Of a DNA stretch of 64,000 bases, positions 1 through 64,000 are shown one piece after another. The notes beneath the pieces were generated by a model. It did not search any database. It worked only from the letters and a program-made list of their open reading frames with translations, and was not told the DNA's origin. The stretch is from a virus. How positions within the stretch are numbered: the first letter of the stretch is position 1; each line of letters starts with the position of its first letter. The DNA lies in IMG/VR virus record IMGVR_UViG_3300025849_002481, positions 11,721 to 75,720 of that record; one strand, written 5' to 3'. A program made the translations under genes and the position numbers.

Positions 1-1
1 G

Positions 2-310
2 TGCATCTTCATTAAAATCTAAATTGCAACCATACACACTAGCACTACTAGCATACTGTAAATTTACACCATTAGTATTACATTGATTAAATAACCATTT
101 TGAAAATTCATAATTTTGTAACATTACTTTATCTACATCACGTTCAGTAGTTGAACTAATTGCACCAAGATGTATTACCCAGTCGTATCCAGAAACATCT
201 GGTAATGAATTAAGGTTCCATTCGTAACCAAATAACTCGTTGTCTTTGTCAAGAAACGGAGCTAAATTTTTACCAATAAATCCTTCATGTCCTGTTATTA
301 ATATTTTCAT
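2..310 (-). CDS. hldD: ADP-L-glycero-D-manno-heptose 6-epimerase / NAD-dependent epimerase (truncated at window edge)
   Basis: Hand translation from ATG at 310: MKILITGHEGFIGKNL...VIHLGAISSTTE...YASSASVYG. Rossmann TGxxGFIG motif plus HldD-type motifs; directly downstream of hldE. Confidence 0.8.
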   Translation of the reverse strand, partial: MKILITGHEGFIGKNLAPFLDKDNELFGYEWNLNSLPDVSGYDWVIHLGAISSTTERDVDKVMLQNYEFSKWLFNQCNTNGVNLQYASSASVYGCNLDFNEDA

Positions 311-1448
311 TATTCGCTTCTATAATATCAGTTGTGCTATGACCTTCAACTGTAGGTATAATATGTACTGGTGCTAAGTCGTGTCCTACAATTTCAGGTA
401 CAGTATAATCGCCACCTTTAACAATAAGATCAGGTTTTAATGACTGTATCAATTCATATGGAGTGTCTTCTTCAAAAATAATAACTTCGTCAACATATGG
501 TATAAGTTCTAATTGCTCTTGACGCACATTAACATCGTTAATGGGTCTAGTTTTACCTTTTAAGCGTGACACGCTGGCATCGCTGTTAAGCCCTACAATA
601 AGTCTATCACCTAGTGTACGGGCTTCTTTAAGCAACGTAAGGTGTCCTTTATGTAGTATATCAAAACATCCGTTAGTAAAGATTATTTTCTTATTTAGAT
701 CTCTTTCTGTAAGTAAGTACGTACCTGAATGCTTAACAGATTCAGTTGATCCTCTAACAGCAATTTCTAGACAACGCTGATAATCATATCCTTTAGTAAG
801 TGCATATACAAATCCTGCTATGAAACAATCACCTGCTCCTGTAACATCTGATACTTCTACAGTATCTACAGGAATATTAAATTTTTGATTATCTATTACA
901 GCAACTACATCATTGCCAGCATTAGTTGTAATAATATTACCAAGCCATCTATTAAAATTAAATTGACCAAACTCACTATTATTAGGTTTTACTAACCACG
1001 CACCTTTAAAGTCGTCGGCTTGTCGTTTTGGATCTACTATAATCTTACATTTGGATGTATTGTTAATGTGATCAATTATTTGATTTGCTACATTCATCAT
1101 ACCTTTATTATAATCACTTAGTATAGCATAATCATACTGAGTGAAGTCGGTATCTTTTATTAAGCCAATTATGTCTTCGCCTTCTATAAACTTATCATCG
1201 TCAACTCTTGTAACATAATGACCGTCACACATAATACGAGTTTTTATACTTTTAGCATGAGGATATTCGAGTAGATCTACTTTAACATTTAAATTAGCAA
1301 GGTTATTATAAACTAGTCCTGCGCCACCATATGTTTCTACAACGCTTTCTTGATTAACTACAGGCACTGGTGCTTCAGGACTTAGTCGAGTTGAAGTCCC
1401 ATATATGTATTTGTCAATTATTATGTCGCCTATAACTATAATTTTCAT
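285..1448 (-). CDS. hldE: Bifunctional heptose-7-phosphate kinase / heptose-1-phosphate adenylyltransferase
   Basis: PfkB kinase domain (RLSPEAPVPVV, DVTGAGD) fused to a cytidylyltransferase-like domain (FTNGCFDILHKGH, VGLNSDAS, VKGGDY). Likely start MKIIVIGD at 1448. Confidence 0.92.
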   Translation of the reverse strand: MKIIVIGDIIIDKYIYGTSTRLSPEAPVPVVNQESVVETYGGAGLVYNNLANLNVKVDLLEYPHAKSIKTRIMCDGHYVTRVDDDKFIEGEDIIGLIKDTDFTQYDYAILSDYNKGMMNVANQIIDHINNTSKCKIIVDPKRQADDFKGAWLVKPNNSEFGQFNFNRWLGNIITTNAGNDVVAVIDNQKFNIPVDTVEVSDVTGAGDCFIAGFVYALTKGYDYQRCLEIAVRGSTESVKHSGTYLLTERDLNKKIIFTNGCFDILHKGHLTLLKEARTLGDRLIVGLNSDASVSRLKGKTRPINDVNVRQEQLELIPYVDEVIIFEEDTPYELIQSLKPDLIVKGGDYTVPEIVGHDLAPVHIIPTVEGHSTTDIIEANNENINNRT

Positions 1449-1475
1449 ATTACTATTATACACTAAAACTCTATA

Positions 1476-1910
1476 TTAGTCAAGCAAATTAATAACTTCA
1501 AATACAGTTTCTAGTTTTTTTAAATTAACTTTCTTGTTTAGTGTGTTTTGTAATCCGTAGTGTAAAGGCTTTGGCCATTTGCTAAAACTACACCATGCAT
1601 AACCGTCATGTTCTTTGTTTAATTGCGGAAGGAATTCTTTATCTACTAAGCATAGATATGTATGGAATTTAAATTTTGTATCATTAGATACAAATGTTTC
1701 TAATGGAATAGTTTTCTTTATGTTAACTTCACCAATCTCTTCGGATATTTCTCTACTAAGACCTTCCCAAGGAGTTTCAGCACCTTCATTTGTGCCACCA
1801 ACAAGACCCCATACGGCATTACTACGTTTTCCGTTTGATCGATGTAAAAATAAAAATCTTTGGGTACTTAAACTATAGAATAACGCACCACTGCACACAA
1901 TATTGTTCAT
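1476..1910 (-). CDS. NUDIX hydrolase
   Basis: Nudix box GGTNEGAETPWEGLSREISEEIG; likely start MNNIVCS at 1910. Confidence 0.85.
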   Translation of the reverse strand: MNNIVCSGALFYSLSTQRFLFLHRSNGKRSNAVWGLVGGTNEGAETPWEGLSREISEEIGEVNIKKTIPLETFVSNDTKFKFHTYLCLVDKEFLPQLNKEHDGYAWCSFSKWPKPLHYGLQNTLNKKVNLKKLETVFEVINLLD

Positions 1911-1923
1911 ACTAATATTTACA

Positions 1924-3558
1924 TTAGTATGCAAGTCTCCAAGTGCCATCTGGATATTCACCTTCAAACGAAAGTATCCATTCTGTTCCGGTCCATTTAT
2001 ATTGTTTTCTAGTAGTTAAATTGGTAACAAAAATTTCAGCTTTTTGTTCATTTGCTTTAACTATTCTTGACCAGTTAGACCCATCCCATTCAACAATATC
2101 ATTAATACTAGCAGCAAAGTCTGATCCGTCTGCATTTTTCCAGGCATCAGGACCGTCTTCATCTAAATATAGTTCATATTCAACTACATCGGTTATATTT
2201 AAAAAATCATTAAATCGTATTTGATAAGTATCAGCTGTAGAATCAACAGTAAAGTGTGTAGCATTTACAGATATACCATTAACAAACACCTTTGCACTTT
2301 CTACATCAGCAAAAGAATAGCCAGTATCATATTGTAAAATTTTATTGTCTGTAGTAAATTTACCTCGATGTACATGACCAACATTTCCTAGTAATAATAT
2401 TCTAGGATTTGTATTAGGTAATAATTGAGGATTTCCTTTTACAGGATCTATGATAGCATCAATACCAGTACTACCATTAATAACAGTGTCATCAGGTAAT
2501 GTGTCTGCATCTATATTTACACTTAGTATTGTTTCATCAAGAGGATTAATTGACACTGTACCAACTATTTCATAACCATTTGATCGTTGTAGTCGTAACT
2601 CAGTAATATCAGGTTGGAATAGCTGTGGCATCGATCGTATATAACCAGTCCAGGTTTCGGCACCTGTTTGTCCCATGCCAAGTAACTGTGCATTGTAACC
2701 GCCATTGCCGTCGTTCATAAAAATAAGATCGTAATTATTATGACTAGTAGTAACTAAAGTTGTTTCGCTAGTTAATGCTTCACGCTTACCTGTAATTTTA
2801 TTAGGTATAGCATCTTCCTCAGCATTTACTGGCGAATCTTTAACTAAACTTTGAGCATAAGCACTATCATCTATATTAATTTCTAATCCAGTATCATTAA
2901 ATATAGCTGTAATAATATTTTGGATGACTCCTAATTTTTTAACTTTAGCAGGAGGACTAATAAAGATTGGGCTTTTGAAAGTTAATGATGCAATATCAAT
3001 TTCACTTTCAACTCCGGATGGTATAGATCTAGAACTCCAAGTTACGTTTTCTAAATTAACTACACTAAGACTAGTCCAGTCAATATAGTTATCTGTAGTT
3101 TGTATTTCTAAACTTGGATTAAACAGCATTAATATTTGTTCCATAATTTGTAATTTTTGATCAGTATTACTTGACCAAATATCTACATTAACAGTAAGAT
3201 TATATGGAGTAGGCATTAAACGTTCTACAGTATAGTTTTTACCTTCAGTTTTTAAGTATTCAACACCGTCGGCATCTACAGCACGTTCTCTAATATTTAA
3301 TTTACTTACATAGCTACTATCACTTAGTCTAGAAGTATCCATTTCTAATCCAGTAACATATACACTCATACGAGGAGCACTTGGAAGTTTGTTTTCTGAA
3401 TTATCACGTATAATATTAGCAACTTGTCTAGTTAAGTCACCGTAACTAATAGGTACCTTACGTAATGTACCAGGTCCATCGGAATATGTAAACCCACTAA
3501 ACATGCGAACCATTTGTGTAAGATATCTTCTTATCTGTTTATCATAAAAATGTTGCAT
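1924..3558 (-). CDS. Tail completion / sheath stabiliser, T4 gp15-like with C-terminal extension
   Basis: N-terminus FYDKQIRRY...MF, KVPISYG, PRMS, PTPYNL, QIMEQIL..FNP typical of gp15; next to the neck genes. Confidence 0.75.
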   Translation of the reverse strand: MQHFYDKQIRRYLTQMVRMFSGFTYSDGPGTLRKVPISYGDLTRQVANIIRDNSENKLPSAPRMSVYVTGLEMDTSRLSDSSYVSKLNIRERAVDADGVEYLKTEGKNYTVERLMPTPYNLTVNVDIWSSNTDQKLQIMEQILMLFNPSLEIQTTDNYIDWTSLSVVNLENVTWSSRSIPSGVESEIDIASLTFKSPIFISPPAKVKKLGVIQNIITAIFNDTGLEINIDDSAYAQSLVKDSPVNAEEDAIPNKITGKREALTSETTLVTTSHNNYDLIFMNDGNGGYNAQLLGMGQTGAETWTGYIRSMPQLFQPDITELRLQRSNGYEIVGTVSINPLDETILSVNIDADTLPDDTVINGSTGIDAIIDPVKGNPQLLPNTNPRILLLGNVGHVHRGKFTTDNKILQYDTGYSFADVESAKVFVNGISVNATHFTVDSTADTYQIRFNDFLNITDVVEYELYLDEDGPDAWKNADGSDFAASINDIVEWDGSNWSRIVKANEQKAEIFVTNLTTRKQYKWTGTEWILSFEGEYPDGTWRLAY

Positions 3559-4661
3559 TAGTTATCTGCCTTCGGCTTAAGAGCCTGTGAAAGTCCTTGC
3601 TTCTCTTTGAATGTTTCTCCAGCTACAGTAGTAGTTGCATCGTCATTATTAATAAACGAACCTTTCTGGTTATTAGTAGTATTACTACCGTATAGGTCTG
3701 CACGTTGTACATCTTGTACTTTATTCCAACGGCCGTTTACATATTTAAATAGTCTATTAGGCATAAAATCAGTTCTCAAAAAATAATCATCATTTTCTGC
3801 ATTACTTGGAAAACTTATACCATGTCCAAATACTGTTTCACCGTTAGGTGGTAATGCTGTGCCAACTAAGTATCCGTCATATCCAGGACGATCCGGTGGC
3901 TTCATCTCACTTAAACCATCGGCATCCTTAGTACTACTTAATTCAGTTTCACCACTTTCACTTGTATTTAAAGTAAAGTAACTAGTAGTATCATACCCGC
4001 TTTGTTGAACTTCTTCAGTTGCTTCTGCTACAACAGCATTATTAATTTGCATTTCCTTTTCATAGGTTGAAAGTAAATCACGTAACGTGTTGTCACTACC
4101 TTCCTCTGCAGGAAGATCAAGTATATCTTTGTATTCTTGACCGTCATAAATTTGTTTTAATTTTACACGATATAAATGTGGATACCAAGTTTGGCTAAAT
4201 CCTTCTGCTGAACGATTAACATCTTCTACAACATAGTATCTTTTAAGAGCTACATTAAAATCATTTTCAGCATATTCATCTTTTAAGTGCGGAAATTCAA
4301 TAACATCGCCACTCATTATTTTTCTACCAAGAGTTTTTACTGAGCTGTTAATATGTATAGATAAAAATATTGTATCGTTACTTAAGAACAGACCAAACTG
4401 GCTTAGATCAAAATCGATATCTTGTACATTATAGATACCTCTAATAGTATAGATGTCTTCATCATACTTTCTATCTCTGTTTTCTAAAAACATCATATCT
4501 TGTATTTGAGTATGATCTTTTACAGTCTTGCCATCGTCAGTACCTATATACTTGTGTATATGTAAATCGGTACCACCTATGGTAAACATCTCAGATATCT
4601 GATTATCTAAAAATTTATAATCTTTGCTTTTAGTTGGTTTGTATAAACTTAATCTCGGCAT
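3558..4661 (-). CDS. Neck protein, gp14-like
   Basis: LSQFGLFL and SGDVIEFPHL motifs; divergent from the gp13-like gene; likely start MPRLSLY at 4661. Confidence 0.6.
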   Translation of the reverse strand: MPRLSLYKPTKSKDYKFLDNQISEMFTIGGTDLHIHKYIGTDDGKTVKDHTQIQDMMFLENRDRKYDEDIYTIRGIYNVQDIDFDLSQFGLFLSNDTIFLSIHINSSVKTLGRKIMSGDVIEFPHLKDEYAENDFNVALKRYYVVEDVNRSAEGFSQTWYPHLYRVKLKQIYDGQEYKDILDLPAEEGSDNTLRDLLSTYEKEMQINNAVVAEATEEVQQSGYDTTSYFTLNTSESGETELSSTKDADGLSEMKPPDRPGYDGYLVGTALPPNGETVFGHGISFPSNAENDDYFLRTDFMPNRLFKYVNGRWNKVQDVQRADLYGSNTTNNQKGSFINNDDATTTVAGETFKEKQGLSQALKPKADN

Positions 4662-4704
4662 AACTATATTTATCGATAAATACAAGTACGGAGAATATAA
4701 CATT

Positions 4705-5463
4705 ATGGCAGACTTAGCAACTAAAAAACAAAGTATTTTTGATTACGTTAGTGCAATGCTTGGCGGAGGTATGATCGATGTCGAACTTGATCCTATACAT
4801 TACCAAACAGCATTAAGCAAATCACTATCTAAATTTAGACAACGTAGTGATAACGCTGTTGAAGAGTCATATTTGTTTATGCCCACAGTTGAAGATCAAA
4901 ATACATATACATTGCCAAATGAAGTAATGGAAGTTAGACAAATATTTAGAAGAAGTATTGGTAGTAGGTCTGGCGGTGGCGATGGTGGAACAAACTTTGA
5001 ACCGTTTAACTTAGCGTACACTAATACCTATCTATTATCAAGTAGTAATATAGGTGGACTTGCAACGTATGATATGTTCAGTCAGTATCAAGAACTTGTA
5101 GGAAGAATGTTTGGTAGCTTTATTGAATTTAAATGGAATAATACTACAAAACAATTAACACTATTGCAAAGACCTAGAACAGAAGAAACATTAATGCTAT
5201 ATGCATACAACTATCGTCCAGATGAAGAATTACTAAGTGATTACTTAGCACAACAATGGATTAAAGATTATACTCTTGCTACATGTAAGTATATGCTAGG
5301 CGAAGCACGTTCAAAATTTGCTACTATTGCAGGACCACAAGGAGGATCAACTCTTAATGGTGACGCTCTTAAAAATGAAGCAATGCAGGAAATTGAAAAA
5401 CTAGAAAATGATGTAGGACTTGCTGTTGCAGGTGGCACTGGCTACGGATTCACAATAGGTTAA
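4705..5463 (+). CDS. Neck protein, gp13-like
   Basis: LGGGMIDVEL, WIKDYTLA..K...G..RSKF, GPQGG.TLNG motifs of gp13; start MADLAT at 4705. Confidence 0.8.
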   Translation: MADLATKKQSIFDYVSAMLGGGMIDVELDPIHYQTALSKSLSKFRQRSDNAVEESYLFMPTVEDQNTYTLPNEVMEVRQIFRRSIGSRSGGGDGGTNFEPFNLAYTNTYLLSSSNIGGLATYDMFSQYQELVGRMFGSFIEFKWNNTTKQLTLLQRPRTEETLMLYAYNYRPDEELLSDYLAQQWIKDYTLATCKYMLGEARSKFATIAGPQGGSTLNGDALKNEAMQEIEKLENDVGLAVAGGTGYGFTIG

Positions 5464-5530
5464 AAACATCCTGAGTTAACGCTAACGTTTTTGGTTCCTT
5501 GTAAATACAAAGTAACAAGGAGGTTCCATA

Positions 5531-5749
5531 ATGTGTAGTCCATTTGTACGTAAAGAAGCTAACCGACTAAACTGGTTGATCAAAGGTAAACTAATTGACA
5601 GATCCTGGAGTGATGAATCAGTTGAACAAATCTACGACTCATATTTTAAAAGACTTTGGGGTAATAACGAGAGAATGGAATACGGCGCCATAGGGTTTGA
5701 AGCCGCATACAAAGCTCGTGAAGCTGAAATATTATCTGAAAAAGGTTGA
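5531..5749 (+). CDS. Hypothetical phage protein
   Basis: 72-aa ORF with AGGAGG SD and an upstream TAAATA box. Confidence 0.65.
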   Translation: MCSPFVRKEANRLNWLIKGKLIDRSWSDESVEQIYDSYFKRLWGNNERMEYGAIGFEAAYKAREAEILSEKG

Positions 5750-5774
5750 CAACACTTACAAACTAAGCTATAAT
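5746..5774 (+). promoter_or_regulatory. Sigma70-type promoter
   Basis: TTGACA-17 bp-TATAAT upstream of the dNMP kinase gene. Confidence 0.8.
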
Positions 5775-5800
5775 ACAATTAAACCTAAGAGGAGTAATGT

Positions 5801-6361
5801 GTGTTACCAAAGCTACTAGTTGTAGGCCACGGCCGTCACGGCAAAGATACTGTTTGTGAAATGCTTGAACGATACGGATATACGTTTCAATCAAGTTCTA
5901 AATTTTGTTCAAAACTTTTTATCTATAACGATTTAAAAGAACAGTATAGTTATGCTGATGAAGAAGAATGTTATGCTGATAGACATAATCATCGAACTGA
6001 ATGGTATAACATGATACATAATTACTGTAAAGATGACTTAGCAAAATTAGGACGCAACTTATTTTCAGAAAACAATATCTATTGTGGATTACGCAATAAA
6101 CGTGAATTTTTTGCAATGCAAAACGAAGAAATATTTGATTATGCTATTTGGGTAGATCGAACAGATCATTTACCTACAGAAGATCCTAGTTCGATGAGTA
6201 TTGAACAATGGATGTGTGATTATACTATTGACAATAATGGTAATCTACAAAGACTAGAAAAGAATGTAGATATTCTTATTAATACCATATTTAAAAATCA
6301 GGGACTAGATCCCCTTGTTTCCACCGCACTCCTTCAACTTGAAGAATCCGTTGACAGTTAG
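5801..6361 (+). CDS. Deoxynucleoside monophosphate kinase-like P-loop protein
   Basis: GHGRHGKDT P-loop, C-terminal DYTIDNNGNL; syntenic position between neck and sheath genes. Confidence 0.7.
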   Translation: MLPKLLVVGHGRHGKDTVCEMLERYGYTFQSSSKFCSKLFIYNDLKEQYSYADEEECYADRHNHRTEWYNMIHNYCKDDLAKLGRNLFSENNIYCGLRNKREFFAMQNEEIFDYAIWVDRTDHLPTEDPSSMSIEQWMCDYTIDNNGNLQRLEKNVDILINTIFKNQGLDPLVSTALLQLEESVDS

Positions 6362-6626
6362 CACATATAGTTTTTAGATTACTAGGACGGCAGTTTTCCA
6401 AATTACCGTCTATATGGAAAACATTAAACTGTTCTGAGTGCTTACTTTTAAATCCACACTTTTCACAATTACGTTTCTTTTCATAGCCTCGTTGTTTCCA
6501 CTTAGGTATTCCATTACCTTTACCATTACGCAAACAACTTTCACATAGCTTACGATAATACGTTTTATTACCTTTTTTGTAATTTATAGCTGCAGGCTTT
6601 TGTCCACATGTGCATAATGGTCTCAT
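6291..6626 (-). CDS. HNH-fold zinc-binding protein
   Basis: CEKCGF...VFHIDGNLENCRPSNLKTICANC. Confidence 0.75.
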   Translation of the reverse strand: MRPLCTCGQKPAAINYKKGNKTYYRKLCESCLRNGKGNGIPKWKQRGYEKKRNCEKCGFKSKHSEQFNVFHIDGNLENCRPSNLKTICANCQRILQVEGVRWKQGDLVPDF

Positions 6627-6739
6627 ATTGTATTTAGCTCACCTTTTTGGTCCCTTTTTCTATGGTATAACAGCATCCTTTTCGTCTACATATGGTAAAT
6701 ACATGTAATAGAATACCCAATCCAGATAGGAGAAACAGA

Positions 6740-9700
6740 ATGGCATTAGTATCACCAGGTGTACAGGTTAGCGTAGTAGACGAAAGTTTTTACACACCCG
6801 CTGAACCAGGTACAGTACCAGTAATTTTTTGTGCAACGGCACAGGATAAAACAAATGCGTCAGGTTCAGGCACAGCACCAGGCACACTAGCACAGAGTGC
6901 AGGTAAGCCATATTTAATGACTTCGCAACGTGACCTAGCTGAAACATTTGGCGATCCAATTTTTCAAATTGACGCAAACAATAACCCAATACATGGCAGT
7001 GAACTTAACGAATATGGTTTACAAGCTGCATACTCTTTCTTAGGAGTAAGTAACAGAGCCTGGGTAGTAAGAGCAGACATTAATTTAGGTTCATTAGAAC
7101 CACAAGCTGCAGCACCAACAGCAGATCCAGTAGACGGAACATATTGGTTAGACACATCAAGTTCATTGTTTGGTATTCAAGAATGGAATAATGCCGCTAT
7201 AACAATTAACGGTGGTCAAACATTTACTAATAAAATTCCAAGAGTAATTACTAAAACAGCAGAAACAGAAGATGCAACAGACGACAATTTTGTTGTAGTT
7301 AAGCGTCCTTTATCATCAATTGGCGAAATTGGCGATTATGCAGTAGTTGCTGTTACTACACTTAATACATTTTGGTATAGAAATACATCAGGAGATTGGG
7401 TACAAGTAGGTAGTGATGCTTGGAGAGATTCATGGCCAACAGTACAAGGTACTAAATCAGCAGCACCAGCAGCTGGTACGTTTTTAATTAACGGTTCTTC
7501 AGTTAGTTGGTCAGCAGCTTCAAATATGACTGACGTTGCTACAGGTATTAACAATTCTGTTCCTTTAGGATACAGAGCAGCCGTAGTTAACGGAAAACTA
7601 GCTATCTTTAGTGATGGTACAGTAAGTGGCTCTGACTCATCTTTAGCAGGACCAGTTGTTATCAGTGAACAAGGCGGAACTACTACAATTGATGCATTAG
7701 GAATTGATGCAGCTACATATTATCCACCAGCACTACAAATTTCTGCGCATACAAGTGTACCAGAATTTAAAGCAACTGATACTTACAACAGACCTACTGG
7801 TAGTATTTGGATTAAAACAACTACACCAAATGCAGGCGCACGTTGGAGAGTTAAGCAGTGGAACAATAACACAAGACTATGGGCAGATATAGCAACACCA
7901 ATATATGATACAGCACAAGAAGCACTAGTACAACTTGATAGAACTGGCGGCGGTGAAAACTTATCAATTGGTGATTTATTTGCTGACAGCAATGTTGCAC
8001 AAGATGTACAACCATTAGGCACATTTAAAATTATGCGTAGAATGGCAGTTGGTTCAACTAGTATAAGAACTAATGCAACAGTAGATTCAGATTTTGTAGA
8101 CCAAGCTGTTCACAACTTCCAAATAGAAGCAACAGCACCGGGTGATGCTGCATTTAGCGCACCAACAACAATAGCGTTTACAGCAAATGATACTGGAGCT
8201 AAAACAGCAATAGCTATTGCTAGTGCAATTACAAATGCAGGTATTTCATATGTAAGTGCCGAAGTTGATAGCGAAAATAGAGTAATTATTAAACACGCTA
8301 AAGGCGGCGAGATGCGTTTAACAGACGGTCAAGGCGCATTTGCATGTTTTACAGCATTAGGCTTTACAGCATATGTTAGTACAGATTCAACTACTACACG
8401 TTTCTTAATGGACGAGCCAGGAGTTGATAACTCTTCAGGTACGCTACAATTTAGAGCAAGTAACTGGGTACCACTAACATATACACCAAGTGCAAATGCG
8501 GTAACACAAGCATCATTAGATGGAACACTTTGGTACAGTTCAATTGTTGACGAAGTTGATATTATGATTAACAATGGAACTAAATGGGTTGGATATCATA
8601 ACTTTAGTTCAGACTATGCAGACTGTGATCCAAAAGGACCGATTGTAAGTGCTACACAGCCAACTAAACAAAGTGATAGCGATGAACTAGAAGAAGGCGA
8701 TCTATGGCTTGACACAAGTGATTTAGAAAACTATCCAGTAATTTATCGTTACAGAAAACTTACTGATAAGTGGGTACTAATCGACAACGGAGATCAAACA
8801 ACTGAAAACGGCATACTATTTGGTGATGCACGTTGGGGAACATCAGGTGCTAATGGTAATACAAAAGCAACAATAGTTGATCTACTAACAGCTGACTACG
8901 TTGATTTTGATTGTCCAGATCCAGCGTTATATCCAAAAGGAATGATGTTGTTTAACACACGTAGAAGTGGATTCAATGTTAAGAAATATTACACTGATTA
9001 TGTAGACAGTGGCGCACAAAATGCTAGAATGAGTAACGAAGAGCAAAGTGCATACGGTTTAGCAGCTAACGGTGTATTCAATCGTTGGGTAACTGAATCA
9101 GCTAACCAAGTTGATGGTTCAGGTAGCTTTGGACGTAAAGCACAGCGTAAAGTTATTTTACAAGCAATGCAGTCAGTTATTAATGACAATGATGAAATTA
9201 GAGATGACGAGTCACGTATCTTTAACTTGATTAGTTCACCTGGATATCCTGAACTTATTGGTGAAATGGTTACATTAAACTATGATAGAGGATTAACAGG
9301 ATTTGTAGTTGGGGATAGTCCAGCAAGACTACTACCAAATGCAACATCACTTAACAATTGGGCAACTAACGCTAGACTAGCTGTTGAAGATAACGACGAC
9401 GGACTTGTTACACGTGACGAGTACCTAGGACTATTTTATCCATGGGGATTCACAAGTGATAATGTAGGTAATAACGTTGTTGTTCCACCAAGTCACATGA
9501 TGCTAAGAACTATTGCACTAAGTGATCAAGTTAGCTATCCATGGTTTGCACCAGCAGGTACAAGACGCGGCGGAGTTACAAATGCAAGTTCAACAGGTTA
9601 CATTAGTAGCGAAGGAGAATTTGTAAGTGTAGCACTAAACGAAGGTCAAAGAGATACATTATATGCACAAGGCGTTAATCCAATTACGTTTATTACAGGT

Positions 9701-10072
9701 GCAGGTCTTGTTAACTTTGGACAAAAAACTCGTGCAAGAGGATCAAGTGCATTAGATAGAATTAACGTATCACGCTTGGTTATCTATTTACGTAGTCAGT
9801 TAAATCAACTTGCTAAACCTTACATTTTTGAGCCAAATGATAAAATCACACGTGATGAAATTAAAGGTCAGGTCGAGAGCTTACTACTAGAACTTGTAGG
9901 ACAAAGAGCATTATATGACTTCCTAGTTGTATGTGATGAAACAAATAATACTCCAGCAAGAGTTGATAGAAACGAACTATATGTAGATGTTGCTATTGAA
10001 CCTGTTAAGAGTATTGAGTTTATTTACATTCCGCTACGTTTGAAAAACACTGGCGAGATAGCAGGACTTTAA
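6740..10072 (+). CDS. Tail sheath protein (gp18-like)
   Basis: MALVSPGVQV start; PPS, PWFAPAG.RRG, RINVSRL, FEPND, IEPVKSIEFIYI motifs; start at 6740 after AGGAG. Confidence 0.95.
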   Translation: MALVSPGVQVSVVDESFYTPAEPGTVPVIFCATAQDKTNASGSGTAPGTLAQSAGKPYLMTSQRDLAETFGDPIFQIDANNNPIHGSELNEYGLQAAYSFLGVSNRAWVVRADINLGSLEPQAAAPTADPVDGTYWLDTSSSLFGIQEWNNAAITINGGQTFTNKIPRVITKTAETEDATDDNFVVVKRPLSSIGEIGDYAVVAVTTLNTFWYRNTSGDWVQVGSDAWRDSWPTVQGTKSAAPAAGTFLINGSSVSWSAASNMTDVATGINNSVPLGYRAAVVNGKLAIFSDGTVSGSDSSLAGPVVISEQGGTTTIDALGIDAATYYPPALQISAHTSVPEFKATDTYNRPTGSIWIKTTTPNAGARWRVKQWNNNTRLWADIATPIYDTAQEALVQLDRTGGGENLSIGDLFADSNVAQDVQPLGTFKIMRRMAVGSTSIRTNATVDSDFVDQAVHNFQIEATAPGDAAFSAPTTIAFTANDTGAKTAIAIASAITNAGISYVSAEVDSENRVIIKHAKGGEMRLTDGQGAFACFTALGFTAYVSTDSTTTRFLMDEPGVDNSSGTLQFRASNWVPLTYTPSANAVTQASLDGTLWYSSIVDEVDIMINNGTKWVGYHNFSSDYADCDPKGPIVSATQPTKQSDSDELEEGDLWLDTSDLENYPVIYRYRKLTDKWVLIDNGDQTTENGILFGDARWGTSGANGNTKATIVDLLTADYVDFDCPDPALYPKGMMLFNTRRSGFNVKKYYTDYVDSGAQNARMSNEEQSAYGLAANGVFNRWVTESANQVDGSGSFGRKAQRKVILQAMQSVINDNDEIRDDESRIFNLISSPGYPELIGEMVTLNYDRGLTGFVVGDSPARLLPNATSLNNWATNARLAVEDNDDGLVTRDEYLGLFYPWGFTSDNVGNNVVVPPSHMMLRTIALSDQVSYPWFAPAGTRRGGVTNASSTGYISSEGEFVSVALNEGQRDTLYAQGVNPITFITGAGLVNFGQKTRARGSSALDRINVSRLVIYLRSQLNQLAKPYIFEPNDKITRDEIKGQVESLLLELVGQRALYDFLVVCDETNNTPARVDRNELYVDVAIEPVKSIEFIYIPLRLKNTGEIAGL

Positions 10073-10109
10073 TATGATAAATACATATAACAATTTAGGA
10101 GCAAAGTAA

Positions 10110-10736
10110 ATGGCAATTTCAACACTATCAAAAATTACAGTACCGTTAGCTAGTGGAGATTCCGCTAGTAACCAGGGCTTGTTGATGCCAAAGCTACAGT
10201 ATCGCTTTAGAGTGTCACTGGAAAACTTTGGTGTGTCAACACCGACAACAGAACTTACTAAACAAGTAATAGACATTACTCGTCCAACGGTTGCTTTTGA
10301 ACCGATGGAAATACATGCATACAATTCAAAAGCATACTTAGCAGGTAAGCACACATGGTCACCGATAACACTTAACTTACGTGAAGACGTAAATAATGCT
10401 GTACAAAAGCTAGTAGGCGAACAATTGCAGAAACAATTTGACTTCTACGAGCAATCAAGTGCAGCAAGTGGACAAGATTACAAGTTTACAACAAGACTTG
10501 AAATCTTAGACGGTGGTAATGGAGTACATACACCAAACGTACTGGAAACATTTGAACTATACGGATGTTTTGTTACTAACGCTAACTATAATACATTAGC
10601 ATATAGTAACAACGAACCAGTAACTGTTACATTAGAGATTCAATACGACAACGCAATCCAAACACCTACAGATACAGGTATTGGTACATCAGTTGGACGT
10701 ACACTAGGATCGCTAATTACAGGCGGCGGCGCTTAA
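10110..10736 (+). CDS. Tail tube protein
   Basis: Follows the sheath gene; YRFRV, YLAGKHTW..ITL, LYGCF, YDNA. Confidence 0.85.
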   Translation: MAISTLSKITVPLASGDSASNQGLLMPKLQYRFRVSLENFGVSTPTTELTKQVIDITRPTVAFEPMEIHAYNSKAYLAGKHTWSPITLNLREDVNNAVQKLVGEQLQKQFDFYEQSSAASGQDYKFTTRLEILDGGNGVHTPNVLETFELYGCFVTNANYNTLAYSNNEPVTVTLEIQYDNAIQTPTDTGIGTSVGRTLGSLITGGGA

Positions 10737-10759
10737 TACAATTTACTATACAATAGTTT

Positions 10760-10787
10760 AAAAAGGGGACTTTATGTTCCCTTTTTT
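10760..10787 (+). terminator. Rho-independent terminator, possibly bidirectional
   Basis: AAAAAGGGGAC-TTTAT-GTTCCCTTTTTT after the tube gene. Confidence 0.75.
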
Positions 10788-10825
10788 ATTATCTGCGTAC
10801 ATAATCTTTATTGATAAATATTAGT

Positions 10826-12136
10826 ATGGCACTTACTTCGAATGGATTTTTAGATAATTTAGTAAATGGGATATTAGGTCCCAAAGGCAACATGGCCGAC
10901 TGGTCACATGCTAGTAGACTTTATGTTGACGGTAATTTAAAACTTGCTCCTAAGAGCAAATTTTTATATCATACATATTTTCAATTAGACAAAGTTGCAA
11001 CATCTGTACTTCCTGAATTAGAAAATCATAAATTAGAAATAGGCATGCTCGTTAAAAATGCAGAGTTGCCAAAATATACATCTGTTGTTGAAACACGTAA
11101 CAAATATAACAGAAAGAAAAATGTACAAACAGGAATACAATACGAGCCTATTACAATTACATTCCATGATGATAATTATGGTGTAACTACAGCATTATTA
11201 GAAGCATATTATAGATATTATTTTGCTGACGGCGGTTATGGACGTTTACCTGGAGCTTTTAATAAAGCTGGCACAGGCGATAACACATACAAAGGCTCAG
11301 GGCGTAACCAATTTAAATATGGTTTAGATAATAATATTACTGTACCGTTTTTTAAAAACATACAAATTAGTCAACTAGCTAAACGTACATACACTACATA
11401 TACACTAGTAAATCCTATTATTACAAACTGGCAACACGATCAAGTTGATAATAGTGATGCTTCAACGCCTATGCAAAACACAATAACTGTTGCATACGAA
11501 GCTGTACATTATTCAAGAGGCCCGAGTGATAATAACAATCCTGATCAACCAGGACCAGTAGGATTTGGATCAACTGAACATTATGATAAACAGCCATCAC
11601 CTATATCTTTATTAGGTGGCGGCACGTTAGGTCTAGACGGAGTATTTGGAGCCGGCACAGACTTATACGATTACATATCTAAAGGCACAGGATTTAAAAG
11701 TCCTTTAGAAGCAGGACTGGCAGCGTTCCAGTTAATAAGAGGACTTGAAAACTTAACATCAGACGGTGTAAGAGAAGAAGTAAATAATTTGTTAAACGAC
11801 ACATTGGGTGATATAGGAAATGTAAATGTTAGTGGAGTAGCTAACACAGTGATACCTAAGAATAACGGACAAGGTGGAAGTAATGATACAACACAAGCTT
11901 CAAGTATAACTACAATAGGGCCTTCAACAACAGCTAATCCAATTGGCTCAACTACAAAACAATTACTTCAAGATAATCCACTTGCACTTGAAGATGCAGC
12001 AAAAAGTGTATATAAGAGTGATTACTTAACTTCCGGAGGCACTGGCGGTGTGAACGGAATTAATACATCTTGGGATTCATTACCCGAAGGAACTAAAGAA
12101 CTTTACAGAGAAAAGGCATTAGATATAACATTATGA
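10826..12136 (+). CDS. Tail tube-like / baseplate-tube junction virion protein
   Basis: ELPK...YNRK...YEPITITFHDD tube-like fold motifs; located in the tail module. Confidence 0.5.
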   Translation: MALTSNGFLDNLVNGILGPKGNMADWSHASRLYVDGNLKLAPKSKFLYHTYFQLDKVATSVLPELENHKLEIGMLVKNAELPKYTSVVETRNKYNRKKNVQTGIQYEPITITFHDDNYGVTTALLEAYYRYYFADGGYGRLPGAFNKAGTGDNTYKGSGRNQFKYGLDNNITVPFFKNIQISQLAKRTYTTYTLVNPIITNWQHDQVDNSDASTPMQNTITVAYEAVHYSRGPSDNNNPDQPGPVGFGSTEHYDKQPSPISLLGGGTLGLDGVFGAGTDLYDYISKGTGFKSPLEAGLAAFQLIRGLENLTSDGVREEVNNLLNDTLGDIGNVNVSGVANTVIPKNNGQGGSNDTTQASSITTIGPSTTANPIGSTTKQLLQDNPLALEDAAKSVYKSDYLTSGGTGGVNGINTSWDSLPEGTKELYREKALDITL

Positions 12137-12603
12137 ATAATGGATTACCAATAAAAAGTGTTTCAAAGAAAAGTGATGAAGATACACGACTATTTTTTGA
12201 CAAATATCTTACTAGGACAATAAACTTTAATGATAATGATTTAAATTCAGTAGTTGGGTTTTTTGAGAAAAAAGGATTTGATAAAGCTAGTGCAATATCT
12301 GTAGGACTTGTATTGTTACAACAAGCTAAATTAGATAATGTAAAAATTTTTAAATTACTTGATACATTATCAGGATATGAAGAATTGCAACTAAGTGCTA
12401 TTGTAGCCGAAGTCCTTAACTACAATCGAAAGCGTACTAGTGCTATAGGTTTTAAAAAACAAAACGTAGATAATAGATTAGAAAAAAGAAATATAATTGA
12501 AGGTTCGCCAGCAAATATTATAATAAATAGCGAAGTTGAGAATAACTTTAGTGCAACTGGATTTACATTTGATTCTGAAACAAGAACCTGGGATGGAGCA
12601 TAA
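12133..12603 (+). CDS. Hypothetical virion-module protein
   Basis: 156-aa ORF, translationally coupled to the preceding gene. Confidence 0.65.
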   Translation: MNNGLPIKSVSKKSDEDTRLFFDKYLTRTINFNDNDLNSVVGFFEKKGFDKASAISVGLVLLQQAKLDNVKIFKLLDTLSGYEELQLSAIVAEVLNYNRKRTSAIGFKKQNVDNRLEKRNIIEGSPANIIINSEVENNFSATGFTFDSETRTWDGA

Positions 12604-12606
12604 CAC

Positions 12607-14031
12607 ATGGCAAAACAAATAATTAATAGAGGATCTAATGCAAACGACGGCACCGGCGATAGTTTGCGTGACGGTGCTGATAAACTTAACACTAACTTTT
12701 CAGAAATTTATAGTGTATTAGGTGACGGCAATAATCTACTTACTACTGATATAGACTTTGGAACTAATAAGCTATTACATTCTAATATGGTATCAGGATT
12801 AAATGATTTAGTTGGAATTGATCCTACAAGGTATCATGGACTAGTTATGCATGTACATGAAACAGGTGGATTATATTATGCACATAGTGGAGCATGGAGA
12901 AAGCTGTTAACTGATGCTTCTAGTAGTGTAGCTAACTATACTGACTCGTTAGATACTGTTGCTTATTCAGGAAATTATAATGATTTAAATAGCCGTCCAA
13001 CAATACCTAGTGTATTAACAGATGTAGGAATTACAGATGGTAGTGCAGGACAAGTATTAAGTACAGATGGAACTGGAAATTTTGTATTTAGAGATGTTGT
13101 AGCAACTAGTATTGCATTTTCTAATGTAACTGATAAACCAACAACACTTGCTGGTTACGGAATTACAGATTCCTTTACTGGGCGTTATCAAGATTTAACA
13201 AACTTACCAACATTGTTTGACGGAGTATATAGTAGCTTAACTAGCAGACCAACTATACCAACAGATATAGACGATTTAACAGATAATGAAAATGCATTAT
13301 TTGATGGAGAATATAATAGCTTAAATAATCGACCTATAATACCGGAAGATGTTAGCGATTTAACAGATACTACTAACTTACTTTTTAGTAGAAGTTATGC
13401 TGACTTAACTAACAAACCTACATCATTTGCATTGCTGTCAACACTACAAATGGCACTTGGTATTGAAGTTGATGAATTTAGTAATGATTCTGGTTTAACA
13501 GATAATAGTGAAACAGCATTAGTTACTGAAAGAGCTGTTAAAACCTATGTTGATACAAATGCACCTAGCACTTTAACAGATATAGGGATTACAGACGGTA
13601 GTGCAGGACAAGTGTTAACTACAAACGGCGCTGGTGTATTTACATTCCAAGCTGCAGGCGATACTATTGGTAACTTTACACTTTCAAATAGTATTATTGA
13701 TACAGATGATTCTAGTCCAATTAGTATTACTCCGTCAGTGTATGCTAGAAGTGATCTTTTTGTTGAAAACGACTTAGAGGTGTCAAACAACTTAGTTGTA
13801 AACGGAGATATTGTTACTGCATCAGCAGGTACTCCAGAACTAGTTAGCGACTCGAGTATTTCCTTAACTGCAACCGACAGGGTAGAAATAACACAGAGTC
13901 CGTTGAAGATGGCAAGTTTTACAACTACAGAGAGAAACTTGCTTAGTGCAGAAAACGGCGATATAATTTACAATACAACAGACAATAAATTCCAAGGTTA
14001 CGAAAACGGTTCTTGGGCAAACTTAATTTAA
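12607..14031 (+). CDS. Baseplate-attached fibre protein with gp9/gp10-like N-terminus
   Basis: KQIIN.G..ANDGTGDSLRDGADKLNTNF attachment motif; YxDLxxxP repeats; duplicated GITDGSAGQVL. Confidence 0.75.
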   Translation: MAKQIINRGSNANDGTGDSLRDGADKLNTNFSEIYSVLGDGNNLLTTDIDFGTNKLLHSNMVSGLNDLVGIDPTRYHGLVMHVHETGGLYYAHSGAWRKLLTDASSSVANYTDSLDTVAYSGNYNDLNSRPTIPSVLTDVGITDGSAGQVLSTDGTGNFVFRDVVATSIAFSNVTDKPTTLAGYGITDSFTGRYQDLTNLPTLFDGVYSSLTSRPTIPTDIDDLTDNENALFDGEYNSLNNRPIIPEDVSDLTDTTNLLFSRSYADLTNKPTSFALLSTLQMALGIEVDEFSNDSGLTDNSETALVTERAVKTYVDTNAPSTLTDIGITDGSAGQVLTTNGAGVFTFQAAGDTIGNFTLSNSIIDTDDSSPISITPSVYARSDLFVENDLEVSNNLVVNGDIVTASAGTPELVSDSSISLTATDRVEITQSPLKMASFTTTERNLLSAENGDIIYNTTDNKFQGYENGSWANLI

Positions 14032-14040
14032 GGATAGATT

Positions 14041-16077
14041 ATGGCTGAAAAGTATTATCAACTAGGTACACATACTGCAGAACAATGGCACGAAGTACAC
14101 AACGAACTAGCAGTAGAAACAAGCGGATTATCAACAGTACCTGACAGATGTGTGCAATGCCATGACGAAAAACTACACAGTCCTACACGCGGCACTTTTT
14201 TACTTACAGATGAAGAGGCAGACACTCTTCGCGCAGATCCAAGAATAAAATTCCTCAATATTGATTATATGAGCTATCCTGAAACATATAAGGCTCCGCC
14301 AGATGAAATTCAAGCAACTCCAGCAAAGTTGTTTAATCGATGGAATGATACTGTAAAAGTCTATAGGGAATTTGAAGTAAGCAATACCCTACCGGGTGTG
14401 CCAGGTGCAACAGACATTAATCGTACTGGGTATCAATTGTTACGCCCTATGCAAAAATTAGATCCTTGGGTAGACAACGGTTATACAGATAATTTTGTAG
14501 TAGAAAACGATATACAACAGTACGGTAACGGTAAGGATGTTGACGTAATTGTAGCAGACGACGGCGCTGGCTGGATAGGTCATCCTGAATTTCAAAACAA
14601 CTGTTCAGGTGCTAAACCTACTGGATACACAGGCGGCAACAAACTGCCAGGCAACGGCACATGCGATGTGTTAGACCTTGTGTTAGATGCACCTTATTAT
14701 CTAGATCCAGAATATTTTGATGCTGATGCAGCAAACAGACTCACAACAAGATGGGACGGTACAACGGTACCAGTCGAAAGTTTCGCAAGAGGTTGGTGGA
14801 CAAGCACTAGCAACAGAAGTAGTACTTTTAATGTTGCAAATCCTAGTGCTGGTGCTGTATCGTCTATTACAAGCTCTTACACGCGAGCTAACTGTAACGG
14901 CAGTAACACAGCACAAAGTGCTGTAGGACAGCACTGTACGCCCTGTATGGCGCTTACATACGGTAGAACACAGGGCTGGGCATACAACGCTAACAAATGG
15001 GCACTTAACTTATATGGCACATACGGCAGTGATATTGAAAGAGGCTTTGATATACAAAAGATTTTCCATCAAACCAAACCTGTTAATATTACATACGGCA
15101 CACAGGATCCTACAGTAAGTTCAAACAGTTGGGGCTATCGTGCAAGTAAAGGTGCTTTTAACGATTACTATCATTTCCGTGAAGATGCTGCTGTTCAATA
15201 TAGCGGCACTGGTTCAGAACCTGAATTTATTCGTCATATGGGCCTCACAGGCGATGCTGGCCGTTGGAAAAGCGAAATGAAAACCAACTCACTTACTACA
15301 GCACTTGACGAACTTATTGATAGTGGCGTTATATTTGTATGCGCTGCTGGCAACAGTAATCAAAAACAAGTAAATTGGGGACATCAAGACTTTGACAATT
15401 ATATTAGTAATGGTGAAGCTACTACTTTAGAAAATAGTAATTATTTTGAATTTGGTGTTGCAACTACAGGTACAACAAATAGACGTGGATTTCCACAACA
15501 AGGTGGCAAAACTGTAGACGGCATTACAGGCGAAGTTACATATAAAACTATAAACATCGGTGCATTAGACGACGACTATGCAGTTGGAAACTTGGAAAGA
15601 AAAGTAACCTACAGCGACAGAGGAGAAGGTATAGATTTTTATATGCCTGCAGACGGCACACTAGCAGCAAATAGAAGTTATGCTTCAGAAGGTAGATATC
15701 CTGATACATATCCAGGATTTACTGCTAATAGCGGCAGTGGTGCAGGTGTTCCAGAAGATTGTGCGTTTGGAGGTACAAGTGCAGCGTGTCCTGTTGCTGC
15801 TGGTTTTATTTCTACCTTGATAGGATTAAATCGAAACTGGACCTACCAAAATGTATATGAATATCTTAATACATTAGATGTACAAGATCAATCAAACTTT
15901 TATTACGGAACTGAATCAGTAAGTGCTACTGATACTAACTGGTTTGATTATAATAGCCTAGAAGGCGGAGCAGCAAGAGTAGGCTATCAGTTTATTAGTC
16001 CTGTGGTTCTTAGAGCTAGAGTAAAAGGTAACTTTGTGTTTAAAAACGGGTTGAAATTACGATTTAAGAGCGAATAA
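14041..16077 (+). CDS. Subtilisin-family (S8) serine protease
   Basis: Triad motifs VIVADDG, GQHCTPC and FGGTSAACP; oxyanion AAGN. Confidence 0.8.
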   Translation: MAEKYYQLGTHTAEQWHEVHNELAVETSGLSTVPDRCVQCHDEKLHSPTRGTFLLTDEEADTLRADPRIKFLNIDYMSYPETYKAPPDEIQATPAKLFNRWNDTVKVYREFEVSNTLPGVPGATDINRTGYQLLRPMQKLDPWVDNGYTDNFVVENDIQQYGNGKDVDVIVADDGAGWIGHPEFQNNCSGAKPTGYTGGNKLPGNGTCDVLDLVLDAPYYLDPEYFDADAANRLTTRWDGTTVPVESFARGWWTSTSNRSSTFNVANPSAGAVSSITSSYTRANCNGSNTAQSAVGQHCTPCMALTYGRTQGWAYNANKWALNLYGTYGSDIERGFDIQKIFHQTKPVNITYGTQDPTVSSNSWGYRASKGAFNDYYHFREDAAVQYSGTGSEPEFIRHMGLTGDAGRWKSEMKTNSLTTALDELIDSGVIFVCAAGNSNQKQVNWGHQDFDNYISNGEATTLENSNYFEFGVATTGTTNRRGFPQQGGKTVDGITGEVTYKTINIGALDDDYAVGNLERKVTYSDRGEGIDFYMPADGTLAANRSYASEGRYPDTYPGFTANSGSGAGVPEDCAFGGTSAACPVAAGFISTLIGLNRNWTYQNVYEYLNTLDVQDQSNFYYGTESVSATDTNWFDYNSLEGGAARVGYQFISPVVLRARVKGNFVFKNGLKLRFKSE

Positions 16078-16085
16078 GAAATAAC

Positions 16086-16523
16086 ATGGCTAGATTTGCA
16101 CAAGGAAAGTTTGCAGTCAAAAACGCAGAAAAGTTTGTAGGCAATAAAACTCCTACCTATCGTAGTAGTTGGGAATTTGCATTTATGAAATTCTGTGATG
16201 AAAATCCTAATGTAACGCAATGGGCCAGCGAAGCAATACGCATACCTTATCGAAATCCGCTAAGTGGAAAATATACAATATATGTTCCTGATTTTTTTAT
16301 TGCATATGCTGACAATTCAGGAAAACAAAAAGTTGAATTAATTGAAGTTAAACCAGCTAATCAAACAATTAAAGAAAAATTAGGAAAAAGCAAAGCAAAT
16401 CAATTACACTTTGTAGTTAATCAAGCTAAATGGCAAGCAGCTAGGGCATGGTGTAAACAAAAGGGCATTACGTTTAGAATTATAAATGAGGGAGATATAT
16501 TTCATCAAGGCCGCCGAAAATGA
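16086..16523 (+). CDS. Head completion nuclease (gp4-like, TnsA-type)
   Basis: YRSSWE, WASE, YVPDF, IEVKP, NQAKWQAA. Confidence 0.9.
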   Translation: MARFAQGKFAVKNAEKFVGNKTPTYRSSWEFAFMKFCDENPNVTQWASEAIRIPYRNPLSGKYTIYVPDFFIAYADNSGKQKVELIEVKPANQTIKEKLGKSKANQLHFVVNQAKWQAARAWCKQKGITFRIINEGDIFHQGRRK

Positions 16524-17149
16524 ATATAACATTTTACGACAAAGATAATAATCCCTGGACATTTTTACATGTTCCTAAAACCGCAGGCAAAAGTATTAGT
16601 GCTTATATCATGCGCAATGATAATAGTAAGACATTACACCCGTCTAGCCATGCAACTGTAAAAGAAATGCAATCTTTAAATGTTAATTTAGGTACAACTT
16701 TTGCAGTATTTAGAAACCCTTATGCTAGAGCTGTAAGTTTATACAAATATTTGTATGAAGACGATATAAAAAAAGTATTAGAATCATCAATACCTTACTT
16801 CCATCAAATACCAAATACTGACTGGCACAATACTGTTATGAAAGAGCATGGAAATAATTTAAGTTTTCTATCGTTTTGTAAAAAATTACCTTGGCTTCCA
16901 TTAGGTATAGAACAGCATCATTATCTACCTGTAGACAAAAGACTAAAAATGGAAACATTAGACAAGGACTTTAAGTTTATACAAGATTTATTAGGCACTA
17001 AAGAGCCATTGTATAAATTTAATTGTACTAACAATAAGCCTTGGAGAAGTTATTACACATCTGCTTCAAAAAAAATTATATATCAAACATATAAAAAAGA
17101 CTTTAAATTATTAGGTTATTCAAAAGATATAAATAATAGTAGCATATAA
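16520..17149 (+). CDS. Sulfotransferase (Sulfotransfer_2-like)
   Basis: 5'-PSB motif FLHVPKTAGKS, 3'-PB motif RNPYARAVSLY, C-terminal DFKLLGY. Confidence 0.8.
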   Translation: MNITFYDKDNNPWTFLHVPKTAGKSISAYIMRNDNSKTLHPSSHATVKEMQSLNVNLGTTFAVFRNPYARAVSLYKYLYEDDIKKVLESSIPYFHQIPNTDWHNTVMKEHGNNLSFLSFCKKLPWLPLGIEQHHYLPVDKRLKMETLDKDFKFIQDLLGTKEPLYKFNCTNNKPWRSYYTSASKKIIYQTYKKDFKLLGYSKDINNSSI

Positions 17150-17161
17150 TGGATCTAACTT

Positions 17162-17665
17162 ATGACTAAAAAACTTGAAGAATTACTGAATTTGCCTGAC
17201 TCTAAAGAAATTTTGGATCAAGCAAAGGAAGAAGAAAAAAAGAAGAAAAAAGAATCGGCTGTTATTGAGCAAGAAGAAAGTTTGCGAGATATAGCAGAGT
17301 TTGATAAAATAGCTAGTGCATTGCCAGCTGTAAAAGGTTTAGGCGAAATGGCCGATAAAGAATTAAACGAAGTTGCTGAAAAAGCAATGTCAGCATATGA
17401 GGATTTAATGGATCTTGGTATGAATGTTGAAAGTCGTTATAGTGGGCGTGTATTTGAAGTTGCCGGCGGCATGCTTAAAACTAGCCTAGATGCTAAAGTT
17501 GCTAAGTTAGATAAAAAGCTAAAAATGATTGATTTACAACTTAAAAAAGAAAAACAAGATAAAGATGGCGGCGGAGAGACTGGAATGATTGAAGGACAGG
17601 GCTATGTTGTTACTGACCGCAATAGTCTACTAGAGAAGCTCAAAGGGTTAGATAAAGATAAATAA
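17162..17665 (+). CDS. Hypothetical helical protein, possible small terminase
   Basis: Coiled-coil composition, RVFEVA motif, upstream of the large terminase. Confidence 0.4.
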   Translation: MTKKLEELLNLPDSKEILDQAKEEEKKKKKESAVIEQEESLRDIAEFDKIASALPAVKGLGEMADKELNEVAEKAMSAYEDLMDLGMNVESRYSGRVFEVAGGMLKTSLDAKVAKLDKKLKMIDLQLKKEKQDKDGGGETGMIEGQGYVVTDRNSLLEKLKGLDKDK

Positions 17666-17686
17666 CATATAAGTAGGACAGTTAAT

Positions 17687-18184
17687 ATGAAAAAATTTAA
17701 AGACATTTTAGTAGAATCTAAAAAAACATACAAGTTCATTGTGCGCATTGCTGATGAGTTGCCTGAAGATTGTATGGAGCAAATGAAACAAGCACTTGGT
17801 AAATTTGATCTTGTAAGTTTAAGTAATGCAAAACGAACACCAATACAAGAACGTCCTTTAGATTTTCCAGAACTTCAAAATATGCAAATACATACATTTG
17901 AAGCAGAAGTAAACTATCCAACTACTACACAAGTATTACATAATTACCTAGTAAATACTTGCAACGTTCCAGCAGGACATATGATTGTTAGAGCTGAAGG
18001 CGAACCATTAGAACTAACACAAGCACCAGTTAAAGAAGAGCCATACGAAGCAATACTTAACACTGAAGATATGGGCGGCGAAAGCGGCCAAGATAGCGTT
18101 GGTGAAAACAGGGTAATGGATCTACTTAAAGAACTAGAAACAGCTCGCAAAGAACGCGACTTTGCTGCAACGGAGACAAAATAA
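17687..18184 (+). CDS. Hypothetical (probable virion) protein
   Basis: 165-aa ORF after a TAAATA box. Confidence 0.6.
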   Translation: MKKFKDILVESKKTYKFIVRIADELPEDCMEQMKQALGKFDLVSLSNAKRTPIQERPLDFPELQNMQIHTFEAEVNYPTTTQVLHNYLVNTCNVPAGHMIVRAEGEPLELTQAPVKEEPYEAILNTEDMGGESGQDSVGENRVMDLLKELETARKERDFAATETK

Positions 18185-18918
18185 TGGATATGAAAAAAAT
18201 ATTAGAAAATATGGATGCAGCAGCAGCAGGCAAAAAACCAGCAGGCGCAGCTGATGCAGGAAGTATGAAATCAATTTTAGAATCATTAAATAAAGTTACA
18301 CAAGCACCAATTGAAGAATGCGGCGATAATATGATGGCATCACAAGAAATGCCAATGTCGTCAGAAGGTGGACACCCAGTAACAATAAGTGTTACAGCGT
18401 CAGGTAAAGAAAACGTAAATGATTTAATGGACTTAATTAAATTAGCAGGCGGCAATGCTGAACAGCATGTAGATATGCCAATGGCACATGATGCGCATAT
18501 TGATACTGATTCACATAATGTATCAGGACAAGAAATGGATATGGCAACTATGCGTTCTATTATGTCAGCTGGCGACGACCGTGAAGAAGCAGAAGCGGAT
18601 GCTGAAGAAGAAGTTGAAGAATGGTCAAACTCTCCACTAGATTCAGAAGGTGAAGAAGAGTATAGAGATCACGAGTATATGACAAGAGATCTAAGCGGCG
18701 GCATTAATAGAGAAAAACCAAAAGGTTCAGAGCGTGTCAAAGATCCAGCTACAGAATCGATTAAAGAAAAACTTTGGGCTGCACTAAGCGAAAAGAAAAC
18801 TGTCGAGGGCAGAGGACGTGGTAAAAAGAAATTAAAAGCATCACGTGGCAATGAAGATATTAAGACAACTGAGGGCTCTAGAGGTAAAAAGAGTCGTGGC
18901 AAGAAGTCAAGAGGTTAA
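18184..18918 (+). CDS. Acidic hypothetical protein with a basic SRG-repeat tail
   Basis: 244-aa ORF ending SRGKKSRGKKSRG. Confidence 0.6.
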   Translation: MDMKKILENMDAAAAGKKPAGAADAGSMKSILESLNKVTQAPIEECGDNMMASQEMPMSSEGGHPVTISVTASGKENVNDLMDLIKLAGGNAEQHVDMPMAHDAHIDTDSHNVSGQEMDMATMRSIMSAGDDREEAEADAEEEVEEWSNSPLDSEGEEEYRDHEYMTRDLSGGINREKPKGSERVKDPATESIKEKLWAALSEKKTVEGRGRGKKKLKASRGNEDIKTTEGSRGKKSRGKKSRG

Positions 18919-19246
18919 TTGGGAAGAATATTTCCAACATATTAAACCTGTATGTCCATGGAGCGGCGCAGCTCTTAAAAAAGGCGAATTAAAAATTACA
19001 CAATGGTCTGGAGAAATTGAGCCACTAGGCAACAACCAGGCCATTGTTTATATCTGTCCAAACTACAATCGTAGAAGACTAAAAAAATTACATAAAAAAA
19101 TTGACAATGGTGAATACGAATGGCTATGGAGTGAACCAACTAATGGCCCTAATGCATCACCTGTACCTGTACTAATACAACAAGATAAACGTAAGCTGTT
19201 TGATTTAAGATTCGATACAGGCTACTATGACGATATTATAGGTTAA
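18845..19246 (+). CDS. Hypothetical protein (true start probably GTG near 18896)
   Basis: ORF fills the gap before the terminase; VCPWS motif. Confidence 0.55.
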   Translation: MAMKILRQLRALEVKRVVARSQEVNWEEYFQHIKPVCPWSGAALKKGELKITQWSGEIEPLGNNQAIVYICPNYNRRRLKKLHKKIDNGEYEWLWSEPTNGPNASPVPVLIQQDKRKLFDLRFDTGYYDDIIG

Positions 19247-19253
19247 ATACAGT

Positions 19254-20834
19254 ATGGCAGCATCATTAGACGGCGTCTTAATTAAGAAGGCAAATAAACA
19301 AGAAACATTTACTGAAGAACAGATGCAAGATCTTATGTCTTGTATGGATCCTGACGAAGGGTACTTACACTTTGCACGACATTTTGCTTTCATTCAACAT
19401 CCTGTACAAGGTAAACTTATGTTTGATCCTTATGAGTATCAACTACGTTTAATGCACAGTTATCACAACTATCGCTTTAATATTAACATGATGCCTAGAC
19501 AAACAGGCAAAACTACGTGTGCTAGTATCTATCTAGCATGGTATGCAATGTTTAATCCAGATCAAACTATCCTAGTAGCGGCGCACAAGTATACAGGCGC
19601 ACAAGAAATTATGTCACGTATACGTTATGTATATGAAACTTGTCCTGATCATATTAGAGCAGGTGTTACATCATACAACAAACAATCAATTGAATTCGAA
19701 AATGGATCACGTATTGTTGCACAGACAACAACAGGCAATACAGGACGTGGTATGTCAATCTCGCTACTATACTGTGACGAGTTTGCATTTGTGCAACCTA
19801 ACATCGCGGAAGAGTTTTGGACATCAATATCACCTACACTAGCAACTGGTGGTCGTGCTATTATTACAAGTACGCCAAACAGTGATGAAGATACATTTGC
19901 TACTATTTGGAAACAAGCTGAAGAAAAGTTTGATGCGCATGGCAACGAACAAGAACTAGGTATAAACGGCTTCCATAGTTTTGTTGCACAATGGGACGAA
20001 CATCCAGACAGAGATGAAGAATGGAAGACAGAAGAAATCGGACGCATCGGAGAAGAAAAGTTTAGACGTGAATATGGTTGTGAATTCTTAGTATTTGATG
20101 AAACATTAATTAATTCAATTAAACTTGCTGTTATGGAGGGCGGAAAACCTGCTCTTAATATGGGACAAACACGCTGGTATAAAAAACCAACTAATCAATA
20201 CACATATTGTGTAGCACTTGATCCTAGTATGGGTACAGGTGGAGATAATGCTGCTATACAAGTATTTGAATTACCTAGTTACGAACAAGTAGCTGAATGG
20301 CAACACAACCAAACAGCAATACCTGGACAGGTAAGAGTACTTGCAGATATATGTAAATATCTTGAACAAGAAACTAAGAACACAAACGGAATATATTGGA
20401 GTGTCGAAAACAACGGCATTGGCGAAGCAGCTTTGCTTGTTATTAATGACTTTGGTGAAGAAAATATACCCGGACTGTTTGTAAGTGAACCAATGCGTAA
20501 AGGACATGTTAGAAAATTCCGTAAAGGATTTAATACTACACACAGTACTAAAATTACAGCATGTAGTCGATTAAAAACTATGATCGAAAATGATAAAATG
20601 GTAATACATAGCAAACCTTTAATATCAGAACTTAAAGGATTTGTTGCAACAGGATCAAGCTATCAAGCAAAAAGTGGTATGGGTGACGACTTAGTAAGCG
20701 CAACATTACTTGCTATTAGAATGATGAGTGTTCTTAAAGATTGGGATCCTAGAGTTTATAGTACGTTTAATCAAGCAGAAGATTTAGAAGATTACGAGCC
20801 GCCCATGCCTATCTTTATTAGTAGTAACTATTGA
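19254..20834 (+). CDS. Large terminase subunit (gp17-like)
   Basis: PRQTGKT Walker A, LLYCDEFAF Walker B, TSTPN, nuclease DPS.G.G.D, ENN, DDLV. Confidence 0.97.
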   Translation: MAASLDGVLIKKANKQETFTEEQMQDLMSCMDPDEGYLHFARHFAFIQHPVQGKLMFDPYEYQLRLMHSYHNYRFNINMMPRQTGKTTCASIYLAWYAMFNPDQTILVAAHKYTGAQEIMSRIRYVYETCPDHIRAGVTSYNKQSIEFENGSRIVAQTTTGNTGRGMSISLLYCDEFAFVQPNIAEEFWTSISPTLATGGRAIITSTPNSDEDTFATIWKQAEEKFDAHGNEQELGINGFHSFVAQWDEHPDRDEEWKTEEIGRIGEEKFRREYGCEFLVFDETLINSIKLAVMEGGKPALNMGQTRWYKKPTNQYTYCVALDPSMGTGGDNAAIQVFELPSYEQVAEWQHNQTAIPGQVRVLADICKYLEQETKNTNGIYWSVENNGIGEAALLVINDFGEENIPGLFVSEPMRKGHVRKFRKGFNTTHSTKITACSRLKTMIENDKMVIHSKPLISELKGFVATGSSYQAKSGMGDDLVSATLLAIRMMSVLKDWDPRVYSTFNQAEDLEDYEPPMPIFISSNY

Positions 20835-20845
20835 TAAATACTAGC

Positions 20846-23023
20846 ATGAAGAACTTAGAGAATATAGCAGAAGATCTATTCAATAAAATACGTGGACGTT
20901 TTCCTAGTGTTACTATTGGTAGTGACGAAGGAAAAGTTACTAATATACCTACTGAAGCACGGTATTATGATTTTGAATATAAAGAAGGCGGACGCTCATT
21001 AGGTAAAGTAAGTGTTAGCCTAGATGAAAAGAGTATATCTGTTATGTATAGCAACGACTTTGTTGCAAACGAAGATCAAATGACACAGGATAACTGGTAC
21101 AATTTTTTAAAAGAACTAAGACAGTTTAGCAAAAAAAGATTGTTAAATTTTGATACAAGAAACATTACTAAGTCTAATTTAGATCGAAGAGATTACAAAT
21201 TTTTAGCATTAACTCGTACCGGGGAAGATCAGATGACAGAATCAACAATGTATGGAACTAGCAGATCTAGTTTCCAAAATATAGGAAGTGCAAGAGTAAG
21301 CATTAAGCACAATGCTCCTGTAAATCAAGAAAATGCCGTAGATAGAACTAGACACATCAGTGCAATATATGTAGAAAATAATGACGGTGAAAAATTTAAG
21401 TATCCATATAAACATCTAACTGGAGCAAGAGCAATGGCAAGACACGTTGCTGAAGGCGGAGCACCGTATGATGACTTTGGAACACACATTGTTAGTATGT
21501 CAGAAGAATTAAGTAAGTTACGTAAATTTAAAACTTACATGGGTCGTTCAAGTGTAATGGCCGAAGGATTAGATGGATATGTTGAAGCTGTTTCAGAAAG
21601 AATGGCAACAATACGTAAATCATTAAAAAGTCTTCAACGTGAAAATTATTACAAAGAAACATTTGAAGCATTTGAAAAACCAATGATGGAAGAAGTTCCT
21701 ACTGACGTTGCTGAAAATTGGATTGATCAACTTACTATTCGTCAGTTTAACGAAGAACTAGCAGATGTATTTCCGTACATATACAAACTAGTAAGTGAAG
21801 TAAACAAAGCAAAAGAATTAGGACCAGAAGATTTATTAGGTGAAGACGAACAAGCAATGCCTGATCCATCTGATGATGATATGGATATTCGTCATAAAGG
21901 AAATATGGATAACGTTCGAGGTCCTGCAGGAACAGTTAAAATACGTGCAGGTATGACAATATTTGGTATTGCAAAAGCATTGAATCATCAAAATAACATG
22001 GGCGGAGATGTACAAGCGTTTGTAAAAGATATCTTAGATTATAATAAAATAACAGATCCAACAGCAATACAAGTAGGTCAAGTTATAAAGATTCCATATT
22101 CAATGGGTACAGGACCAAGTGGTGCAAGCAGAGGAATGCCGCCAATGGGGTTCACAGCATATGAAGATGAAATTGAATCAGCATTTGAAGAACTGATGGG
22201 TCAATTCTCAGAAACTACATGTGAAGACTGTGGCAACCAAAGCTGGACTACACTAGGTATGACTGAAGAAGAAATTGAAGAAGGCGAACAACACGGTAAC
22301 AGTAAAATTTACGACAAGTGTTGGAAAGGCTATTCAAGAGTTCCAGGCACAACAGCAGGTGAACCAGGTAGTTGTAAAAAGAACGAAGGCGATGAGATTA
22401 ACAGACCAGACGGCGAAAAGATTAAATTAGAAAAAGATGAACAAAAGACTCCATTAGGAGAGTTTATTCTTAGTTACTTTGATTACACAACAGGACAGTT
22501 TCCAAAAGGTGAAACAGCAATCCTTACTATGGTAGAAAAGGATTATGGTGAACACTTTATTGAACCTGCAAAGCAATTCCTAGAAAAGATTAACAATCGT
22601 GTATCAGAAGTAATGGGTTACAGAGAAGAAGAAATGGAATCTACAGAAGCACCAGTTGAAGAAAGTTTAGATGATGAGTTTGCACCAGAAAGAGTAAAAG
22701 CATCAACAATACAAACTTTGGTTAAAATTAATGATCGTATGAAAGGTAATACAAAAAAAGGTTCACCTGATTATGAAAAATTAACTTTTGATTTAGGGCA
22801 AAAAATTCATGATTTAGATATGGCAGGATATAGTTATGAAATAGAGCCTATCGAACAATTATTTAATGCAATGGATAATGGTGAAGATACAGTTACTATG
22901 GATATGTTAAAGAAAGCCTATAATACTGTAATAAATTTACCAGAAAAAACAAATGCTGAAGAAGAAGTAGACAATACACTTGACGTTAGCCAAACAGATT
23001 TATACAGATTAGCAGGGCTATAA
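20846..23023 (+). CDS. Large acidic probable virion protein with an internal LysM domain
   Basis: TIFGIAK...ILDYNKITDPTAIQVGQVIKIP is LysM-like; CWKGY motif; C-terminal RLAGL. Confidence 0.6.
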   Translation: MKNLENIAEDLFNKIRGRFPSVTIGSDEGKVTNIPTEARYYDFEYKEGGRSLGKVSVSLDEKSISVMYSNDFVANEDQMTQDNWYNFLKELRQFSKKRLLNFDTRNITKSNLDRRDYKFLALTRTGEDQMTESTMYGTSRSSFQNIGSARVSIKHNAPVNQENAVDRTRHISAIYVENNDGEKFKYPYKHLTGARAMARHVAEGGAPYDDFGTHIVSMSEELSKLRKFKTYMGRSSVMAEGLDGYVEAVSERMATIRKSLKSLQRENYYKETFEAFEKPMMEEVPTDVAENWIDQLTIRQFNEELADVFPYIYKLVSEVNKAKELGPEDLLGEDEQAMPDPSDDDMDIRHKGNMDNVRGPAGTVKIRAGMTIFGIAKALNHQNNMGGDVQAFVKDILDYNKITDPTAIQVGQVIKIPYSMGTGPSGASRGMPPMGFTAYEDEIESAFEELMGQFSETTCEDCGNQSWTTLGMTEEEIEEGEQHGNSKIYDKCWKGYSRVPGTTAGEPGSCKKNEGDEINRPDGEKIKLEKDEQKTPLGEFILSYFDYTTGQFPKGETAILTMVEKDYGEHFIEPAKQFLEKINNRVSEVMGYREEEMESTEAPVEESLDDEFAPERVKASTIQTLVKINDRMKGNTKKGSPDYEKLTFDLGQKIHDLDMAGYSYEIEPIEQLFNAMDNGEDTVTMDMLKKAYNTVINLPEKTNAEEEVDNTLDVSQTDLYRLAGL

Positions 23024-23065
23024 TAGTCCTACTATAAGTTTTTTAAGTTTTTCTTCCAAAAAGAC

Positions 23066-23094
23066 TTGACAAAGTTTGTAGAATAGCATATAAT
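23066..23094 (+). promoter_or_regulatory. Sigma70-type promoter of the gp32-uvsX operon
   Basis: TTGACA-17-TATAAT. Confidence 0.8.
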
Positions 23095-23174
23095 AAAAAC
23101 TGTGCTACAAACAAAAAGGCACTGTAGCAATGTAGCTACAAAACAGACATAGGCATTTATAGGAGGCACAAACT

Positions 23175-24167
23175 ATGGCATCATTAGCAGAAATCCGAGC
23201 GAAGCTCAAAGAGCAAGAAGCGAACAGCGGAGGTGGAAACCGCGGACCACAAGGTCCAAACCCAATTTACCCATTTTGGAATATCAAGGAAGGCGAGTCG
23301 GCAACGATGCGTTTCTTACCTGATGGCGATCAAGACAGCACTTTCTTTTGGAAAGAACGTTTGATGATCAAACTTCCATTTGCAGGTATTAAGGGTCAAA
23401 CTGACTCACGTCCAACACAAGTACAAATTCCATGTATGGAAATGTATGGTGAAACATGTAATATTCTTAACGAAGTACGTGGTTGGTTTAAAGATCCAAG
23501 TCTAGAAGACATGGGTCGTAAGTATTGGAAGAAGCGTTCATACATCTTCCAAGGATTTGTTACAGATAATCCATTAGCTGATGATCAAGCACCTGAGAAT
23601 CCAATTAGACGTTTTATTATTGGTCCACAGATTTTCCAAATTATTAAAGCGGCTCTTATGGATCCTGACATGGAAGAATTGCCAACTGATTATACAGCTG
23701 GTGTTGACTTCCGTCTTAACAAAACATCAAAAGGTGGTTATGCAGACTATGGCACAAGTAATTGGGCACGTAGAGAGCGTCCATTAAGTGATACTGAGAT
23801 GCAAGCTGTTAATACACATGGCTTGTTTAATCTAAGTGACTTTTTACCTAAGAAGCCAGGCGAAGTTGAAATCAAAGTAATGCAAGAAATGTTTGAGGCG
23901 TCAGTAGACGGTGAAGCATTTGATGCAGATCGTTGGGGTAGTTACTTCCGTCCTGCAGGTATGCAAGCACGTACAGGTGATCCGACTAAAGCTGCAAGCC
24001 CACAAGCAACAGCAACTAGTCAAAGCGCACCGGTTACACAGCCAGAAGCAACTCCGGCTCCAGTAGCAGAAACAGCACCAGCACCGGCACCAGAAGCGGC
24101 ACCAGCGGCTTCGAATGAAGGCAATGCAAGTGACATTCTAGCAATGATTAGAGCACGTCAAAGTTAA
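23175..24167 (+). CDS. Single-stranded DNA-binding protein (gp32-like)
   Basis: RFLPD, CMEMYGETC, YWKKRSY, GVDFRL.K...GGYADY; Ala/Pro-rich tail. Confidence 0.88.
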   Translation: MASLAEIRAKLKEQEANSGGGNRGPQGPNPIYPFWNIKEGESATMRFLPDGDQDSTFFWKERLMIKLPFAGIKGQTDSRPTQVQIPCMEMYGETCNILNEVRGWFKDPSLEDMGRKYWKKRSYIFQGFVTDNPLADDQAPENPIRRFIIGPQIFQIIKAALMDPDMEELPTDYTAGVDFRLNKTSKGGYADYGTSNWARRERPLSDTEMQAVNTHGLFNLSDFLPKKPGEVEIKVMQEMFEASVDGEAFDADRWGSYFRPAGMQARTGDPTKAASPQATATSQSAPVTQPEATPAPVAETAPAPAPEAAPAASNEGNASDILAMIRARQS

Positions 24168-24178
24168 TAAAAGCATAC

Positions 24179-24215
24179 TAAAAGGGTTGCTTTTACAAGA
24201 TTGCAACCCTTTTTA
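24179..24215 (+). terminator. Rho-independent terminator
   Basis: TAAAAGGGTTGC ... GCAACCCTTTTTA inverted repeat with T-tract. Confidence 0.75.
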
Positions 24216-24245
24216 GTTGCCCAACTTTTAAAACAGGAGAAAAAT

Positions 24246-25340
24246 ATGGCTAAATCGTTTGATGTTAGTAAGTTCCGTAAGGACTTGACTAAAAGTATCT
24301 CAGGCATGAGTAGTGGCTTTAACGATCCTACAGATTGGATCTCAACAGGCTCATATGCACTAAACTATCTTATTAGTGGTGACTTCCACAGAGGTGTTCC
24401 GCTAGGCAAAGTAACAGTGTTTGCAGGAGAATCTGGCGCAGGTAAAAGTTATTTCTGTGCAGGTAACATTGTAAAACACGCACAAGATCAAGGTATCTTT
24501 GTAGTATTAATTGACTCAGAGAATGCACTTGACGAGAGCTGGCTACAAGCTCTTGATGTTGACACAGGAGAAGACAAACTTCTCAAACTTAATATGTCAA
24601 TGATCGATGATGTAGCAAAAACTATTAGTACATTTATGGCAGACTACAAAGCAATGGATGAAGAAGATCGTCCTAAAGTATTGTTTGTAGTTGACAGTTT
24701 AGGTATGCTACTAACACCAACAGATGTTGATCAGTTTAACAAGGGTGATATGAAAGGTGACATGGGTCGTAAGCCTAAAGCACTAACTTCACTTGTACGT
24801 AATACTGTTAACATGATTGGTAGTTACAACGTAGGCTTAGTATGTACTAACCACACATATGCATCACAAGATATGTTTGACCCAGATGACAAGATCAGTG
24901 GCGGACAAGGCTTTATCTATGCATCGAGTATTGTTGTTGCAATGAAAAAGATGAAACTAAAAGAAGATGAAGCTGGTAATAAGATCAGCGAAGTACGTGG
25001 TATTAGAGCAGGTTGTAAAGTAATGAAAACTCGTTATGCAAAACCGTTCGAAGGCGTACAAGTAAAGATTCCATACGAAACAGGTATGAATCCTTACAGC
25101 GGTCTTATTGAATTATTCGAGAAGAAAGACTTGTTGGTAAAACAAGGTAACAGACTCAAGTATATTGATCTAGCTGGTGAAGAACATCTCGATTATCGTA
25201 AGGCATGGATGGAACCGTCTAAGATGAATATGATTATGTCGGAATACAATGAGAAATTGGCACCTGTGGTAAATACCTCTGATGACGTTGTAGAGGATGA
25301 CGTCGAACTTATAGATGAAAACTTAATAACAGAGGAATAG
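24246..25340 (+). CDS. uvsX: RecA-like recombinase UvsX
   Basis: ISTGSYALN, AGESGAGKS, IDSENA, VVDSLG, NHTY, SGGQG. Confidence 0.93.
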   Translation: MAKSFDVSKFRKDLTKSISGMSSGFNDPTDWISTGSYALNYLISGDFHRGVPLGKVTVFAGESGAGKSYFCAGNIVKHAQDQGIFVVLIDSENALDESWLQALDVDTGEDKLLKLNMSMIDDVAKTISTFMADYKAMDEEDRPKVLFVVDSLGMLLTPTDVDQFNKGDMKGDMGRKPKALTSLVRNTVNMIGSYNVGLVCTNHTYASQDMFDPDDKISGGQGFIYASSIVVAMKKMKLKEDEAGNKISEVRGIRAGCKVMKTRYAKPFEGVQVKIPYETGMNPYSGLIELFEKKDLLVKQGNRLKYIDLAGEEHLDYRKAWMEPSKMNMIMSEYNEKLAPVVNTSDDVVEDDVELIDENLITEE

Positions 25341-25345
25341 ATAGT

Positions 25346-25579
25346 ATGGATGACGAGCAAATTGTTGATATTTGGACATCTTTGAAAGAGTACTTAGATA
25401 AAAAACATGTTGAAATGGCTGCAGAAAAGTATGTCGACTTAATGGCAGACTATGGCGTTAATGACGAAACTTTTCAACAATGCTTTGGGCATTGTTATAC
25501 CTTAGATAATGCTATTAAATATTATTTAGATTTAGATAATGAAGATGATCTCGACGAAGAATCTGAATGGGATGAATAA
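25346..25579 (+). CDS. Hypothetical acidic protein
   Basis: 77-aa ORF between uvsX and uvsY. Confidence 0.65.
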   Translation: MDDEQIVDIWTSLKEYLDKKHVEMAAEKYVDLMADYGVNDETFQQCFGHCYTLDNAIKYYLDLDNEDDLDEESEWDE

Positions 25580-26034
25580 TGGGTTGGTATAGCGAAGTAT
25601 CTAGAGACGTTTCTAAAATACCTAGTGCTGTAGCTTTCTTTGAAAACGAGTTACTTGATGCTCGTCAAGAAGTAAAACTTAAAGGTAATGTTGAACGTGC
25701 CGCGGCAGAAATGCCCGGTATCGTTGAGCATCGTTTCAATCAGCTTCAAGAAATTGAAGCTATACTAAACTATCTAAATATTGAGCTACGCAGATTGCGT
25801 AGTTCATACTTTAAGAAATATCTTGAAAATTATCAACGAGCTCTGTCAAGCCGTGACGTTGAAAAATACGTTGACGGTGAGGCAGACGTTGTTGACTATG
25901 AAAAGATTATCAACGAGTTTGCACTAATGCGTAACAAGTGGTTAGGCTTACTAAAAGGGCTTGACCAGAAGCAATGGCAAATTACTAATGTTGTAAAACT
26001 TAGAGTAGCTGGTATGGAGGACGCAAGTCTTTGA
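25579..26034 (+). CDS. uvsY: Recombination mediator, UvsY-like
   Basis: Helical; YVDGE.D, KQWQI.N.VK motifs; adjacent to uvsX. Confidence 0.75.
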   Translation: MGWYSEVSRDVSKIPSAVAFFENELLDARQEVKLKGNVERAAAEMPGIVEHRFNQLQEIEAILNYLNIELRRLRSSYFKKYLENYQRALSSRDVEKYVDGEADVVDYEKIINEFALMRNKWLGLLKGLDQKQWQITNVVKLRVAGMEDASL

Positions 26035-26708
26035 TAAAAAGTTTTATCATACGACTAGAAGAAAATGAACATTCAAGTCAAATGGCAGAAGAGTGTTTAT
26101 TACAGGCTGTTAAACACGGCCTTCGTCCATCATATTACAAAGCAATAAACGGCAACGACTTCCAACATCACTATAATACAACAAAGATAAAAAAACAAGG
26201 AAAATTTAAAAAAGGTCGACTAGGTGTCATTGGTTGTTTCTTTAGTCATTATTATCTATGGCAGACTTGTGTACAATTAAATGAACCTATTATTATTTTA
26301 GAACATGACGGCTATTTAATTAGACCAATCGACGATACAATATTAAATCAATTTGATGATGTATTAAAACTAGATAGACTAGATCCATATAGTAAAAATT
26401 ACGAATTTGACTTAGAAGACGAAAAACATTTAGATATTACAGTCGAACCGTATACTAATGATCCTACAAAGGTATTAAAGCAAGGACTTAAAGATTATTT
26501 TAAAGGCGCATATTCTTATATAATAAAACCACATGCCGCTATAAAACTTATACGATATATTCAGGTTAATGGTCACAGACCAGCTGATCAACAAATTAAT
26601 GCAACTATAGTTAAACTTCAAACAACAGTGCCTACAGTTGCTAGATTGCATCCTTATTATGCCATCGGTAATAATATAGATACAGCGAGCCTCACGAGAA
26701 ACTTATGA
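26031..26708 (+). CDS. Glycosyltransferase family 25
   Basis: AING, GCFFSHYYLW, IILEHD, YIIKP.AA.KL. Confidence 0.85.
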   Translation: MIKSFIIRLEENEHSSQMAEECLLQAVKHGLRPSYYKAINGNDFQHHYNTTKIKKQGKFKKGRLGVIGCFFSHYYLWQTCVQLNEPIIILEHDGYLIRPIDDTILNQFDDVLKLDRLDPYSKNYEFDLEDEKHLDITVEPYTNDPTKVLKQGLKDYFKGAYSYIIKPHAAIKLIRYIQVNGHRPADQQINATIVKLQTTVPTVARLHPYYAIGNNIDTASLTRNL

Positions 26709-27631
26709 TAATAACCGGGTTTAAACAAATTGTAAAAAATAAAATAGAACAATTTGAATCCGGAGTTAGACGACATCGTGATAGTTATTTCTCTACAAAA
26801 TATAATCTAAATAAAAATTATAATACAGATTGTTTTGTACAGTTTAATATTTACAATCCTTATCTTACTTACAATAGACAAGATAAAGTTGATGCTTACA
26901 AATATGTATTAAGTACCAATCTTCCGTTTCTTGTATGCGAAGAAGGTGCTATGCGACAGCTACCAACTTATAAAAGATGGGGCTGGACTAGTTATAAAAA
27001 TGGTATTGGTAAATTTAATAATACTAATGTAGACGATAGTCGTTGGTTAAAAATACAAAAAGAAAATAATCTTAACTTTATTGATTGGCACAGTCCTGGT
27101 GATAACATTTTAATAATGGGACAATTAGAAGGCGATAGTGCATTAATAGAAATGTATGATGCTGGTTATAAATCTTTTGACGATTATATTATAGAACAAA
27201 TAAAACAAATACGCAAACATACTGAACGTCCTATAGTTGTTCGACTACATCCTCTTGGTAGTAAAGCATTATACGAAAAAGAAGAATATTTAAATAGTAC
27301 ATATAAAAATGTTAGTATGAGTAAAAATTATAATTCTACAACAACACTTAATGGCGGCCTAGGATTAAAAGAAGATTTTGATAACGCATATTGCGTAGTC
27401 ACATATAGTAGTAACAGTTGTGTAGAAGCCATTGAACAAGGTATACCTGTGTTTACATTAAGTAGCACTTCTTCAGCATATGACATTGGTCATAAATGTT
27501 TTTCACAGATTGAAAATCTTGATTATAATATACAAATAAATACTTGGTGCAATAAGATTGCGTATACTATATGGAATAATGAAGAAATCGCTAACGGCGA
27601 CATGTGGGAACATTTAAGGATAACAAAATGA
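26705..27631 (+). CDS. KpsS/KpsC-like (Capsule_synth) GT-B glycosyltransferase
   Basis: GQLEGDS (QxxxD), VRLHP, TYSSNSCVEAIEQGIPV. Confidence 0.6.
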   Translation: MIITGFKQIVKNKIEQFESGVRRHRDSYFSTKYNLNKNYNTDCFVQFNIYNPYLTYNRQDKVDAYKYVLSTNLPFLVCEEGAMRQLPTYKRWGWTSYKNGIGKFNNTNVDDSRWLKIQKENNLNFIDWHSPGDNILIMGQLEGDSALIEMYDAGYKSFDDYIIEQIKQIRKHTERPIVVRLHPLGSKALYEKEEYLNSTYKNVSMSKNYNSTTTLNGGLGLKEDFDNAYCVVTYSSNSCVEAIEQGIPVFTLSSTSSAYDIGHKCFSQIENLDYNIQINTWCNKIAYTIWNNEEIANGDMWEHLRITK

Positions 27632-28170
27632 CATTACCAAATCACCTAGGCGGGCATATGGGCATCACACATGTTGATCGTGGCATATTACAATACTTCA
27701 AATCTAAAGGATGTCAAACTTATCTAGACATTGGATGCGGCCCAGGAGGTATGCTTGATGAAGCATATAATCTTGGTTATTATATTCAAGGTATTGACGG
27801 CGACAACACTATTAAAAGAAATTTACCAAACAATGTTGTTATACATGACTTCACTACTGGTCCATACGAATTTCCTTTAACATATGACTTAGTTTGGAGT
27901 TGCGAGTTTGTTGAACATGTAGAAGAAAAGTTTTTGGATAACTTTATGCGAGTATTCCAAAAAGGCAAAACAGTATGTATGACATATGCTCCAGTAGGAA
28001 AAAAAGGACATCATCATGTTAATTGTAATACTAAAGAATATTGGATTGATACATTTACACAATATGGATTTGTTTTTAATGAAAAACTTACACAGGAAGT
28101 AAAACGTCATAGTTCAATGGAGCGTGAGTTTTTTAGAGAATATGGATTAGTGTTTGAATGCGAGCGTTAA
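27628..28170 (+). CDS. SAM-dependent methyltransferase
   Basis: LDIGCGPG, EFVEH, GHHHVN. Confidence 0.85.
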   Translation: MTLPNHLGGHMGITHVDRGILQYFKSKGCQTYLDIGCGPGGMLDEAYNLGYYIQGIDGDNTIKRNLPNNVVIHDFTTGPYEFPLTYDLVWSCEFVEHVEEKFLDNFMRVFQKGKTVCMTYAPVGKKGHHHVNCNTKEYWIDTFTQYGFVFNEKLTQEVKRHSSMEREFFREYGLVFECER

Positions 28171-28718
28171 TAATTAGTCAACCAAAAGCTGGTACATATT
28201 TGTGTGCTAATTTGTTACAAGAATTTGGACTTAAATTTAAAGGTATTCATTTAAGTGAATATCAACAGCAACAATACGATTTAAGTAACATATATAATTC
28301 GTTAATTAATAAAGATGAATACACCGCTACAGAGCATATTTCTACGACTGTTCGACGTATTAGTGATAATCATTTTGCTGTTACACATCTAAATTATACA
28401 GACGAATTTCATTCCTTATTTTTACCATTTAAAAAAATTATTATAACTAGATCAAAAGATGAAATATTACAATCATGGGAACGTTTTAGATCAGTACGTA
28501 ATGGTAAGGGAGAGATTGATATAACTTCTCTTAATCAATATCATTGGCTTGATTATCCTAATACATTTCATTTAACTTTTAATAATATGATTAATAAAGA
28601 GATACCAATTATAGATAACTTACAACAGTTCTTATTTGGTAATATACTACATAATTCTCGTACTTGCATACGTACAGCATTAAGTACAAGTTCACTCACA
28701 AAGAGTAATATACGTTAA
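28158..28718 (+). CDS. Sulfotransferase-like P-loop protein
   Basis: IISQPKAGTYL resembles the 5'-PSB motif. Confidence 0.5.
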   Translation: MRALIISQPKAGTYLCANLLQEFGLKFKGIHLSEYQQQQYDLSNIYNSLINKDEYTATEHISTTVRRISDNHFAVTHLNYTDEFHSLFLPFKKIIITRSKDEILQSWERFRSVRNGKGEIDITSLNQYHWLDYPNTFHLTFNNMINKEIPIIDNLQQFLFGNILHNSRTCIRTALSTSSLTKSNIR

Positions 28719-28738
28719 TTTCCAATATAAATATCTAC

Positions 28739-29515
28739 ATGAAAGTCGTACTAGTAACTGGCGGATTTGATCCACTTCACTCAGGTCACATTGAATATTT
28801 TAAAGAAGCAAAGAAGCTCGGCGACAAACTTATTGTTGCTGTAAACAGTGATGCTTGGCTAACACGCAAGAAAGGCAGACCCTTTATGCCTTTCAAAGAG
28901 CGTATTAAAATTATTGAAGCACTTGATATTGTAGACCAAACAACTTATGTTATGAACGATGACAAGCACGATGACGCAGGCGGAGCAATCTTCCATACAT
29001 TTGCAACAAACGGCAACATAGAAATTATTTTTGCTAACGGCGGCGACCGTACAAAAGGCCAAGTACCAGAAGAAGAACAATGGGGCAAAGATCCTCGTGT
29101 AACTTTTGTATACGGAGTTGGCGGAACCAACAAGATGAATTCAAGTAGCTGGATACTAAACGAGTGGAAGGCACCAAAGACTGAGCGTACATGGGGGTAC
29201 TACAGAGTGTTACACGAATACGACAAACATACTAAAGTAAAAGAATTAGCTGTGCCGCCAGGCGGCAAACTATCGATGCAACGGCACAAAGAACGTAGTG
29301 AGCATTGGTTTGTTGCAGAAGGTACAGCAACAGTATATACATTAGACAGCAGTACAGATGCTGAATTACACGGAGTGTTTGAACAACATAGAAGTTTACA
29401 TATACCTGTAGGTATGTGGCATCAACTTACTAACGAACATGATGTTGACTTAAAATTAGTAGAAATACAATACGGAACAAATTGCGTGGAGGAAGATATT
29501 GAGCGAACCCCTTAA
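28739..29515 (+). CDS. Cytidylyltransferase-like domain fused to a mannose-6-phosphate isomerase (type II) cupin
   Basis: TGGFDPLHSGH, FANGGDR; RTWGYY, LSMQRH..RSEHW, EIQYG...EEDIER. Confidence 0.85.
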   Translation: MKVVLVTGGFDPLHSGHIEYFKEAKKLGDKLIVAVNSDAWLTRKKGRPFMPFKERIKIIEALDIVDQTTYVMNDDKHDDAGGAIFHTFATNGNIEIIFANGGDRTKGQVPEEEQWGKDPRVTFVYGVGGTNKMNSSSWILNEWKAPKTERTWGYYRVLHEYDKHTKVKELAVPPGGKLSMQRHKERSEHWFVAEGTATVYTLDSSTDAELHGVFEQHRSLHIPVGMWHQLTNEHDVDLKLVEIQYGTNCVEEDIERTP

Positions 29516-31193
29516 AATATTTGTAGGTTGGGATAGTCGAGAAGATATTGCATTCCAAGCATGTAAACAAAGTATAATAGACACAGCAAGTGTTGATGTA
29601 GAAATTATACCTTTAAAACAACGACTACTAAAACGAGAAGGATTATATTGGCGCAAGTCAGATAAATTAGCAAGTACAGAATTTACATTTACTCGTTTCT
29701 TGCTTCCTGAACTTACAGAATTTACTGGATGGGCATTGTTTATCGACTGTGACTTTATTGCATTAGACGATGTTAAGAAGTTGTTTGATCAAGCAGACGA
29801 CAACTATGCATTAATGTGCGCCCAGCACGATTATACTCCTAAAGAAGGTTTTAAAATGGACGGCCAAGCACAGCTTAACTATCCACGTAAAAATTGGAGT
29901 AGTATGATGTTAGTTAATTGCGGACATTCTAGCAATGCAAAACTAACAAAAGATCTAGTTAATGACCCTGACATTGATGGTAAGTACCTGCATAGATTTA
30001 GTTGGCTAGATGACAGTGAAGTAGGTAAAATCAGTCACGAATGGAACTGGTTAGTTGGATGGTACAATGAACCAGAAGATGGTGCACCTAAATTCCTTCA
30101 CTACACAGAAGGTGGTCCTTGGTTTGAACAATACAAAGATTGCGAATATAATCTAGAATATTATAGAGCCGAGCGCAAGTATTACGAAACAGCTATCAAA
30201 GGTGCAGAACAAAAAGTTCTAGCAACAAAACATAAAGGATCTAACTATAATGCTTTATCAATACCATCGGATATTAAAGAAGCAGTGCAAGCTATAATAA
30301 ACGGACCTATTGATCCTACAGGAAAATATTATGGCAACACACAGGAGGAAGCAATGAAGATTATACAAAACAAATTTATGAAGGGTACTGTTCATAAAAA
30401 TGCAGCTATTGAACCCGAAGAGGGAATTAGCAAATATAAAAATGATTTTCAATATGACGAATATTTACAATCTTTTGTTATAGGTAGCAGAGGAAGACTT
30501 AGTGATTGGAAGACTGAAGCAACTACTACTACGCCATTGATCATTAGAGGTCTTGGAGGAGGTAGTCGTAAGGCTATTAAACATTGTTGGGAAAACGGAA
30601 GAGAATTTTACGCTATTGATACTGGCTACTTTGGAAATGAAGGTAGCAAAGCAAAGATATGGCATCGTGTTACTAAAAACGAATTACAAAATACACAGCC
30701 AATTATATCACGTCCTGATGACAGACTTTTAAATTGGAAATATAAAAAGTTTAGTCCAGGAAGAAAAATATTACTAGTGCCGCCAAGTGAAAAGGTAATG
30801 TTTCTTTGGAATCAACCTACTCCGGAAGAATGGGTACAACAAGTCAAGGAAGAACTTAAACAGTATACTGATAGGCCGGTTGAAATTAGATTAAAACCTG
30901 ATCGTAGACATAGAATTACTAATCAGTCTTTAGAAGCAGCAATGGATCGTGATGTACATTGTATTATAACATATAACAGTATTGCAGCATTAGAAGCCTT
31001 AAACTTTGGTAAACCTGCTATTGCACTAGGTCCTAATTGTGCTACAGCAGTGTGTAATACAAACTTATCAGACATTGAAAATTTAAATAAACCTAGTGAA
31101 GATAAGATGTACGCTTTGATGTGTCACCTAAGTTATTGTCAGTTTAATCGAGAAGAGATGATGAACGGCTATGCTTGGGACATAGTCAAATGA
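29499..31193 (+). CDS. GT8/CDI-like GT-A glycosyltransferase fused to a KpsS-like domain
   Basis: IFVGWDSRE, STEFTFTRF, DCD, YPRKNWSS, HYTEGGPW; C-terminal half DTGYF...YNSIAALEA..GKP. Confidence 0.75.
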   Translation: MSEPLKIFVGWDSREDIAFQACKQSIIDTASVDVEIIPLKQRLLKREGLYWRKSDKLASTEFTFTRFLLPELTEFTGWALFIDCDFIALDDVKKLFDQADDNYALMCAQHDYTPKEGFKMDGQAQLNYPRKNWSSMMLVNCGHSSNAKLTKDLVNDPDIDGKYLHRFSWLDDSEVGKISHEWNWLVGWYNEPEDGAPKFLHYTEGGPWFEQYKDCEYNLEYYRAERKYYETAIKGAEQKVLATKHKGSNYNALSIPSDIKEAVQAIINGPIDPTGKYYGNTQEEAMKIIQNKFMKGTVHKNAAIEPEEGISKYKNDFQYDEYLQSFVIGSRGRLSDWKTEATTTTPLIIRGLGGGSRKAIKHCWENGREFYAIDTGYFGNEGSKAKIWHRVTKNELQNTQPIISRPDDRLLNWKYKKFSPGRKILLVPPSEKVMFLWNQPTPEEWVQQVKEELKQYTDRPVEIRLKPDRRHRITNQSLEAAMDRDVHCIITYNSIAALEALNFGKPAIALGPNCATAVCNTNLSDIENLNKPSEDKMYALMCHLSYCQFNREEMMNGYAWDIVK

Positions 31194-32119
31194 AAGTAGT
31201 TAGTTACTATAACGTAGTTCCGGATAAAAATAAAAGTCAAGAAAAATTTGATATATTAACTAAATTTATTAAAGGAGTTAATGCTGTTGGCGATCAAGGA
31301 ATATTACATAGAGGCTACGATCTTGTTGATGCAGATGTTGGGATAATTCAAGGTTGGCAACACGAGGTAGGTAAAAATGCACCGCATCTTAGACTACGAA
31401 AAGCAGTTATGGATTGTACAAAAAATAAACATGTATGCGCCGCTGATGCAAACTTATTTCTATATGCTAACAAAACAAATGAACCTCATCACTATTTAAG
31501 ATATAGTTTTGATGGTGTATTTCCTAATACTGGAAAATATTTTGATAACAATCCTGATCCTAAAAGATGGCAACAGATATCTAAAGATACTGGCATACAA
31601 TTAGAGTCAATGAAAAGAACTGGAAAGAATATTCTTATATGTGCCCAGCGAAATCAAGGTTGGAGTATGGGAAGTCTTAATCTACAAAAATGGATACTTA
31701 AGACATGCGGTCTTATAAGAAAATATAGTGACCGTCCTATTGTAATAAGATTACATCCAAAAGATAATGCATCAAATAGAAAAGCACCAGAATTACAGCA
31801 GGCATTGTTTATGGTTCCAAATAGTTCATTAAGCCGCACTAACACTTTAGAACAAGATTTAAATGACTGTTGGGCTGTGGTAAATCATAATAGTAGTAGT
31901 GTAGTTGGTCCAATAATAAAAGGGTATTCTTCATTTATTACAGACCCTGCAACTAGTCAATGTGCCGAAGTATCTCACCAAGGATTTGCTGATATTGAAT
32001 CTCCTAAAGAGTTTGATAGACAAAAATGGTTAGAACGTATTAGTATGTTTCATTGGAAGTTTACAGAGTTAGAAGACGGTACAGCTTGGAGACATATGCG
32101 GCAATATGTTAATTCCTAA
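31190..32119 (+). CDS. KpsS/KpsC-like glycosyltransferase
   Basis: ILICAQR, IRLHP, NHNSS; paralogous to 26705 and 33529. Confidence 0.55.
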   Translation: MKVVSYYNVVPDKNKSQEKFDILTKFIKGVNAVGDQGILHRGYDLVDADVGIIQGWQHEVGKNAPHLRLRKAVMDCTKNKHVCAADANLFLYANKTNEPHHYLRYSFDGVFPNTGKYFDNNPDPKRWQQISKDTGIQLESMKRTGKNILICAQRNQGWSMGSLNLQKWILKTCGLIRKYSDRPIVIRLHPKDNASNRKAPELQQALFMVPNSSLSRTNTLEQDLNDCWAVVNHNSSSVVGPIIKGYSSFITDPATSQCAEVSHQGFADIESPKEFDRQKWLERISMFHWKFTELEDGTAWRHMRQYVNS

Positions 32120-32645
32120 TTACACCCCATATATGTTTAGAGTCGGTTGTAACAATTTCAACGTCAATATTATCTGCAATTAGTTCTTTAACAAATTTGT
32201 TAACGCCTGTAATTTTTACATCATCAAATACAATAAGTTTACTATCTTTAACTTGTTCGTAATCGTGTTTTACAGTTTCGTAACTGTGCCCACCGTCGAT
32301 ATAAACAAAATCAAATACTGTAGACTTTAGTGTATCAGTAGTAAATCCCTTCATTAATTTATATTCTAAATTAGTATGCTTACGTTTCATTTTTCTAAAG
32401 TTTTGTTCTGCTACTGATATTAATGCAGGTGCTTTTCCGTTACGTTCTCTTTTATGAAAGGCTAAATCTGGAACATTGCCGTCAAATATATCGTAACCGT
32501 GATAGGTTAATTTTGGTACTCTTGGTGCAAATAAGTCAATAAACTGGTTTGCTGTTCCGCCTTTGTGTGTGCCAATTTCTCCGATAAATGAACACTTAGC
32601 ATCACCAATAATATTTTCCATCGTTGTAAATAAAAATGGTTTCAT
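32109..32645 (-). CDS. SAM-dependent methyltransferase (Methyltransf_24-like)
   Basis: EIGTHKG, FDFVYIDGGHSYETVKHD, FDD. Confidence 0.85.
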   Translation of the reverse strand: MKPFLFTTMENIIGDAKCSFIGEIGTHKGGTANQFIDLFAPRVPKLTYHGYDIFDGNVPDLAFHKRERNGKAPALISVAEQNFRKMKRKHTNLEYKLMKGFTTDTLKSTVFDFVYIDGGHSYETVKHDYEQVKDSKLIVFDDVKITGVNKFVKELIADNIDVEIVTTDSKHIWGVIRN

Positions 32646-33487
32646 TAACTTTTCCAATAACTTTCTGTACGATTAACCATAATATCTTTAGCGTCAGACT
32701 TGCCTTTATCCTTACGGCCGCCTTTCATATGATCAATCCATGCACCTAGCTTAGTGTTAATTAGAGGATGTCCTCCTCCACCTGTCTTAGCTTCTTTTAA
32801 ATACATTTCTGCTGAGTAATCAAGCACATTAGGTGCAGTCTGTTTCATATTGTTAAGTATGTGTCCAAACACAAAACTATCGTGCCATTCTTCTAATTTA
32901 AATATACCATTGTCAGCATCTTCATACATACGTTCAAACTCTGCTAAAAAGTCTTGACACCACGGGTCTTTTAGATTTAATCCGTAGAAGCCACACTCAG
33001 GCCACGTCTGTGATCCTTTACCTCTACCTACATATGTGATCCAACTAGTGTTAGGCAATAGCTCTGCAAAGTCTTCATATGCCCAATCACTATGTACAAA
33101 TGTATCTGCATCCATCCACACACACCAGTCCTTAGAACGTGTACAAGCGTCATACACAGCATATGTCTTGTTAGCAAAGCGTACAGCGTCCCATTTAAAC
33201 GCTTTATCCCAATCTTTACGTCTACGCTTAATGTCATCTGGCGGAATGCCGTTTGCTTTAGGGTCGTCTTTCCAGCGTTCTTTAAATGCATTTAATTTTG
33301 GTAACACTTGCTTTGCATCTAATATTTCTATTCTTGTAGGATCTGGATTAATAGGTTTACAATCTTCAGCGTATACTAAAAGTTTGATGCGTTTGTCTAC
33401 CCTAGTAGAAAAGCTATCTAAAAATCGTTGTCCGTATTTTACCAATCCTGCTGGATGAAATGTTGTAACCACTGTTATTGCCGGCAT
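32645..33487 (-). CDS. GT-A nucleotide-diphospho-sugar transferase
   Basis: WMDADT DxD motif, ECGF, WHDSFVF, DHMKG. Confidence 0.7.
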   Translation of the reverse strand: MPAITVVTTFHPAGLVKYGQRFLDSFSTRVDKRIKLLVYAEDCKPINPDPTRIEILDAKQVLPKLNAFKERWKDDPKANGIPPDDIKRRRKDWDKAFKWDAVRFANKTYAVYDACTRSKDWCVWMDADTFVHSDWAYEDFAELLPNTSWITYVGRGKGSQTWPECGFYGLNLKDPWCQDFLAEFERMYEDADNGIFKLEEWHDSFVFGHILNNMKQTAPNVLDYSAEMYLKEAKTGGGGHPLINTKLGAWIDHMKGGRKDKGKSDAKDIMVNRTESYWKS

Positions 33488-33528
33488 TGTCTCTCCTTGG
33501 CTATATACTGTATGAAAGTATTTAACTT

Positions 33529-34362
33529 ATGAAGTTTAGTTTATGGACAGATTATGGCGCACTTAATAGTAGAGAAGTTTTTGATGCCTTTGCTAACAGC
33601 CTTGTGGTGGCTGGGCATACTGTTGTTTACAACGATCCTGTTTGTGATGTTGATGTTATTTGGAGCGTTCTTTGGAATGGTAGAATGGCTAGAAACGAAA
33701 GTATCTGGAATAACGATAGACCGACAATAGTATTAGAAGTAGGCGGGATCAAACGTGGAACAACATGGAAGGTAGGATTAAATGGAATTAACAGAGACGG
33801 TAATTTTGGCCGTACTAATAATAGCGATAGCCGTGTCCGTCTATTGGGACTCAAAGTAAAGCCTTGGCGTTATGACGGAGAATATATTCTTATCGCAGGA
33901 CAACACGATAAAAGTTTACAATGGCAAGATATGCCATCAATGTCAAATTGGGTAAACAATACTATAACATTCATAAGAGCGCAAACAGAACGTCCTATCA
34001 TATTTAGACCACATCCTAGGTGTCCGTTGCCTGCCATAGAACATGAATTTAAGAATGTTTATAGACAAACTCCAACACACATTAAAGGATCATATGATGA
34101 CTTTGATATGAAGTTTGATAACATATGGGCAACTGTATGCTGGTCAAGTAACCCAGCAATACACAGTATAATAGAGGGTGTACCTGCATTCACTGGACCA
34201 AGTAGTTTAGCATTTGATGTAGCAGATCAAAACTTACGTAATATTGAGAATCCTCTATACTGTGACAGAACACAATGGCTAAATGACTATGCATACACTG
34301 AATGGACTGTAGAAGAAATTTCTCAAGGATTGCCACTTAAACGCTTGACATCGTTTATATAG
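33529..34362 (+). CDS. KpsS/KpsC-like glycosyltransferase
   Basis: LEVG, AGQHDKS, FRPHPR, SSNPAIHSIIEGVP. Confidence 0.55.
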   Translation: MKFSLWTDYGALNSREVFDAFANSLVVAGHTVVYNDPVCDVDVIWSVLWNGRMARNESIWNNDRPTIVLEVGGIKRGTTWKVGLNGINRDGNFGRTNNSDSRVRLLGLKVKPWRYDGEYILIAGQHDKSLQWQDMPSMSNWVNNTITFIRAQTERPIIFRPHPRCPLPAIEHEFKNVYRQTPTHIKGSYDDFDMKFDNIWATVCWSSNPAIHSIIEGVPAFTGPSSLAFDVADQNLRNIENPLYCDRTQWLNDYAYTEWTVEEISQGLPLKRLTSFI

Positions 34363-34373
34363 TATAGTATACT
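34345..34373 (+). promoter_or_regulatory. Sigma70-type promoter (leaderless geometry)
   Basis: TTGACA-17-TATACT, with ATG 6 nt downstream. Confidence 0.7.
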
Positions 34374-34379
34374 GTAAAC

Positions 34380-35609
34380 ATGGACAATATAAATTACACC
34401 ATTGAAGATAGCCTTGAATATCTAGTCGGACTACGAAAAAATGTTTCGTTCCAACTTGACTCATCTGATGTGTCTTTTTTACAGAGTATTGCTAGACAAA
34501 CTTTTAAAGGAACTGCACTTACAGATAGACAATGCAATGTTGTTAAAGAAAAACTATTAAAATACAAAGATCAATTTCTTAAAGAAGATTATAATATCGA
34601 TTATGCTTTAGATTATTTAAGAATGCCTCTTAGAGAAATTGATAGAAGTAAGTATGTTACAATTGCATATTATGCAGATGTACTGTGTATCAAAATTAGG
34701 TTTCCTTTTAGTAAAAATTTAATCTCCAAATTAGAATCAGTTACTAGACTAGTAAATCGAAATGATTACTTTCATGAAAAAGGAAGTCATGAACATTATT
34801 TTAGATTTAATGAAAGATCAATATTTGAAATAGTTTCTAAATTTCAATCTAATCAATTTGTTATTGATCAAGATATTATTGACATTTATGAAAAATTAGT
34901 AACAATGAATAATAATAAAAACGAGTATATACCAGGAGTTTACAATTTGAAATTAAAAAATTTAAGCGATATAGCAAAAAAATATATTTTTAGTAGTATC
35001 GGAGAACCTACTATTGAGAATCTAGCATTATACAAAGACAGACAACAACTATTTGGTCTACATCATTTTGATGAGAATGATCTTAATGCTAGTCTAGACA
35101 ATTTTACAACACTTTCTACAAATATTGTAAATCGTACTTCCTGTAATGTTTTTGTAAACAATACAAAATATACATTACAAAGTGTAGCAGAGTCGTTACT
35201 AGAATTAAATAGGTTTCCATTATTAGTTGTATTATCAGAAGATTCTTCACCACTTGACCAACTATACAGCGTATATCATTGTCTAAACGGATTTATTGAA
35301 AAAGGTGATTCAACAGTGCTGTTTAGACTCGACAATGATAAGAATTTTGAATTTAATAACTTTATTAAAAAATATAATTTAAATTCTCCACTTGACAAAA
35401 ATACAAAAGTAGTGTATATTAGTATTAATAACATAACAAAACCATTGCTAAAATCAGAATGGAAGGCTAGTGCAACTTTATTGATGTCTAGTCATAAGTT
35501 GATTTCAAAGGTTAAAACTTATGTTGATGAAAGTGATTTAATAATTCATTATGACGAGAACGTAAGTCAATATGCAAGATTTAACGAGGATGGAATACAA
35601 GAAGTTTAA
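34380..35609 (+). CDS. Hypothetical protein
   Basis: 409-aa ORF coupled to uvsW. Confidence 0.7.
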   Translation: MDNINYTIEDSLEYLVGLRKNVSFQLDSSDVSFLQSIARQTFKGTALTDRQCNVVKEKLLKYKDQFLKEDYNIDYALDYLRMPLREIDRSKYVTIAYYADVLCIKIRFPFSKNLISKLESVTRLVNRNDYFHEKGSHEHYFRFNERSIFEIVSKFQSNQFVIDQDIIDIYEKLVTMNNNKNEYIPGVYNLKLKNLSDIAKKYIFSSIGEPTIENLALYKDRQQLFGLHHFDENDLNASLDNFTTLSTNIVNRTSCNVFVNNTKYTLQSVAESLLELNRFPLLVVLSEDSSPLDQLYSVYHCLNGFIEKGDSTVLFRLDNDKNFEFNNFIKKYNLNSPLDKNTKVVYISINNITKPLLKSEWKASATLLMSSHKLISKVKTYVDESDLIIHYDENVSQYARFNEDGIQEV

Positions 35610-37072
35610 TGGCAAGTTGTAAACTAATAATTGAAGATGAAGTAAATATTAAGATCGAAGGTCTTGAAGTAGACGTACGAAGAAAACTTGCAAATGCTCT
35701 TAAGTTTGAAGTTCCGTATGCTCGTTACATGCCACAGTATAAACTAGGTCGCTGGGATGGCAAGGTTGCTTTCTTTGGCATAGGCGGCACTGGTTATGTT
35801 AATCACTTAGACACTGTACAACAAGTTCTTGCTAAAAATAATGTACAGATTATAGACATTGACGATAGACGTCATCCAATTAAATTAGAATTTACACCAG
35901 TAACAGAAACATATTGGAAAGACCAAGGCGTAGTATGGCCAGAAGGTCATCCAGCAGAAGGCGAAGATATTATTCTACGTGACTATCAAGTAGAAGCAAT
36001 TAATAACTTTTTAAACAATCCACAGAGCTTGCAACAAATTGCTACTGGTGCCGGTAAAACAATTACAACAGCAACGTTGTCACACCTAAGCGAGCCGTAT
36101 GGTAGGTCTCTAGTAATTGTTCCTAACAAGTCGTTAGTAGAACAAACTGAAGAGGACTATATTAACTGCGGGCTCGACGTAGGGGTATACTTTGGAGACA
36201 GAAAACAACTAGGTAAGACTCACACTATATGCACTTGGCAATCCTTAAATATTTTGGACAAGAAGCACAAGGACGGCTCGGCAGTATTAAGCCTTGCAGA
36301 ATTCCTTGAAGATGTGAGCACTATTATTGTCGATGAGGTACACCAAGCCAAAGCAGAAGTTCTTAAGAACTTGCTTACACGCAACCTACGTAATGCTCCT
36401 ATCCGTTGGGGACTAACTGGTACAGTGCCTAAAGAGAAGTTTGAGTTTGAAAGTATTCATGCATCACTAGGTCCTGTTATTGGTCAGATCAGCGCAAAAG
36501 AATTACAAGACAAAGGTGTGTTAGCAAACTGTCATGTTAATATATGTCAACTAATTGACACAGTAGCACACAGTGGTTATCAAGAAGAATTAAAATATCT
36601 TGTCAATAATAAAGATAGGGTAGAATATATAGGCAAATTATTAAACACAGTAAGTCAAGAAGGCAATACATTAATACTCGTAGATAGAATTAGTGCAGGC
36701 GAGATGTTAGCAGAGCTAATACCTAACAGTACATTTGTTAGTGGTTCAGTTAAAGTAAAAGATAGGAAAGAAACATATGATACGATTCGTGAAGGAACTA
36801 ACGAGGTTATTATCGCAACCTATGGAGTTGCTGCTGTGGGTCTTAACATTCCTCGTATCTTTAACTTGGTTCTACTCGAGCCTGGAAAAAGTTTTGTAAG
36901 AGTAATCCAATCTATCGGTAGAGGCGTAAGAAAGGCAAAGGACAAAGACTTTGTGCAAATTTGGGATATCACATCAACGTGCAAATTTGCTAAACGACAT
37001 TTAACACAACGTAAAAAATTCTATAAAGAAGCACAGTATCCGTTTACTATAGAAAAAATAGATTGGAACTAA
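35609..37072 (+). CDS. uvsW: SF2 DNA helicase UvsW
   Basis: LRDYQ, ATGAGKT, DEVH, GLTGT, QSIGRG. Confidence 0.92.
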   Translation: MASCKLIIEDEVNIKIEGLEVDVRRKLANALKFEVPYARYMPQYKLGRWDGKVAFFGIGGTGYVNHLDTVQQVLAKNNVQIIDIDDRRHPIKLEFTPVTETYWKDQGVVWPEGHPAEGEDIILRDYQVEAINNFLNNPQSLQQIATGAGKTITTATLSHLSEPYGRSLVIVPNKSLVEQTEEDYINCGLDVGVYFGDRKQLGKTHTICTWQSLNILDKKHKDGSAVLSLAEFLEDVSTIIVDEVHQAKAEVLKNLLTRNLRNAPIRWGLTGTVPKEKFEFESIHASLGPVIGQISAKELQDKGVLANCHVNICQLIDTVAHSGYQEELKYLVNNKDRVEYIGKLLNTVSQEGNTLILVDRISAGEMLAELIPNSTFVSGSVKVKDRKETYDTIREGTNEVIIATYGVAAVGLNIPRIFNLVLLEPGKSFVRVIQSIGRGVRKAKDKDFVQIWDITSTCKFAKRHLTQRKKFYKEAQYPFTIEKIDWN

Positions 37073-37076
37073 CTAT

Positions 37077-37583
37077 ATGCAAATACTAACATTAGATAAC
37101 GTTTGTTATAAATTATCAAACTTACCAGACCAAATTGACGACGAAATACATTTCAGTGTATTAGATAATAGCGATGCTAAAAATCCTGATTTCTTTTTTA
37201 TACCTTTAATCTTTATTGAATCATTTAATAGCCCGGCTATTGTAATGCAAATTAACGGCAAAGAAATAATGATGCCAGTAGATTGGTGCATGGCTGTGGG
37301 AGATAGTACTAGTGGAAATGATTTAGAAATACTTCCATTAACATCAATTAACGATAGAGGGTTTGAGGCATTTCTCTTTAATCCGTTATCAAGTTATAAA
37401 TTTGATTTTGGCGATATACAAATTACAAATTTTTACAATGACGTAAAATGGTATTTCCCTAAAATGAAAAACGGACAATTATTAAGTGTACCAATAGAGG
37501 ACGGACCTAAACCTCTATGTGCATACTTTGTTAAAGATATTAGTAGACAGAGTGAAGTAATAGATTATACTAATTTGCTGTAA
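37077..37583 (+). CDS. Hypothetical protein
   Basis: 168-aa ORF in the operon. Confidence 0.7.
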   Translation: MQILTLDNVCYKLSNLPDQIDDEIHFSVLDNSDAKNPDFFFIPLIFIESFNSPAIVMQINGKEIMMPVDWCMAVGDSTSGNDLEILPLTSINDRGFEAFLFNPLSSYKFDFGDIQITNFYNDVKWYFPKMKNGQLLSVPIEDGPKPLCAYFVKDISRQSEVIDYTNLL

Positions 37584-37594
37584 AGGAGAACAAC

Positions 37595-37954
37595 ATGGGA
37601 ATTAAAGCAGGTAAAATTTGGGGGGCCACAGAGCTTATCCATGCGAACGGTGTATTAGAATTTCATCGTATCGAATATAAAGCAGGATACAAATGCTCAG
37701 AGCATGAGCATCAATTTAAATGGAACGGATTCTTTGTTGAATCAGGCAAGATGCTTGTCCGTGTTTGGCAAGATGATCAAGGATTAGTTGATGAAACTAT
37801 CCTTGAAGCAGGGGACTTTACACAGGTAAAACCCGGAAAAATTCACCAGTTCGAAGGTTTAGAAGACGGTGTCGCTTTTGAATTATACTGGGCCGAATTT
37901 AATCATGACGACATTGTTCGTCGAACATCAGGCACCGCAACAGGAAAGAAGTAA
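37595..37954 (+). CDS. Cupin-fold protein
   Basis: K.WG, CSEH.H..K, GDF..V.PG..HQF. Confidence 0.8.
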   Translation: MGIKAGKIWGATELIHANGVLEFHRIEYKAGYKCSEHEHQFKWNGFFVESGKMLVRVWQDDQGLVDETILEAGDFTQVKPGKIHQFEGLEDGVAFELYWAEFNHDDIVRRTSGTATGKK

Positions 37955-37957
37955 GAA

Positions 37958-38566
37958 ATGTTTAAAAACATCGATAAAAAGATGATGCTAAAACTTGCAC
38001 TATTGCACGTTGTAGTAATCACAATCAGTAACGCACTAGTTGCGATTCCAGTAGAAATTGCTGGGTATAAGTTGACCTGGGCAGCGTTTACGTTCCCATT
38101 GGTTATTCTAGCAACTGACTTAACAGTTAGAATGTTAGGTAAGAATATTGCTCGAGCAACCATTGCCGCAGCATATCCAATTGCAATTATTACAAGTATT
38201 GCAGTAGTACTAGCAGAAGGTGCACCAGAGAGTGTAGCAATGCGTATTGGATTTGCAAGTGCAACAGCATATGCTGTGGGTACGTTTATTGACGTATATG
38301 TGTTCCAAGCAATTAGAGAGCGTATGAATGTATGGTGGTTAGCACCTGCATTGTCAACAATCGTTGCAAACGTAATTGACAGTTACACGTTCTTTGCAGT
38401 TGCATTCAACAACAGCGCCGATGAGTATATGGCCGCTAACTGGGTTGAAATTGCAGGTTCACAAGCCGTACTAAAAATTGTAGTAGGATTAATTATCTTC
38501 CTACCAGCATACGGGTTATTACTACGTTACATCAAAGGACGTACAAATGACACAGAAACGGGGTAA
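37958..38566 (+). CDS. yhhQ: Queuosine precursor (preQ0/preQ1) transporter, YhhQ/Vut_1 family
   Basis: Hydrophobic; SN.LV..P, TWAAFTFP...LATDLTVR, DVYVF, PAYG. Confidence 0.85.
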   Translation: MFKNIDKKMMLKLALLHVVVITISNALVAIPVEIAGYKLTWAAFTFPLVILATDLTVRMLGKNIARATIAAAYPIAIITSIAVVLAEGAPESVAMRIGFASATAYAVGTFIDVYVFQAIRERMNVWWLAPALSTIVANVIDSYTFFAVAFNNSADEYMAANWVEIAGSQAVLKIVVGLIIFLPAYGLLLRYIKGRTNDTETG

Positions 38567-38831
38567 ATTACTACCCGGAGAAGCAATGATATATGAGCGT
38601 AGCGATGGAGTCGTCTACGCTCATTATCGAGACAAGCCTGAGATCGAACGCTGGATTGTAGGCGGCGACCCAGGAGGAGTAGCAAGAGCTAACGGAGACT
38701 TAATAAGCTATAGTGAATGGCGAGAGTTATGTGAGTTAAGTGAAAAGTATCCAACACTAAAAAAATTATTGGATACATTAGTAACAACTTATTATACAAT
38801 CAAGGAGCATAAAAATGATAAGACAAATTGA
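38547..38831 (+). CDS. Hypothetical protein
   Basis: 94-aa ORF, IYER..G.VYA motif. Confidence 0.65.
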   Translation: MTQKRGKLLPGEAMIYERSDGVVYAHYRDKPEIERWIVGGDPGGVARANGDLISYSEWRELCELSEKYPTLKKLLDTLVTTYYTIKEHKNDKTN

Positions 38832-39432
38832 AGGCTATCCTGTAAGCATTAATAAATTACAAGAAGACGATTTAAAAAAATTACAAGATCATTATTTGCC
38901 TTTGATATTAAACAATGAAGACGATAGCTGTGAAGGATCATCGTCTAGTATTTCTAAGAATGCATCACAAAGATGGGGAGACGCAGAGTTTTTTAACTTG
39001 TTAAATGAAACTATTTTACCAGGACCTTATATACAATCTTACTTAGATGCTTACATGTTTAGCTTTCCATATGAAGTTTTTATAGACTCTTGGTACAATG
39101 TTCATTATAAACACGATCATCAGCAATTGCATAATCATATAACAACAAATGTTCCTGCTTTTTCATGTGTAGTTGTTTTAAAACAACCAAATCCTGATGC
39201 AGGGCAATTTGTATTTAGGACACCAAACTTATCAAATCATTTAAAATACCTAGAATTAGATCCAGTAGATCAATATCCAAATGTATATAAACCTCATATG
39301 GAAGATGGTTTAATAATTATATTTCCTTCTTGTCTAGAACATTATGTATATTATAATAGGACCGATGAAGCAAGAGTTGTATTTGCTTCAAACATTAGAT
39401 TAGAAAGAGAGAGATCAAAATGCGAATTATAG
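38815..39432 (+). CDS. 2OG-Fe(II) oxygenase-like protein
   Basis: W.N, QQLHNH, IIFPS.LEH.V, R....SN. Confidence 0.75.
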   Translation: MIRQIEGYPVSINKLQEDDLKKLQDHYLPLILNNEDDSCEGSSSSISKNASQRWGDAEFFNLLNETILPGPYIQSYLDAYMFSFPYEVFIDSWYNVHYKHDHQQLHNHITTNVPAFSCVVVLKQPNPDAGQFVFRTPNLSNHLKYLELDPVDQYPNVYKPHMEDGLIIIFPSCLEHYVYYNRTDEARVVFASNIRLERERSKCEL

Positions 39433-40193
39433 CAGGACCATGTCAACACGAGTCATACAGCCAAAGTTTAGAAATTGCTAAAGAGTGCAAACGTGTATGT
39501 GACAAGTATGATATTGAATACGTATTTAAAGCAAGTTACGATAAAGCCAACCGTTCAAGTATGCAAGGCAAACGTGGCCTGGGCATGGAAGCTACACTCA
39601 CAGACTTTTTAGCATTAAAAGTAGAACTAGGCGTAAAGACACTAACTGATGTACACGACTATGTACAGATTGCACGTATCGAAAGAGAGTTTAAGGATGC
39701 AGTTGACGTCTATCAGATTCCTGCATTTTTATGTAGACAGACTGACTTGATCCAAGCAGCTTGTGCTACAGACAAAATAGTAAATATAAAGAAGGGACAG
39801 TTTATGGCACCTTGGGATATGAAAGGTGTGCTAAGTAAATGTGAAGGCGCTAAAGACGTCTGGATAACTGAAAGGGGAACAAGTTTTGGCTACAACACTC
39901 TTGTCGTTGACTATACTGGTCTTATGTATATGCTCGACAATTATGAACATGATATTGTTTTTGATTGTACACACTCTGCCCAAAAACCCGGCGGACAAGG
40001 TACTAGTTCAGGTGGTAATAGGGATTACGTGCCTGGGTTGGCTCGTAGTGGGTCTGCTCTTGGGATCCGGAACTTTTTCTTGGAAGTCCATCCTGACCCT
40101 GATGTAGCACCAAGTGATGGTCCTAACATGCTTAAACTAGAAGACTTTGAAAGGACTGTAGATGACATCCACCGCTATTCTTATACCAGCTAG
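39420..40193 (+). CDS. kdsA: KDO-8-phosphate synthase
   Basis: IAGPC, KASYDKANRSS, QIPAFLCRQTDL, KKGQF, ERG, D.THS, SDGPN. Confidence 0.95.
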   Translation: MRIIAGPCQHESYSQSLEIAKECKRVCDKYDIEYVFKASYDKANRSSMQGKRGLGMEATLTDFLALKVELGVKTLTDVHDYVQIARIEREFKDAVDVYQIPAFLCRQTDLIQAACATDKIVNIKKGQFMAPWDMKGVLSKCEGAKDVWITERGTSFGYNTLVVDYTGLMYMLDNYEHDIVFDCTHSAQKPGGQGTSSGGNRDYVPGLARSGSALGIRNFFLEVHPDPDVAPSDGPNMLKLEDFERTVDDIHRYSYTS

Positions 40194-40866
40194 ATATAAC
40201 AGCACACGCTTCCCTGGAAAGCCGTTGGCTATGTTGGACAACGTTCCTATGATAAAACGTGTGTATGACGCTTGTATTGCGTTTAAACTACCAACATACG
40301 TGCTTACTGATGACATGCGTATCTTTAATTTGTTTGGTCCTAGAGCATGTTGGATTGATCAAGAGCAAGAATACAACAACGGTACAGAACGATGTGCAGG
40401 CGCTGTTGCTAATGATATGTTTACAAAGTATTGCGGCCATTATGATCAGTTCATTAATGTACAAGGTGATATGCCCGATGTAACAATGGAGATGATCGAG
40501 AAATGTATTGAACAGTTATCATACAATTCATCAGTAAGTACAGTATACACAGATATGCCCAAAGAGATGCAAGACGATCCAAACTCTGTTAAAATGATAA
40601 GTGCATACCCAAGTAAAGCATTATGGTTTGGCAGAGGACTTACTGGCTATGGTGAATGGCACTTAGGTGTGTATGGATACAAGCGTCACGCACTATTAGC
40701 CTACCCTAGTTTAAAAGTTACCCAAGAAGAAACTATTGAGCAACTCGAACAACTACGCTGGTTAAAAAGTGGTTGGCAAATAGGATGTAGTAGTGTATAC
40801 TATAATGGAGTAGAGATAAATTCACCCGAGGACGTAGATACATGGCACAACAAAAACTTCCAATAA
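40162..40866 (+). CDS. kdsB: CMP-KDO synthetase
   Basis: IPARYNSTRFPGKPL, GTER, NVQGD.P, HLGVYGY, EQLEQLR. Confidence 0.93.
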   Translation: MTSTAILIPARYNSTRFPGKPLAMLDNVPMIKRVYDACIAFKLPTYVLTDDMRIFNLFGPRACWIDQEQEYNNGTERCAGAVANDMFTKYCGHYDQFINVQGDMPDVTMEMIEKCIEQLSYNSSVSTVYTDMPKEMQDDPNSVKMISAYPSKALWFGRGLTGYGEWHLGVYGYKRHALLAYPSLKVTQEETIEQLEQLRWLKSGWQIGCSSVYYNGVEINSPEDVDTWHNKNFQ

Positions 40867-41294
40867 AAGACATACTTGCGGCTATTGATATGGGAGCAAG
40901 TAATGTATGGGACGAACTTAGTGACGAAGAACGTAAACAAGTTAGCTTTTGGTTACTTAATAGATATATCTCTAGTGTTAAAGGCAGTCGCGATAAACAA
41001 GAGCTTGCTATTTTTAAAACAAACGAATACTATAATAAAAACTGGAATGTATTAGCAACAAGACACCCTAAGCTACAATGGCAATTATTGTGCCAAGCAG
41101 GTAATACAGGAAAGATTGAATATCATCAATGGATTGGTTTAAAAAAGAAAACAGGTAACACTAAAGTATTATCCTTACTTGAAAAAATATATCCTAACAT
41201 GAAACAAGATGAGGTTGAATTACTTGCTGAACTATCTACAAAAAAAGAACTCAAACAATTGGCTGAGGAACATAACATTGAAGTCAAGCTCTGA
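40842..41294 (+). CDS. Clamp-loader small subunit (gp62-like)
   Basis: Pattern LNRYIS...N...H.KLQW.LL...W...KK resembles gp62. Confidence 0.5.
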   Translation: MAQQKLPIKDILAAIDMGASNVWDELSDEERKQVSFWLLNRYISSVKGSRDKQELAIFKTNEYYNKNWNVLATRHPKLQWQLLCQAGNTGKIEYHQWIGLKKKTGNTKVLSLLEKIYPNMKQDEVELLAELSTKKELKQLAEEHNIEVKL

Positions 41295-41973
41295 TAAACC
41301 ATATAAGTGTGAATACTGTGGAAGCGGTTATGTAAGAGAGAAAACTCTCTTTGCTCACATGTGTGAAAAGAAACGTAGAGCGTTACAAAAAGACGAGAAG
41401 CGTGTACGCTATGGGTTTTATGCATTTGGTCGTTTTTATAAATTAAGTGCAGGCAATAAGAAAGAGAAAACGTATGAGGATTTTTGTTCTAGTCCCTATT
41501 ATAATGCTTTTGTTAAGTTTGGGAGTTTTGTTAATAACGTCCAACCTTTATATCCTGAACGATATATTGATTACGTTGTTACAAGTGGTGTCAAACTAGA
41601 TCACTGGGCACGAGATGAAATGTATGAAAAATATGTGCTACAATTTATATTAAAAGAAGATGTAACAACAGCATTAGAACGTAGTGTAAAAACTATGTTA
41701 GACTGGGCAAGTGAAAATGAGCCAGCACCGTGGAATCATTACTTTGACCATATTAGTTTAAACAGAGCTGTATGGAATATTAAAGACGGTAAAATATCAC
41801 CTTGGCTCTTATTAAACTGTACCAGTGGCAAAACTATGCTAAGTAAGTTTAATGATGAACAACTTGAAATGGTGTATCATGTAATCAATCCACAACATTG
41901 GGCAATGAGATTTAAAAGGTTACCTAATGATGTACAACTTGTAAAAGATGTTGCGAGAGAAAGTAATTTATGA
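41278..41973 (+). CDS. Hypothetical protein with an N-terminal zinc finger
   Basis: YKCEYC...HMC; probable TTG start at 41278. Confidence 0.6.
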   Translation: MKSSSDKPYKCEYCGSGYVREKTLFAHMCEKKRRALQKDEKRVRYGFYAFGRFYKLSAGNKKEKTYEDFCSSPYYNAFVKFGSFVNNVQPLYPERYIDYVVTSGVKLDHWARDEMYEKYVLQFILKEDVTTALERSVKTMLDWASENEPAPWNHYFDHISLNRAVWNIKDGKISPWLLLNCTSGKTMLSKFNDEQLEMVYHVINPQHWAMRFKRLPNDVQLVKDVARESNL

Positions 41974-42395
41974 AAATATTAATATTTGGTTTACCAGGTA
42001 GTGGTAAGAGTACATTAGCAGAACCATTTGCTAAATTAATTGATGGCATATGGATTAACGCAGATGCAGTGCGTAAAAAATATGATGATTGGGACTTTAC
42101 TCCTGAAGGTCGTATGCGACAAGCCAATAGAATGAAACACCTAAGTGATGGTGTAGTTATGGCTGGCAAACATGCTGTTGCTGACTTTGTGTGCCCCACC
42201 GAAGAAGCACGTAAAGCATTTAATCCAGACTTTACTGTGTGGATGGATACTATTTCTCGAGGTCGCTTTGAAGATACAAATGATATGTTTGAAACACCTC
42301 CTAAGTGTGACTATCATGTAGCGACATGGTTTGACGATACTCATGCGCAGTTGTTACAAGTGGTACAACGCTGGATGGAACGAAATGGTAACTAA
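41970..42395 (+). CDS. Adenylylsulfate kinase-like protein (CysC-like)
   Basis: GLPGSGKST, NAD.VR, DF...GR.RQA.R, FE.P. Confidence 0.7.
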   Translation: MKILIFGLPGSGKSTLAEPFAKLIDGIWINADAVRKKYDDWDFTPEGRMRQANRMKHLSDGVVMAGKHAVADFVCPTEEARKAFNPDFTVWMDTISRGRFEDTNDMFETPPKCDYHVATWFDDTHAQLLQVVQRWMERNGN

Positions 42396-42594
42396 GGCTA
42401 GACACTTAGCTAAAGCAGTTACATGGCGTGTTATAGCAAGTATTATCACTGCACTTATTGCATGGTATTTTGGATTACCTCCGAAAGCAGTCGGGGCTGT
42501 TTTCGTGGCTGATCTAATTATTAAGTTCGTTTTATACTACGGACACGAAAGAATATGGTACAAGTATATTAAGTTTGGAGTTAAAGATGTTTGA
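42385..42594 (+). CDS. DUF2061-like small membrane protein
   Basis: R.LAKAVTWR...YY.HERIW. Confidence 0.75.
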   Translation: MVTKARHLAKAVTWRVIASIITALIAWYFGLPPKAVGAVFVADLIIKFVLYYGHERIWYKYIKFGVKDV

Positions 42595-42991
42595 TCAATT
42601 TAAGCCTACAACACAGATGCTAGGTAGATGGCAACCATGGCATCCTGGGCATACAGAATTGTTTAAACGTGCCCTTGCAGAAACAGGACAAGTTTGTATT
42701 CAAATTAGAACTGTACCGCAAGACACAGATGCATCAGGCGGACGCACTATGATACAAGATGATAATCCTTTTGTGGTCACAGACGTGCAAGAGAATATTA
42801 AAAAAGAACTTGCAAAAGAAGGCTATACATACAACGAAGAATATATTATAATGGTTGTTCCAAATATTGTAGATATTAGTTATGGTAGGGGTGTAGGATA
42901 TACATTGACAGAACACGATTTAGGTGCTACAATACATAACATAAGTGCAACAAAAATTAGAAAACAAATGAGAGACGAAGGAAAACTATAG
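42587..42991 (+). CDS. HIGH-class nucleotidyltransferase (mini ATP-sulfurylase-like)
   Basis: GRWQPWHPGH, ISATKIR; adjacent to the CysC-like gene. Confidence 0.65.
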   Translation: MFDQFKPTTQMLGRWQPWHPGHTELFKRALAETGQVCIQIRTVPQDTDASGGRTMIQDDNPFVVTDVQENIKKELAKEGYTYNEEYIIMVVPNIVDISYGRGVGYTLTEHDLGATIHNISATKIRKQMRDEGKL

Positions 42992-43494
42992 TGGAAGTAA
43001 TACAAAACTTTTTATCTAAAGAAGCACATGACAAGATTAAAACTGTTATGTGCAATTATGATAAATTTGATCATGTAGAATTTCCTTGGTACCTATCTCG
43101 AAATGTTGCTAGTACTGAGTCAAATAATGATAAAGAATTTTACATGTATCATCCGTTCTATTGGGATCATGCTCCAGCAAGTCAATGGTTTAACGAATTA
43201 CTACTTCCGCTAATGCAAGAATTACAACCAAGAAGTTTGATGAGAGTTAAAGGAAACTTATATCCTGGAACAGAAACTATACTAGAACACGAACCCCATG
43301 TAGATGATACGTTTAGTCACAGAGGTGCTTTGTATTTTGTAAATACTAATGATGGTTATACAACACTTAATGATGGAACAAAAGTAAACTCAGTTGAGAA
43401 TAGTGTATTACTATTTGATCCTAGTGAACCTCATTTTAGTTCAACGTGTACTAATGATAAGTTTCGTATAACAATTAATATAAATTATTTTTAA
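42991..43494 (+). CDS. 2OG-Fe(II) oxygenase
   Basis: PHVD (HxD), NTNDGYT, LFD...PH, R.TININY. Confidence 0.8.
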   Translation: MEVIQNFLSKEAHDKIKTVMCNYDKFDHVEFPWYLSRNVASTESNNDKEFYMYHPFYWDHAPASQWFNELLLPLMQELQPRSLMRVKGNLYPGTETILEHEPHVDDTFSHRGALYFVNTNDGYTTLNDGTKVNSVENSVLLFDPSEPHFSSTCTNDKFRITININYF

Positions 43495-43580
43495 TGATAG
43501 TTGCATTTTTATTTTTATGTGTATGTTATGCACTACCATTATTAATGTTATATATGATGAATAACGAAGAGCCAAAATAA
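43494..43580 (+). CDS. 28-aa hydrophobic small protein (not in ORF track)
   Basis: MIVAFLFLCVCYALPLLMLYMMNNEEPK; start and stop overlap both neighbours (TAATG coupling). Confidence 0.55.
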   Translation: MIVAFLFLCVCYALPLLMLYMMNNEEPK

Positions 43581-44149
43581 TGCCAGATATTGATATAGAT
43601 TTTGCAGATAGAGATGTGATATTATCACAACTAAAACATCGTGTGGCAAAACTAAATACAGGAAAGAAACACAATACTGGTGTGTATACTACAGAAATAC
43701 CACACAACCCAGTAGATAACTTATCTACAATCGAACACAAGACAGCAGAAGAACGCGGTTACTTTAAACTAGATTTTTTAAATGTGTCTATATACAAAGA
43801 TGTAAGAGACGAGGCACATTTACAAGAACTTATGGAAAGGGAACCACTATGGGAACTACTGGAACACGAAGACTTCAGCGAAAAAGTCTTTCATCTAAAC
43901 GGGCACAACGATCTATTGAAACGATTGAAGCCCACATCGGTCAAACAATTAGCAGCAACACTAGCAATTATACGGCCAGCGAAACGACATCTAGCGAACG
44001 AGAGTTGGGAAACAATACACAAACAAGTATGGACAAAGCCAACAGACGGAACATACTATTTTAAAAAAGCACATGCGTTTGCATATGCTTTATCGGTAGT
44101 AGTACATATAAATTTATTATGTGAAGAACTTAATTCTTTGGACGCTTAA
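43580..44149 (+). CDS. Minimal DNA polymerase III alpha (family C) catalytic-core-like protein
   Basis: PDIDIDF, H..GV, FKLDFL, IRP, YYFKKAHAFAY motifs of DnaE in only 189 aa. Confidence 0.8.
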   Translation: MPDIDIDFADRDVILSQLKHRVAKLNTGKKHNTGVYTTEIPHNPVDNLSTIEHKTAEERGYFKLDFLNVSIYKDVRDEAHLQELMEREPLWELLEHEDFSEKVFHLNGHNDLLKRLKPTSVKQLAATLAIIRPAKRHLANESWETIHKQVWTKPTDGTYYFKKAHAFAYALSVVVHINLLCEELNSLDA

Positions 44150-44501
44150 CTAACTGTACGTTTTTACGCTTTACTCTTTTAATTGTTAAATTATTTAAAT
44201 TAACGCACGGTCCCATTGTAATTTTTACATCTTTGCTATTCATAGTTGTAATACAGTATTGAAAATGTAACATCTCTTTGCGCATAAAGATATTAATTGG
44301 AATCATTCTATTTGACTCCCACCACCATACTTCACCTAAGGATAAAAACGCTTTCTTTTCGTCAATAGTCTTTAAGTCGGTATAAACATACATTGATGTT
44401 ATATACTGATCTTGATTTGCAATAATACCAACGTATTCATTACCGCCGTAAGTAACAACACTAATGAATGGGTAATTTTCTTGAATATCTTTAGTTAACA
44501 T
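44130..44501 (-). CDS. Hypothetical protein
   Basis: 123-aa ORF, WWWESNRMIPINIF motif. Confidence 0.65.
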   Translation of the reverse strand: MLTKDIQENYPFISVVTYGGNEYVGIIANQDQYITSMYVYTDLKTIDEKKAFLSLGEVWWWESNRMIPINIFMRKEMLHFQYCITTMNSKDVKITMGPCVNLNNLTIKRVKRKNVQLVKRPKN

Positions 44502-44525
44502 AGTCCTCGCAACGATAAATATAAT

Positions 44526-45314
44526 ATGCAGTTAATACCTAGATATTTAGTCGATAACAGAACAACCCTTATTAGTAATGAGGCAGGATTTATAACGGAG
44601 TATAGAAAAGTGTACACAAGACAACTACAAGTATATAAAGGCATTGATAATGTCTTACAATTTAAACTTTTAAATGCAGATCAAAAACCAGTTGATCTTG
44701 CAAACTATACTCCCAAGTTTCAAGCATTTGACGAAGCAAAACAAATGATAGTACAGCACGATGGTGTACAAGTTACTAGCGATGGCTCAACACCAATTAA
44801 AGGATTGTTTAAAGTTACAGTTACTTCAAATGATCTATTAAATGTAAAAGAGCAATTTTTAAGTTATAGTATACATTTAATTGATGCTAATCAAGAAGCT
44901 GTAATTACATATGTAGATCCACACTTTGAAAACAACGGATCTATTAAAGTAAGTGCTGAAGCATTTCCTGGACCAACAGATAGTTATAGTGTTTCTACAT
45001 TTACAATGGTTACTGAAGATACACCGTATTGGATATCAGAAACTGTTACAGCACAACCTGGGATTAATGGCAACGAAGCACTACATACAGCTTCAGTCTA
45101 TACTGATAGCTATGTTGGCAATGTAGTAGTCCAAGCAACATTAGACAATCAAATTATGGGTGACACTATCTGGGCAGATATTGATACACTAACATTAACA
45201 GGCAACGAAACAGAACCTAGTCCAATTAATTTTAATGGTGTGTTTAGTCACTTACGGTTTAAAGCAACAGCAGATCCTGCAAATAAAATATCCAAAGTAC
45301 TAGTAAGAAACTGA
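44526..45314 (+). CDS. Hypothetical late (probable virion) protein
   Basis: Beta-rich 262-aa ORF after a TAAATA box. Confidence 0.6.
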   Translation: MQLIPRYLVDNRTTLISNEAGFITEYRKVYTRQLQVYKGIDNVLQFKLLNADQKPVDLANYTPKFQAFDEAKQMIVQHDGVQVTSDGSTPIKGLFKVTVTSNDLLNVKEQFLSYSIHLIDANQEAVITYVDPHFENNGSIKVSAEAFPGPTDSYSVSTFTMVTEDTPYWISETVTAQPGINGNEALHTASVYTDSYVGNVVVQATLDNQIMGDTIWADIDTLTLTGNETEPSPINFNGVFSHLRFKATADPANKISKVLVRN

Positions 45315-45343
45315 TTGACTTTACTTAAAACCTCTGCTATAAT
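45315..45343 (+). promoter_or_regulatory. Sigma70-type promoter (leaderless geometry)
   Basis: TTGACT-17-TATAAT, with the primase ATG 6 nt downstream. Confidence 0.7.
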
Positions 45344-45349
45344 AATAGT

Positions 45350-46333
45350 ATGAGTGTAGTAAACGATATAGTTCTGACATACTTGCCTTCTAAAAGGAAA
45401 ATGACTCCTAGCGGTTGGCTTAGTTTCAATGCTCCTTGTTGTCATCATAACGGCACAGGAGCAGACACTCGCGGTAGAGGAGGCTTAATAAGCAACTCTG
45501 ATGGAGGCGTAAGTTATCATTGTTTTAATTGCGGCTTCAAAGCAAGCTGGCAACCGGGCAGGAACTTTAGTCACAAGTTACGTAAACTTCTCCAATGGAT
45601 GGGAGCACCTGACGATATAATCAACAAGGTGGCACTTGAGGTTATGAGAGAGAATGAAGGCGTCGAAGCTAAGACACTAATAGCACAGTTGCCTACATTT
45701 AATACTGTCCCGTTGCCAGACGATGCTATTAAAATAACAGACATAACAGACTTTAACAAATATAGTATGGCTGTACTAGAATATATGGCCAATCGTAATT
45801 TAAATACAGATGATACAAACTATTATTGGTCACCTAGTTTAGGTTACCGTGATAGATTGATTATACCGTTTTACTATGAAGGCCGAGTTGTAGGTTGGAC
45901 CGGGCGTAGTGTACAAGCAGATAAGAAACCTAAGTATCTAACAGAAGTGCAACCTGGATTTGTATATGGATTAGATGAACAAAGTTACAACAAGGCATTT
46001 GCTATAGTATGTGAAGGTCAGCTAGATGCTATTCACATAGAAGGATGCGCATTGGGCGGATCAGAAATAAACGAACAACAAGCAATGCTGTTAAATAAGT
46101 TACAGAAGCAAATTATTGTTGTTCCTGATAGAGATAGTGCAGGCAAGAAACTTGTTGAACAATCTATTGAATTAGGATTTAGTGTTAGTATGCCAGACTG
46201 GAGTACTGACGTTAATGACATTGGCGATGCTGTACAAAAATATGGAAGACTATATACACTACATAACATTTCAATTTGTGCAGAAGAATCACCGTTAAAA
46301 ATTAGACTGAGAGCAAAAAAATGGTTTACATAA
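45350..46333 (+). CDS. DNA primase (gp61-like)
   Basis: Zinc-binding PCC...YHCFNCG; IIPF, KY; TOPRIM CEGQLDA, PDRD.AG, D..D. Confidence 0.9.
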   Translation: MSVVNDIVLTYLPSKRKMTPSGWLSFNAPCCHHNGTGADTRGRGGLISNSDGGVSYHCFNCGFKASWQPGRNFSHKLRKLLQWMGAPDDIINKVALEVMRENEGVEAKTLIAQLPTFNTVPLPDDAIKITDITDFNKYSMAVLEYMANRNLNTDDTNYYWSPSLGYRDRLIIPFYYEGRVVGWTGRSVQADKKPKYLTEVQPGFVYGLDEQSYNKAFAIVCEGQLDAIHIEGCALGGSEINEQQAMLLNKLQKQIIVVPDRDSAGKKLVEQSIELGFSVSMPDWSTDVNDIGDAVQKYGRLYTLHNISICAEESPLKIRLRAKKWFT

Positions 46334-46431
46334 AAAGATTTTGGGAATGGTTAAAAACTCCATACTACAAATACAAACAAAAGAAACGTTTAGAAGAGTT
46401 ACGAAAACGAGATCCGTTTATATATAAATGA
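46321..46431 (+). CDS. 36-aa basic small protein (not in ORF track)
   Basis: MVYIKRFWEWLKTPYYKYKQKKRLEELRKRDPFIYK fills the gap after the primase. Confidence 0.55.
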   Translation: MVYIKRFWEWLKTPYYKYKQKKRLEELRKRDPFIYK

Positions 46432-46438
46432 GGTTAGC

Positions 46439-47290
46439 ATGACAACATTACATACGTTCGGTTGTAGTATTACACAAGGACATGCACTTCCAGATGTAGT
46501 TAAACCTCCACTCACAGCAGAAGAAGAAGTTGCATTAGGTAGAGAGTCACATTGGGCAGATGAACATATACTTAAACCCAGTAACTATGCTTGGCCTAAA
46601 TTACTAGGCGATAAACTTAATTTGCCTGTACAAAATTATGCAAAACGTGGAGCTTGCTTTCAACAAATTGCTCGACAATGTGCTGTGTCAGCTCAAAACA
46701 TTAAACCTGATGACATTGTAATAGTAATGTGGACATACTTTAGTAGGCTTACTTTACAGTGGCCAGCTAGAACAGCCGTTCCGCTTACACATATACCAGC
46801 ACCAGAAAACAATTTCCTAACACGTATATTGCCAGGCTTTAATAAATTCTTTGGTCTTAGTCAACTAAAAGAACCTGATCCTTTTGACGAAACTGAAGGG
46901 AAGATTTATAACTACATACAGTCGTCTATAAATTATACATTTGATCCGTTGGTTATGTATGATCGATTCCATAACAATTTAGTTTTACAAACAATGACAG
47001 ACGGTCACCTTAGATCTACTGGTGCAAAGATTATACATTTAAGTGTAGAATATCAACCATATATAGATCAACTTGAAGGTGCAAGACAAGCTCTTGATAC
47101 ATCATTACAGTCACCATATGAAATACCAGATCCAAATGATTGGTATTCTTTATCAGTAGATCATGATAGCTGTCGAATAATTCATGATCCTAGTATACCG
47201 TTAACAGGTGAAAACGGACATCCTAATGTTCAACATCATATTAACTATGCTAACCATATCTATGAAAAACATTTTGGAGGAGGAGTATGA
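46439..47290 (+). CDS. SGNH/GDSL hydrolase-like protein
   Basis: FGCSITQG, N.A..G, C-terminal GHP...H. Confidence 0.7.
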   Translation: MTTLHTFGCSITQGHALPDVVKPPLTAEEEVALGRESHWADEHILKPSNYAWPKLLGDKLNLPVQNYAKRGACFQQIARQCAVSAQNIKPDDIVIVMWTYFSRLTLQWPARTAVPLTHIPAPENNFLTRILPGFNKFFGLSQLKEPDPFDETEGKIYNYIQSSINYTFDPLVMYDRFHNNLVLQTMTDGHLRSTGAKIIHLSVEYQPYIDQLEGARQALDTSLQSPYEIPDPNDWYSLSVDHDSCRIIHDPSIPLTGENGHPNVQHHINYANHIYEKHFGGGV

Positions 47291-48759
47291 TCACCTGGGG
47301 GATTTCAGCTAACAGTCACGATGCTGCACTAGCAGTGTTTACAGACAACGGACTAGAGTTTGCTAGTCACGCTGAACGTTTTAGCGGAGTTAAGAATGAC
47401 CCACATCTCAATAAAGAGATAATTAACTATGCACGTAAATGGGGAGAGCCAGATGAAGTTGTTTGGTACGAAAAGCCTTTTAGAAAAACTCTTAGACAGC
47501 TTCGAGCAGGACAAGGATTCAACTTTAGGGAAAACAATATTAATCGTTATCTTCGACAGTATGGGATATCTGCTCCTATTCGTACTGTTTCTCATCATCA
47601 TTCCCATGCTGCTGCCGGTTATTATACTTCCCCTTTTACAGAAGCCACTGTTGTTTGTATTGACAGTATTGGAGAATTTGAAACTCTTACCATATGGGAA
47701 GGAGAAGGAACTAGACTTAAAAAAGTCTATTCACAAGGATACCCCAACTCTATCGGACTTTGGTATTCGGCTCTCACACAAAGAGTAGGACTAAAACCTA
47801 ACGAAGATGAATATATACTAATGGGTATGGCCGCTTATGGAGACCCTCAACGTTTATGGAACGACATGTATGAAATGTTTGATTACATTGACGGACCTGA
47901 CATTAGATTTAAAGAGAACTTACACCGAGGGTGCAAGCAATGGAAGCCAGAGCTTACTACAGAACAAGATATGTTTGACATTGCAGCTGTAACCCAAAAG
48001 ACATATGAGTTTACCCTAGAGCAAATATTGGCATGGGCCAAGAAGAACACAAAGAGCAATAACCTAGTTCTTATGGGAGGGTGTGCATTAAACTGTAGTG
48101 CTAACCATTTAGCCTATAAGTATTTTGATGACGTATGGATTATGCCAAACCCGGGCGATGCAGGATCAGCAATAGGGTCAGTATTAGCTCATAAGAAAGA
48201 ACACATGCCCATGGATCATGCATACCTGGGTTACAACATTGAAGGAGACTACCCAGTTGAAGAAGCAATCAGCGAACTTAAGAAAACGGGAATCGTGGGC
48301 GTTGCGAATGGTCGGGCGGAGTTTGGCCCTAGGGCTTTTGGCAATCGTAGCCTACTTGCTGATCCCAGGGGAAGGGATATCAAAAGCAAAGTCAATGACA
48401 TTAAGAAAAGACAACAGTTCAGACCCTTTGCTCCCGTGGTGCTCGCAGAACACGCAAGCAAAAACTTCAAAGGACACTATAATAACTATATGCAGTTTAC
48501 CTCCAAGTGCAAACATCCATTCCTGTATCCTGCCATCACCCACGTGGACGGCACAAGTAGAGTACAAACTGTTGAAGCAGATGGAAGCGGGATTAGAAGA
48601 TTGTTAGAAGCATGGTATGAGGAAACAGGCTGTCCAATGTTGTTGAACACTTCGCTCAATATCAAGGGCAAGCCCATGGTAAATAACTTGACAGATGCAC
48701 AAGAGTTTGCTATAATGTATAATGTAAAAGTATGTACAAAGGCTACAGATGACAACTAG
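47287..48759 (+). CDS. Carbamoyltransferase (NodU/CmcH family)
   Basis: SHDAA, ERFS..K, HH.SHAA, MGMAAYG, GGCALN, GDAG, EFGPRA.GNRS, FRPFAP, HVDGTSRVQT, LNTSLN. Confidence 0.95.
   Translation: MITWGISANSHDAALAVFTDNGLEFASHAERFSGVKNDPHLNKEIINYARKWGEPDEVVWYEKPFRKTLRQLRAGQGFNFRENNINRYLRQYGISAPIRTVSHHHSHAAAGYYTSPFTEATVVCIDSIGEFETLTIWEGEGTRLKKVYSQGYPNSIGLWYSALTQRVGLKPNEDEYILMGMAAYGDPQRLWNDMYEMFDYIDGPDIRFKENLHRGCKQWKPELTTEQDMFDIAAVTQKTYEFTLEQILAWAKKNTKSNNLVLMGGCALNCSANHLAYKYFDDVWIMPNPGDAGSAIGSVLAHKKEHMPMDHAYLGYNIEGDYPVEEAISELKKTGIVGVANGRAEFGPRAFGNRSLLADPRGRDIKSKVNDIKKRQQFRPFAPVVLAEHASKNFKGHYNNYMQFTSKCKHPFLYPAITHVDGTSRVQTVEADGSGIRRLLEAWYEETGCPMLLNTSLNIKGKPMVNNLTDAQEFAIMYNVKVCTKATDDN
48688..48716 (+). 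promoter_or_regulatory. Sigma70-type promoter of the helicase gene
   Basis: TTGACA-17-TATAAT inside the end of the upstream gene. Confidence 0.7.
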
Positions 48760-50167
48760 ACAAAATACAGATTATGGTTATGATATACAGAAAGTATATC
48801 TAGAAATGTTTATGACAGATGCTGAAAGTTTTATACGCTGTCAAGGTGTATTTGATCCAAAGACATTTGATAGACGACTACAGTTGCCAGCTGAATTTAT
48901 TAAAACATATGTAGAAGAACATAATGCGTTACCTACATTTGATATAGTAAATGCAGCCGCAGATGTTAATTTAAAACACCCAGGTGATTTAGCAGAGAAT
49001 CACTATGATTGGTTGTTACAAGACTTTGAAACATTCAGTAAACACAAAGCACTAGAGGCTGCTATTCTTAAGAGTGCAGACTTACTTGAATCAGGTGAGT
49101 ATGGTGCGTGTGAAGATTTAGTTAAACAGGCTGTGCAGATTGGATTGCAAAAAGACTTAGGCACAGACTATTGGGCTGACCCTAGAGCAAGGTTGATGGC
49201 TATCAAAGATAAGAACGGACAGATATCTACAGGCTGGCCTACACTAGATAAGAAACTGTTTGGCGGATTCAACAGAGGCGAACTGAATATCTTTGCAGGA
49301 GGTTCAGGCTCTGGTAAGAGTTTGTTTATGGCAAACTTAGGTGTGAACTGGTGTATGCAAGGATTAAACGTAATGTACTTAACGTTTGAACTTTCAGAGA
49401 ACTTAGTTAGTATGCGTCTTGATAGTATGACAACAGATATTCCAAGTAGAGATATTTTTAAAAGTATCGATGATGTTGAAATGAAAGTCAAGATGATTGG
49501 TAAGAAGAATGGTGCATTCCAAGTTAAGTACATGCCTACAGGTAAAACAGCAAATGATGTACGTGCATACTTAAAAGAATATGAAATTAAAACAGGCAAG
49601 AAAGTAGATGTACTATTGATTGACTACTTAGATCTTATGCATCCAATTGGTCAAAAGATTAGTGCAGAGAACTTGTTTGTAAAAGACAAGTATGTATCAG
49701 AAGAACTACGTAACTTGGCAATGGAATTAAACACAATCTTTGTTACAGCATCACAGCTGAATAGAAGTAGTGTAGAAGAGATTGAGTTTGATCATTCGCA
49801 TATTAGTGGTGGTATATCTAAGATCAATACAGCAGATAATTTGATTGGTATCTTTACAAGTCGTGCTATGCGTGAGCGCGGACGCTATCAAATACAGTTA
49901 ATGAAAACTAGAAGTAGTAGTGGCGTGGGTATGAAAGTTGATCTAGGGTTTGATGTAGATACATTGCGTATTGTAGACCTTGGCGAAGATGAACAAGATG
50001 GCGGCTCAGCTACACAGGGTAACGGAGCAAGCTCAATTGTTAATGCGTTAAAGCGTACTAACACTCCAAGTGAATCACCAGAAGAAGGTGTTCCGGCAGG
50101 TAAGATACGTGCTGAAACTGATAGCACAAAGCTAAGAGCGTTTCTTAATAATCTTGACGGCGAGTAG
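48749..50167 (+). CDS. Replicative DNA helicase (gp41/DnaB-like)
   Basis: STGW..LD, GGSGSGKS, IDYLDL, EELR.LA, ASQLNR, KTR. Confidence 0.93.
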   Translation: MTTRQNTDYGYDIQKVYLEMFMTDAESFIRCQGVFDPKTFDRRLQLPAEFIKTYVEEHNALPTFDIVNAAADVNLKHPGDLAENHYDWLLQDFETFSKHKALEAAILKSADLLESGEYGACEDLVKQAVQIGLQKDLGTDYWADPRARLMAIKDKNGQISTGWPTLDKKLFGGFNRGELNIFAGGSGSGKSLFMANLGVNWCMQGLNVMYLTFELSENLVSMRLDSMTTDIPSRDIFKSIDDVEMKVKMIGKKNGAFQVKYMPTGKTANDVRAYLKEYEIKTGKKVDVLLIDYLDLMHPIGQKISAENLFVKDKYVSEELRNLAMELNTIFVTASQLNRSSVEEIEFDHSHISGGISKINTADNLIGIFTSRAMRERGRYQIQLMKTRSSSGVGMKVDLGFDVDTLRIVDLGEDEQDGGSATQGNGASSIVNALKRTNTPSESPEEGVPAGKIRAETDSTKLRAFLNNLDGE

Positions 50168-50420
50168 AAGCTAATATTATTTCAGGATCTAATAAATAAT
50201 TTCCTGAATCGTTAACTAGACGAACACGGAATTCCCAATCTGAAGCACCGCCTAACTTAGATTCATTTAGGCTAGCAGCAAATTGCAAACTCCTTTGATA
50301 AGCATCTTTTAGATTACGACAGCGATCTGCTTCGGACATTTCAGTTTGTACATACTGTGTTTGCAATTTATTAGCTTTATTGCTCCACGCTTGTATTAAA
50401 TAGTAAGGTTTGATTTGCAT
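50145..50420 (-). CDS. Hypothetical protein, paralog of 53975..54256
   Basis: YLIQAWS..NKL...LN....GASDW pattern; probable start MQIKP at 50420. Confidence 0.6.
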   Translation of the reverse strand: MQIKPYYLIQAWSNKANKLQTQYVQTEMSEADRCRNLKDAYQRSLQFAASLNESKLGGASDWEFRVRLVNDSGNYLLDPEIILASTRRQDY

Positions 50421-50459
50421 ACTATTACTTATATACATAAATACTAAAAAGGATTAAGT

Positions 50460-53036
50460 ATGAGACCACAACGTTCGTTAAGACTTGAAAAAAGATCTGC
50501 AAGAAGTTTAGATACACTATCTGGCGCTAGTGGTGAAATTTTCTATGATGTCGCTAATGGTACACTAAGACTGTACACAGACAATGCAGGTTCCGAAGTT
50601 AAAATGGCAACGCAACCTTGGGTAAGTTCTCAACTAGGCGTACAAGGTACCAGCATACAATATTCAAATCTAATAGGAGCTCCAACATCATTAAGTGCAT
50701 TTACAAACGATGTTGGTTTTATTATAGGCGGCGACGAGGGCGAAGATGGAATTACTTCTGCTAATATAACTTGGGTAGTTTACGAACAACTAGCTGACTT
50801 ACCTCCAGCTGCAGATAATCACGGTATGTTTGCACATGTACACGGTACAGGGAGAGCATACTATGCCCATGCAGGTCTTTGGGTACAACTTGCTAATCAA
50901 ACAGATATAGATGACATTGACCTCACTGGACTAGGTATTACGTATACACTTACTGAACTTAATGGTCTAGTTACATTAACTTCTTCAGAAGGTGATACAA
51001 CATCAGTAAGCGTTCTTACAGCAAGTGGAGCCACACTTACAGGCAACCTAGCGTTCAACGACGATGTTGCAGCAACATTTGGTAGTGCAGGAGATTTATC
51101 TATTAGAAACGTTGGGGGCCAATTCGGAACAGGTCCAACTATTTCTAGTAGTAGTACACTTACTGTATCTCCAACTACTAGTTTATTATTATCATCAGCT
51201 GATGTTGCTCTAAGTGCAACTGGTGCTTTACTTTTAAATAGCCAACAATGGCCAAGTACTGGAGGAGGCAATGCTGGATATGTATTAGCAACTAATGGTT
51301 CAAATACAACAACATGGACTAACCCAGCAAGCGCATTTAGTGTTACTACAGCAGCGGCTGGAACACAAAGTTTAACGTATGATAATACAACAGGAATATT
51401 TACATTTACTCCTGAGGATCTATCATCGTTAGGATTTAGTGCAGGTGTTACAATTAATGAATTCTCTAGTGATAGTACACTAGGCGGTGGCGGAGCAGCC
51501 AATAATAAAGTATCAACACAATTAGCTGTTAAGTCATATGTTGACACAGCCGTTACTAACGGTGCTGGTGCACAAGACGTTTACAAGAACGTAGTTAGCG
51601 ATGATGGCACGGCTGTTGCTACAGGGTTAACTGATTCGTTAACTATACAAGGTGGAACAAACATAGCCACAGCTATACCTAGTAACAGTGACACAGTACA
51701 AATTAATATGTCAGCATTTAGTATTAACTTCTTAAGCGATGTGGATACAACTAGTAACACTCCATCTACAGGCGAAGTACTAAAATGGGATGGAACAAAA
51801 TGGGCACCTGGCACAGATGCAACAACAGGTGGTGCAGGCACAGACGCTGACACACTAGATGGCTTTGACGGCTCGTATTATTTAAACTACAATAACTTTT
51901 CAAACACACCAACTGTACTTACACTAGCCAGCATAAGCGTAGGTAACGAACTTACAGCTTCAGGCGATGGTGCTATCAGCTATGATAACAGCACAGGTGT
52001 GTTCCGTTATACTCCGCCAGACCTAAGTAGTTACTTGACTACTTACACAGAATCAAATGATTTAACATCTGCAGTAACATGGGCTAATGTTCCAGATGCA
52101 AATATTACACAAGGCAGTGTTACACAGCACCAAGCTTCATTAAGTATAACAGAATCGCAAATAAGTGATCTACAAACTTATCTAACAAGCTACACTGTGC
52201 AAGCAAGTGACCTTAATACTATTAGCGTAGGCGCACTTAGTGATGTTGACATAGGAACTCCTCAAAATGGTCAAGTACTAACATGGAATAATGTTTCAAG
52301 TAGATTTCAACCTGCTACTCCGGTCACAGGAAACACATATACTGACTCAGATGTTAGTGCCCACTTAAATACAAATACAGCAAACACAGGTCAAATACTA
52401 AGCTGGGATGGTTCAGACTTTGCATGGGCAGACGATGCTACAGGTGCTGCTGGTGGCGGCGACCCAGATCAAAATCTATTTGCTACCGCAGAAGGTGACA
52501 CTGGCACATACACAGCAGCATCAACTACAGATACTCTTATTATTGCAGGCGGTACTGATATTGCTACATCTATGTCAAACGGCACAGTAACAGTAAACTT
52601 TGATGGTTCTATTCCAGCAGACATTAGCGAACTAACAGATACTACTAACTTACTCGGCGGCGGACCAGAACGTTTTGCTGCAATTACACAGTTATTAGTT
52701 ACAGCACCTAATTCTTCTTATTATGAAATAAACAATCAGTACAGTGGACAGAATCCTACAGTGTATGCAATAAGCGGATTAACTATTGCGTTTGAATTAA
52801 ACTGTGACGGACACCCGTTTGTAATTGAAACAAGCGGAGGCACAGCATACAATACTGGATTAATTCACGTTGCTGACAACGGTACTAAAACAACAGGTGC
52901 AAGCGCACAGGGAAAGACTCAGGGTATGTTGTATTGGCAGATACCAGTAAACGTAACAGGAAACTATGCGTATCAGTGTAGCTTCCACAGTGCAATGCGT
53001 GGAACTATTACTATTAAAAATCTAGCAACACTATAA
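50460..53036 (+). CDS. Fibre/appendage protein with a C-terminal cupredoxin-like domain
   Basis: Gly/Thr/Ser-rich fibre repeats (GQVLxW, YDN.TG.F..TP.DLS); C-terminal GHPF...YAYQCSFHSAMRG. Confidence 0.7.
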   Translation: MRPQRSLRLEKRSARSLDTLSGASGEIFYDVANGTLRLYTDNAGSEVKMATQPWVSSQLGVQGTSIQYSNLIGAPTSLSAFTNDVGFIIGGDEGEDGITSANITWVVYEQLADLPPAADNHGMFAHVHGTGRAYYAHAGLWVQLANQTDIDDIDLTGLGITYTLTELNGLVTLTSSEGDTTSVSVLTASGATLTGNLAFNDDVAATFGSAGDLSIRNVGGQFGTGPTISSSSTLTVSPTTSLLLSSADVALSATGALLLNSQQWPSTGGGNAGYVLATNGSNTTTWTNPASAFSVTTAAAGTQSLTYDNTTGIFTFTPEDLSSLGFSAGVTINEFSSDSTLGGGGAANNKVSTQLAVKSYVDTAVTNGAGAQDVYKNVVSDDGTAVATGLTDSLTIQGGTNIATAIPSNSDTVQINMSAFSINFLSDVDTTSNTPSTGEVLKWDGTKWAPGTDATTGGAGTDADTLDGFDGSYYLNYNNFSNTPTVLTLASISVGNELTASGDGAISYDNSTGVFRYTPPDLSSYLTTYTESNDLTSAVTWANVPDANITQGSVTQHQASLSITESQISDLQTYLTSYTVQASDLNTISVGALSDVDIGTPQNGQVLTWNNVSSRFQPATPVTGNTYTDSDVSAHLNTNTANTGQILSWDGSDFAWADDATGAAGGGDPDQNLFATAEGDTGTYTAASTTDTLIIAGGTDIATSMSNGTVTVNFDGSIPADISELTDTTNLLGGGPERFAAITQLLVTAPNSSYYEINNQYSGQNPTVYAISGLTIAFELNCDGHPFVIETSGGTAYNTGLIHVADNGTKTTGASAQGKTQGMLYWQIPVNVTGNYAYQCSFHSAMRGTITIKNLATL

Positions 53037-53045
53037 GGCGAGAAC

Positions 53046-53294
53046 ATGGCAACTATTGGAAATTACGATTACGAAATCACAGACGGAGCAACTAGAACAC
53101 TAGAAGGCAACGAAGTTGTGCTAAGGTGTGTAACTATTACCAACACACAAACCAATCAAAGCGTTCGTATAAACGATATTACTAACGTGTTCGAAAATGA
53201 AGAATGGTTAGAAATTGCACACACTGAAGCTGTAAACACTCTAGAAGGAACACCTAACTGTTGCCTAACAGGGCAAGTAGAGTGGAATGCTTAA
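53046..53294 (+). CDS. Hypothetical protein
   Basis: 82-aa ORF in the operon. Confidence 0.6.
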   Translation: MATIGNYDYEITDGATRTLEGNEVVLRCVTITNTQTNQSVRINDITNVFENEEWLEIAHTEAVNTLEGTPNCCLTGQVEWNA

Positions 53295-53985
53295 GGTCAA
53301 ACGACCCGAAGGCATATTCTTTTTACCCACAGGGTTACCAAAACACAACATAGAACGTTTTAAGAAAGATGGTAGTGAGCCTTGGCTACGCGAGCACATG
53401 TGTGAACTACTAGCACAACGACCAGGAAGTGTTATAAGTGCAGGAACATATGTAGGTGGGCTGTTGCCCAATCTAAGCAGATGTGCAAGCACAGTGTATG
53501 CTTGGGAACCTGTACAAGAACACTATAGATGTACCAAACAGATGTTGCGAAAGAATCGTATACAAAATGTAATACTACATCATGCCGCATTGGGCAACTC
53601 ACGCAACAGCCTACACATAACCACAGGAGCAACTGATGGTGTATGGTTGGGCGGAGCCTCCAGCGTCATTGAACAAGATCAACCAGTTAGTCCATTGTTG
53701 ACCACAGGACAATTCAGTTGGCGCACTGAGGAAGTTGTACAGAATTGCATAGATGACTTTGTGTATGAAAACCTCAGCATACTACAGTTGGATCTAGAAG
53801 GCTATGAGTCGCAAGCACTTGAAGGTGCTGTAAAAACTGTAGCACAGCATCGTCCTTGGATCATAGTTGAGAATCCCAGGCAAGAACTTGATCAAACCAT
53901 CAGGAGTTGGGGTTACACACTTGAGCAACACTATGCAGGTGACAGTGTGTATAAATATACTAAAGGAGCAGACCATGTCAAATAG
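53287..53985 (+). CDS. FkbM-family methyltransferase
   Basis: AGTYVG, AWEP, AALG, LDLEGYE..ALEGA. Confidence 0.85.
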   Translation: MLKVKRPEGIFFLPTGLPKHNIERFKKDGSEPWLREHMCELLAQRPGSVISAGTYVGGLLPNLSRCASTVYAWEPVQEHYRCTKQMLRKNRIQNVILHHAALGNSRNSLHITTGATDGVWLGGASSVIEQDQPVSPLLTTGQFSWRTEEVVQNCIDDFVYENLSILQLDLEGYESQALEGAVKTVAQHRPWIIVENPRQELDQTIRSWGYTLEQHYAGDSVYKYTKGADHVK

Positions 53986-54256
53986 ACCACCAAGTAAAAT
54001 ATATGCTATACAAGCATATTCAAAAACCAACAACAAGCTCAAGCAGGAGTTTGATCAAGACGCACTGATTGCTCCCTACAAGCATACTACAGCTGAACGA
54101 GAAGCCAAATTGAAGGCAGAGAGTCTAGCACGTAGATTAAATAACATAAAGCACCAAGGTGCAACAGATTGGGTAGCACGTTATCCTTTGCAAGACTATC
54201 GTCCAAGTGGCATAGTAAGAGCAAGTCAGATACGCAATCCAAGAACAACGAGATAG
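53975..54256 (+). CDS. Hypothetical protein, paralog of 50145..50420
   Basis: Start MSNRPP at 53975 after TATAAATA and AGGAG. Confidence 0.65.
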   Translation: MSNRPPSKIYAIQAYSKTNNKLKQEFDQDALIAPYKHTTAEREAKLKAESLARRLNNIKHQGATDWVARYPLQDYRPSGIVRASQIRNPRTTR

Positions 54257-54265
54257 GAGCGGCAC

Positions 54266-54610
54266 ATGCCACTAAGCGTAACAGTACACGGAATAGCCAC
54301 AGTCGCTGGACCCAATCAAAACGGAAGATGGGCAACAGCAGATATAACCTCAACAGACGGAACCGACAATGTGATATACACAGTACCTGCTGATGTTGAC
54401 TATGTTATCGCAGCCATAAGCATACTCAATAGAAGTGATGAAGCAGCAACCAATGTAAACGTTGCTATTGCTAATGCAGATGTTCCCCTAGACGTTGAGT
54501 TTATTGAATGGAAAACATCAATGGTACCACGTGGCGTACTAGAGCGCACACAGTTGTTGCTGAACCCCGGACAAAGAATCATAGTCAGAGTAGGCGACTA
54601 CACCCCGTAG
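54266..54610 (+). CDS. Hypothetical beta-rich virion-type protein
   Basis: YTVP...NR...IE......P.GVLERT.L pattern. Confidence 0.6.
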   Translation: MPLSVTVHGIATVAGPNQNGRWATADITSTDGTDNVIYTVPADVDYVIAAISILNRSDEAATNVNVAIANADVPLDVEFIEWKTSMVPRGVLERTQLLLNPGQRIIVRVGDYTP

Positions 54611-54847
54611 TCCTAGAAGCGCGAAGCGCCTGCGCCAGAAAGCCGCTCGCGGAAAGCCCTAAGCTAGAAGAGCTACGAAGTAGATTTAAGCAAAAATTTC
54701 AGTCTTAAACTACGCACTTAACTTACTACAGTATCATTGCACATATGCACACTATATAAAAAGTTTTCCAACAACCATAGCGACACGCCTATTGCAACAC
54801 TGTGCAATACCCCGTACGTACTGATTAACAAAAAGATGAGTCTTATT

Positions 54848-55060
54848 CTACAATCGAGTGACTGTGTACCTAGAGTTTCCTGCGAGTTTTAACTGAGCTA
54901 GTGTACAGTGAGCAGCTGATTCAAACTCTAGTATGTTGTATGCACTTTGACTAGCTTCTATCTTAGAGTCTACAAACAGTTCTATGACTAGTGCATGTAC
55001 TAGCGCATCAATTGCTTGCTTGTTGGTAACTGGTTCAAACTGTAGTAGTAACTTGTGCAT
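54848..55060 (-). CDS. Hypothetical protein
   Basis: ATG at 55060 (MHKLLL) lies 5 nt after a TAAATA box, like the other late genes. Confidence 0.5.
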   Translation of the reverse strand: MHKLLLQFEPVTNKQAIDALVHALVIELFVDSKIEASQSAYNILEFESAAHCTLAQLKLAGNSRYTVTRL

Positions 55061-55455
55061 ACAGTTATTTAACGTGTGCGTAGAGTAGCGCACAGCTAAG
55101 AGGTTCTTGTTTTACACACATAAAGAGACAAGCTCTTACACACTCGCTGGTCGCTTGTGTGTGTTAGCTTCGCCAAAAGGGTATTTGTAGAGTAAAAAAT
55201 TGTGCGCAAAAAAATTTGGTGGAGTACTTACACTAGTAGTGAGGTTGCAGTGTACAGCGCCAAATGGGGTCTGCAGTGTAAAAAGTTGCGCTACGAAAAT
55301 TTTAGGTGAAGTACTTACAGAAGTTGGGTGGTGATTTTGCCTCTGTATGTTTTTAAAAAGCGGTCATTAAGCACAGCTAAGTTGTTGTTTTAATTATATA
55401 TTTACACCCCCCCACCCCCTCGAGAAATTATTTTTTTAGAAAAATATTTTTTTAT

Positions 55456-55495
55456 TTTGAAAAGAAAAAAGGAATAGTATCTCTACTACTCCCTT
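55456..55495 (-). terminator. Rho-independent terminator ending the early-gene array
   Basis: Minus strand AAGGGAGTAGTA-GAGA-TACTATTCCTT followed by TTTTCTTTT. Confidence 0.75.
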
Positions 55496-55587
55496 CTCCC
55501 CTAGCGTTGTGCTAGTCTCCTTGTTGTCTAGGATTGCCTGCTACCCTACGTAACTCAGCTACCCCCTAGTGGGTATAACTACTACCC

Positions 55588-55953
55588 CTAGTCAGCTCTT
55601 GACCCTGCGTATGCTGTAAAGCCTGCGGCCTTGTAGACCTTAGCGGCTGCTTCAGCACCTGCTTCTTTGGTGCTCATGCACTGTGTGCCTAGTCCACTTG
55701 GGTTCCATATTGAGTAAGCACCTGTGTAGTCCTTCTCAAAGCCTGCTTGCTTCATGCGCTTGCCCAGCTTGGTGTTGCCTTTGATGCCATAGATGTTAAC
55801 CCAAGCAAAGCCACAGTAGGCATGCTCGCCATGTGTGTCCAAGTGTGCCTGTGCTGCATCACGTGCATGTTGTAGAGCAGCTTCCCTAATCATTACTAGG
55901 TCTGCTACAGTGTAATCGTTAAGTTCAACAGTTGATGTGTTAATAGTTGTCAT
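55588..55953 (-). CDS. Early hypothetical protein
   Basis: CGFAWV...SRAD motif; own promoter and GAGGGC leader. Confidence 0.75.
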   Translation of the reverse strand: MTTINTSTVELNDYTVADLVMIREAALQHARDAAQAHLDTHGEHAYCGFAWVNIYGIKGNTKLGKRMKQAGFEKDYTGAYSIWNPSGLGTQCMSTKEAGAEAAAKVYKAAGFTAYAGSRAD

Positions 55954-56034
55954 AGTGTTTAGCCCTCTGCTTTGTTTAATTTACTCTTACAGTGTACACT
56001 CTATTATGTACACTGTCAACCTTTTTCTTACCAA

Positions 56035-56304
56035 TTAGTAGATGCACTCTGGAGTGTCTAGCCAGTTGTTCAAACAGTATGCTTCTAGCTCTCGTTGTAC
56101 TTGTGCAAGGAACTTGGTCTTCTTGCGCACATATGCCATAGGAGCTTCACCATCACAGTGTAGGTTCTCTGGGCTTAGTTCTGATGCAATAGCATTCATC
56201 AAGTCATTTGCATCTGTTTGTGCTAGTGGGAAGTTCATAGCGCCCTGGCCGAAGATTGCGTTCCACTTGTTCTTTTGTTCTACGTATGCTTCTAGGTTTT
56301 TCAT
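56035..56304 (-). CDS. Early hypothetical protein
   Basis: Start MKNLEAY at 56304 (the promoter lies inside the longer called ORF); LSPENLHCDGE motif. Confidence 0.75.
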   Translation of the reverse strand: MKNLEAYVEQKNKWNAIFGQGAMNFPLAQTDANDLMNAIASELSPENLHCDGEAPMAYVRKKTKFLAQVQRELEAYCLNNWLDTPECIY

Positions 56305-56410
56305 TGTGTGCCCTTGCTTTGTTAATATACTTACTATTATAAGGTCACTTTGGGTGTGTGTCAACCTTTTATTTGCCAAAATCGTAAATTAATTTCCACC
56401 GGCTGTAGTC

Positions 56411-56537
56411 AAAAGAAAGCCCAGGAGTGTTTGGACGAGGGCACATCCTACTCCTGGGCGCATGTGTAAGCAAGCTTCTTAGAGGGCTGAGGGGCGCCTG
56501 CTGTACACTTTTAAGCACTGTGTGGTCGCTGAGGGCA
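56411..56537 (-). ncRNA. Putative structured 3'-UTR / small RNA with GCCCUC loops, ending in a terminator
   Basis: Two hairpins whose G-U pairs work only on the minus strand; loops GCCCCUCAGCCCUC and UGCCCU; U-tract at 56411-56418. Confidence 0.55.
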
Positions 56538-57536
56538 TTAGCGATTCTGCATCACAGTGTTTTCTGCCATAGCTTCCCAACGTTGTGGAAATGCTACAGC
56601 AAGCTCGGCAACTTTAAGTACTGTTCTCAATGACAGCTCACGTAGTTGCTTCTTATTAATATCAACGAAATCCATTACGTCTTCTTTGACATCATCTGAA
56701 AGTTTGTAGCTATCAAGCATGCCGTCTTGTACAACTTGCTTGATGCGCAACATCTTGTCCTTCTCACTCTTGATTGTGAGATCCATGTAGTGACAACGAC
56801 TCTCTAGTGCTTCCAAGTGCGAACGCAACTTCTTGCTCTTTACATCACGGAAGTCTAGGTTGGTAATAAAGATTGCACTACCTTTGAACTCGAAGCTGTC
56901 CGGCACACCTTCATTACGCAACTTGAAGCTGTCTGTGTTCCAGTGGATTGTACGCTTCTTCTTAGAGTCTAGTGCAGCTTTTAAAATATTAAGTGCAAGA
57001 GGCTCTTCGAACACAGCATCACAGTCATCGAACACAAGTACATTGTCTTGGTCTTTGAAGTTGAACAGTTTACAGTAGAGTCCGATTGGGCTCATAGCAC
57101 CTTTGACAACTTCATACTTCTGTCCACCACCTAGTGCGGCAACAGTGTCGTATCTGTCAAGTACTTCTTCTACACCATGTGACTTACCAACTCCTGGAGG
57201 ACCTGATACGATCATAGCACTTACAACACCCTTCTTGACAGCTTTGGTCATATCTTTCAACATGTCAAAGCGTTCACGGATGCGTTCTACAATCTCTTCA
57301 TCTGTTTCGGTTACAGTGTTTACTTTGGCTCCGGCAGCTTCATAAGCTGATGTGCCATCACACATGATCTTAATGTTACGCTCTGGAAAGCCTGGAACGG
57401 CTCTGCCATCTACTGTTACGTAGCCACCCTTGGCGCCTACTTTAAATTCTTGTACAAGTGGAAACACCATACCAGCTAGGTCGACGTCATTGCCTCTAAT
57501 CTTGTATGTGCCTTCTTTGATTCTAATGTTTGTCAT
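56538..57536 (-). CDS. AAA+/P-loop ATPase
   Basis: GPPGVGKS, VFDDCD, LKAALD, FITN, ALESRC. Confidence 0.85.
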   Translation of the reverse strand: MTNIRIKEGTYKIRGNDVDLAGMVFPLVQEFKVGAKGGYVTVDGRAVPGFPERNIKIMCDGTSAYEAAGAKVNTVTETDEEIVERIRERFDMLKDMTKAVKKGVVSAMIVSGPPGVGKSHGVEEVLDRYDTVAALGGGQKYEVVKGAMSPIGLYCKLFNFKDQDNVLVFDDCDAVFEEPLALNILKAALDSKKKRTIHWNTDSFKLRNEGVPDSFEFKGSAIFITNLDFRDVKSKKLRSHLEALESRCHYMDLTIKSEKDKMLRIKQVVQDGMLDSYKLSDDVKEDVMDFVDINKKQLRELSLRTVLKVAELAVAFPQRWEAMAENTVMQNR

Positions 57537-57588
57537 ATTGTTTGCCCTTCAGTTATTTAATTAATGCCTAATTATTAAACTTAGTATA

Positions 57589-57864
57589 CTACGACATCTG
57601 TGGAATGTCAATCTCTTTTTTAACAAACCGAGCAATTAAATTCATGTCCTCGGCTGTAAAGTCCTTTTCTAATTTAGGACCAAACGCATTGCCCAACTTG
57701 GTTAGCATAGAACCTACGTGGCTCATATCGTTCAAGAGTTTGAAGTCTTCGTCCTTCATGCCCTTACAGTTTGCGTATTCGCTCATGTCGCACATCTTGC
57801 GGCCAATCGATGCCAGTTGTTTGTGCTGTGCGCTTACTTCATAAATTGATGTGTTGTTTTTCAT
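57589..57864 (-). CDS. Early hypothetical protein
   Basis: Own promoter and GAGGGCA leader. Confidence 0.75.
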   Translation of the reverse strand: MKNNTSIYEVSAQHKQLASIGRKMCDMSEYANCKGMKDEDFKLLNDMSHVGSMLTKLGNAFGPKLEKDFTAEDMNLIARFVKKEIDIPQMS

Positions 57865-57940
57865 AGTGCCCTCATTTCCTAATTGTTATATACATTATAC
57901 GATCATTAAGAGTGTTTGTCAACCCCTAATTTGCCAAAAA

Positions 57941-58141
57941 TTAATCTAAATCGCAAACCCAACCGCCGGCTGTACCTTCGTACTCTGCAACCAATGTGCC
58001 ACCTAGTCCGAACGGTGAAGCAATCTCTGCAACTGGTTTGCCGGTGTGTTCACATATGCCCTGACCTAGCAGCTCAACCTTCTTAAAGCCTTCGTCTGTG
58101 CCAAAGCCACGGTTTACAAAGTGTACGTTCAGTTCTTGCAT
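57941..58141 (-). CDS. Early hypothetical protein
   Basis: Own promoter and GAGGGCA leader. Confidence 0.75.
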   Translation of the reverse strand: MQELNVHFVNRGFGTDEGFKKVELLGQGICEHTGKPVAEIASPFGLGGTLVAEYEGTAGGWVCDLD

Positions 58142-58208
58142 GTGTTGCCCTCTTGCTTAACTTATATATACACTATAGCACAGGTGCGCTATAGTGTCAA
58201 CCTTTTTT

Positions 58209-58550
58209 TTACATACTCCAATATGATTCTGATGATGGGCTCATATAGCCCGGAGTGTTCACAGTCTCTGTGATTGGCTTTTCTTTAGCTTCGTCCATGA
58301 TGCTATATACAGTCCGACTCTTCTCTATGTTCTTGTGGAAGTATGCCGCTTCTGCTATACCATAACGGAACATAGGATCGTTCACACTGTCTAGCAAGTC
58401 TGCTCTATAACGTTTGCTCATGCGTGTGAGTGCCGCTTTGGCCGCAGGCATTGTTTTATAGCTCTGGCGGTGATCAGGACGAACTACACCGTCCCGCTTG
58501 TTGAGCTTGCCCATGATGTAAGTTGATGATTTTTCGTAAATGTAAAACAT
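58209..58550 (-). CDS. Early hypothetical protein
   Basis: AAKAALTR and NTP...SPSSESYWSM motifs; own promoter. Confidence 0.75.
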   Translation of the reverse strand: MFYIYEKSSTYIMGKLNKRDGVVRPDHRQSYKTMPAAKAALTRMSKRYRADLLDSVNDPMFRYGIAEAAYFHKNIEKSRTVYSIMDEAKEKPITETVNTPGYMSPSSESYWSM

Positions 58551-58621
58551 TGATTGCCCTCTTTGTTTTTAAGTTTGTATATACACTATAGCACATAAAT
58601 GCTATAGTGTCAACCTTTTTT

Positions 58622-59014
58622 TTAACTTTTATACATACGCAAATCTAAATCCGCTCCGTCGTAATCGTGTGCATCTACTTGCTTGTAGTAAAAATCTAGT
58701 ATGTCGTGCTTTTTACAGTAATCAAAAAAGTGTTCGCTTATTCCTTCGTTAATACAATCATCATCGTATCTGTAATCTATTGCAGTTGCAAAAGCAGTAG
58801 CAAGCGTTTTATCTTTGCGTGTAAAATAGTTTTCTAATAGTTGTGTAGTTTGTACACACAATTCTTCTGTTGCACTAATCCAATCGTACACATTTTCCAT
58901 ACCGTGTTCTTCGCAAGCAAAATCTTCCGCACTTACAAGTTCAACTTTATAATTCATAGTGTGTGTTAAAAAATTACATAAATGTTTTAATTCACGTGTA
59001 GTAATGTTTTGCAT
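58622..59014 (-). CDS. Early hypothetical protein
   Basis: Start MQNITT at 59014 after GAGGGCA. Confidence 0.75.
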   Translation of the reverse strand: MQNITTRELKHLCNFLTHTMNYKVELVSAEDFACEEHGMENVYDWISATEELCVQTTQLLENYFTRKDKTLATAFATAIDYRYDDDCINEGISEHFFDYCKKHDILDFYYKQVDAHDYDGADLDLRMYKS

Positions 59015-59096
59015 ATTGCCCTCATGCTTTGTTATTATTATAGTTACACTATAGCACAAGTGCGCTATAGTGTCAACCTTTTTTTTACCAAAAAGT

Positions 59097-59369
59097 TTAA
59101 CTTTCGTATTTTACACCTACTAAACGCAAGTAGCGTCCTCCAAATGTAGTATGCACTTTATCACATCCTACTAGCAACTTTAACCATTTACAGTCACCTT
59201 CTGTAAAACGTTCTCCTACAATTCCAAAACACAAGTTGCGTTTGTCTGCAACTTTTGCATTGTCTTTCCAAACAACGTTAGTCCAACTGTTCCAAAAACT
59301 AGCATCCTTTTCTGCTAGTACTGTTGCAACAAGTTTACGTGCTTGTAGTGTGTTTAGTTTATTTTGCAT
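59097..59369 (-). CDS. Early hypothetical protein
   Basis: GAGGGC leader, TTGCAT-17-TATATT promoter. Confidence 0.7.
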   Translation of the reverse strand: MQNKLNTLQARKLVATVLAEKDASFWNSWTNVVWKDNAKVADKRNLCFGIVGERFTEGDCKWLKLLVGCDKVHTTFGGRYLRLVGVKYES

Positions 59370-59477
59370 TTAAAGCCCTCCAAATGCTGTTACGTTATAA
59401 TTTAATATAGCACCGGTTTGCGCATAATGCAACCATTTTTTTAGTTTGTTACGTTACGTTATTTGGATAAAAAGAGG

Positions 59478-59507
59478 TTGACAACCCCGGCTGTTGTGTG
59501 TTATAAT
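59478..59507 (+). promoter_or_regulatory. Plus-strand sigma70 promoter facing the tRNA cluster
   Basis: TTGACA-18-TATAAT with an extended -10 TG. Confidence 0.65.
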
Positions 59508-59597
59508 GGATTGATGCCCGAAGGTTCTGGACCGGCTGTACCTACTTCGGTTCGGAAGGGTCTTACTGTGAGGGCGGCATGCCCTTCCGAACGTATT

Positions 59598-59684
59598 TGG
59601 TGCTCGCACCCGGACTCGAACCGGGACGCCGTAATCAGCGACAGATTTTAAGTCTGTTGTGTCTACCTATTCCACCATGCGAGC
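59598..59684 (-). tRNA. tRNA-Leu(UAA)
   Basis: Cloverleaf; anticodon arm ACAGA-CTTAAAA-TCTGT, long variable arm, GGTTCGAGTCC, encoded CCA. Confidence 0.95.
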
Positions 59685-59689
59685 GGTGT

Positions 59690-59766
59690 TGGCCTGCCCT
59701 GCAGGATTCGAACCTGCGACCCACAGCTTAGAAGGCTGTTGCTCTATCCAGCTGAGCTAAGGGCAG
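59690..59766 (-). tRNA. tRNA-Arg(UCU)
   Basis: Anticodon arm ACAGC-CTTCTAA-GCTGT, GGTTCGAATCC, CCA. Confidence 0.95.
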
Positions 59767-59768
59767 TC

Positions 59769-59845
59769 TGGTACGCCTGGAGGGACTTGAACCCCCAACC
59801 TGCGGATTATGAGTCCGACGCTCTAACCAATTGAGCTACAGGCGC
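59769..59845 (-). tRNA. tRNA with CAU anticodon, probably Ile2 (lysidine) rather than Met
   Basis: CGGA-CTCATAA-TCCG arm, CCA. Acceptor stem has C4-G69 and C5-G68 (TilS determinants in E. coli); no initiator GGG/CCC stem. Confidence 0.85.
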
Positions 59846-59974
59846 AAAACTTTATTTCTAGTTGGGTGTTAAGATGATCCTCTTCTATCTTACAAAATGA
59901 TTTCCAATGAGCCCCACCGCTCTCAATTGGATCGTCACCGGCTGTCACGGTCACGCCCTAGGTTGTAGAGTTGC

Positions 59975-60304
59975 CTACGCTGTGATTATGTCCTCGGACT
60001 CAGCGGTAATCGGCTGTACCTCTACTTTCGTTGTTTCGCTCTGCTCCGGCTGTGCCTTCACATTTCTTACAACAAACTCTGCAATCGCACTCTGTTGAGC
60101 TTCGCTTTGGAAGTTCGGGTGTGCCATTAATACTTTACAGACATCTGCTTTTGACATTTTTTCGCCAAGTTCGATCAACTCAATGTCGTCGTGTCCGTTC
60201 TTAGCTAAGATCTTGAACCTACCTACATAGTCATTCGCGAACCTTACCTTGGTCACTCCGTTGTGTGTTGATGTTCCTGCTACTTCAAAAGTTTTAGTTG
60301 TCAT
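59975..60304 (-). CDS. Early hypothetical protein
   Basis: VAGTS...G..KVRFAND motif; own promoter. Confidence 0.75.
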   Translation of the reverse strand: MTTKTFEVAGTSTHNGVTKVRFANDYVGRFKILAKNGHDDIELIELGEKMSKADVCKVLMAHPNFQSEAQQSAIAEFVVRNVKAQPEQSETTKVEVQPITAESEDIITA

Positions 60305-60374
60305 ATTTGCCTCTCATTGTTTTAGTTTATATTATACATTATAGCACCAATTGCCACAATGGTCAACCTTTTTT

Positions 60375-60842
60375 TTAACTATTTTGGCTAGCCGCAATCC
60401 GTGCTTCCATAGCCGCTAGTTCGATTGGAACCATAACGTCTAAGAAGTTAAAGATTGGATAACCGTTTTCGTCTTTGGCACCGTGATCGTTAACTAACCA
60501 CTCTTTGCCATTCCAAAGGTAGGCATACTCTTCCATGTCATCAATCCAACTTGGAATGTCTGCATACTCTTGAATGCTCAGCTGCTCGCCTCGGTCTCGG
60601 CTGTAAAACAATGTCCAATCGTCTCGTTGTGTCGAACGATCGTCAAAGTCTTGTGGATCACCAATCTGCTCACCTAGTGAACTGATTGAACCTAGTGCAA
60701 CCAACGCTTCGATCTTATCGATGTCCGTGTAGTTCTCCAACAGGATCTTTCCGTTGTTTGCGACATAGCCGTCCCAGTGACAGTATACTGAAACAATCTT
60801 GCCTTCTTTGGTCTTCATTGCGATGTTTGAACGTGTTGCCAT
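60375..60842 (-). CDS. Early hypothetical protein
   Basis: MATRS.I...SVYCHWDGY and EEYAYL motifs; own promoter. Confidence 0.75.
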   Translation of the reverse strand: MATRSNIAMKTKEGKIVSVYCHWDGYVANNGKILLENYTDIDKIEALVALGSISSLGEQIGDPQDFDDRSTQRDDWTLFYSRDRGEQLSIQEYADIPSWIDDMEEYAYLWNGKEWLVNDHGAKDENGYPIFNFLDVMVPIELAAMEARIAASQNS

Positions 60843-60912
60843 TTTGTTTGCCCTCTAGCGTTTGTTTAACTTACTCTTATAATATAGCACCAAAGTGCTC
60901 AGTTGTCAACCC

Positions 60913-61116
60913 CTAATTTACCGAAACTTGATATCCATATTGCCAATGGCCGTTGTCTAGATCAAACACACAACGATCCTTGTCATCTACATAGACCTTA
61001 TCCATGTCTATGCCATACTTGTCGCCGGCTGTAGCACATAGCTCAATGCCTTTTACCTTAGCTTCACCAAACCGGCTGTTGACCTTAGTTCCTATTTTAA
61101 TATATGTTCTGCTCAT
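60913..61116 (-). CDS. Early hypothetical protein
   Basis: Own promoter and GAGGGCA leader; LDNGHW.YG.Q. Confidence 0.75.
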   Translation of the reverse strand: MSRTYIKIGTKVNSRFGEAKVKGIELCATAGDKYGIDMDKVYVDDKDRCVFDLDNGHWQYGYQVSVN

Positions 61117-61177
61117 AGTGCCCTCATTTCCTAATTGTTATATACAGTATAGCTTCAAGTGATCGAGATGTCAACCT

Positions 61178-61756
61178 TTATTTTGCCAATTCTCGTTCTT
61201 TTTCTTCTTCCATTTCCTCTTCGATCCATTCACGCCTATTCTCAATAAGCTCAAACTCGTCGTCAAGTTTCTGGAATAGCTCTGGAGTGTCTTCAAGAGC
61301 ACAAGTGCCTTTGACTACCGCTTCGCACCATTCGCTCAGGCCTTCCATATATTGATCATCGCCATCTGTGTAGATACCTGCAAAGTCCATACCACCTTCT
61401 TCATAGGTTGCCTCAATCGAACAGTTGTCCATATCGTCTAACCAGGTGTTGTATGCTTCAATGGGAGGTGCCCACGCACTATCAAACCAACCTGTGATAT
61501 GACTTGTGCCATCTTTGTTGTCCACATACTCTAGACCTTCGTCTGAGATGTCCCACTTGGTCCCCCAGTTGCTAACATGCCAGTCATACCAGTTCGGACC
61601 ATCACTAGGAGCGGTTGTGCCTTCTAGTTCTTTGGGCATCGGAACCATTGCATCAAGTAGAGCAAAGTCCTCTCCATCATGTGCATCATCCCACAGTTGC
61701 TTGATTGTGTCTGTTGGACCACTAATTGTGATTGAGTTCGAACACCAATTAGGCAT
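61178..61756 (-). CDS. DUF1281/YubB-like ferredoxin-fold protein
   Basis: MPNWCSN, WY.W...NWGTKWD, FDSAWAPP, YEE.G..FAG. Confidence 0.75.
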   Translation of the reverse strand: MPNWCSNSITISGPTDTIKQLWDDAHDGEDFALLDAMVPMPKELEGTTAPSDGPNWYDWHVSNWGTKWDISDEGLEYVDNKDGTSHITGWFDSAWAPPIEAYNTWLDDMDNCSIEATYEEGGMDFAGIYTDGDDQYMEGLSEWCEAVVKGTCALEDTPELFQKLDDEFELIENRREWIEEEMEEEKERELAK

Positions 61757-61925
61757 AGTCAGTCTCCTCTAAAAAACGTGGTGAAAGTTCATTGCAATCA
61801 AGCATATCTTCGACATCATCTGTGCTCATATACTTGAGTGCCATAGTCAGCATATCTTCGGCTGTGACGAAACCGTCGTCGATCAGCTCTAGTGCTGTGT
61901 CTCTTGCGTTAGTTGGTCTTTTCAT
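61749..61925 (-). CDS. 58-aa early protein (not in ORF track)
   Basis: MKRPTNARDTALELIDDG...FLEETDYA; own promoter, GAGGGCA leader, overlaps the next start. Confidence 0.7.
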   Translation of the reverse strand: MKRPTNARDTALELIDDGFVTAEDMLTMALKYMSTDDVEDMLDCNELSPRFLEETDYA

Positions 61926-61990
61926 ATTGCCCTCATTTCCTAATTGTTATATACAGTATAGCGTCAATTGATCCAGTTGTCAACCTCTTT

Positions 61991-62206
61991 TTAACCAATT
62001 TCCTCTACTTCGCGACCTTGTGCAAAGTCCATCAAGTCTGCGGCCAATGCCGCGGCCTGTGCTCGTGTCAATTGCAAGTGATCAAAGAACTCTGTGCCTA
62101 CAGGTCGCTCTTTACGCATTGTAACCTGGACGCTGGTGCCTTGACCGCCGTTTGCGAAACGGGTTAATGAAACGCCTTGTGCGTGTGATTTCAAATCTGT
62201 TGACAT
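61991..62206 (-). CDS. Early hypothetical protein
   Basis: Own promoter, GAGGAG SD. Confidence 0.75.
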   Translation of the reverse strand: MSTDLKSHAQGVSLTRFANGGQGTSVQVTMRKERPVGTEFFDHLQLTRAQAAALAADLMDFAQGREVEEIG

Positions 62207-62279
62207 CTGTGTCTCCTCTTTGCCCTAATTGTTATATACAGTATAGCACCTAGATGCTACACTGTCAACCTCTTTTTGC

Positions 62280-62621
62280 TCAAAAGTCCTGTGGATAACC
62301 TTTGGAACGCATCTCCGGCTGTAGGGGTGATACCACGATGACCTGCTCTTTGAGGAAGTCACGATAGTCCTCATCCTCCGGCAGTTGTTCGATCCACTCT
62401 TGCTCAGTGAGGAACTCTGTGGGGAACTCCTTGCAGCTGATGTTGTTCTCCATAGTGATCGCAGCTACGAACGCGGCCGCATCCTGCACTCGATCCAAAC
62501 CCTGGACCAAGTATTCTGAACCGCCTTTGAACTTCCAATAGGCGTTGCCTGATGAAAACTTACCGTCCTCACAGTGTGCGCCATAGTTCTCTAAAAATTG
62601 TGTTTTGATTACGAAATTCAT
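62280..62621 (-). CDS. Early hypothetical protein
   Basis: TQ..ENYGAH...YWKFKGG motif; own promoter. Confidence 0.75.
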   Translation of the reverse strand: MNFVIKTQFLENYGAHCEDGKFSSGNAYWKFKGGSEYLVQGLDRVQDAAAFVAAITMENNISCKEFPTEFLTEQEWIEQLPEDEDYRDFLKEQVIVVSPLQPEMRSKGYPQDF

Positions 62622-62683
62622 ATTGCCCTCTTTTCCCTAACTGTTATATACAGTATACCTTCAAAACCGGCTGCTGTCAACCT

Positions 62684-62911
62684 CTAATTTACCAAAAAGT
62701 CCTCGTCAACGATGAAACTGTATACGGCCTCCCTAACGGCTGTATCGGTTGCTTCTTCGTAACCGTCGGCTGTAGCCAGCTTCTCCAATTCACGAACGGT
62801 CCATGCCCAAGCACTTTCAGCACCATCTTCGGCTGTTAACTGTAGACCGGCTGTGGCGATCCGTGTGACCAATTCATTGCCCTCGGCTGTGAACATTGCG
62901 AAATCTTTCAT
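62684..62911 (-). CDS. Early hypothetical protein (first gene of the array)
   Basis: MFT.EGN...EATDTAVRE motif; own promoter. Confidence 0.75.
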   Translation of the reverse strand: MKDFAMFTAEGNELVTRIATAGLQLTAEDGAESAWAWTVRELEKLATADGYEEATDTAVREAVYSFIVDEDFLVN

Positions 62912-63018
62912 ATCGTGCCCTCCTAATCTCTAACTGTTATATACAGTATAGCCTCAAACCTCGGCTGTGTCAACCTTTATTTTACCAAAATGTGAAAAAA
63001 GTTTCCTCCGGCTGTAGA

Positions 63019-63046
63019 ATTTAACATAATAAACTTTATACGCAAA
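63019..63046 (-). other. dif-like XerC/XerD recombination site 1
   Basis: TTTGCGTATAA-AGTTTA-TTATGTTAAAT; XerD arm 11/11 and XerC arm 8/11 versus E. coli dif. Confidence 0.85.
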
Positions 63047-63092
63047 ACCTTCGGCTGTAGGGGCTAAGTCATTGAAATCATTGATCAAAAGA

Positions 63093-63120
63093 ATTTAACA
63101 TAATAAACCTTATACGCACA
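63093..63120 (-). other. dif-like XerC/XerD recombination site 2
   Basis: TGTGCGTATAA-GGTTTA-TTATGTTAAAT; XerD arm 11/11 and XerC arm 9/11. Confidence 0.85.
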
Positions 63121-63401
63121 CCAAGTCCTGCCCACCACCGGCTGTTATTATACAGTCTCTCTCCCCTAGTGTCAACCGTTCTTTTGCACCGATCACAAAA
63201 GAATCTGAATCCTCAATAGAATCAACAGCTTACAGTTCGAATGAGCAAAAGAACAGTTCTCTTCCTCGCTTATACCAAAAACTTCAATGATATCAATAGC
63301 TTAGGATTTACAGCCGGGGCCCCATGTAACCTCTTGAAAACAAAGAGAAAATCAAAAACCCAATACAAACAATGACTTAGAAGACCACCTTGATTCGCTG
63401 C

Positions 63402-63625
63402 AGTGAGAGAGTGAAAAATTCAAAATGACCCCTGATCTGCTGCAGTGAAAGGTTCAAAGTGAGCATAACAGTGAGTTCGAAAGTGAAAGTGACAGTGAGA
63501 ACCATAGTGACTCGTACAGTGAGAACCATGAACCCCTCTTAGAGCTATACAGTGAGTAAGGAGTCTCTTGTTATAGTGTAGTGAGTATAGTGTACAGTGG
63601 GGTACAGTGAGGGGCCGAAGGCCCC
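63402..63625 (+). repeat. AGTGA iteron-like repeats ending in a GC hairpin
   Basis: 13 AGTGA copies, six in exact 12-bp phase (63458-63518); GGGGCC-GAA-GGCCCC at 63611-63625. Confidence 0.75.
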
Positions 63626-64000
63626 AGAATCTCCAATGATTTCAATGGTTTACACCATTAAGTTAAGGTACTGAACCATGCTTTAAGGGTGTTTTAAGGG
63701 TGGCGGAATAGGTGTACAATACTGGTTGGTGTACATTTTTCGGCACATGCCCTACAGTTTACCCACGATCTATAGCCAAAAAAATTTTTCTTGAGCACGG
63801 TGACGAGAGGCATAGTTCAAATACTTTTCATAGTTGTTTTCATAGTTGTATAACCTACCCAATCACCATTCTATATAGTGTAGTTTCAACGACTTCTATG
63901 CTAGACTTACTCTGTGTATAGCCGAGATCTCTACTAGGTTCTAGAGGTCAAACACCCAGGTGACCGCAGCGGGGCCTAGGGTCTACGCAGCTAACCACAC

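Follow-up and report, generated by a model that had tools for sequence, protein, structure and literature searches.

Initiation is blocked by RNAIII and RsaE through unpaired C-rich loop motifs that bind Shine-Dalgarno (SD) sequences (PMC2790875). S. aureus RNAIII and RsaE/RoxS and Listeria LhrC (PMC2790875, PMC4132741) carry several unpaired C-rich hairpin-loop motifs followed by a terminator, and their loops are complementary to the SDs of many targets; the phage RNA described below shares both features. Their outcome is blocked 30S binding, whereas the function of the phage RNA is inferred. A second point of comparison is the early shut-off of T4 (PMC1702504, PMC3014915), in which, as proposed here, an early-specific flavor of ribosome-binding site permits early translation to be switched off post-transcriptionally. 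The third is the PeSL cassette of T4-type phages (PMC2839356, PMC4122927), which resembles the present cassettes in its repeated AT-rich tract, near-consensus sigma70 promoter, SD, and start codon before small variable genes.

The window is a stretch of 64,000 nucleotides of the IMG/VR virus record IMGVR_UViG_3300025849_002481 (positions 11,721 to 75,720). The best reading of the phage family to which it belongs is that of large uncultured aquatic myoviruses whose early genes are driven by the host RNA polymerase. In the early array of this marine phage, a sigma70-type promoter and an AU-rich leader precede nearly every gene individually, as listed below.

55588..63175, minus strand: early-gene array of 16 small genes and 3 tRNA genes (from ORFs, promoter scan, and tRNAs)
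62909..62973, minus strand: cassette of ATG 62911, with TTGACA-N17-TATACT and GAGGGCA at 62916-62922
62619..62680, minus strand: cassette of ATG 62621, with promoter and GAGGGCA at 62624-62630
62204..62268, minus strand: cassette of ATG 62206, with promoter and TAGGGCA at 62221-62227, 14 nt upstream; the SD proper is GAGGAG at 62213-62218
61923..61983, minus strand: cassette of ATG 61925, with promoter and GAGGGCA at 61928-61934; one of three near-identical leaders
61754..61769, minus strand: start of the gene with ATG 61756, without its own promoter or the motif; overlaps the upstream gene; SD GAGGAG at 61764-61769
61114..61174, minus strand: cassette of ATG 61116, with promoter and GAGGGCA at 61119-61125; one of three near-identical leaders
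60840..60909, minus strand: cassette of ATG 60842, with promoter and GAGGGCA at 60849-60855
60302..60366, minus strand: cassette of ATG 60304, with promoter and the variant GAGAGGCA at 60308-60315
59367..59432, minus strand: cassette of ATG 59369, with TTGCAT-N17-TATATT (read from the sequence) and GAGGGCT at 59374-59380
59012..59076, minus strand: cassette of ATG 59014, with palindromic promoter and GAGGGCA at 59017-59023
58548..58613, minus strand: cassette of ATG 58550, with palindromic promoter and GAGGGCA at 58555-58561
58139..58200, minus strand: cassette of ATG 58141, with palindromic promoter and GAGGGCA at 58146-58152
57862..57922, minus strand: cassette of ATG 57864, with promoter and GAGGGCA at 57867-57873; one of three near-identical leaders
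57534..57611, minus strand: cassette of the AAA-ATPase gene, ATG 57536, with promoter and AAGGGCA at 57543-57549
56302..56364, minus strand: cassette of ATG 56304, with promoter and AAGGGCA at 56309-56315
55951..56019, minus strand: cassette of ATG 55953, with palindromic promoter and GAGGGCT at 55961-55967

A promoter of the TTGACA-N17-TATAMT type belongs to 15 of the 16 array genes, and the promoter scan returned 15 to 16 minus-strand sites in the array with 10 to 12 of 12 matches. Four of these promoters contain an internal inverted repeat of 10 to 11 bp. Many of the array proteins have no known function. Relatives carry homologues of these 16 genes in differing orders and subsets, with the strand always shared. 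This strongly rearranged, same-strand gene order fits the suggestion of the initial annotation that a duplicated promoter-RBS cassette may promote gene shuffling, as does the published PeSL concept (PMC2839356, PMC4122927).

The initial annotation had placed AGGGC[A/T] upstream of the ATG in 14 of the 16 minus-strand array genes. That count is correct, with all copies within 22 nt of the ATG, and the reported variant at 60304 and the three near-identical leaders (genes 61925, 61116, and 57864, minus-strand sequence) were likewise found as described. The motif lies at SD distance in 13 array genes, with a gap of 2 to 7 nt between the 7-mer and the ATG; GGAGGGC is read in only two array leaders. 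In the window, AGGGCW is not more abundant than expected by chance (41 copies versus 34.5 ± 6.0 in shuffles), and it is its placement that stands out. Among genes of at least 50 amino acids in the array, 12 of 14 have the motif at positions -20 to -3, versus 1 of 78 other genes of the contig (Fisher 3e-12); an equal frequency before non-early genes, which would have refuted the idea of an early-specific leader, is thus not seen. Outside the array, the genes have AGGAG, GGAG, or AAGGA (34 of the 78) or weak SDs. Of the 22 plus-strand GAGGGCW copies in a 275-kb relative, 18 lie within one 10-kb bin, the one containing the early promoter array.

The GAGG/AGGG core, 4 to 9 nt from the ATG, qualifies as a canonical SD element, and the motif is predicted to be unpaired at 0.67 in the leader. 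Pairing with the anti-SD CACCUCCUU yields about -6.5 to -6.9 kcal/mol on average; the GC[A/U] extension contributes nothing to it, in agreement with the earlier statement that the extension cannot pair with the anti-SD. The motif is family-wide, being present in 303 of 387 distinct promoter-led leaders from 60 related viral contigs. Across the 387 leaders (61 loci), G(-1) is conserved at 87%, C(+4) at 90%, and A/T(+5) at 97%, while the flanks are merely AU-rich, and the position is tied to the ATG (spacer of 4 to 9 nt) while the distance from the -10 box varies from 10 to 40 nt. At the level of sequence, these two properties argue for selection on the extension beyond cassette copying.

The putative partner of the leaders is encoded within the same array, behind its AAA-ATPase gene.

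56538..57536, minus strand: AAA-ATPase early gene (phrog_1250, homologue of T4 nrdC.10), the stop codon of which falls within hairpin 1 of the RNA module
56411..56546, minus strand: RNA module behind the AAA gene, in its 3'UTR, with three hairpins and a U-tract (fold z = -2.9)
56531-56537 (UGCCCUC), 56489-56495 (GCCCCUC), 56482-56488 (AGCCCUC), and 56437-56443 (UGCCCUC), minus strand: anti-motif loops of the module
56419-56459, minus strand: terminator hairpin of the module, with the U-tract at 56411-56418

A module of 2 to 5 hairpins and a terminator follows the AAA stop codon directly in essentially all relatives (about 60), and nearly all 60 carry 2 to 5 copies of [U/A/C]GCCCUC there, the complement of GAGGGC[A/U/G]. 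In 48 distinct sequences, the loop motif is predicted to be unpaired at 0.83, versus 0.39 for the rest of the RNA. In hairpin 1, 100% of cells pair, compensatory changes occur in 4 of 5 pairs, and the covariation of 0.97, versus 0.34 after shuffling, was reached by 0 of 500 shuffles. In the terminal hairpin, 79% pair, 4 of 5 pairs are compensatory, and the covariation is 0.57 versus 0.24; the last C of the loop motif sits in the closing pair of terminal hairpins. Apart from tRNAs, a comparison of 54000-64000 with Rfam 15 gave nothing at E up to 1, and the module has no Rfam family. Two features of a C-rich-loop anti-SD RNA are present, a loop motif predicted to be unpaired and complementarity to the SD region of its proposed targets. 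The module is thus one that, by inference as to function, works like the C-rich-loop class of small RNAs without being a member of a described family.

Leaders and loops are complementary over 6 to 8 nt, with exact complementarity over 7 to 8 nt. Early TIRs average -15.7 kcal/mol against the loop oligonucleotides, while other genes average -6.7 kcal/mol (Mann-Whitney 4e-9) and the canonical anti-SD reaches only -6.9 kcal/mol. Variants match as well: loops UGCCCUC and AGCCCUC fit leaders GAGGGCA and GAGGGCU, and a UGCCCUU loop is carried by loci in which AAGGGCA leaders dominate. In a sister clade, the leaders read AGGAG-C(100%)-G(79%)-A-A (68 of 90 leaders anchored) and the loops read GAUUCGCUCCCGG, again unpaired (0.87 versus 0.39). 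There the leader GGAGCGAA pairs with the loop UUCGCUCC, and therefore both partners have changed together. Cognate leader-loop pairs give -11.3 and -10.5 kcal/mol, versus -5.6 and -5.7 kcal/mol for noncognate pairs. Type A leaders (consensus GAGGGCA) occur at 57 loci, 53 of which have type A loops and 0 type B loops; the 45 loci with type B leaders include 35 with type B loops and 0 with type A loops. Type A forms a single clade on the AAA tree, and at clade level the co-variation counts as one or two evolutionary events, which means that the per-locus statistics are not independent. In a deeper group, there are hints of a third putative pair, GGAGCUA with UAGCUCC. Taken on sequence evidence alone, the predicted pairing between leaders and RNA loops is strongly supported.

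The initial annotation had interpreted the motif as an operator for a translational regulator, either an RNA or a RegA/CsrA-like protein. The RNA option gains support from loops that are exact complements of the leader motif, from a module with covarying stems kept at one place in about 60 relatives, and from the joint change in the sister clade, although repression itself is inferred. We consider it likely that one C-rich-loop RNA encoded in a 3'UTR pairs with a private extended SD and shuts off early translation; repression, timing, and expression are inferred in this proposal, as is the wider reading that the whole early gene set is probably switched off by one phage RNA. The GAGG core of GAGGGC[A/U] would recruit ordinary 30S subunits, and the additional G-C-[A/U] would be retained because it makes the leader complementary over 6 to 8 nt to the apical loops [U/A]GCCCUC. 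The RNA, encoded right after the AAA-ATPase stop codon and ended by a predicted intrinsic terminator, would accumulate as a structured, presumably stable 3'UTR-derived molecule (with no host or chaperone such as Hfq identified). Its loops would pair with accessible SD regions of early mRNAs and out-compete the weaker SD/anti-SD contact, so that formation of the initiation complex would be blocked and decay perhaps triggered; host mRNAs and the AGGAG-type middle and late mRNAs would escape this effect. The RNA would thus be a functional counterpart of the RegB/RegA shut-off of T4. Its production and stability, pairing in vivo, and the repressive effect and its timing are all inferred. For its expression, marine metatranscriptomes offer only assembled contigs, without strand, ends, or level. 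Because the RNA is cotranscribed with an early gene, delayed action needs differential stability or processing, neither of which has been shown. Several observations sit uneasily with shut-off: an RNA has 2 to 5 loops and a genome 15 to 30 leaders, the pairing is short (6 to 8 nt), and the motif is missing from the early gene 61756, in part from 60304, and from the SD position of 62206.

The pairing may be real and its effect other than repression, such as stabilization or protection of early mRNAs, circularization of the AAA mRNA in cis, or titration of the RNA from another (host) target by the leaders acting as a sponge. The complementarity and co-variation are the same under this explanation, which could also account for an RNA produced alongside its supposed targets and for leaders outnumbering loops. 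We regard it as unlikely, since the pairing covers the SD itself, 2 to 7 nt from the ATG, which blocks initiation in all characterized C-rich-loop sRNAs (PMC2790875), and no second conserved complementary target was found in the phage sequences examined.

Somewhat less likely still is that the motif serves a protein, as the operator of a repressor resembling RegA or CsrA or as the site at which an endoribonuclease of the RegB kind cleaves early-type SDs, with the RNA unrelated or secondary. The exact complements in conserved hairpin loops, and their change together with the leaders, would then remain unexplained. The logic would be identical to that of T4, whose RegB cleaves the GGAG of early SDs and whose RegA is a translational repressor (PMC1702504, PMC3014915), and the array proteins without known function leave room for such a factor. 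However, the RegA/CsrA-like option found no support: RegB (PF10715) and RegA (PF01818) had no Pfam match in the contig or in 4 to 5 large relatives (67 to 77% complete, or 44 to 77% for the set of five), in searches without a positive control, and CsrA (PF02599) had none in five records, while control genomes did respond. In addition, the RegB site GGAG is missing from the type A consensus GAGGGCA. The binding site of CsrA/RsmA has a GGA core, usually as A(N)GGA in a loop, and GGA is not contained in AGGGC.

It is very improbable that the motif is only a strong SD with its spacer context, copied with the duplicated promoter-leader cassette and devoid of regulatory meaning. Three leaders are indeed near-identical, the cassettes are repeated and recombining, and GAGG at 5 to 10 nt is a normal SD, but conservation of the extension equals that of the core over 387 distinct leaders that otherwise differ, the sister clade substitutes a different extension, and the complement of the extension is conserved in the loops. 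Finally, a DNA-level site in both orientations (for a transcription factor, or a modification or restriction target) or an unusual host anti-SD can hardly be entertained: GAGGGCA and TGCCCTC are one site on duplex DNA and the host is unknown, but among the leader copies it is the spacing to the ATG, not to the promoter, that is fixed, the inverse copies bear an RNA signature in that they occupy hairpin loops whose stems covary, the same core takes different extensions in two clades, and the non-early genes use AGGAG, GGAG, or AAGGA, which implies a canonical host anti-SD.

Preferring the RNA-mediated shut-off, we see about even chances that this family of aquatic jumbo myoviruses possesses a private SD/anti-SD-like code, in which one 3'UTR-derived multiloop RNA acts on 15 to 30 early mRNAs and globally times the early-to-middle switch at the post-transcriptional level. 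Both partners of this code would have been rewritten at least once, perhaps twice (GAGGGCA/UGCCCUC, GGAGCGAA/UUCGCUCC, and possibly GGAGCUA/UAGCUCC).

Compared with known systems, the array meets the criteria of PeSL cassettes in its repeated near-consensus sigma70 promoter-SD-start units (387 distinct ones counted among relatives) and modular gene shuffling; in both systems, gene order changes from one relative to another. The cassettes differ in that most lack a separate upstream stem-loop, with a palindrome inside the promoter in some; the terminator of the RNA module is the sole clear hairpin preceding an array promoter. In the passages of PMC4122927 consulted, the SD at the 3' end of the PeSL element is called only a Shine-Dalgarno sequence, and neither an extension nor a matching RNA is mentioned. 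The effectors of T4, RegB and RegA, are proteins, whereas the proposed effector here is an RNA; no homologue of either was detected here, and the type A motif lacks GGAG.

Repeated anti-SD-like loop motifs aimed at the ribosome-binding sites of many mRNAs, as in the phage RNA, also characterize the alphaproteobacterial sRNAs AbcR1/2 and NfeR1, which, unlike the phage RNA, are host-encoded and directed at host transporter mRNAs. To our knowledge, those systems have no private SD extension. From RNAIII, RsaE, and LhrC, with which it has no sequence or Rfam relationship, the phage RNA differs in being phage-encoded, in the 3'UTR of an early gene, and in its longer loop motif ([U/A]GCCCUC or UUCGCUCC versus UCCC). 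While those RNAs act on ordinary host SDs, the proposed targets of the phage RNA are the private SD extensions of its own early regulon.

The source contig (75.7 kb; CheckV completeness, 21%), of which the window covers bases 11721 to 75720, comes from IMG/VR; helicases, a terminase, and a tail sheath of 1126 aa are among the proteins that it encodes. Among cultured phages, the jumbo myoviruses Pseudomonas phage PA5oct and Agrobacterium phage Atu_ph07 are the nearest, with protein identities of 42% to 50%, and relatives in IMG/VR reach 275 kb (estimated completeness, 77%). Gene content and both groups of relatives indicate that the contig is part of the genome of a large aquatic myovirus that has not been cultured and whose host is unknown. 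The analysis found neither a cultured model nor a known host.

The minus strand at 55.6-63.2 kb contains an early array of 16 small genes, named here by the positions of their ATGs, and three tRNA genes. Of the 16 genes, 15 have an individual TTGACA-N17-TATAMT promoter, in many cases with an upstream A-tract and a TG extension, and downstream of each promoter lies an AU-rich leader of about 25 to 45 nt. In 13 genes, GAGGGCA, GAGGGCT, or AAGGGCA occupies the Shine-Dalgarno (SD) position, with its 3' end 2 to 7 nt from the ATG. The following genes depart from this form:
Gene 62206, minus strand: SD is GAGGAG, with TAGGGCA farther upstream
Gene 60304, minus strand: leader variant GAGAGGCA
Gene 61756, minus strand: translationally coupled, SD is GAGGAG

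The initial annotation had placed the motif shortly before the array ATGs, and this was recovered at the SD position in the 13 genes and farther upstream of 62206; the three near-identical leaders that it described are also present. The total number of AGGGCW copies in the whole window is unremarkable (41 versus 34.5 expected). With a single uniform start-picking rule for all genes, AGGGCW was found at -20 to -3 in 12 of 14 array genes versus 1 of 78 other genes (Fisher, 3e-12), so that the observation that would have refuted early specificity, a motif equally common before middle and late genes, was not made. The non-array genes chiefly use AGGAG, GGAG, or AAGGA or have weak SDs. The leader motif is real, nonrandom, and specific to the early array.

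One array gene (ATG 57536) encodes a 332-aa AAA-ATPase (phrog_1250), a homologue of T4 nrdC.10, with which 60 viral loci were retrieved at 67% to 87% identity. Strict sigma70-like promoters in these loci number 335 on the sense strand versus 44 on the other strand, and 255 of the 335 have AGGGC[AT] and an ATG, in that order, downstream. After deduplication, 303 of 387 leaders have AGGGC[AT] no more than 22 nt from the start. With the leaders aligned on AGGG, G stands before it in 87%, C comes next in 90%, and A or T follows the C position in 97%, while the flanking bases are merely A-rich. The distance from AGGG to the ATG is tight (4 to 9 nt) and that from the -10 box to the motif is variable (10 to 40 nt), which ties the motif to translation initiation and not to the promoter. 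Since the leaders differ outside the motif, copying of a single cassette cannot explain its conservation. In the 275-kb relative, a single 10-kb bin, that of the promoter array, contains 18 of the 22 GAGGGCW copies on the plus strand, and the motif precedes 14 of 30 array genes versus 9 of 320 genes elsewhere. In the PA5oct group, the closest cultured phages (AAA-ATPase identity, 42% to 49%), no per-gene cassettes, shared extended SD, or RNA module of the kind described below was found.

A search of the sense strand of the relatives with the reverse complement of the leader motif showed that [G/C]CCCTC copies are mostly clustered immediately 3' of the AAA-ATPase stop codon in essentially every relative. 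The intergenic element there is modular, with 2 to 5 hairpins, the last being GC-rich and followed by a U-tract, and each hairpin carries [U/A/C]GCCCUC in its loop. No Rfam family was found for this RNA module, whose parts in the window are as follows:
56546-56411, minus strand: RNA module
Hairpin 1: includes the AAA-ATPase stop codon, loop AAUGCCCUC
Hairpin 2: large loop bearing GCCCCUC and AGCCCUC
Terminator hairpin: apical loop UGCCCU(C)

The fold of the window module is more stable than those of shuffled sequences (z = -2.9). Across 48 distinct sequences, the mean unpaired probability of GCCCUC was 0.83 versus 0.39 elsewhere in the element, despite the G+C-richness of the motif. Because hairpin number varies, a whole-module consensus from MAFFT and RNAalifold was poor, and covariation was taken from gap-free, motif-anchored alignments of single hairpins. 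In hairpin 1, 60 of 60 cells pair, four of five pairs show compensatory changes, and the covariation score is 0.97 versus 0.34 after shuffling (0/500); slid controls pair in 23% to 45%. The terminal hairpin has 79% of its cells paired, with compensatory changes in four of five pairs and a score of 0.57 versus 0.24.

All seven positions of the leader GAGGGCA form Watson-Crick pairs with the loop UGCCCUC. AGCCCUC loops match the less common leader form GAGGGCU, and the loop UGCCCUU is present in loci with mostly AAGGGCA leaders. Pairing extends further in some window leaders, as with AGAGGGCU and AGCCCUCU and with UAGAGGGC and GCCCUCUA, and the motif-less gene 61756 has UUAGAGG, complementary to CCUCUAA. 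Duplex energies were computed with short loop oligonucleotides; the duplexes that RNAduplex predicted for the full-length RNA were unrealistically long and interrupted by loops and were discarded. The loop oligonucleotides averaged -15.7 kcal/mol with the 16 early initiation regions versus -6.7 kcal/mol with 42 other genes (Mann-Whitney, 4e-9), and the early leaders reached only -6.9 kcal/mol with the canonical anti-SD. Structure prediction leaves the leader motif mostly single stranded (0.67).

Distant loci with AAA-ATPase identities of 48% to 66% were added by profile-based search. In a sister clade of 16 loci (clade 2), the AAA-ATPase gene is likewise followed by hairpins and a terminator, with GAUUCGCUCCCGG in the loops, and in the promoter-led leaders AGGAG is extended by C (100%), G (79%), A, and A (68 of 90 anchored). 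Here GGAGCGAA stands opposite UUCGCUCC, the leader extension again cannot be paired by the 16S tail, and the loops are predicted to be open (0.87 versus 0.39).

Motif counts on the sense strand in clade 1 (60 loci) and clade 2 (16 loci)
GAGGGCA: clade 1, 332; clade 2, 7
TGCCCTC: clade 1, 113; clade 2, 3
GGAGCGAA: clade 1, 4; clade 2, 50
TTCGCTCC: clade 1, 2; clade 2, 28

Cognate leader-loop duplexes had energies of -11.3 and -10.5 kcal/mol versus -5.6 and -5.7 kcal/mol for noncognate ones, and the anti-SD duplexes of the two leader sets were nearly equal (-6.5 and -6.6 kcal/mol). Loci were typed by counts of 7/8-mers, since 5-mers and a loose hairpin test were too noisy. Loci with leaders of clade 1 type (type A) had type A loops in 53 of 57 cases and type B loops in 0 of 57; those with leaders of the sister-clade type (type B) had type B loops in 35 of 45 and type A loops in 0 of 45. 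A FastTree phylogeny of the AAA-ATPase placed type A in a single clade (51 rows; local support, 97) and type B in its sister group and on deeper branches, which indicates one switch of type, so that a per-locus P value overstates independence. The real evidence is that many leaders and several loops changed jointly. The deeper-branching loci L146, L151, L160, and L162 have AGGAGCUA leaders and UAGCUCCU beside or in a hairpin after the AAA-ATPase gene; these thin data, with few leaders per locus, hint at a third matched pair, GGAGCUA with UAGCUCC. In L093 (about 7900) and L108 (about 4400), of a GC-richer type B subclade, an ORF directly follows the AAA-ATPase gene and the UUCGCUCC hairpin and terminator lie after a later gene, so the module is not strictly bound to the AAA-ATPase 3' untranslated region (UTR). 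In the window, the region 3' of the last array gene (55400-55590, minus strand) has several UAGGG(G) repeats ahead of a long A/T tract and a G-run (GGGGGTGGGGGGG); a comparable stretch, rich in G and in A/T, follows the module of the clade 2 locus L133.

The initial annotation had proposed a translational operator read by either an RNA or a RegA/CsrA-like protein. Searches for RegB, RegA, and CsrA in the contig and in four or five large, incomplete relatives gave no match, those for RegB and RegA without a positive control. CsrA binding requires GGA, which AGGGC lacks. An Hfq-like protein cofactor cannot be excluded. An unusual host anti-SD could also be invoked for the extension, but the non-array genes of this phage use canonical SDs and the same core carries different extensions in the two clades; as the host is unknown, this explanation is rejected on indirect grounds only. 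A DNA-level site is rejected because the leader copies keep their position relative to the ATG, and loops of covarying RNA hairpins contain the inverse copies. The RNA alternative is supported, in that a conserved complementary phage RNA accounts for the non-SD extension, with repression and timing remaining inferences.

The initial annotation also suggested that the cassettes promote gene shuffling. A comparison of gene content agrees with this, as the relatives carry homologues of the 16 genes in many different subsets and arrangements, without exception on the same strand, and the AAA-ATPase gene and RNA module remain together through the rearrangements. Different window cassettes were found joined in metatranscriptome and metagenome contigs, which is only a hint because the flanks are short. 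The array units, each built of an A-tract, a consensus promoter, a leader, an SD, and an ATG, are counterparts of the T4-type phage PeSL cassettes, to which a role in modular shuffling is ascribed (PMC2839356, PMC4122927).

Several other elements occur in and around the array. Four early promoters contain a perfect 10- to 11-bp inverted repeat from the -35 box to just beyond the -10 box (ACACTATAGC ... GCTATAGTGT type), which a dimeric repressor could use as its operator or which could form a hairpin in a transcript of the other strand:
55991-56019: inverted-repeat promoter
58172-58200: inverted-repeat promoter
58585-58613: inverted-repeat promoter
59048-59076: inverted-repeat promoter
The array is headed by a sigma70-type promoter with a perfect 12/12 match and without an ORF behind it (63147-63175, minus strand), which is followed at about 63016-63117 by two copies of a direct repeat of about 28 nt (GCGTATAARGTTTATTATGTTAAATTCT), and these may specify a leader or noncoding RNA. 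Upstream of the first array promoter (63406-63611, minus strand), six to seven (C)TCACTG(T/C) copies spaced by 24 to 55 nt come after a GC-rich hairpin, GGGGCC-TTCG-GGCCCC; they may be a protein-binding array or a noncoding transcript, and CACAGUG in the linker of the hairpin RNA is complementary to them. The heptamer ACAGCCG, in most cases with G or A as the next base, has 22 copies on the array sense strand (56406-63145, minus strand), between genes and in several reading frames of coding sequence; the rest of the window has two more on that strand and three on the other. Among relatives, only L027 has such a strand bias (10:1), and the 275-kb relative does not. A Chi-like site or an RNA motif is conceivable, the function of the heptamer being unknown. 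The three tRNA genes lie at 59601-59845, minus strand (Rfam tRNA, 59 to 72 bits), and tRNAs also stand behind array promoters in relatives (e.g., L009, L013, and L014). In the relative G001 (L070-L083), a small cluster of four GAGGGCW copies and three sigma70-like promoters at 170-180 kb (minus strand), far from the main array and on the opposite strand, may be a second early transcription unit.

The extended SD is early specific, a 3' UTR multihairpin element presents its exact complement in open loops, and the two have co-evolved. The module may be released, or act, as a stable RNA, an inference that rests on its structure and on the terminator at its end. The loops of this RNA would pair with early-mRNA SD regions more tightly than the 16S tail can, and the accumulated RNA would block initiation, causing a delayed shut-off of early proteins, although the direction of the effect is open. 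Middle and late mRNAs with AGGAG-type SDs, as well as host mRNAs, would be spared. The RNA would be cotranscribed with its proposed targets, and its 2 to 5 loops would face 15 to 30 leaders. Array pieces with 99% to 100% identity were found in marine metatranscriptome assemblies, as contigs only, in which coverage gaps are uninformative. The phage or a very close strain is present in those marine samples; transcription, strand, RNA ends, and level are not shown by them.

Nothing relevant was found in the literature on phage small RNAs (sRNAs) targeting early SDs, and to our knowledge control of a temporal gene class of this kind was previously known in phages only for proteins (T4 RegB and RegA). 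If the proposal is true, one small RNA and a short ribosome-binding-site address tag control a whole temporal gene class of a virus. This would be a natural case of orthogonal translation control, in which the tag keeps host ribosome recruitment and adds a selective off-switch, and the joint recoding of tag and reader by evolution would directly demonstrate specificity. It would also account for a conserved noncoding element of hundreds of marine and freshwater viral contigs and imply that PeSL-like cassettes can carry regulatory addresses while shuffling genes. A portable, programmable regulon switch, simple enough for Escherichia coli reporters, would be conceivable.

The proposed system resembles T4 RegB and RegA in its early shut-off logic (PMC1702504, PMC3014915), but its proposed effector is an RNA. 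In its proposed mechanism, it resembles the C-rich-loop sRNAs RNAIII and RsaE (PMC2790875). With repression and timing inferred, the RNA is classed as a phage-encoded anti-SD sRNA of the C-rich-loop kind, addressed to a private SD tag of the phage's own early regulon.

What the first reader, a model, noticed from the sequence alone, without database searches (positions are those of the whole stretch)
56400..63316. Strand-polarised CGGCTGT gradient converging on the dif/IHF locus
Seen: 22 copies, all on the same strand, within about 6.8 kb; I noticed only about 3 copies (either strand) in the preceding 56 kb. Density rises steeply rightward, with 9 copies in 62737-63145, and the only copy beyond that (63310) is reversed. 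Copies occur in promoter spacers, in intergenic DNA and in all three frames of genes (T-A-x; Q-P at 60011, 60047 and 62316; S-R at 60598 and 61073). This indicates selection on the DNA rather than on the protein. Known: polar oligomers such as Chi (RecBCD/AddAB) and KOPS (FtsK) behave this way, but this word matches neither E. coli motif. Inference: it may be a Chi-like shield protecting a first-injected genome end near 63.15-63.3 kb, a translocase-orienting signal for the dif sites, or a loading array for a phage DNA-binding protein.
Basis: partly seen in the sequence, partly recalled or inferred. Interest (0 to 1): 0.9.

Follow-up and report, generated by a model that had tools for sequence, protein, structure and literature searches.

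The report
One-way DNA word array, phage early genes
An uncultured marine giant phage and at least seven relatives write the exact word RCAGCCG 20-30 times, always pointing the same way, through their first block of early genes, with one conserved copy pointing the other way just outside it; it is a selected DNA signal whose reader is unknown.

Summary
CGGCTGT occurs 22 times on + in 56400-63145, once reversed at 63310, and 4 times elsewhere in 64 kb (2.8 expected in all). The real word is R-CAGCCG-R on the minus strand. That is the sense strand of a leftward early block with about 15 consensus sigma-70 promoters. Counting two GCAGCCG copies, the field has 24 copies (55644-63145) in all three frames and in intergenic DNA.

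Seven related marine phages carry the same field. Pooled over three strong fields, CAGCCG is 79 forward and 0 reverse. Copies persist at homologous sites three to five times more often than neutral drift predicts. All have one reversed copy beside an IHF-like site, upstream of the first promoter or of a tandem dif-like pair.

Tests against interpretations:
- Host FtsK/KOPS is rejected: bacteria with this dif type use GGGNAGGG (135:14 converging), not this word (128:160).
- Known Chi words are absent.
- No candidate host genome shows over-representation with skew.
- No RNA structure surrounds the reversed copy.
- Promoter placement is explained by free slots.

Best reading (about 0.33): a Chi-like directional checkpoint for a DNA-tracking enzyme entering at the hub. 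An oriented protein-binding (stoperator-like) array is close behind.

The scan noted similar arrays, with other words, in other phages.

The parts
55644..63145 (-). Forward field: 24 copies of R-CAGCCG on the minus strand. On + they read CGGCTG[T/C], starting at 63139, 63052, 63009, 62962, 62884, 62848, 62830, 62767, 62737, 62668, 62316, 61859, 61073, 61026, 60598, 60047, 60011, 59939, 59533, 59488, 57967, 57651, 56400, 55644. Ten lie in the first 500 nt; density then falls to about 1-3 per kb.
   Evidence: Shuffles give 2.8 for the whole window.
63310..63316 (+). Single reversed copy (ACAGCCG on +) in a GC-rich context. The equivalent copy is present in all eight field-bearing phages, 140-190 nt upstream of the first promoter or dif pair.
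63327..63339 (-). IHF-consensus-like box (minus strand TTCAAGAGGTTA; relatives have ATCAA-N4-TTAG) directly beside the reversed copy.
   Evidence: Alignment of 8 phages. The consensus WATCAANNNNTTR is from my own knowledge.
63147..63175 (-). Outermost early promoter P1 (TTGACA-17-TATAAT). The first forward copy starts 2 nt after its -10 box.
63019..63120 (-). Two tandem dif-like 28-mers (63093-63120 and 63019-63046): TGCGTATAA, a 6-nt spacer, then TTATGTTAAAT. Forward copies lie before, between and 3 nt after them.
55588..63175 (-). Early block: about 15 near-consensus sigma-70 promoters, 16 small ORFs of unknown family plus one AAA+ ATPase (56538-57536), and three tRNAs (59598-59845), all leftward. 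GC is 0.42-0.45, against about 0.35 in most of the window.
62684..62911 (-). 75-aa ORF holding five copies, all as Thr-Ala-x. L027's homologue lacks four of them through clustered substitutions. L468's homologue keeps four.
63390..63610 (.). Iteron-like array of RCAGTGAG on + (TCACTGY on minus). Relative L057 instead has a 12-nt-period array of DnaA boxes upstream of its dif pair, in the same non-coding region.
63799..63830 (-). Nearly invariant 30-bp element (AAGTATTTGAACTATGCCTCTCGTCACC) at the head of the early block throughout the phage family. It is single-copy where found. Many contigs break at it.

Best explanation
The array is a directional DNA signal that works like Chi. An enzyme that tracks along duplex DNA enters at or near the non-coding hub at about 63.15-63.9 kb, either at a DNA end or at a rolling-circle tail formed there. 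Moving leftward into the early block, it meets 5'-YCGGCTGY-3' on the + strand from the word's 3' side.

Each encounter has some chance of switching the enzyme, for example from degrading to sparing or recombining. Ten copies in the first 500 bp would make the switch almost certain before the early genes are lost, and the sparser copies further in would act as back-ups. The conserved reversed copy, and the few reversed copies beyond it, would do the same for the other arm.

The most likely reader is a RecBCD/AddAB-type helicase-nuclease of the unknown gammaproteobacterial host. A phage-encoded reader is a real alternative, because the preferred base at position -1 differs between close relatives.

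Shown: the word, its polarity, its confinement, its gradient, its conservation and the switch point. Inferred: that a tracking enzyme reads it, which enzyme, and that an end forms at the hub.
For: - The word is exact and short. CAGCCG is 79 forward and 0 reverse in 19.5 kb pooled. It is preceded by a purine in 79/79 copies and followed by one in 68/79. Most single-mismatch variants are near background; CAGCAG (25/1) and CAGCCT (11/1) are the exceptions.
- Copies lie in all frames and in intergenic DNA. They were created by clustered substitutions.
- Copies are kept at 10/17 and 9/12 homologous sites, against about 15-19% expected neutrally.
- Density is highest next to the switch point and decays away from it, in the window, in L027 and in L468.
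- Polarity flips at one conserved point. By my tally over seven phages, all 10 copies upstream of it are reversed and all 96 downstream are forward.
- Two upstream reversed copies lie antisense to conserved genes that run the same way as the early block. Orientation there does not follow transcription.
- Copy number, word length, strand purity and end-ward clustering match published phage Chi arrays: LLS has 20 of 23 sites in the active orientation, clustered at the right end, and MD8 has 32 to 0 (PMC12315714). Chi-rich phages concentrate Chi between origin and packaging site (PMC3784561).
- The + strand orientation is the one that paper describes as active for an enzyme entering from the right.
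- No helical phasing is seen in the copy spacings (my reading of the coordinates).
- Placement inside promoters is explained by the only unconstrained slot in the spacer.
Against: - The host is unknown, and no tested genome supports the word as a host Chi. It is not over-represented in 5 candidates with the same dif type. It shows no polarity around 120 chromosomal dif sites (128:160).
- Among 301 Gammaproteobacteria the only strong outlier (G099, about 6-fold) shows no co-orientation.
- The word matches no known Chi.
- The cultured relative PA5oct has no early or terminal cluster of the Pseudomonas Chi.
- The phage carries T4-like recombination genes (UvsW-like helicase). Phages with their own recombinases tend to avoid Chi (PMC3784561).
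- The systematic A-to-G shift at position -1 between the window and L027 fits a co-evolving reader better than a conserved host enzyme.
- A DNA end at the hub is not shown.
- There is no forward copy in the 850 bp of non-coding DNA between P1 and the contig end.
Confidence: 0.33

Rival explanations
1. An oriented binding-site array for a sequence-specific, probably phage-encoded, DNA-binding protein. Copies in and beside promoters would act as operators. Copies inside transcription units would act as orientation-dependent roadblocks to RNA polymerase, as stoperators do. The inverted copy beside the IHF site would pair with promoter-proximal copies through a DNA bend. This would shut off the early block, either at the early-to-middle switch or in a plasmid-like carrier state.
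For: - All 96 copies inside the early blocks are co-oriented with transcription.
- Copies straddle the P1 start site in 5 phages, and follow the -35 box in 7 promoters.
- Intergenic gaps are enriched for copies: 38% of copies in 24% of the DNA, and 23 of 98 copies lie 38-69 nt before the next -35.
- The lineage-specific shift at position -1 fits co-evolution with a phage protein.
- No host-genome signal was found.
- A conserved IHF-like box sits beside the inverted copy.
- Stoperators are asymmetric, dispersed, present in promoters and between genes, and work in one orientation only (PMC9283540).
- The dif pairs and a DnaA-box array in L057 hint at a circular, plasmid-like stage.
Against: - Only 3 of about 15 promoters per phage hold a copy, and four promoter intervals in the window have none.
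- Several units carry their only copy after the gene or near its end. Every gene has its own consensus promoter, so the array could not silence the block.
- Copies show no bias toward the 5' end of units.
- The fixed positions in promoters are the only free slots, because the -10-proximal half of the spacer is conserved in all early promoters.
- 62% of copies are inside coding sequence, five of them in one 228-bp gene at a cost in amino acids. That differs from the intergenic 13-mers of L5.
- No DNA-binding fold was found among the early proteins.
- Extra upstream copies are reversed relative to their genes.
Confidence: 0.25
2. A hub-centred signal for the phage's own replication or packaging machinery. 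The non-coding 63.2-63.9 kb region would be an origin and/or packaging site. The words, pointing away from it on the leading strand, would guide or pace a helicase, terminase or similar motor.
For: - The hub holds lineage-specific iteron-like arrays (TCACTGY here, DnaA boxes in L057), an IHF-like box, tandem dif-like sites and an invariant 30-mer.
- The word's polarity flips there in all eight phages.
- Many contigs from independent assemblies end within 120 nt of the 30-mer, including one of 261.8 kb.
- PA5oct has long terminal repeats rich in early genes (PMC7318152).
Against: - I know of no precedent for a replication or packaging motor reading an 8-bp word dispersed over 8 kb.
- Contig breaks are equally explained by a graph hub at a perfectly conserved 30-mer, which shows a 4-7-fold depth spike with divergent loose ends.
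- The 30-mer is single-copy and internal in contigs of 275 kb and 237 kb.
- The far side has only 1-3 reversed copies, so the arrangement is very lopsided.
Confidence: 0.15
3. An RNA-level signal. The word is read in the early mRNAs, for example as a cleavage or binding site for a nuclease or RNA-binding protein, or as the target of a small RNA carrying CGGCUGU. The last version would explain the purine at position -1 through A-U and G-U pairing.
For: - Every copy in the block is on the sense strand, and the field is roughly coextensive with the early transcription block.
- Earlier scan notes report sense-strand words in the early blocks of other phages (unverified).
- The reversed copy carries the full complement CCGGCTGTA of the consensus TACAGCCGG.
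Against: - The first forward copy straddles the start site of the outermost promoter in 5 phages, so it cannot be intact in that RNA.
- In L468, L544 and L480 forward copies precede any recognisable sigma-70 promoter.
- Some copies lie in promoter spacers, and one lies after a terminator-like hairpin (56400).
- No conserved RNA structure surrounds the reversed copy: 0 predicted pairs in 8 sequences.
- Rfam finds only tRNAs in this region.
- Upstream reversed copies are antisense to their genes.
Confidence: 0.1
4. A KOPS-like array that steers the host FtsK translocase to the phage dif-like sites to activate XerCD.
For: Read as CGGCTGY, the arrows converge on the dif pair from both sides in the window, L468, L544 and L480. 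A forward copy starts 3-4 nt after the XerD arm of the second site in all four.
Against: - Bacteria with this dif type use the ordinary KOPS: GGGNAGGG converges 135:14 on 120 chromosomal dif sites, while this word is 128:160.
- In Glaciecola the word shows only a weak skew, in the opposite direction.
- The phages carry almost no GGGNAGGG near their dif pairs: 3 in 73 kb.
- L027, L534, L540 and L509 have the field without dif sites, and most dif-bearing relatives have no field.
Confidence: 0.03

Closest known systems
Terminally clustered, single-orientation Chi arrays in phages (E. coli lambdoid LLS; P. aeruginosa MD8; Chi-rich lambdoids of Bobay et al. 2013). PMC12315714, PMC3784561.
   Same: A short exact asymmetric word, 20-32 copies, almost pure single orientation, written through genes and spacers alike. 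Density rises toward one place in the genome. The orientation is the one that is active for an enzyme entering from that side.
   Different: - The word matches no known Chi, and the host is unknown.
- No host-genome excess or skew was found.
- The phage is a T4-like jumbo myovirus with its own recombination genes, not a recombinase-less lambdoid.
- The array is confined to an 8-kb early block.
- It is bipolar around a dif/IHF hub.
- No genome end is shown there.
Operators and stoperators of cluster A mycobacteriophages (L5 gp71, TipsytheTRex repressor). PMC9283540.
   Same: Asymmetric sites, many copies, found both in promoters and within transcription units. Orientation is tied to the direction of transcription. 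Specificity diverges between related phages.
   Different: - The word is 8 bp, not 13 bp.
- 62% of copies are inside coding sequence.
- Most promoters lack a site.
- No repressor has been identified.
- The phage is apparently lytic and T4-like.
- Density falls off from one hub.
KOPS/FtsK and chromosomal dif (own knowledge; control).
   Same: Polar words converge on a XerCD site from both sides.
   Different: The host-type KOPS is GGGNAGGG and is absent from the phage. The field occurs without dif and dif occurs without the field.
Lambda cosB (R3-I1-R2-R1) and other IHF-assisted nucleoprotein sites (own knowledge).
   Same: An inverted copy and direct copies of a short protein-binding word flank an IHF bend site next to a cis-acting hub.
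   Different: Those arrays span about 200 bp, not 8 kb. No terminase binding or cut site is shown here.

Membership tests
Chi (RecBCD/AddAB crossover hotspot instigator) | Short (5-8 nt) asymmetric word, active in one orientation only | tested here: met
   R-CAGCCG-R is 79 forward and 0 reverse in 19.5 kb pooled. Orientation purity is shown; activity is not.
Chi (RecBCD/AddAB crossover hotspot instigator) | Identical to a Chi sequence established for some bacterium | tested here: not met
   It differs from the E. coli, Haemophilus, Bacillus, Lactococcus, Staphylococcus and Pseudomonas words, and none of those is enriched in the field.
Chi (RecBCD/AddAB crossover hotspot instigator) | Over-represented and replication-co-oriented in the host chromosome | tested here: inconclusive
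   The host is unknown. There is no excess or polarity in 5 candidates, in 120 pooled dif regions (128:160) or in 301 sampled Gammaproteobacteria. The one 6-fold outlier is not co-oriented.
Chi (RecBCD/AddAB crossover hotspot instigator) | Recognised by the host helicase-nuclease, which then stops degrading | not testable with these tools
   This needs the host enzyme, or an in vivo Chi assay.
Phage terminal Chi arrays (LLS/MD8 type) | Clustered next to the DNA end that is open to RecBCD | tested here: inconclusive
   A gradient toward the hub is shown. An end at the hub is not: only assembled contigs were available, and they break at a conserved 30-mer.
Phage terminal Chi arrays (LLS/MD8 type) | Phage lacks its own recombination module | tested here: not met
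   A UvsW-like helicase and a T4-like replication set are present in the window. Only about 21% of the genome is held.
Stoperators (cluster A mycobacteriophages) | Asymmetric sites whose orientation follows the direction of transcription | tested here: met
   96/96 inside early blocks. Two copies in upstream same-strand genes are reversed.
Stoperators (cluster A mycobacteriophages) | Sites in promoters (operators) and in short intergenic gaps, placed so as to block expression | tested here: not met
   3 of about 15 promoters hold a copy, 62% of copies are in coding sequence, four units have none, and several have a copy only at the gene's end.
Stoperators (cluster A mycobacteriophages) | Cognate monomeric two-domain repressor encoded by the phage | tested here: inconclusive
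   No HTH or other DNA-binding family was found among the 16 early-block proteins. Most of the genome is not held.
KOPS (FtsK-orienting polar sequences) | The word is the one that converges on chromosomal dif in the host group | tested here: not met
   GGGNAGGG is 135:14 and CGGCTGY is 128:160 around 120 dif sites of the phage's dif type.
KOPS (FtsK-orienting polar sequences) | Always associated with a dif site | tested here: not met
   There is a field without dif in L027, L534, L540 and L509. There are dif pairs with no strong field in 12 loci, of which L480 has two copies and L536 four.
Origin iterons / pac-site repeats | Direct repeats confined to a few hundred bp of a cis-acting site | tested here: not met
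   Ten copies lie in 500 bp, but 14 more extend over 7 kb of genes. The separate TCACTGY array at 63390-63610 fits this description better.

The most novel reading that the evidence does not exclude
The word is a phage-specified 'self' orientation signal read by a phage-encoded tracking enzyme. Together with the tandem dif sites, the IHF box and the iteron or DnaA-box arrays, it would make the head of the early block a miniature chromosome-style organising centre, with origin, dimer resolution and polar words. That would imply that these T4-like marine jumbo phages pass through a circular, XerCD-resolved replicon stage. Polar early-block word arrays, seen with other words in several unrelated phages in this scan, would then be a general and undescribed layer of phage genome organisation.
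Probability: 0.15. Interest if true: 0.85.

Novelty: new variant of a known kind. Interest (0 to 1): 0.62.

Why it matters
Polar short words such as Chi, KOPS and stoperators are among the few DNA signals that tell a moving enzyme which way it is going. Each was found in a model organism. Here an unassigned word with the same statistics is maintained by selection in a widespread family of uncultured marine giant phages. It overrides codons, and it flips at a conserved hub that also carries host-type dif sites.

If it is the host's Chi, it reveals that sequence for an uncultured marine gammaproteobacterium. It would also show that T4-like phages can shield their early genes this way.

Either way the word is a cheap, testable marker for the early block and for the hub. 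The early promoters are sigma-70 consensus, so orientation-swap experiments are feasible in E. coli.

Tried and rejected
1. **Apparent 78:0 strand skew in Glaciecola contig G007:C2.** This was a listing artefact. The reverse-complement query shows opposite-strand matches in the same interval. Merged counts are 23 vs 31 before dif and 37 vs 28 after it.
2. **G099.** It has a 6-fold excess over the reversed control, but neighbouring sites are 28 co-oriented and 26 opposed (my tally). The excess is GCAGCCGR, as Ala-Ala codon pairs would give.
3. **IMG/VR scan for GGTTGACA-R-CAGCCG.** Chance single hits and higher-GC phages with codon-level bias.
4. **IMG/VR scan for three close co-oriented copies.** Ala/Thr-rich repeat proteins and tandem repeats. 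No unrelated phage had a dispersed field.
5. **Exact 20-mer around the reversed copy.** Only L027's contig in IMG/VR, and nothing in the metagenome contigs.
6. **Physical terminus.** Only Logan contigs were available. They break at every repeated promoter, so starts and ends cannot be read.
8. **De novo search for other polar words in 42 related early blocks.** Only promoter and ribosome-binding-site words appeared, plus the DnaA-box array of L057.
9. **PA5oct as an analogue.** GCTGGCGC is 11 against 1 for the control, but scattered on both strands.
10. **Type III restriction avoidance.** This explains polarity but not a 20-30-fold local enrichment, and the conserved inverted copy would create the vulnerable head-to-head pairs.
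11. **Primase recognition, consensus RNA polymerase pause and 16S rRNA 530-loop mimicry** (GCAGCCG occurs in GTGCCAGCAGCCGCGG; own knowledge). I considered these by reasoning only. None fits the flanks or the 8-bp exactness.
12. **Fixed position in promoters as evidence for operators.** Withdrawn after one search showed that positions 1-8 of the spacer are the only unconstrained slot.

Three genomes in the 301-genome sample (G049, G306, G151) are unpublished. They enter only the overall ratio range and no named result.

Full report
**Where the window lies.** The window is the last 64 kb of a 75.7 kb IMG/VR contig that CheckV rates about 21% complete. It encodes a long tail sheath, baseplate proteins, TerL, a DnaB-type helicase, a UvsW-like helicase and a DnaG-type primase. 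TerL is 54% identical to that of Pseudomonas jumbo phage PA5oct and about 43% identical to Rak2/BF-like phages. The phage occurs in marine and estuary metagenomes from 11 studies.

**The observation.** CGGCTGT has 27 matches in the window, against 2.8 +/- 1.7 in shuffles. Twenty-two are on + between 56400 and 63145, one is reversed at 63310, and four lie elsewhere. There are none in the remaining 11.7 kb of the contig. K-mer analysis shows that the unit is CAGCCG on the minus strand, preceded by a purine. Two GCAGCCG copies (62668, 55644) raise the field to 24 forward and 1 reverse. Ten copies lie in the first 500 nt, and density then falls to 1-3 per kb.

**Setting.** The genes under the field are on the minus strand, so the word is on their sense strand. 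The block from 63175 to 55588 holds about 15 near-consensus sigma-70 promoters (GGTTGACA-17-TATAxT), 16 small ORFs and three tRNAs. Its proteins match no informative family except an AAA+ ATPase.

**Not a protein signal.** Ten copies encode Thr-Ala, three Gln-Pro and two Ser-Arg, and nine are intergenic. In the 75-aa first gene all five copies read Thr-Ala-x. L027's homologue has unrelated codons at four of those places, differing by clustered substitutions.

**Relatives.**
- Sixty related IMG/VR loci were fetched through the AAA+ gene. Only the closest carry the word: L027 (31 forward and 1 reverse in 9 kb), L009 (10 and 0 in 3.3 kb) and, weakly, L013.
- In L027's whole 115.6 kb record, 31 forward copies lie at 1002-8977 and one reversed copy at 831. 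Only 8 copies (4 on each strand) lie in the other 106 kb. Its co-oriented promoter block runs from 972 to about 9800.
- A metagenome scan with a family-wide 30-mer added L468 (24 forward, 1 reverse), L534, L540, L509, L544 and L480.
- More distant relatives have the same promoter-dense block without any comparable polar word.

**Specificity and selection.** Pooled over the window, L027 and L468 (19.5 kb), CAGCCG is 79 forward and 0 reverse. The base before it is a purine in 79/79 copies, and the base after it in 68/79. Most single-mismatch variants are near background; CAGCAG (25/1) and CAGCCT (11/1) are the exceptions. Alignable DNA between these phages is about 76% identical. Even so, the core is kept at 10 of 17 (window vs L027) and 9 of 12 (window vs L468) homologous sites, where neutral survival would be about 15-19%. 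At shared sites the preceding base is A in the window and G in L027. This lineage-wide shift fits a reader whose preference differs between the two lineages.

**The switch point and the hub.**
- The order of features is conserved: an invariant 30-bp element, about 450-500 nt, one reversed copy in a GGCCCC-CGGCTGTA context, 140-190 nt, the first promoter and/or a tandem pair of dif-like sites, then the forward field.
- By my tally over seven phages, all 10 copies upstream of this point are reversed and all 96 downstream are forward.
- Beside the reversed copy all eight phages keep ATCAA-N4-TTAG (one mismatch in the window). This matches the IHF consensus as I know it.
- Between the 30-mer and the reversed copy lie lineage-specific short-repeat arrays: TCACTGY in the window and L027, and a 12-nt-period array of DnaA boxes in L057.
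- These are origin-like or packaging-site-like features, but nothing here proves either.

**Is there a genome end?** My contig, L027's and L023's stop within 300 nt of the 30-mer. So do many metagenome contigs, including one of 261.8 kb. However, Logan contigs from four studies show a 4-7-fold depth spike on the element, with divergent loose ends. The element is also single-copy and internal in contigs of 275 kb and 237 kb. An assembly-graph hub at a perfectly conserved 30-mer explains the breaks, so a terminus is neither shown nor excluded. PA5oct does have 39-kb terminal repeats rich in early genes (PMC7318152).

**DNA level or RNA level?**
- The first forward copy begins 2 nt after the -10 box of the outermost promoter in five phages. 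It cannot be intact in that transcript.
- In L468, L544 and L480 the forward copies begin right after the second dif site, before any recognisable promoter.
- In L540 and L509 the genes beyond the hub run the same way as the early block, yet their two copies are reversed, that is, antisense. Two copies is a small sample.
- No conserved RNA structure surrounds the reversed copy, and Rfam finds only the tRNAs.
- I therefore read the signal as acting on DNA.

**The dif connection.** The two 28-mers at 63019-63120 match both arms of the chromosomal dif of many marine Gammaproteobacteria (TGCGTATAA-TGTATA-TTATGTTAAAT) but have other spacers. Tandem dif-like pairs occur in 16 loci of this family, most of them without the field, and L027 has the field without them. 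The two features are therefore separable. The pooled test is clear: around 120 bacterial dif sites of this type GGGNAGGG converges 135:14, E. coli Chi 40:22, and CGGCTGY 128:160. The phages carry almost no GGGNAGGG near their dif pairs. The host-FtsK reading is therefore rejected.

**The Chi reading.**
- The geometry and statistics match the phage Chi arrays described in 2013 and 2025. For an enzyme entering from the hub side, the + strand orientation is the active one.
- The gradient, and the filling of every free slot near the head, are what a signal recognised only some of the time would need.
- All tests that could have supported it came back empty. No known Chi word is enriched. Candidate hosts show no excess with skew. 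One apparent 78:0 skew was a listing artefact. No unrelated phage had the same array. PA5oct has no analogous cluster.
- The phage's own recombination genes and the position -1 shift count against a host reader.

**The stoperator reading.** An earlier scan note pointed me to stoperators, and the literature confirms their defining features (PMC9283540). Copies do sit in three head promoters at fixed positions. But the -10-proximal half of the spacer is conserved in all early promoters, which leaves only positions 1-8 free. Most promoters have no copy, four units have none, and several have one only at the gene's end. The array could not silence a block in which every gene has its own consensus promoter.

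**Verdict.** This is a real, selected, orientation-specific DNA word, bipolar around a conserved hub, and its reader is unknown. I rank the readings as follows:

| Reading | Confidence |
|---|---|
| Chi-like directional checkpoint | about 0.33 |
| Oriented protein-binding array | about 0.25 |
| Replication or packaging motor signal | about 0.15 |
| RNA-level signal | about 0.10 |
| Host FtsK (KOPS-like) | about 0.03 |

The scan has noted the same kind of object, with different words, in several other phages. I did not check those notes.

Noticed in passing
window 63019-63120; also L468, L544, L480, L057, L014, L017, L440, L441, L451, L465, L497, L526, L530 (pairs); L514 and L536 (one site found): Tandem dif-like 28-mers, 75-105 bp apart and in direct orientation, are a family-wide feature at the head of the early block. 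The XerD arm TTATGTTAAAT is perfect. The XerC arm is TGCGTATAA in the field-bearing phages that have the sites (window, L468, L544) and in L057, and TGCGCATAA in the others, including L480. One L017 site differs from the E. coli dif, as I remember it, only in the spacer. A lytic-looking T4-like jumbo phage carrying XerCD sites suggests a circular stage that needs dimer resolution.
   Followed up: partly
window 63799-63830 (minus strand): A nearly invariant 30-bp element (AAGTATTTGAACTATGCCTCTCGTCACC) is found in over 120 marine metagenome contigs (TARA and GOS among them) and in 13 diverged IMG/VR relatives. It is single-copy, and contigs often break at it. It is a candidate cis-acting site (packaging, terminus, origin or a special promoter).
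   Followed up: partly
L057:769-865 and 1931-1951: Eight or nine co-oriented DnaA boxes (CTGTGGATAA) with a 12-nt period lie just upstream of that phage's dif pair, and two more lie before its first early promoter. Single DnaA boxes also sit in intergenic gaps next to the polar word in L027, L468, L009 and the window (62290).
   Followed up: partly
window 63390-63610: An array of about 10 copies of RCAGTGAG on + (TCACTGY on minus). L027 has a similar array at the same place, and more distant relatives have other short repeats there. It looks like iterons.
   Followed up: no
window 62640-62660, 62925-62950 and other early promoters: Many early promoters share a palindrome over the -10 box and the start site (TATACTGTATATAACAGTTAG; ACTGT-N5-ACAGT). 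A conserved G-A at spacer positions 13-14 is also seen. The palindrome is a candidate operator for a dimeric regulator, separate from the polar word.
   Followed up: no
window 54000-64000 versus the rest: The early block is 0.42-0.45 GC, against about 0.35 for most of the window. GC and AT skew change sign where gene orientation flips, at about 55 kb.
   Followed up: no
PA5oct NC_071039.1, whole record: The proposed Pseudomonas Chi GCTGGCGC occurs 11 times, against 1 for the reversed control, in this 33%-GC phage. The copies are scattered on both strands.
   Followed up: no
L540:1-1130 and L509:1-1120: Three conserved small acidic proteins (62-66, 86-92 and 109-112 aa) are encoded just upstream of the 30-mer, on the same strand as the early block. 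A search for relatives of the 109-112-aa protein in IMG/VR found only one distant relative.
   Followed up: partly

Follow-up and report, generated by a model that had tools for sequence, protein, structure and literature searches.

Background

Several bacterial RNAs control translation by means of short C-rich words exposed in the loops of hairpins. In RNAIII and RsaE of S. aureus and in RoxS of B. subtilis, C-rich loop words pair with the G-rich ribosome sites of several mRNAs and block initiation. Each of these RNAs comes from a separate cellular gene that has a promoter of its own, and the words (UCCC/CCCC) are directed against ordinary Shine-Dalgarno sequences. A related arrangement exists within a single message in S. 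aureus, where an anti-Shine-Dalgarno motif in the 3' UTR of the icaR mRNA pairs with the 5' UTR of that mRNA, i.e., one motif serves one target. Repeated loop words can also be binding sites for proteins, as in the sponges CsrB and RsmZ, whose repeated GGA loop words bind CsrA/RsmA.

The closest known kind of RNA to the element described below is that of the cuckoo or CcsR small RNAs of Alphaproteobacteria (RSs0680a-d, alpha-r14, SmelA075/A099). These cellular, stress-induced RNAs consist of 2-4 adjacent hairpins with highly variable stems, and each loop carries one conserved anti-Shine-Dalgarno-like word, CCUCCUCCC. The gene upstream of the hairpins encodes a 71-aa DUF1127 protein; in Rhodobacter the product of this upstream ORF, CcaF1, binds the CcsR RNAs and is their RNA-binding maturation factor (PMC8034643).

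Among phages, T4 makes an early protein, RegA (PF01818), that lowers the translation of many early messages at their initiation regions. For large phages that have neither RegA nor RegB, we know of no described mechanism by which early protein synthesis is shut off.

Here we describe an array of hairpins at the end of an early ATPase gene of an uncultured marine giant phage. The loops of the array carry the word GCCCUC, the complement of a tag, GAGGGC, found in the leaders of the early genes of the same phage, and related phages have other loop words with correspondingly different leader words. Judging from these sequence relationships, loops and tags very probably base-pair to control early protein synthesis.

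Source genome and early genes

The window, by which we mean the whole stretch of 64,000 nucleotides that was analysed, belongs to IMGVR_UViG_3300025849_002481, a 75.7-kb fragment of an uncultured marine giant phage with genes for the tail sheath, large terminase, helicase, primase and baseplate proteins. The closest cultured relative is the Pseudomonas jumbo phage PA5oct (287 kb; TerL 54%, ATPase 42%), and no match to the locus was found by blastn among 50,697 records of cultured phages. Genomes of roughly 350 kb can be deduced from larger related contigs, which measure 155-275 kb at an estimated completeness of 44-77%. The lineage is frequent in marine and estuarine metagenomes, with more than 540 ATPase matches among those listed. 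Amid the replication and structural genes of the window there is also an auxiliary metabolic gene, a Nol-like carbamoyltransferase at 47287-48759 on the plus strand (phrog_1601, 2.9e-99).

The early block is a series of small genes on the minus strand, extending from ~63 kb down to 55.5 kb and including a cluster of three tRNA genes (tRNA-Met/Arg/Leu). Nearly all genes of the block have an individual TTGACA-N17-TATAnT promoter and a short A/U-rich leader. The gene that precedes the array (56538-57536, minus strand) encodes an early AAA ATPase of 332 aa, a homologue of T4 nrdC.10 (phrog_1250 at 1.7e-83) with a weak AAA_16 match in Pfam; by tblastn it matches nrdC.10-annotated features in Acinetobacter phage Acj9 and a protein of PA5oct. 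Its promoter is at 57611-57583 and its stop codon, TAA, at 56540-56538.

Structure of the hairpin array

The minus strand from 56559 to 56411 folds into three hairpins whose loops contain three exact copies of GCCCUC, all inside 106 nt of the array, and one GCCCCUC. The first hairpin, P1 (56559-56516 in the MFE fold), lies over the ATPase stop codon, its 5' arm being the final codons of the ATPase gene. It has an outer stem CACUGUG/CACAGUG, an inner stem UCGCU/AGCGA and the loop AAUGCCCUC, with the motif at 56536-56531. The second hairpin (56508-56464) has one G-U pair in its stem and a 20-nt loop that contains GCCCCUC at 56495-56489 and GCCCUC at 56487-56482. The third (56459-56411) is an intrinsic terminator, in which the stem GCCCAGGAGU/ACUCCUGGGC at 56459-56419 is followed by a U run at 56418-56411; by this stem and UUUCUUUU it qualifies as Rho-independent. 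Its 10-bp outer stem is topped by an inner hairpin GGAU/GUCC with the 8-nt loop GUGCCCUC, and the motif is at 56442-56437. That this hairpin is a terminator accounts for the last hairpin only, and not for the loop word or for the other hairpins.

An earlier note on this DNA, made from the sequence alone, had proposed a small antisense RNA with four unpaired copies of the complement of the early leader motif (three exact and one GCCCCUC), and all four are indeed found in loops of the folded array. The second hairpin with its C-rich loop is also as the note had it. For the first copy, the note had the RNA open with UGCCCUC right after the stop codon; the sequence is right (a U and then GCCCUC), but the segment sits in the loop of P1 and is not a free 5' end. 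The apical loop that the note gave for the terminator, UGCCCU, proved wrong, the real top being the inner hairpin described above. Finally, the note took G-U pairs as support for the minus strand only, and here it is borne out: an inner-stem U-G pair, which on the opposite strand would be A-C, is present in 18 of 29 relatives. The fold z-score relative to shuffles is -2.76 for the minus strand and -0.85 for the plus strand.

No promoter of the array's own was found on the minus strand between 57583 and 56364. Because the first hairpin straddles the ATPase stop codon and such a promoter is lacking, the array is best regarded as the 3' trailer of the ATPase message rather than as a stand-alone gene. 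It has the features of a 3'-UTR-borne RNA, i.e., no promoter of its own, a terminator shared with the mRNA and a start inside the coding region. Nor was a convincing terminator found on the minus strand between any of the promoters at 59076, 58613, 58200, 57922 and 57611 and the terminator of the array, from which it would follow that the array is the common 3' end of nested early transcripts, all read through to this terminator, and probably also their 3' trailer. Past the element, transcription is restarted by another early promoter, TTGACA-N17-TATAAT at 56364-56336 (minus strand), whose gene has the leader variant AAGGGCAC.

The GAGGGC tag of early leaders

The hexamer GAGGGC occurs 20 times in the window, compared to 8.0 +/- 2.9 times in shuffled sequences, none of 100 shuffles reaching 20. 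Of its 12 copies on the minus strand, 11 are followed at a distance of 3-8 nt by the ATG of an ORF. These eleven tagged leaders, the presumed targets of the array, extend over 55962-62922 on the minus strand, with 6-nt tags at 55962, 57868, 58147, 58556, 59018, 59375, 60850, 61120, 61929, 62625 and 62917. According to a crude gene list of the window, the tag is present in 11 of 17 early ORFs and in none of ~59 other genes, which use GGAG or AGGA-type sites. Two more early ORFs carry AAGGGC, among them the ATPase, and four have neither the tag nor a close variant. The earlier note had placed the motif before nearly every early start codon; about a third of the early ORFs in the window are without the exact tag. 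In relatives of the phage, 259 of 285 distinct GAGGGC contexts have an ATG within 2-10 nt, compared to 17% of random positions, and the base after GAGGGC is A in 77%. GAGGGC is a ribosome-site feature, which in the window precedes early genes only.

The tags are found in weakly structured leaders (probability of being unpaired, 0.66). The predicted tag-loop duplexes range from -10.4 kcal/mol for 6 bp to -14.7 kcal/mol for 8 bp (GAGGGCAC with GUGCCCUC), the GAGG:CCUC core alone giving -3.7 kcal/mol. For duplexes between the loops and the initiation regions, the mean is -15.9 kcal/mol for 16 early genes, compared to -7.9 kcal/mol for the other 59 (Mann-Whitney p = 1.7e-9). Early genes fill 15 of the top 16 places by predicted duplex, in agreement with the expectation of the earlier note that they should rank top, but since the tag itself produces this ranking, it adds no independent evidence. 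Early leaders also form better RNAduplex pairings with the canonical 16S tail than do the leaders of other genes (-6.9 vs -4.6 kcal/mol), and the tag is therefore partly just a good Shine-Dalgarno sequence.

Conservation and loop exposure among relatives

A search of IMG/VR with the ATPase protein yielded 60 loci at 67-87% identity. In 59 of these, the 260 nt past the stop codon contain one to five sense copies of GCCCTC, mostly two to four, spaced ~35-45 nt apart; at the sixtieth locus (L017) the GCCCTC cluster is shifted ~450-870 nt downstream. In the first 265 nt past the stop, GCCCTC has a density of 10 per kb; for the remainder of this strand the value is 0.15 per kb. The five large relatives (155-275 kb records) have one cluster each, at this locus, and together they contain one further chance pair in 1.19 Mb; a reversed control pattern gave zero. 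Among metagenome contigs, which form an independent set, the motif is present in 72 of 72 evaluable loci, with at least two copies in 71. The loops are conserved in relatives, which had been a point at issue for the proposed RNA, in all 60 IMG/VR loci (one displaced) as well as in the 72 metagenome loci. A scan of viral contigs with a 15-mer (GCCCTCACGCTCTGC) returned mostly chance matches in unrelated high-GC contigs, with clusters in known relatives only, and was set aside; the protein query P0001 gave no match in viral contigs. In PA5oct, the next gene begins 43 nt after the ATPase, without a hairpin array, and T4 nrdC.10 is followed by a 94-nt spacer with one hairpin that has no anti-Shine-Dalgarno loop.

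Each element was folded without constraints and the probabilities of bases being unpaired were recorded. Over the 60 relatives the probability is 0.88 for GCCCUC and 0.35 for all other bases of the element. Folding of the flanks around the motif was compared with that of shuffled flanks in 124 distinct contexts and gave a mean z of -4.4. These contexts have 63 different closing helices, and the loops are mostly 7-9 nt long and of the form NN-GCCCUC. Comparison of these folds indicates that the stems vary with compensatory changes and that the loop word is constant.

In P1 the variation concerns Thr, Val and Met codons in the coding arm, which the trailer arm tracks. The MAFFT alignment (A1) misaligned the 3' arm, and the comparison was made as a duplex test of own arm versus other arm. 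Among 48 relatives, the coding arm gains 4.1 kcal/mol when it is paired with its own trailer instead of the trailer of a locus with a different arm, and the own pairing is the better one in 92% of cases (Wilcoxon p = 9e-12, a value inflated by kinship among the loci). An earlier ungapped 10-nt arm-matching score gave a weak separation of own from other trailers. In the terminator module (alignment A2, 29 relatives), 91.6% of the cells are paired, compared to 72% in shuffles and 32-50% in slid controls, and the covariation score is 0.597, compared to 0.24 in shuffles, with 0 of 500 shuffles reaching the observed value. Changes on both sides are seen in eight of the nine terminator pairs. The relatives are phylogenetically related and p-values overstate their independence.

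Joint change of loop and leader words

Among 1.84 billion representative proteins, the search, which detected 3567 homologues of the ATPase, recovered homologues at 45-52% identity, one of which (P0003) led to 76 loci of sister clades. In these loci the corresponding position, which starts at the stop codon or directly behind it, is occupied by hairpins whose C/U-rich loop words are different. Clade C has two or three copies of GAUUCGCUCCC, one at the stop codon and the others in hairpin loops, that of the terminator among them. In clade B, one hairpin has a large loop, made of CUCCUCCUCC or CUCUCUCCUCC runs. In clade D, which is small, GCUCCUUA follows immediately after the stop.

Leader words were scored at the plus-strand ORFs of the same loci. 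The word GAGGGC is found in 36.7% of the leaders in clade A, that of the window, 0% in clade B and 0.4% in clade C, and its complement, GCCCTC, occurs in the loops at 2.65, 0.05 and 0 copies per element, respectively. In the same order of clades, GGAGAGA has leader frequencies of 0%, 7.6% and 0.4%, and the loop word CTCCTCC has 0, 1.53 and 0 copies per element; GGAGCGA is present in 0%, 2.1% and 21.1% of leaders, and the loop word TCGCTCC in 0, 0 and 1.89 copies. The matched pair of clade C consists of UUCGCUCC loops and GGAGCGAA leaders, and the second matched sister-clade pair of CUCCUCUCC loops and GGAGAGAG leaders. In clade B, the matching word is present in only 7.6% of the putative leaders. 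The loop words of clades B and C are unpaired with probabilities of 0.88 and 0.82, compared to 0.39 and 0.37 for the rest of their elements. The earlier note had named beforehand the absence of co-variation between loop and leader as a finding that would count against its proposal; the co-variation is present, in three clades with three different words.

Comparison with known RNAs

A scan of the window with Rfam 15 at gathering thresholds detected only the three tRNAs, and a permissive scan of 55900-57000 added only a chance match to NsiR1 (E = 1.8). In the literature on the loop and tag words and on anti-Shine-Dalgarno small RNAs of phages we found no description of the element.

The array shares with the cuckoo RNAs the succession of an ORF, a hairpin array and a terminator, and it has the same architecture of variable stems with one constant word, the number of hairpins being three in the window and 2-5 in relatives, with 63 closing helices. 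The upstream gene is different (a 332-aa AAA ATPase in the phage), and so is the loop word, which is GCCCUC in the window and its clade, only sister clade B having CUCCUCC runs. Furthermore, the phage word is specific to the lineage, and its counterpart is a private tag that the early genes of the phage itself carry. The phage array would work like a cuckoo RNA but is no member of that family, from which it is set apart by loop word, model match, upstream gene and taxon.

Other known systems share single features with the array. Like RNAIII, RsaE and RoxS, it keeps unpaired a C-rich word that is complementary to the ribosome sites of a number of genes; unlike them, it is a 3' trailer, and its word of 6-8 nt is matched to a private tag. 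As in icaR, an anti-Shine-Dalgarno word is located in a 3' UTR, and pairing with a ribosome site and action in cis are possible, but the phage has several loops and about a dozen tagged genes. The loops contain GCCCUC and no GGA, in contrast to the CsrB/RsmZ sponges. The likeness to T4 RegA concerns the proposed role, and the phage element is an RNA.

Proposed mechanism and alternative explanations

The explanation that we favour is as follows. The message of the early ATPase ends in a structured 3' trailer, a row of hairpins of which the last is the terminator, and each hairpin holds out a word of 6-8 nt, (GU)GCCCUC, in a small loop. Early messages have the private tag GAGGGC(AC) overlapping their Shine-Dalgarno position, and the loop word would pair with it. 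Covering of the ribosome-binding site would reduce translation of the tagged early genes, and late genes, which are without the tag, would escape. Individual tag-loop duplexes are only 6-8 bp, and the presence of several loops per RNA and several tags per nested transcript could provide avidity for such short duplexes. Action in cis, in trans or after processing would all be possible. The element would be the functional counterpart, as an RNA, of the RegA protein of T4. The idea of pairing has strong support from the comparison of relatives and clades. We consider it reasonably probable that the pairing covers ribosome sites and lowers translation of the tagged early genes; both the pairing in the cell and repression as its effect are parts of the best explanation that we infer.

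Two further points bear on the timing and on the comparison with RegA. The array is made from the same early promoters as its supposed targets, and delayed shut-off therefore needs extra assumptions, such as greater stability or accumulation of the RNA. No RegA homologue (PF01818) was found in seven partial relatives or in the complete PA5oct genome, the T4 positive control scoring 2.3e-75, which fits an RNA substitute for RegA, weakly.

An alternative outcome, which we regard as unlikely, is that loops and tags pair with a consequence other than repression, such as 5'-3' stabilisation or circularisation of the nested transcript, protection from nucleases, or guidance of processing. With no terminator from the promoters 59076 to 57611 down to the array, tagged leaders and loops are probably on one molecule, and the leader of the ATPase itself, a variant (AAGGGC) in the window, carries the tag in most relatives, about 1010 nt upstream of the stop; the 3'UTR/5'UTR pairing of icaR is a precedent. 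However, occupancy of a Shine-Dalgarno sequence normally blocks initiation, and the tagged genes past the terminator (55953, 56304) could be reached only in trans.

It is quite unlikely that the loops are in the first place binding sites for a protein (an antiterminator acting at the terminator, or the ATPase itself), the array being a platform or sponge and the complementarity to leaders secondary. Repeated identical loops on variable stems are the architecture of sponges such as CsrB/RsmZ, and the upstream ORF of the CcsR array of Rhodobacter encodes an RNA-binding maturation factor (PMC8034643). The synteny of array and ATPase is likewise kept across clades whose ATPases are only ~50% identical. 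No RNA-binding domain was detected in the ATPase, however, and a protein platform leaves unexplained the exact complementarity of loop and leader in three clades with three words.

Since all loop words contain CCUC or CUCC, they could also be seen as general mimics of the 16S tail that soak up the Shine-Dalgarno sequences of the host and thereby shut it off. The CUCCUCC runs in the loops of clade B and the GCUCCUUA that follows the stop codon in clade D, which resembles the 16S 3' end, point in this direction. In clades A and C, however, the match between loop and leader continues past the GAGG/GGAG core, with GC(A) and CGAA, respectively, and these extensions match the phage's own leaders and not the canonical Shine-Dalgarno sequence. 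They cannot be paired by the canonical 16S 3' tail, which may not be that of the host. We consider such a mimic highly unlikely.

The prospect that the locus has no regulatory RNA function, being an ordinary terminator region, a mobile terminator-promoter cassette of the promoter-early stem-loop kind known from T4-type phages, or a site for a DNA-binding protein, is remote at best and was rejected: a real terminator is followed by an early promoter and the word exists also in double-stranded DNA, but strand polarity is strict (327 sense GAGGGC versus 50 sense GCCCTC outside the element), the motif is always in loops with compensating stems, loop and tag change jointly across clades, and the other intergenic regions of the early block have promoters without such hairpins.

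Returning to the pairing of loops with ribosome-site tags, the three sets of words raise a more general possibility, on which we are about evenly divided: each lineage may have a private tag/anti-tag pair, forming an orthogonal RNA switch that lowers the whole early regulon as a block and that co-evolved while the ATPase diverged to ~50% identity. If true, one conserved RNA and a private ribosome-site tag would constitute a concrete and directly testable mechanism, and the hairpin-array anti-Shine-Dalgarno design of the alphaproteobacterial cuckoo RNAs would extend to viruses. By diverging, the three tag/anti-tag pairs have in effect carried out a compensatory-mutation experiment in nature, and a use as orthogonal translational switches is conceivable.

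Additional sequence elements of the early block

Several other features were noticed in and around the early genes. An extra hairpin of 11 bp with GCCCUC (59575-59570) in its loop, the fourth exact copy, is located directly 3' of the tRNA-Met/Arg/Leu cluster, at 59592-59550 on the minus strand, and solitary GCCCUC-loop hairpins or terminators also occur in other early spacers of relatives. On the plus strand, 59478-59581 contains a perfect TTGACA-N18-TATAAT with an extended -10, followed by GAGGGC-N3-ATG (59570-59581) that opens a 50-aa ORF antisense to the tRNA genes. From its sequence, this site could represent a tagged antisense transcript or a chance by-product of the palindromic hairpin.

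Four early promoters on the minus strand (59076-59048, 58613-58585, 58200-58172 and 56019-55991) have a perfect 10-11-bp palindrome of the ACACTATAGCAC...GTGCTATAGTGT type over the spacer and -10. It resembles an operator at which a dimeric repressor would act on some of the early promoters. A promoter-plus-leader cassette, TATAnTgtatataacaattaggaaatGAGGGC, is near-identical in three early genes (61925-61749, 61116-60913 and 57864-57589, minus strand), and the analogy with the promoter-early stem-loop cassettes of T4-type phages suggests that it was spread by duplication or recombination. The word ACAGCCGG occurs in 13 copies, compared to 0.46 expected, between 56399 and 63317 of the window. 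The minus strand, on which the early genes lie, has twelve of them, some in spacers between genes and some within small ORFs; one copy is immediately 3' of the terminator of the array (56406-56399).

The hairpin that follows nrdC.10 in T4 (L337:2250-2343, minus strand) has a loop with ..AGAAAUAGA.., and in clade B phages (e.g., L262) a second hairpin after the ATPase has the loop UUUAGAAAUAGAC, which is nearly the same as that of T4. This shared loop sequence may represent a second conserved RNA element linked to the nrdC.10-type gene in distant T4-like phages.

Follow-up and report, generated by a model that had tools for sequence, protein, structure and literature searches.

Two tandem sites of the XerC/XerD type, with a candidate IHF site between them, stand just upstream of the early genes of a lytic-type marine jumbo phage, and the sequence comparisons made here strongly support the view that both are real sites of their kind, kept by selection. 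Filamentous phages, genomic islands and plasmids are known to exploit the host Xer machinery, whereas virulent tailed phages are not; a search of the literature found no paper linking dif or Xer to virulent tailed phages or myoviruses, to the Vequintavirinae or to terminal repeats. Binding of XerC and XerD to the two sites is very likely, and the reading favoured here, albeit tentatively, is that host XerCD recombines copies of the phage genome, for circularisation or for the resolution of multimers, with IHF and the second site serving as architecture. The phased combination of two Xer sites and IHF recurs in a widespread clade of marine jumbo phages as well as in other uncultured large phages, and a related single site lies in the terminal repeats of cultured myoviruses of Escherichia coli, Salmonella and Erwinia. 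If XerCD acts on these genomes, the lytic cycle would include a host-dependent step, be it end joining, circularisation, multimer control or DNA docking, and the so far unexplained way in which 'virulent' jumbo phages persist in cultures might be accounted for. For the rV5-like phages, the question is directly testable in E. coli.

The window, i.e. the whole stretch of DNA that was analysed, makes up the final 64 kb of an IMG/VR record of 75.7 kb, which is estimated to be 21% complete. It comes from a marine phage related to the PA5oct jumbo myoviruses, with a large terminase that is 54% identical to that of Pseudomonas jumbo phage PA5oct, the closest match, followed by Rak2/BF-like jumbo phages. 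T4-type proteins include the tail sheath, terminase, helicases and baseplate proteins, and the label 'T4-like jumbo phage', which an initial annotation had given from the DNA letters alone, was roughly right for a record of this kinship and completeness. The early block (about 55.6-62.9 kb) consists of small genes and three tRNAs on the - strand, with a series of near-consensus sigma-70 promoters; Pfam and PHROGs searches on the neighbouring small early proteins returned nothing informative, and Rfam returned only tRNAs near the locus. The G+C content is 0.31-0.41 in the structural and replication part and 0.42-0.45 from about 52 kb on, through the early block, which may reflect a separate history of the early region or other constraints on it.

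The pair of sites lies just upstream of the first early promoter, on the margin of a non-coding stretch, which continues at least as far as the end of the contig (Table 1). The earlier placement of the sites in non-coding DNA upstream of the first early gene is borne out by the ORF list and by the promoter at 62973-62945; no ORF of at least 45 aa runs over the pair, the overlaps being mechanical frames of 42-44 aa only. A further promoter, described earlier as lacking an ORF and proposed to fire across the pair, is likewise present and matches the consensus perfectly, yet it also occurs in L131, a relative that lacks the pair, and is therefore not specific to the module. In one RNA run (X16), contigs fall on the early genes and none over 63012-63767, a missing cover that is no evidence either way.

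Table 1. Features of the window and of three cultured phages that carry a related site
Record	Feature	Position	Strand	Basis or remark
Window	Early region with polar 7-mer ACAGCCG	56400..63145	-	22 sense copies, 0 on the other strand
Window	First early ORF, 75 aa, no family match	62684..62911	-	Five in-frame ACAGCCG copies
Window	Sigma-70-type promoter of first early gene, TTGACA-17-TATACT	62945..62973	-	Promoter scan
Window	dif-like site 1 ('type A-like')	63019..63046	-	TTTGCGTATAA-AGTTTA-TTATGTTAAAT, XerC to XerD; orthologous sites in relatives
Window	IHF-like motif TAAGTCATTGAAA between the sites	63066..63078	-	One mismatch from YAANNNNTTGATW
Window	dif-like site 2 ('type B')	63093..63120	-	TGTGCGTATAA-GGTTTA-TTATGTTAAAT; same 26-mer in relative L003/L161
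Window	Promoter without an ORF, ahead of the dif pair	63147..63175	-	TTGACA-17-TATAAT, match 12/12
Window	Perfect IHF consensus TATCAATAGCTTA, XerC side of the pair	63291..63303	+	Sequence read; same 13-mer in L118
Window	CAGTGAG / TAGTGA iteron-like repeat array	63388..63610	+	TATAGTGA arrays at the same place in relatives
Window	Conserved element (..GAGAGGCATAGTTCAAATAC..)	63779..63830	+	Anchor for the orthologous non-coding DNA of about 15 relatives
Erwinia phage Hena1 (MN732867)	Single dif-like site	291-316 and 148614-148639		Inside the annotated 519-bp direct terminal repeat, both ends
E. coli phage HdK5 (MK373780)	Single dif-like site	170-195 and 139039-139064		Second copy 290 bp from the right end
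PVP-SE1 (GU070616)	Single dif-like site	117432-117457		2.2-kb gene-free region

The two 28-bp sites are direct repeats 74 bp apart and both have the 11-6-11 layout, reading on the + strand ATTTAACATAA-TAAACT-TTATACGCA (63019-63044) and ATTTAACATAA-TAAACC-TTATACGCA (63093-63118). A repeat search recovers them as a 29-nt direct repeat of 97% identity at the same distance, and the pattern ATTTAACATAA-N6-TTATRCGCA has exactly two matches in the 64 kb, against 0.00 expected from 100 shuffles. In both sites, the XerD arm TTATGTTAAAT agrees with the gammaproteobacterial consensus at 11/11 positions and the 9-mer of the XerC arm is TGCGTATAA, the outer two bases varying as they do among bacteria. The centres, AGTTTA and GGTTTA, are 6 bp long, non-canonical and one nucleotide apart. 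The architecture, spacing, perfect XerD arms, accompanying XerC arms and one-base difference between spacers had all been described in the initial annotation and were confirmed by the pattern scan, the repeat search and a reading of the sequence. Two independent marine metagenomes, of 2017 and 2024, contain an identical 406-nt unitig (62930-63335) that crosses both sites, which shows the arrangement to be real DNA as opposed to an assembly artefact or chimera; overall, the phage was detected in runs from 14 studies. A form with a 74-bp deletion, i.e. a single site, was not among the 15 joints listed, of 20, for four runs, a check made on contigs, from which rare variants would escape. Within IMG/VR, the 26-mer of site 2 is found in no other contig except relative L003, and megablast of the locus against cultured phages gave no match.

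Relatives were fetched via the NrdC.10-like AAA ATPase of the early block (60 loci), a search that is blind to dif, and were then scanned with a tolerant dif pattern. L118, L121 and L161, whose ATPases are only 71-76% identical to that of the window, carry a tandem pair in the same orientation at the orthologous place, with perfect XerD arms in 6/6 cases; the initial annotation had made its proposal depend on the arms being conserved at this locus in related phages, and in these three they are. In these three, perfect DnaA boxes are clustered next to the sites or between them; none occurs in the window. About 14 other relatives that cover the same stretch, as located by the conserved element, have no dif-like site, and in the closest relative, L131 (ATPase 83%), both flanks are kept and the pair is replaced by a divergent promoter and a short conserved element. 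Given these absences, the pair is an accessory cassette, gained or lost within the clade, and one that is dispensable. A patchy distribution and absence from the closest relative would suit a neutral relic, either host terminus DNA that was captured or the scar of a small Xer-mobilised element; yet the XerD arm is perfect in 8/8 sites of four diverged phages that were retrieved independently, and the layout, the phasing and the IHF motif are conserved where the flanks have diverged beyond alignment, which makes a relic of either kind scarcely credible.

A scan of metagenomes for two perfect XerD arms 71-99 bp apart yielded more than 120 contigs, 29 of which have XerC-like arms at both sites, and at least 13 of the latter share genes with the clade. 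Whereas invariance of the XerD arm among the scanned contigs follows by construction, the XerC arms, the IHF motif and the exact spacing lay outside the query. Compared side by side, at least 16 diverged clade modules have one plan: a Xer site, 18-19 or 29 bp, a central IHF consensus, 28, 38-39 or 49 bp (counted from the start of the IHF motif), and a second Xer site. The IHF consensus YAANNNNTTGATW is perfect in 8/16 clade modules, has one or two mismatches in the rest, and is also present in further contigs. In the window, the distance of the motif is 19 bp to site 1 and 27 bp to site 2, with a second, overlapping one-mismatch copy at 63075-63087; the IHF-like box that had been noticed between the sites thus gains weight from the perfect consensus found at the same position in relatives. 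Start-to-start spacings of 74-75, 84-86, 95-96 and 106 bp correspond to 7, 8, 9 and 10 helical turns (Rayleigh R = 0.94 at 10.5 bp; p < 1e-5 against a uniform 71-99 bp, with each distinct value counted once), and the extra turns are often, although not always, DnaA boxes (AGTTATCCACA). The centre is 6 bp long in 32/32 sites of 16 relatives, and the two centres of a pair always differ. One site per pair has an A-rich centre (AATATA, AAGTTA, AGTTTA), often with a ..ATAT left arm, and the other combines a ..ATAA left arm with a centre that varies and that, in L414 and L417, is the canonical TGTATA; the two kinds of site may come in either order. The window follows this plan throughout, with a spacing of 74 bp or seven turns, centres one nucleotide apart, a one-mismatch IHF motif and a position upstream of the early genes. 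What the first description had overlooked is that the pair is part of a phased Xer-IHF-Xer module and that this unit is missing from the closest relative.

Since the phasing is combined with an IHF motif in fixed register, two bound complexes must face each other. The grouping, in relatives, of sites for several host chromosome-maintenance proteins would also be in keeping with a decoy, in which the many copies of the phage genome soak up XerCD, together with DnaA in the relatives, and upset resolution, initiation or division. Titration would, however, need neither the phasing nor the centred IHF motif, the differing centres or the fixed orientation, and two sites per genome make a weak sink; in addition, chromosome dimers arise in a minority of cells only. 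All told, a decoy is improbable.

Modules on the same 74-75-bp Xer-IHF-Xer plan recur outside the clade, in viral or metagenomic contigs with which it has no genes in common, among them one of 238 kb. Uncultured viral contigs with such a 74-bp module are L344, L369, L372, L390, L422, L429, L450, L304, L314 and L318; they have two perfect XerD arms, a central IHF consensus and very different left arms (e.g. TTTTCTTATAA and TTGTTATATAA), which would mean that XerC is of another specificity in their hosts or that XerD alone is a constant partner. Crossover breakpoints at the centres were also considered, but the flanks are too diverged, and the only suggestive pair of modules, L414/L443, gives a gradual change and not a clean one.

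From what is observed, namely site identity, conservation, phasing, the IHF consensus and the differing centres, we infer binding, folding and recombination, as well as a benefit to the phage, along the following lines. XerC/XerD and IHF would fold the module into a Xer site, an IHF U-turn and a Xer site, and such a fold of a direct repeat would bring the two sites into the antiparallel alignment of a tyrosine-recombinase synapse. One site would probably be the crossover, and the other, along with IHF, would be architectural, like the accessory sequences at cer/psi or res. The differing centres would keep the pair from excising the DNA between them, and exchange would instead occur between identical modules or sites on two genome copies or two ends, with no need for a phage recombinase. 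The outcome would be either the closing of a terminally repeated linear genome into a circle, as by Cre/lox in P1, or the cutting of circular multimers to monomers in an episomal or theta-replication stage.

Much of the evidence given above speaks for recombination by host XerCD, including XerD arms that match at 11/11 positions next to a XerC 9-mer from marine gammaproteobacterial chromosomal dif, pairs in three diverged relatives that were retrieved by a protein-anchored search blind to dif, and 16 modules with a shared layout, a phasing of 7-10 turns and a common IHF register. Centres that differ would bar self-deletion, and no 74-bp deletion form was seen. Additionally, no tyrosine recombinase (PF00589) was found in the 75.7-kb record or in the records of four relatives (31-275 kb), all of them partial genomes, nor did the same five partial records yield a XafT-like Xer activator (PF12375, DUF3653) or an FtsK-gamma domain (PF09397). 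The lack of a phage enzyme in partial records is suggestive only; with no phage recombinase found, any recombination would need the host enzyme. Several points count against this reading, among them that lytic phages package concatemers and would have no obvious benefit from dimer resolution unless there is an episomal stage, that L131 and about 14 other relatives do without the module, and that XerD-first exchange normally needs FtsK, while no gene for a XafT-like protein or FtsK-gamma was found. A role in resolution would leave the DnaA boxes within the relatives' modules unexplained, we know of no described Xer resolution site that is made of two core sites and IHF, and no recombination product was seen. 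Nor does the 39-kb terminal repeat of PA5oct (PMC7318152) take in a counterpart of the window's non-coding stretch. PA5oct has no dif-like site at up to three mismatches.

The chromosomal dif, which is the XerC/XerD/FtsK dimer-resolution site, has the same 28-bp 11-6-11 layout as the phage sites, the identical XerD arm TTATGTTAAAT and a XerC arm ending in ..TGCGTATAA. The latter is the chromosomal dif arm in 120 bacterial loci that were fetched, and natural dif sites with TGCGTATAA are those of many marine Gammaproteobacteria, including Halieaceae, Marinobacter, Glaciecola, Idiomarina and Psychrosphaera. Centres in these 120 loci are TGTATA in 67 and TATATA in 24, the rest being mostly non-canonical sites in Acinetobacter contigs or plasmids. 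Among the clade phages, the XerC arm alternates between TGCGTATAA and TGCGCATAA, both natural dif variants, and clade members with an arm other than TGCGTATAA use GGTGCGCATAA, the E. coli-type XerC arm; such switching between two natural forms would be as expected of an arm that tracks the host XerC, and it is in keeping with recombination by the host enzymes. The chromosomal dif differs from the phage module in being a single terminus copy at which FtsK-orienting sequences converge, as opposed to two tandem sites with IHF between them, and the polar CGGCTGT of the phage points at the pair from one side only.

The centres of the phage sites avoid the chromosomal sequence in most clade members, and those of the window differ from TGTATA and TATATA at two or more of the six positions. 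These differences weigh against integration at the host dif, one of three uses that had been suggested for the sites, whereby the phage or a persistent form of it would enter via XerCD, as CTXphi, VGJphi and TLCphi do. Integration would account for dif-like sites in the company of no detectable integrase and for the canonical TGTATA centre in the type B sites of L414 and L417, and virulent jumbo phages have been reported to persist in cultures (bioRxiv 10.1101/2024.12.31.630880). Nevertheless, each of the 120 bacterial loci, a limited sampling, is a single site with no phage-host junction, the metagenome contigs at the locus have phage sequence on both sides, and in its gene content the phage is of the lytic T4/PA5oct type. 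Integration is, consequently, very improbable and the least supported of the three uses.

Integrative mobile elements exploiting Xer (IMEX), such as CTXphi, VGJphi, TLCphi and the gonococcal island, likewise have dif-like sites; they lack a recombinase of their own, and none was found in the partial records of the clade. CTXphi has two sites about 90 bp apart, and its end repeats are among the BLAST matches of the phage site. CTXphi uses inverted sites in the form of a folded single strand, whereas those of the window are direct repeats in double-stranded DNA, and whereas IMEX elements are small and integrative, the window belongs to a lytic-type myovirus of roughly 300 kb for which no integrated copy was seen. 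Integration at a host dif between two flanking sites, by which IMEX are defined, was not found in the loci and contigs sampled. Judged from its sequence, the phage element would work like a Xer-exploiting site while fitting the definition of neither a chromosomal dif nor an IMEX.

In cer of ColE1 and psi of pSC101, as would hold for the phage module, an extrachromosomal Xer core site is joined by adjacent architectural DNA that gives selectivity; at cer and psi, this selectivity comes from host accessory proteins and is FtsK-independent. The plasmid sites use PepA with ArgR or ArcA on about 180 bp, whereas in the phage their place would be taken, over 74-106 bp, by a candidate IHF site and a second full Xer site. 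Among the 72,556 plasmids of PLSDB, dif-like sites are single, with no tandem module, and plasmid sites of this type are known XerCD substrates, which adds to the case for recombination at the phage sites. The analogy with loxP and Cre of P1 is functional only, as there is no sequence relation and P1 encodes its own recombinase; loxP lies near the packaging start and serves both to turn terminally redundant DNA into circles and to resolve dimers.

A BLAST search with the site in 50,697 phage records gave matches in the non-coding DNA of many lytic myoviruses of 135-155 kb, including PVP-SE1, CR3/CR8/CR9, phiTE, CB7 and the rV5 group. Cultured Vequintavirinae, as seen in Hena1 and HdK5, have one site in each copy of a direct terminal repeat of roughly 0.5 kb, 170-290 bp from the physical end of the DNA, and in circularly permuted records the site is in a large gene-free region (Table 1). 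With sequences such as GGTGCGCATAA-TGGGTA-TTATGTTAAAT, the sites combine a perfect XerD arm and a good XerC arm with a non-canonical centre. Like the window phage, the Vequintavirinae are lytic myoviruses without an integrase and have their site in non-coding DNA, but they differ in having a single site, in belonging to an unrelated family and in infecting enterobacterial hosts; no central IHF site was seen in one stretch read by eye (HdK5). The dif-like site in the terminal repeats of Vequintavirinae appears to be undescribed, and its position is exactly that which circularisation by host XerCD would require.

Proximity to a physical DNA end also speaks for the main rival, a docking complex that acts without recombination, in which XerD/XerC, IHF and, in the relatives, DnaA would form a folded, catalytically blocked plug at the boundary of the early region. 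Such a plug might pause or anchor incoming DNA, as has been proposed for the injection-stop region of T5, might organise early transcription, or might stop or unload the host translocases FtsK or SMC/MukBEF. The left terminal repeat of T5 has an untranslated injection-stop (iss) region with DnaA boxes (Davison, bioRxiv 10.1101/866236). Like the iss, the module of the clade relatives, with its clusters of DnaA boxes, is a non-coding pad for host factors beside first-expressed genes that are transcribed away from it. Further points in favour of docking are the invariance of the XerD arm while left arms vary widely in the more distant modules, an IHF bend that would align the repeats antiparallel as in a synapse with differing centres that would block exchange, and DnaA boxes in phase within the relatives' modules. 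Docking explains these in-phase boxes and the T5-like layout better than recombination does. Conversely, a 6-bp centre and good XerC arms have been kept, which catalysis needs and plain docking of XerD does not; T5 has no dif-like site in its left terminal repeat, the window lacks the paired DnaA boxes of the iss that relatives match with clusters, and the module is absent in close relatives with the same early region. To our knowledge, moreover, every Xer site described so far on a mobile element is a recombination site. On balance, docking is possible but on the doubtful side. Still more doubtful is the wider proposal that a pre-bent, recombination-dead XerCD-IHF-XerCD complex, with DnaA in the relatives, serves several families of lytic phages as a physical signal at the edge of first-expressed or terminal DNA; if this were true, the complex would halt or anchor DNA on entry, or would block or unload FtsK or SMC-type complexes, and would constitute a non-recombinational use of Xer.

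The surroundings of the pair have several features of their own. The 7-mer ACAGCCG, which reads CGGCTGT on the + strand, had been described as flanking the sites; it does so, at 63009, 63052 and 63139, but it is not a site-specific flank, being a polar motif of the whole early region. Its 22:0 bias compares with about 0.3 copies expected, its density climbs towards the dif pair, and it occurs in non-coding DNA as well as in each of the three reading frames; L131 has a variant, GCAGCCG, at 21:0. The motif might be the target of an RNase specific for early mRNA or a phage-specific DNA signal. As a Chi- or KOPS-like motif of the host it was rejected, as CGGCTGT is not over-represented relative to a reversed control in five candidate host genomes, those of marine Gammaproteobacteria with the same dif arm. 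The early promoters are repeated cassettes of about 67 nt, each a promoter and a leader (62634-62700, 62927-62993 and more copies upstream), which increase the depth of unitigs in metagenomes and probably cause assemblies of the clade to break near the non-coding stretch. Many relatives stop 2-8 kb from the ATPase, but the cassettes break assemblies there, and contig ends were discarded as a sign of genome ends; two large contigs read straight through the non-coding stretch, and in L121, whose contig spans it, the far-side genes diverge from the stretch.

Arrays of CAGTGAG or TATAGTGA, with at least 10 short repeats at a period of 10-24 bp (about 3040-3260 in L121 and about 500-740 in L131), are a feature of every relative examined, whether or not it has the dif pair; they resemble the iterons of origins, partition sites or packaging sites. 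The element at 63779-63830 (..TTCTTGAGCACGGTGACGAGAGGCATAGTTCAAATAC..) is 82-100% conserved in about 15 otherwise diverged relatives and may be a promoter or a protein-binding site. The short conserved element GTTAGGGCTACTGAATTCCCCAAGTAGAAGACAAACACT, which takes the position of the dif pair in L131 (1040-1100) and is also found in L121 (3680-3745), lies downstream of a rightward sigma-70 promoter and is a candidate small RNA. L118 has an extra, lone XerD arm TTATGTTAAAT in opposite orientation between the sites of its pair (about 340-352), and L161 has a glutamine riboswitch (RF01739; 9946-9996) that scores 38.1 bits, above the gathering score.
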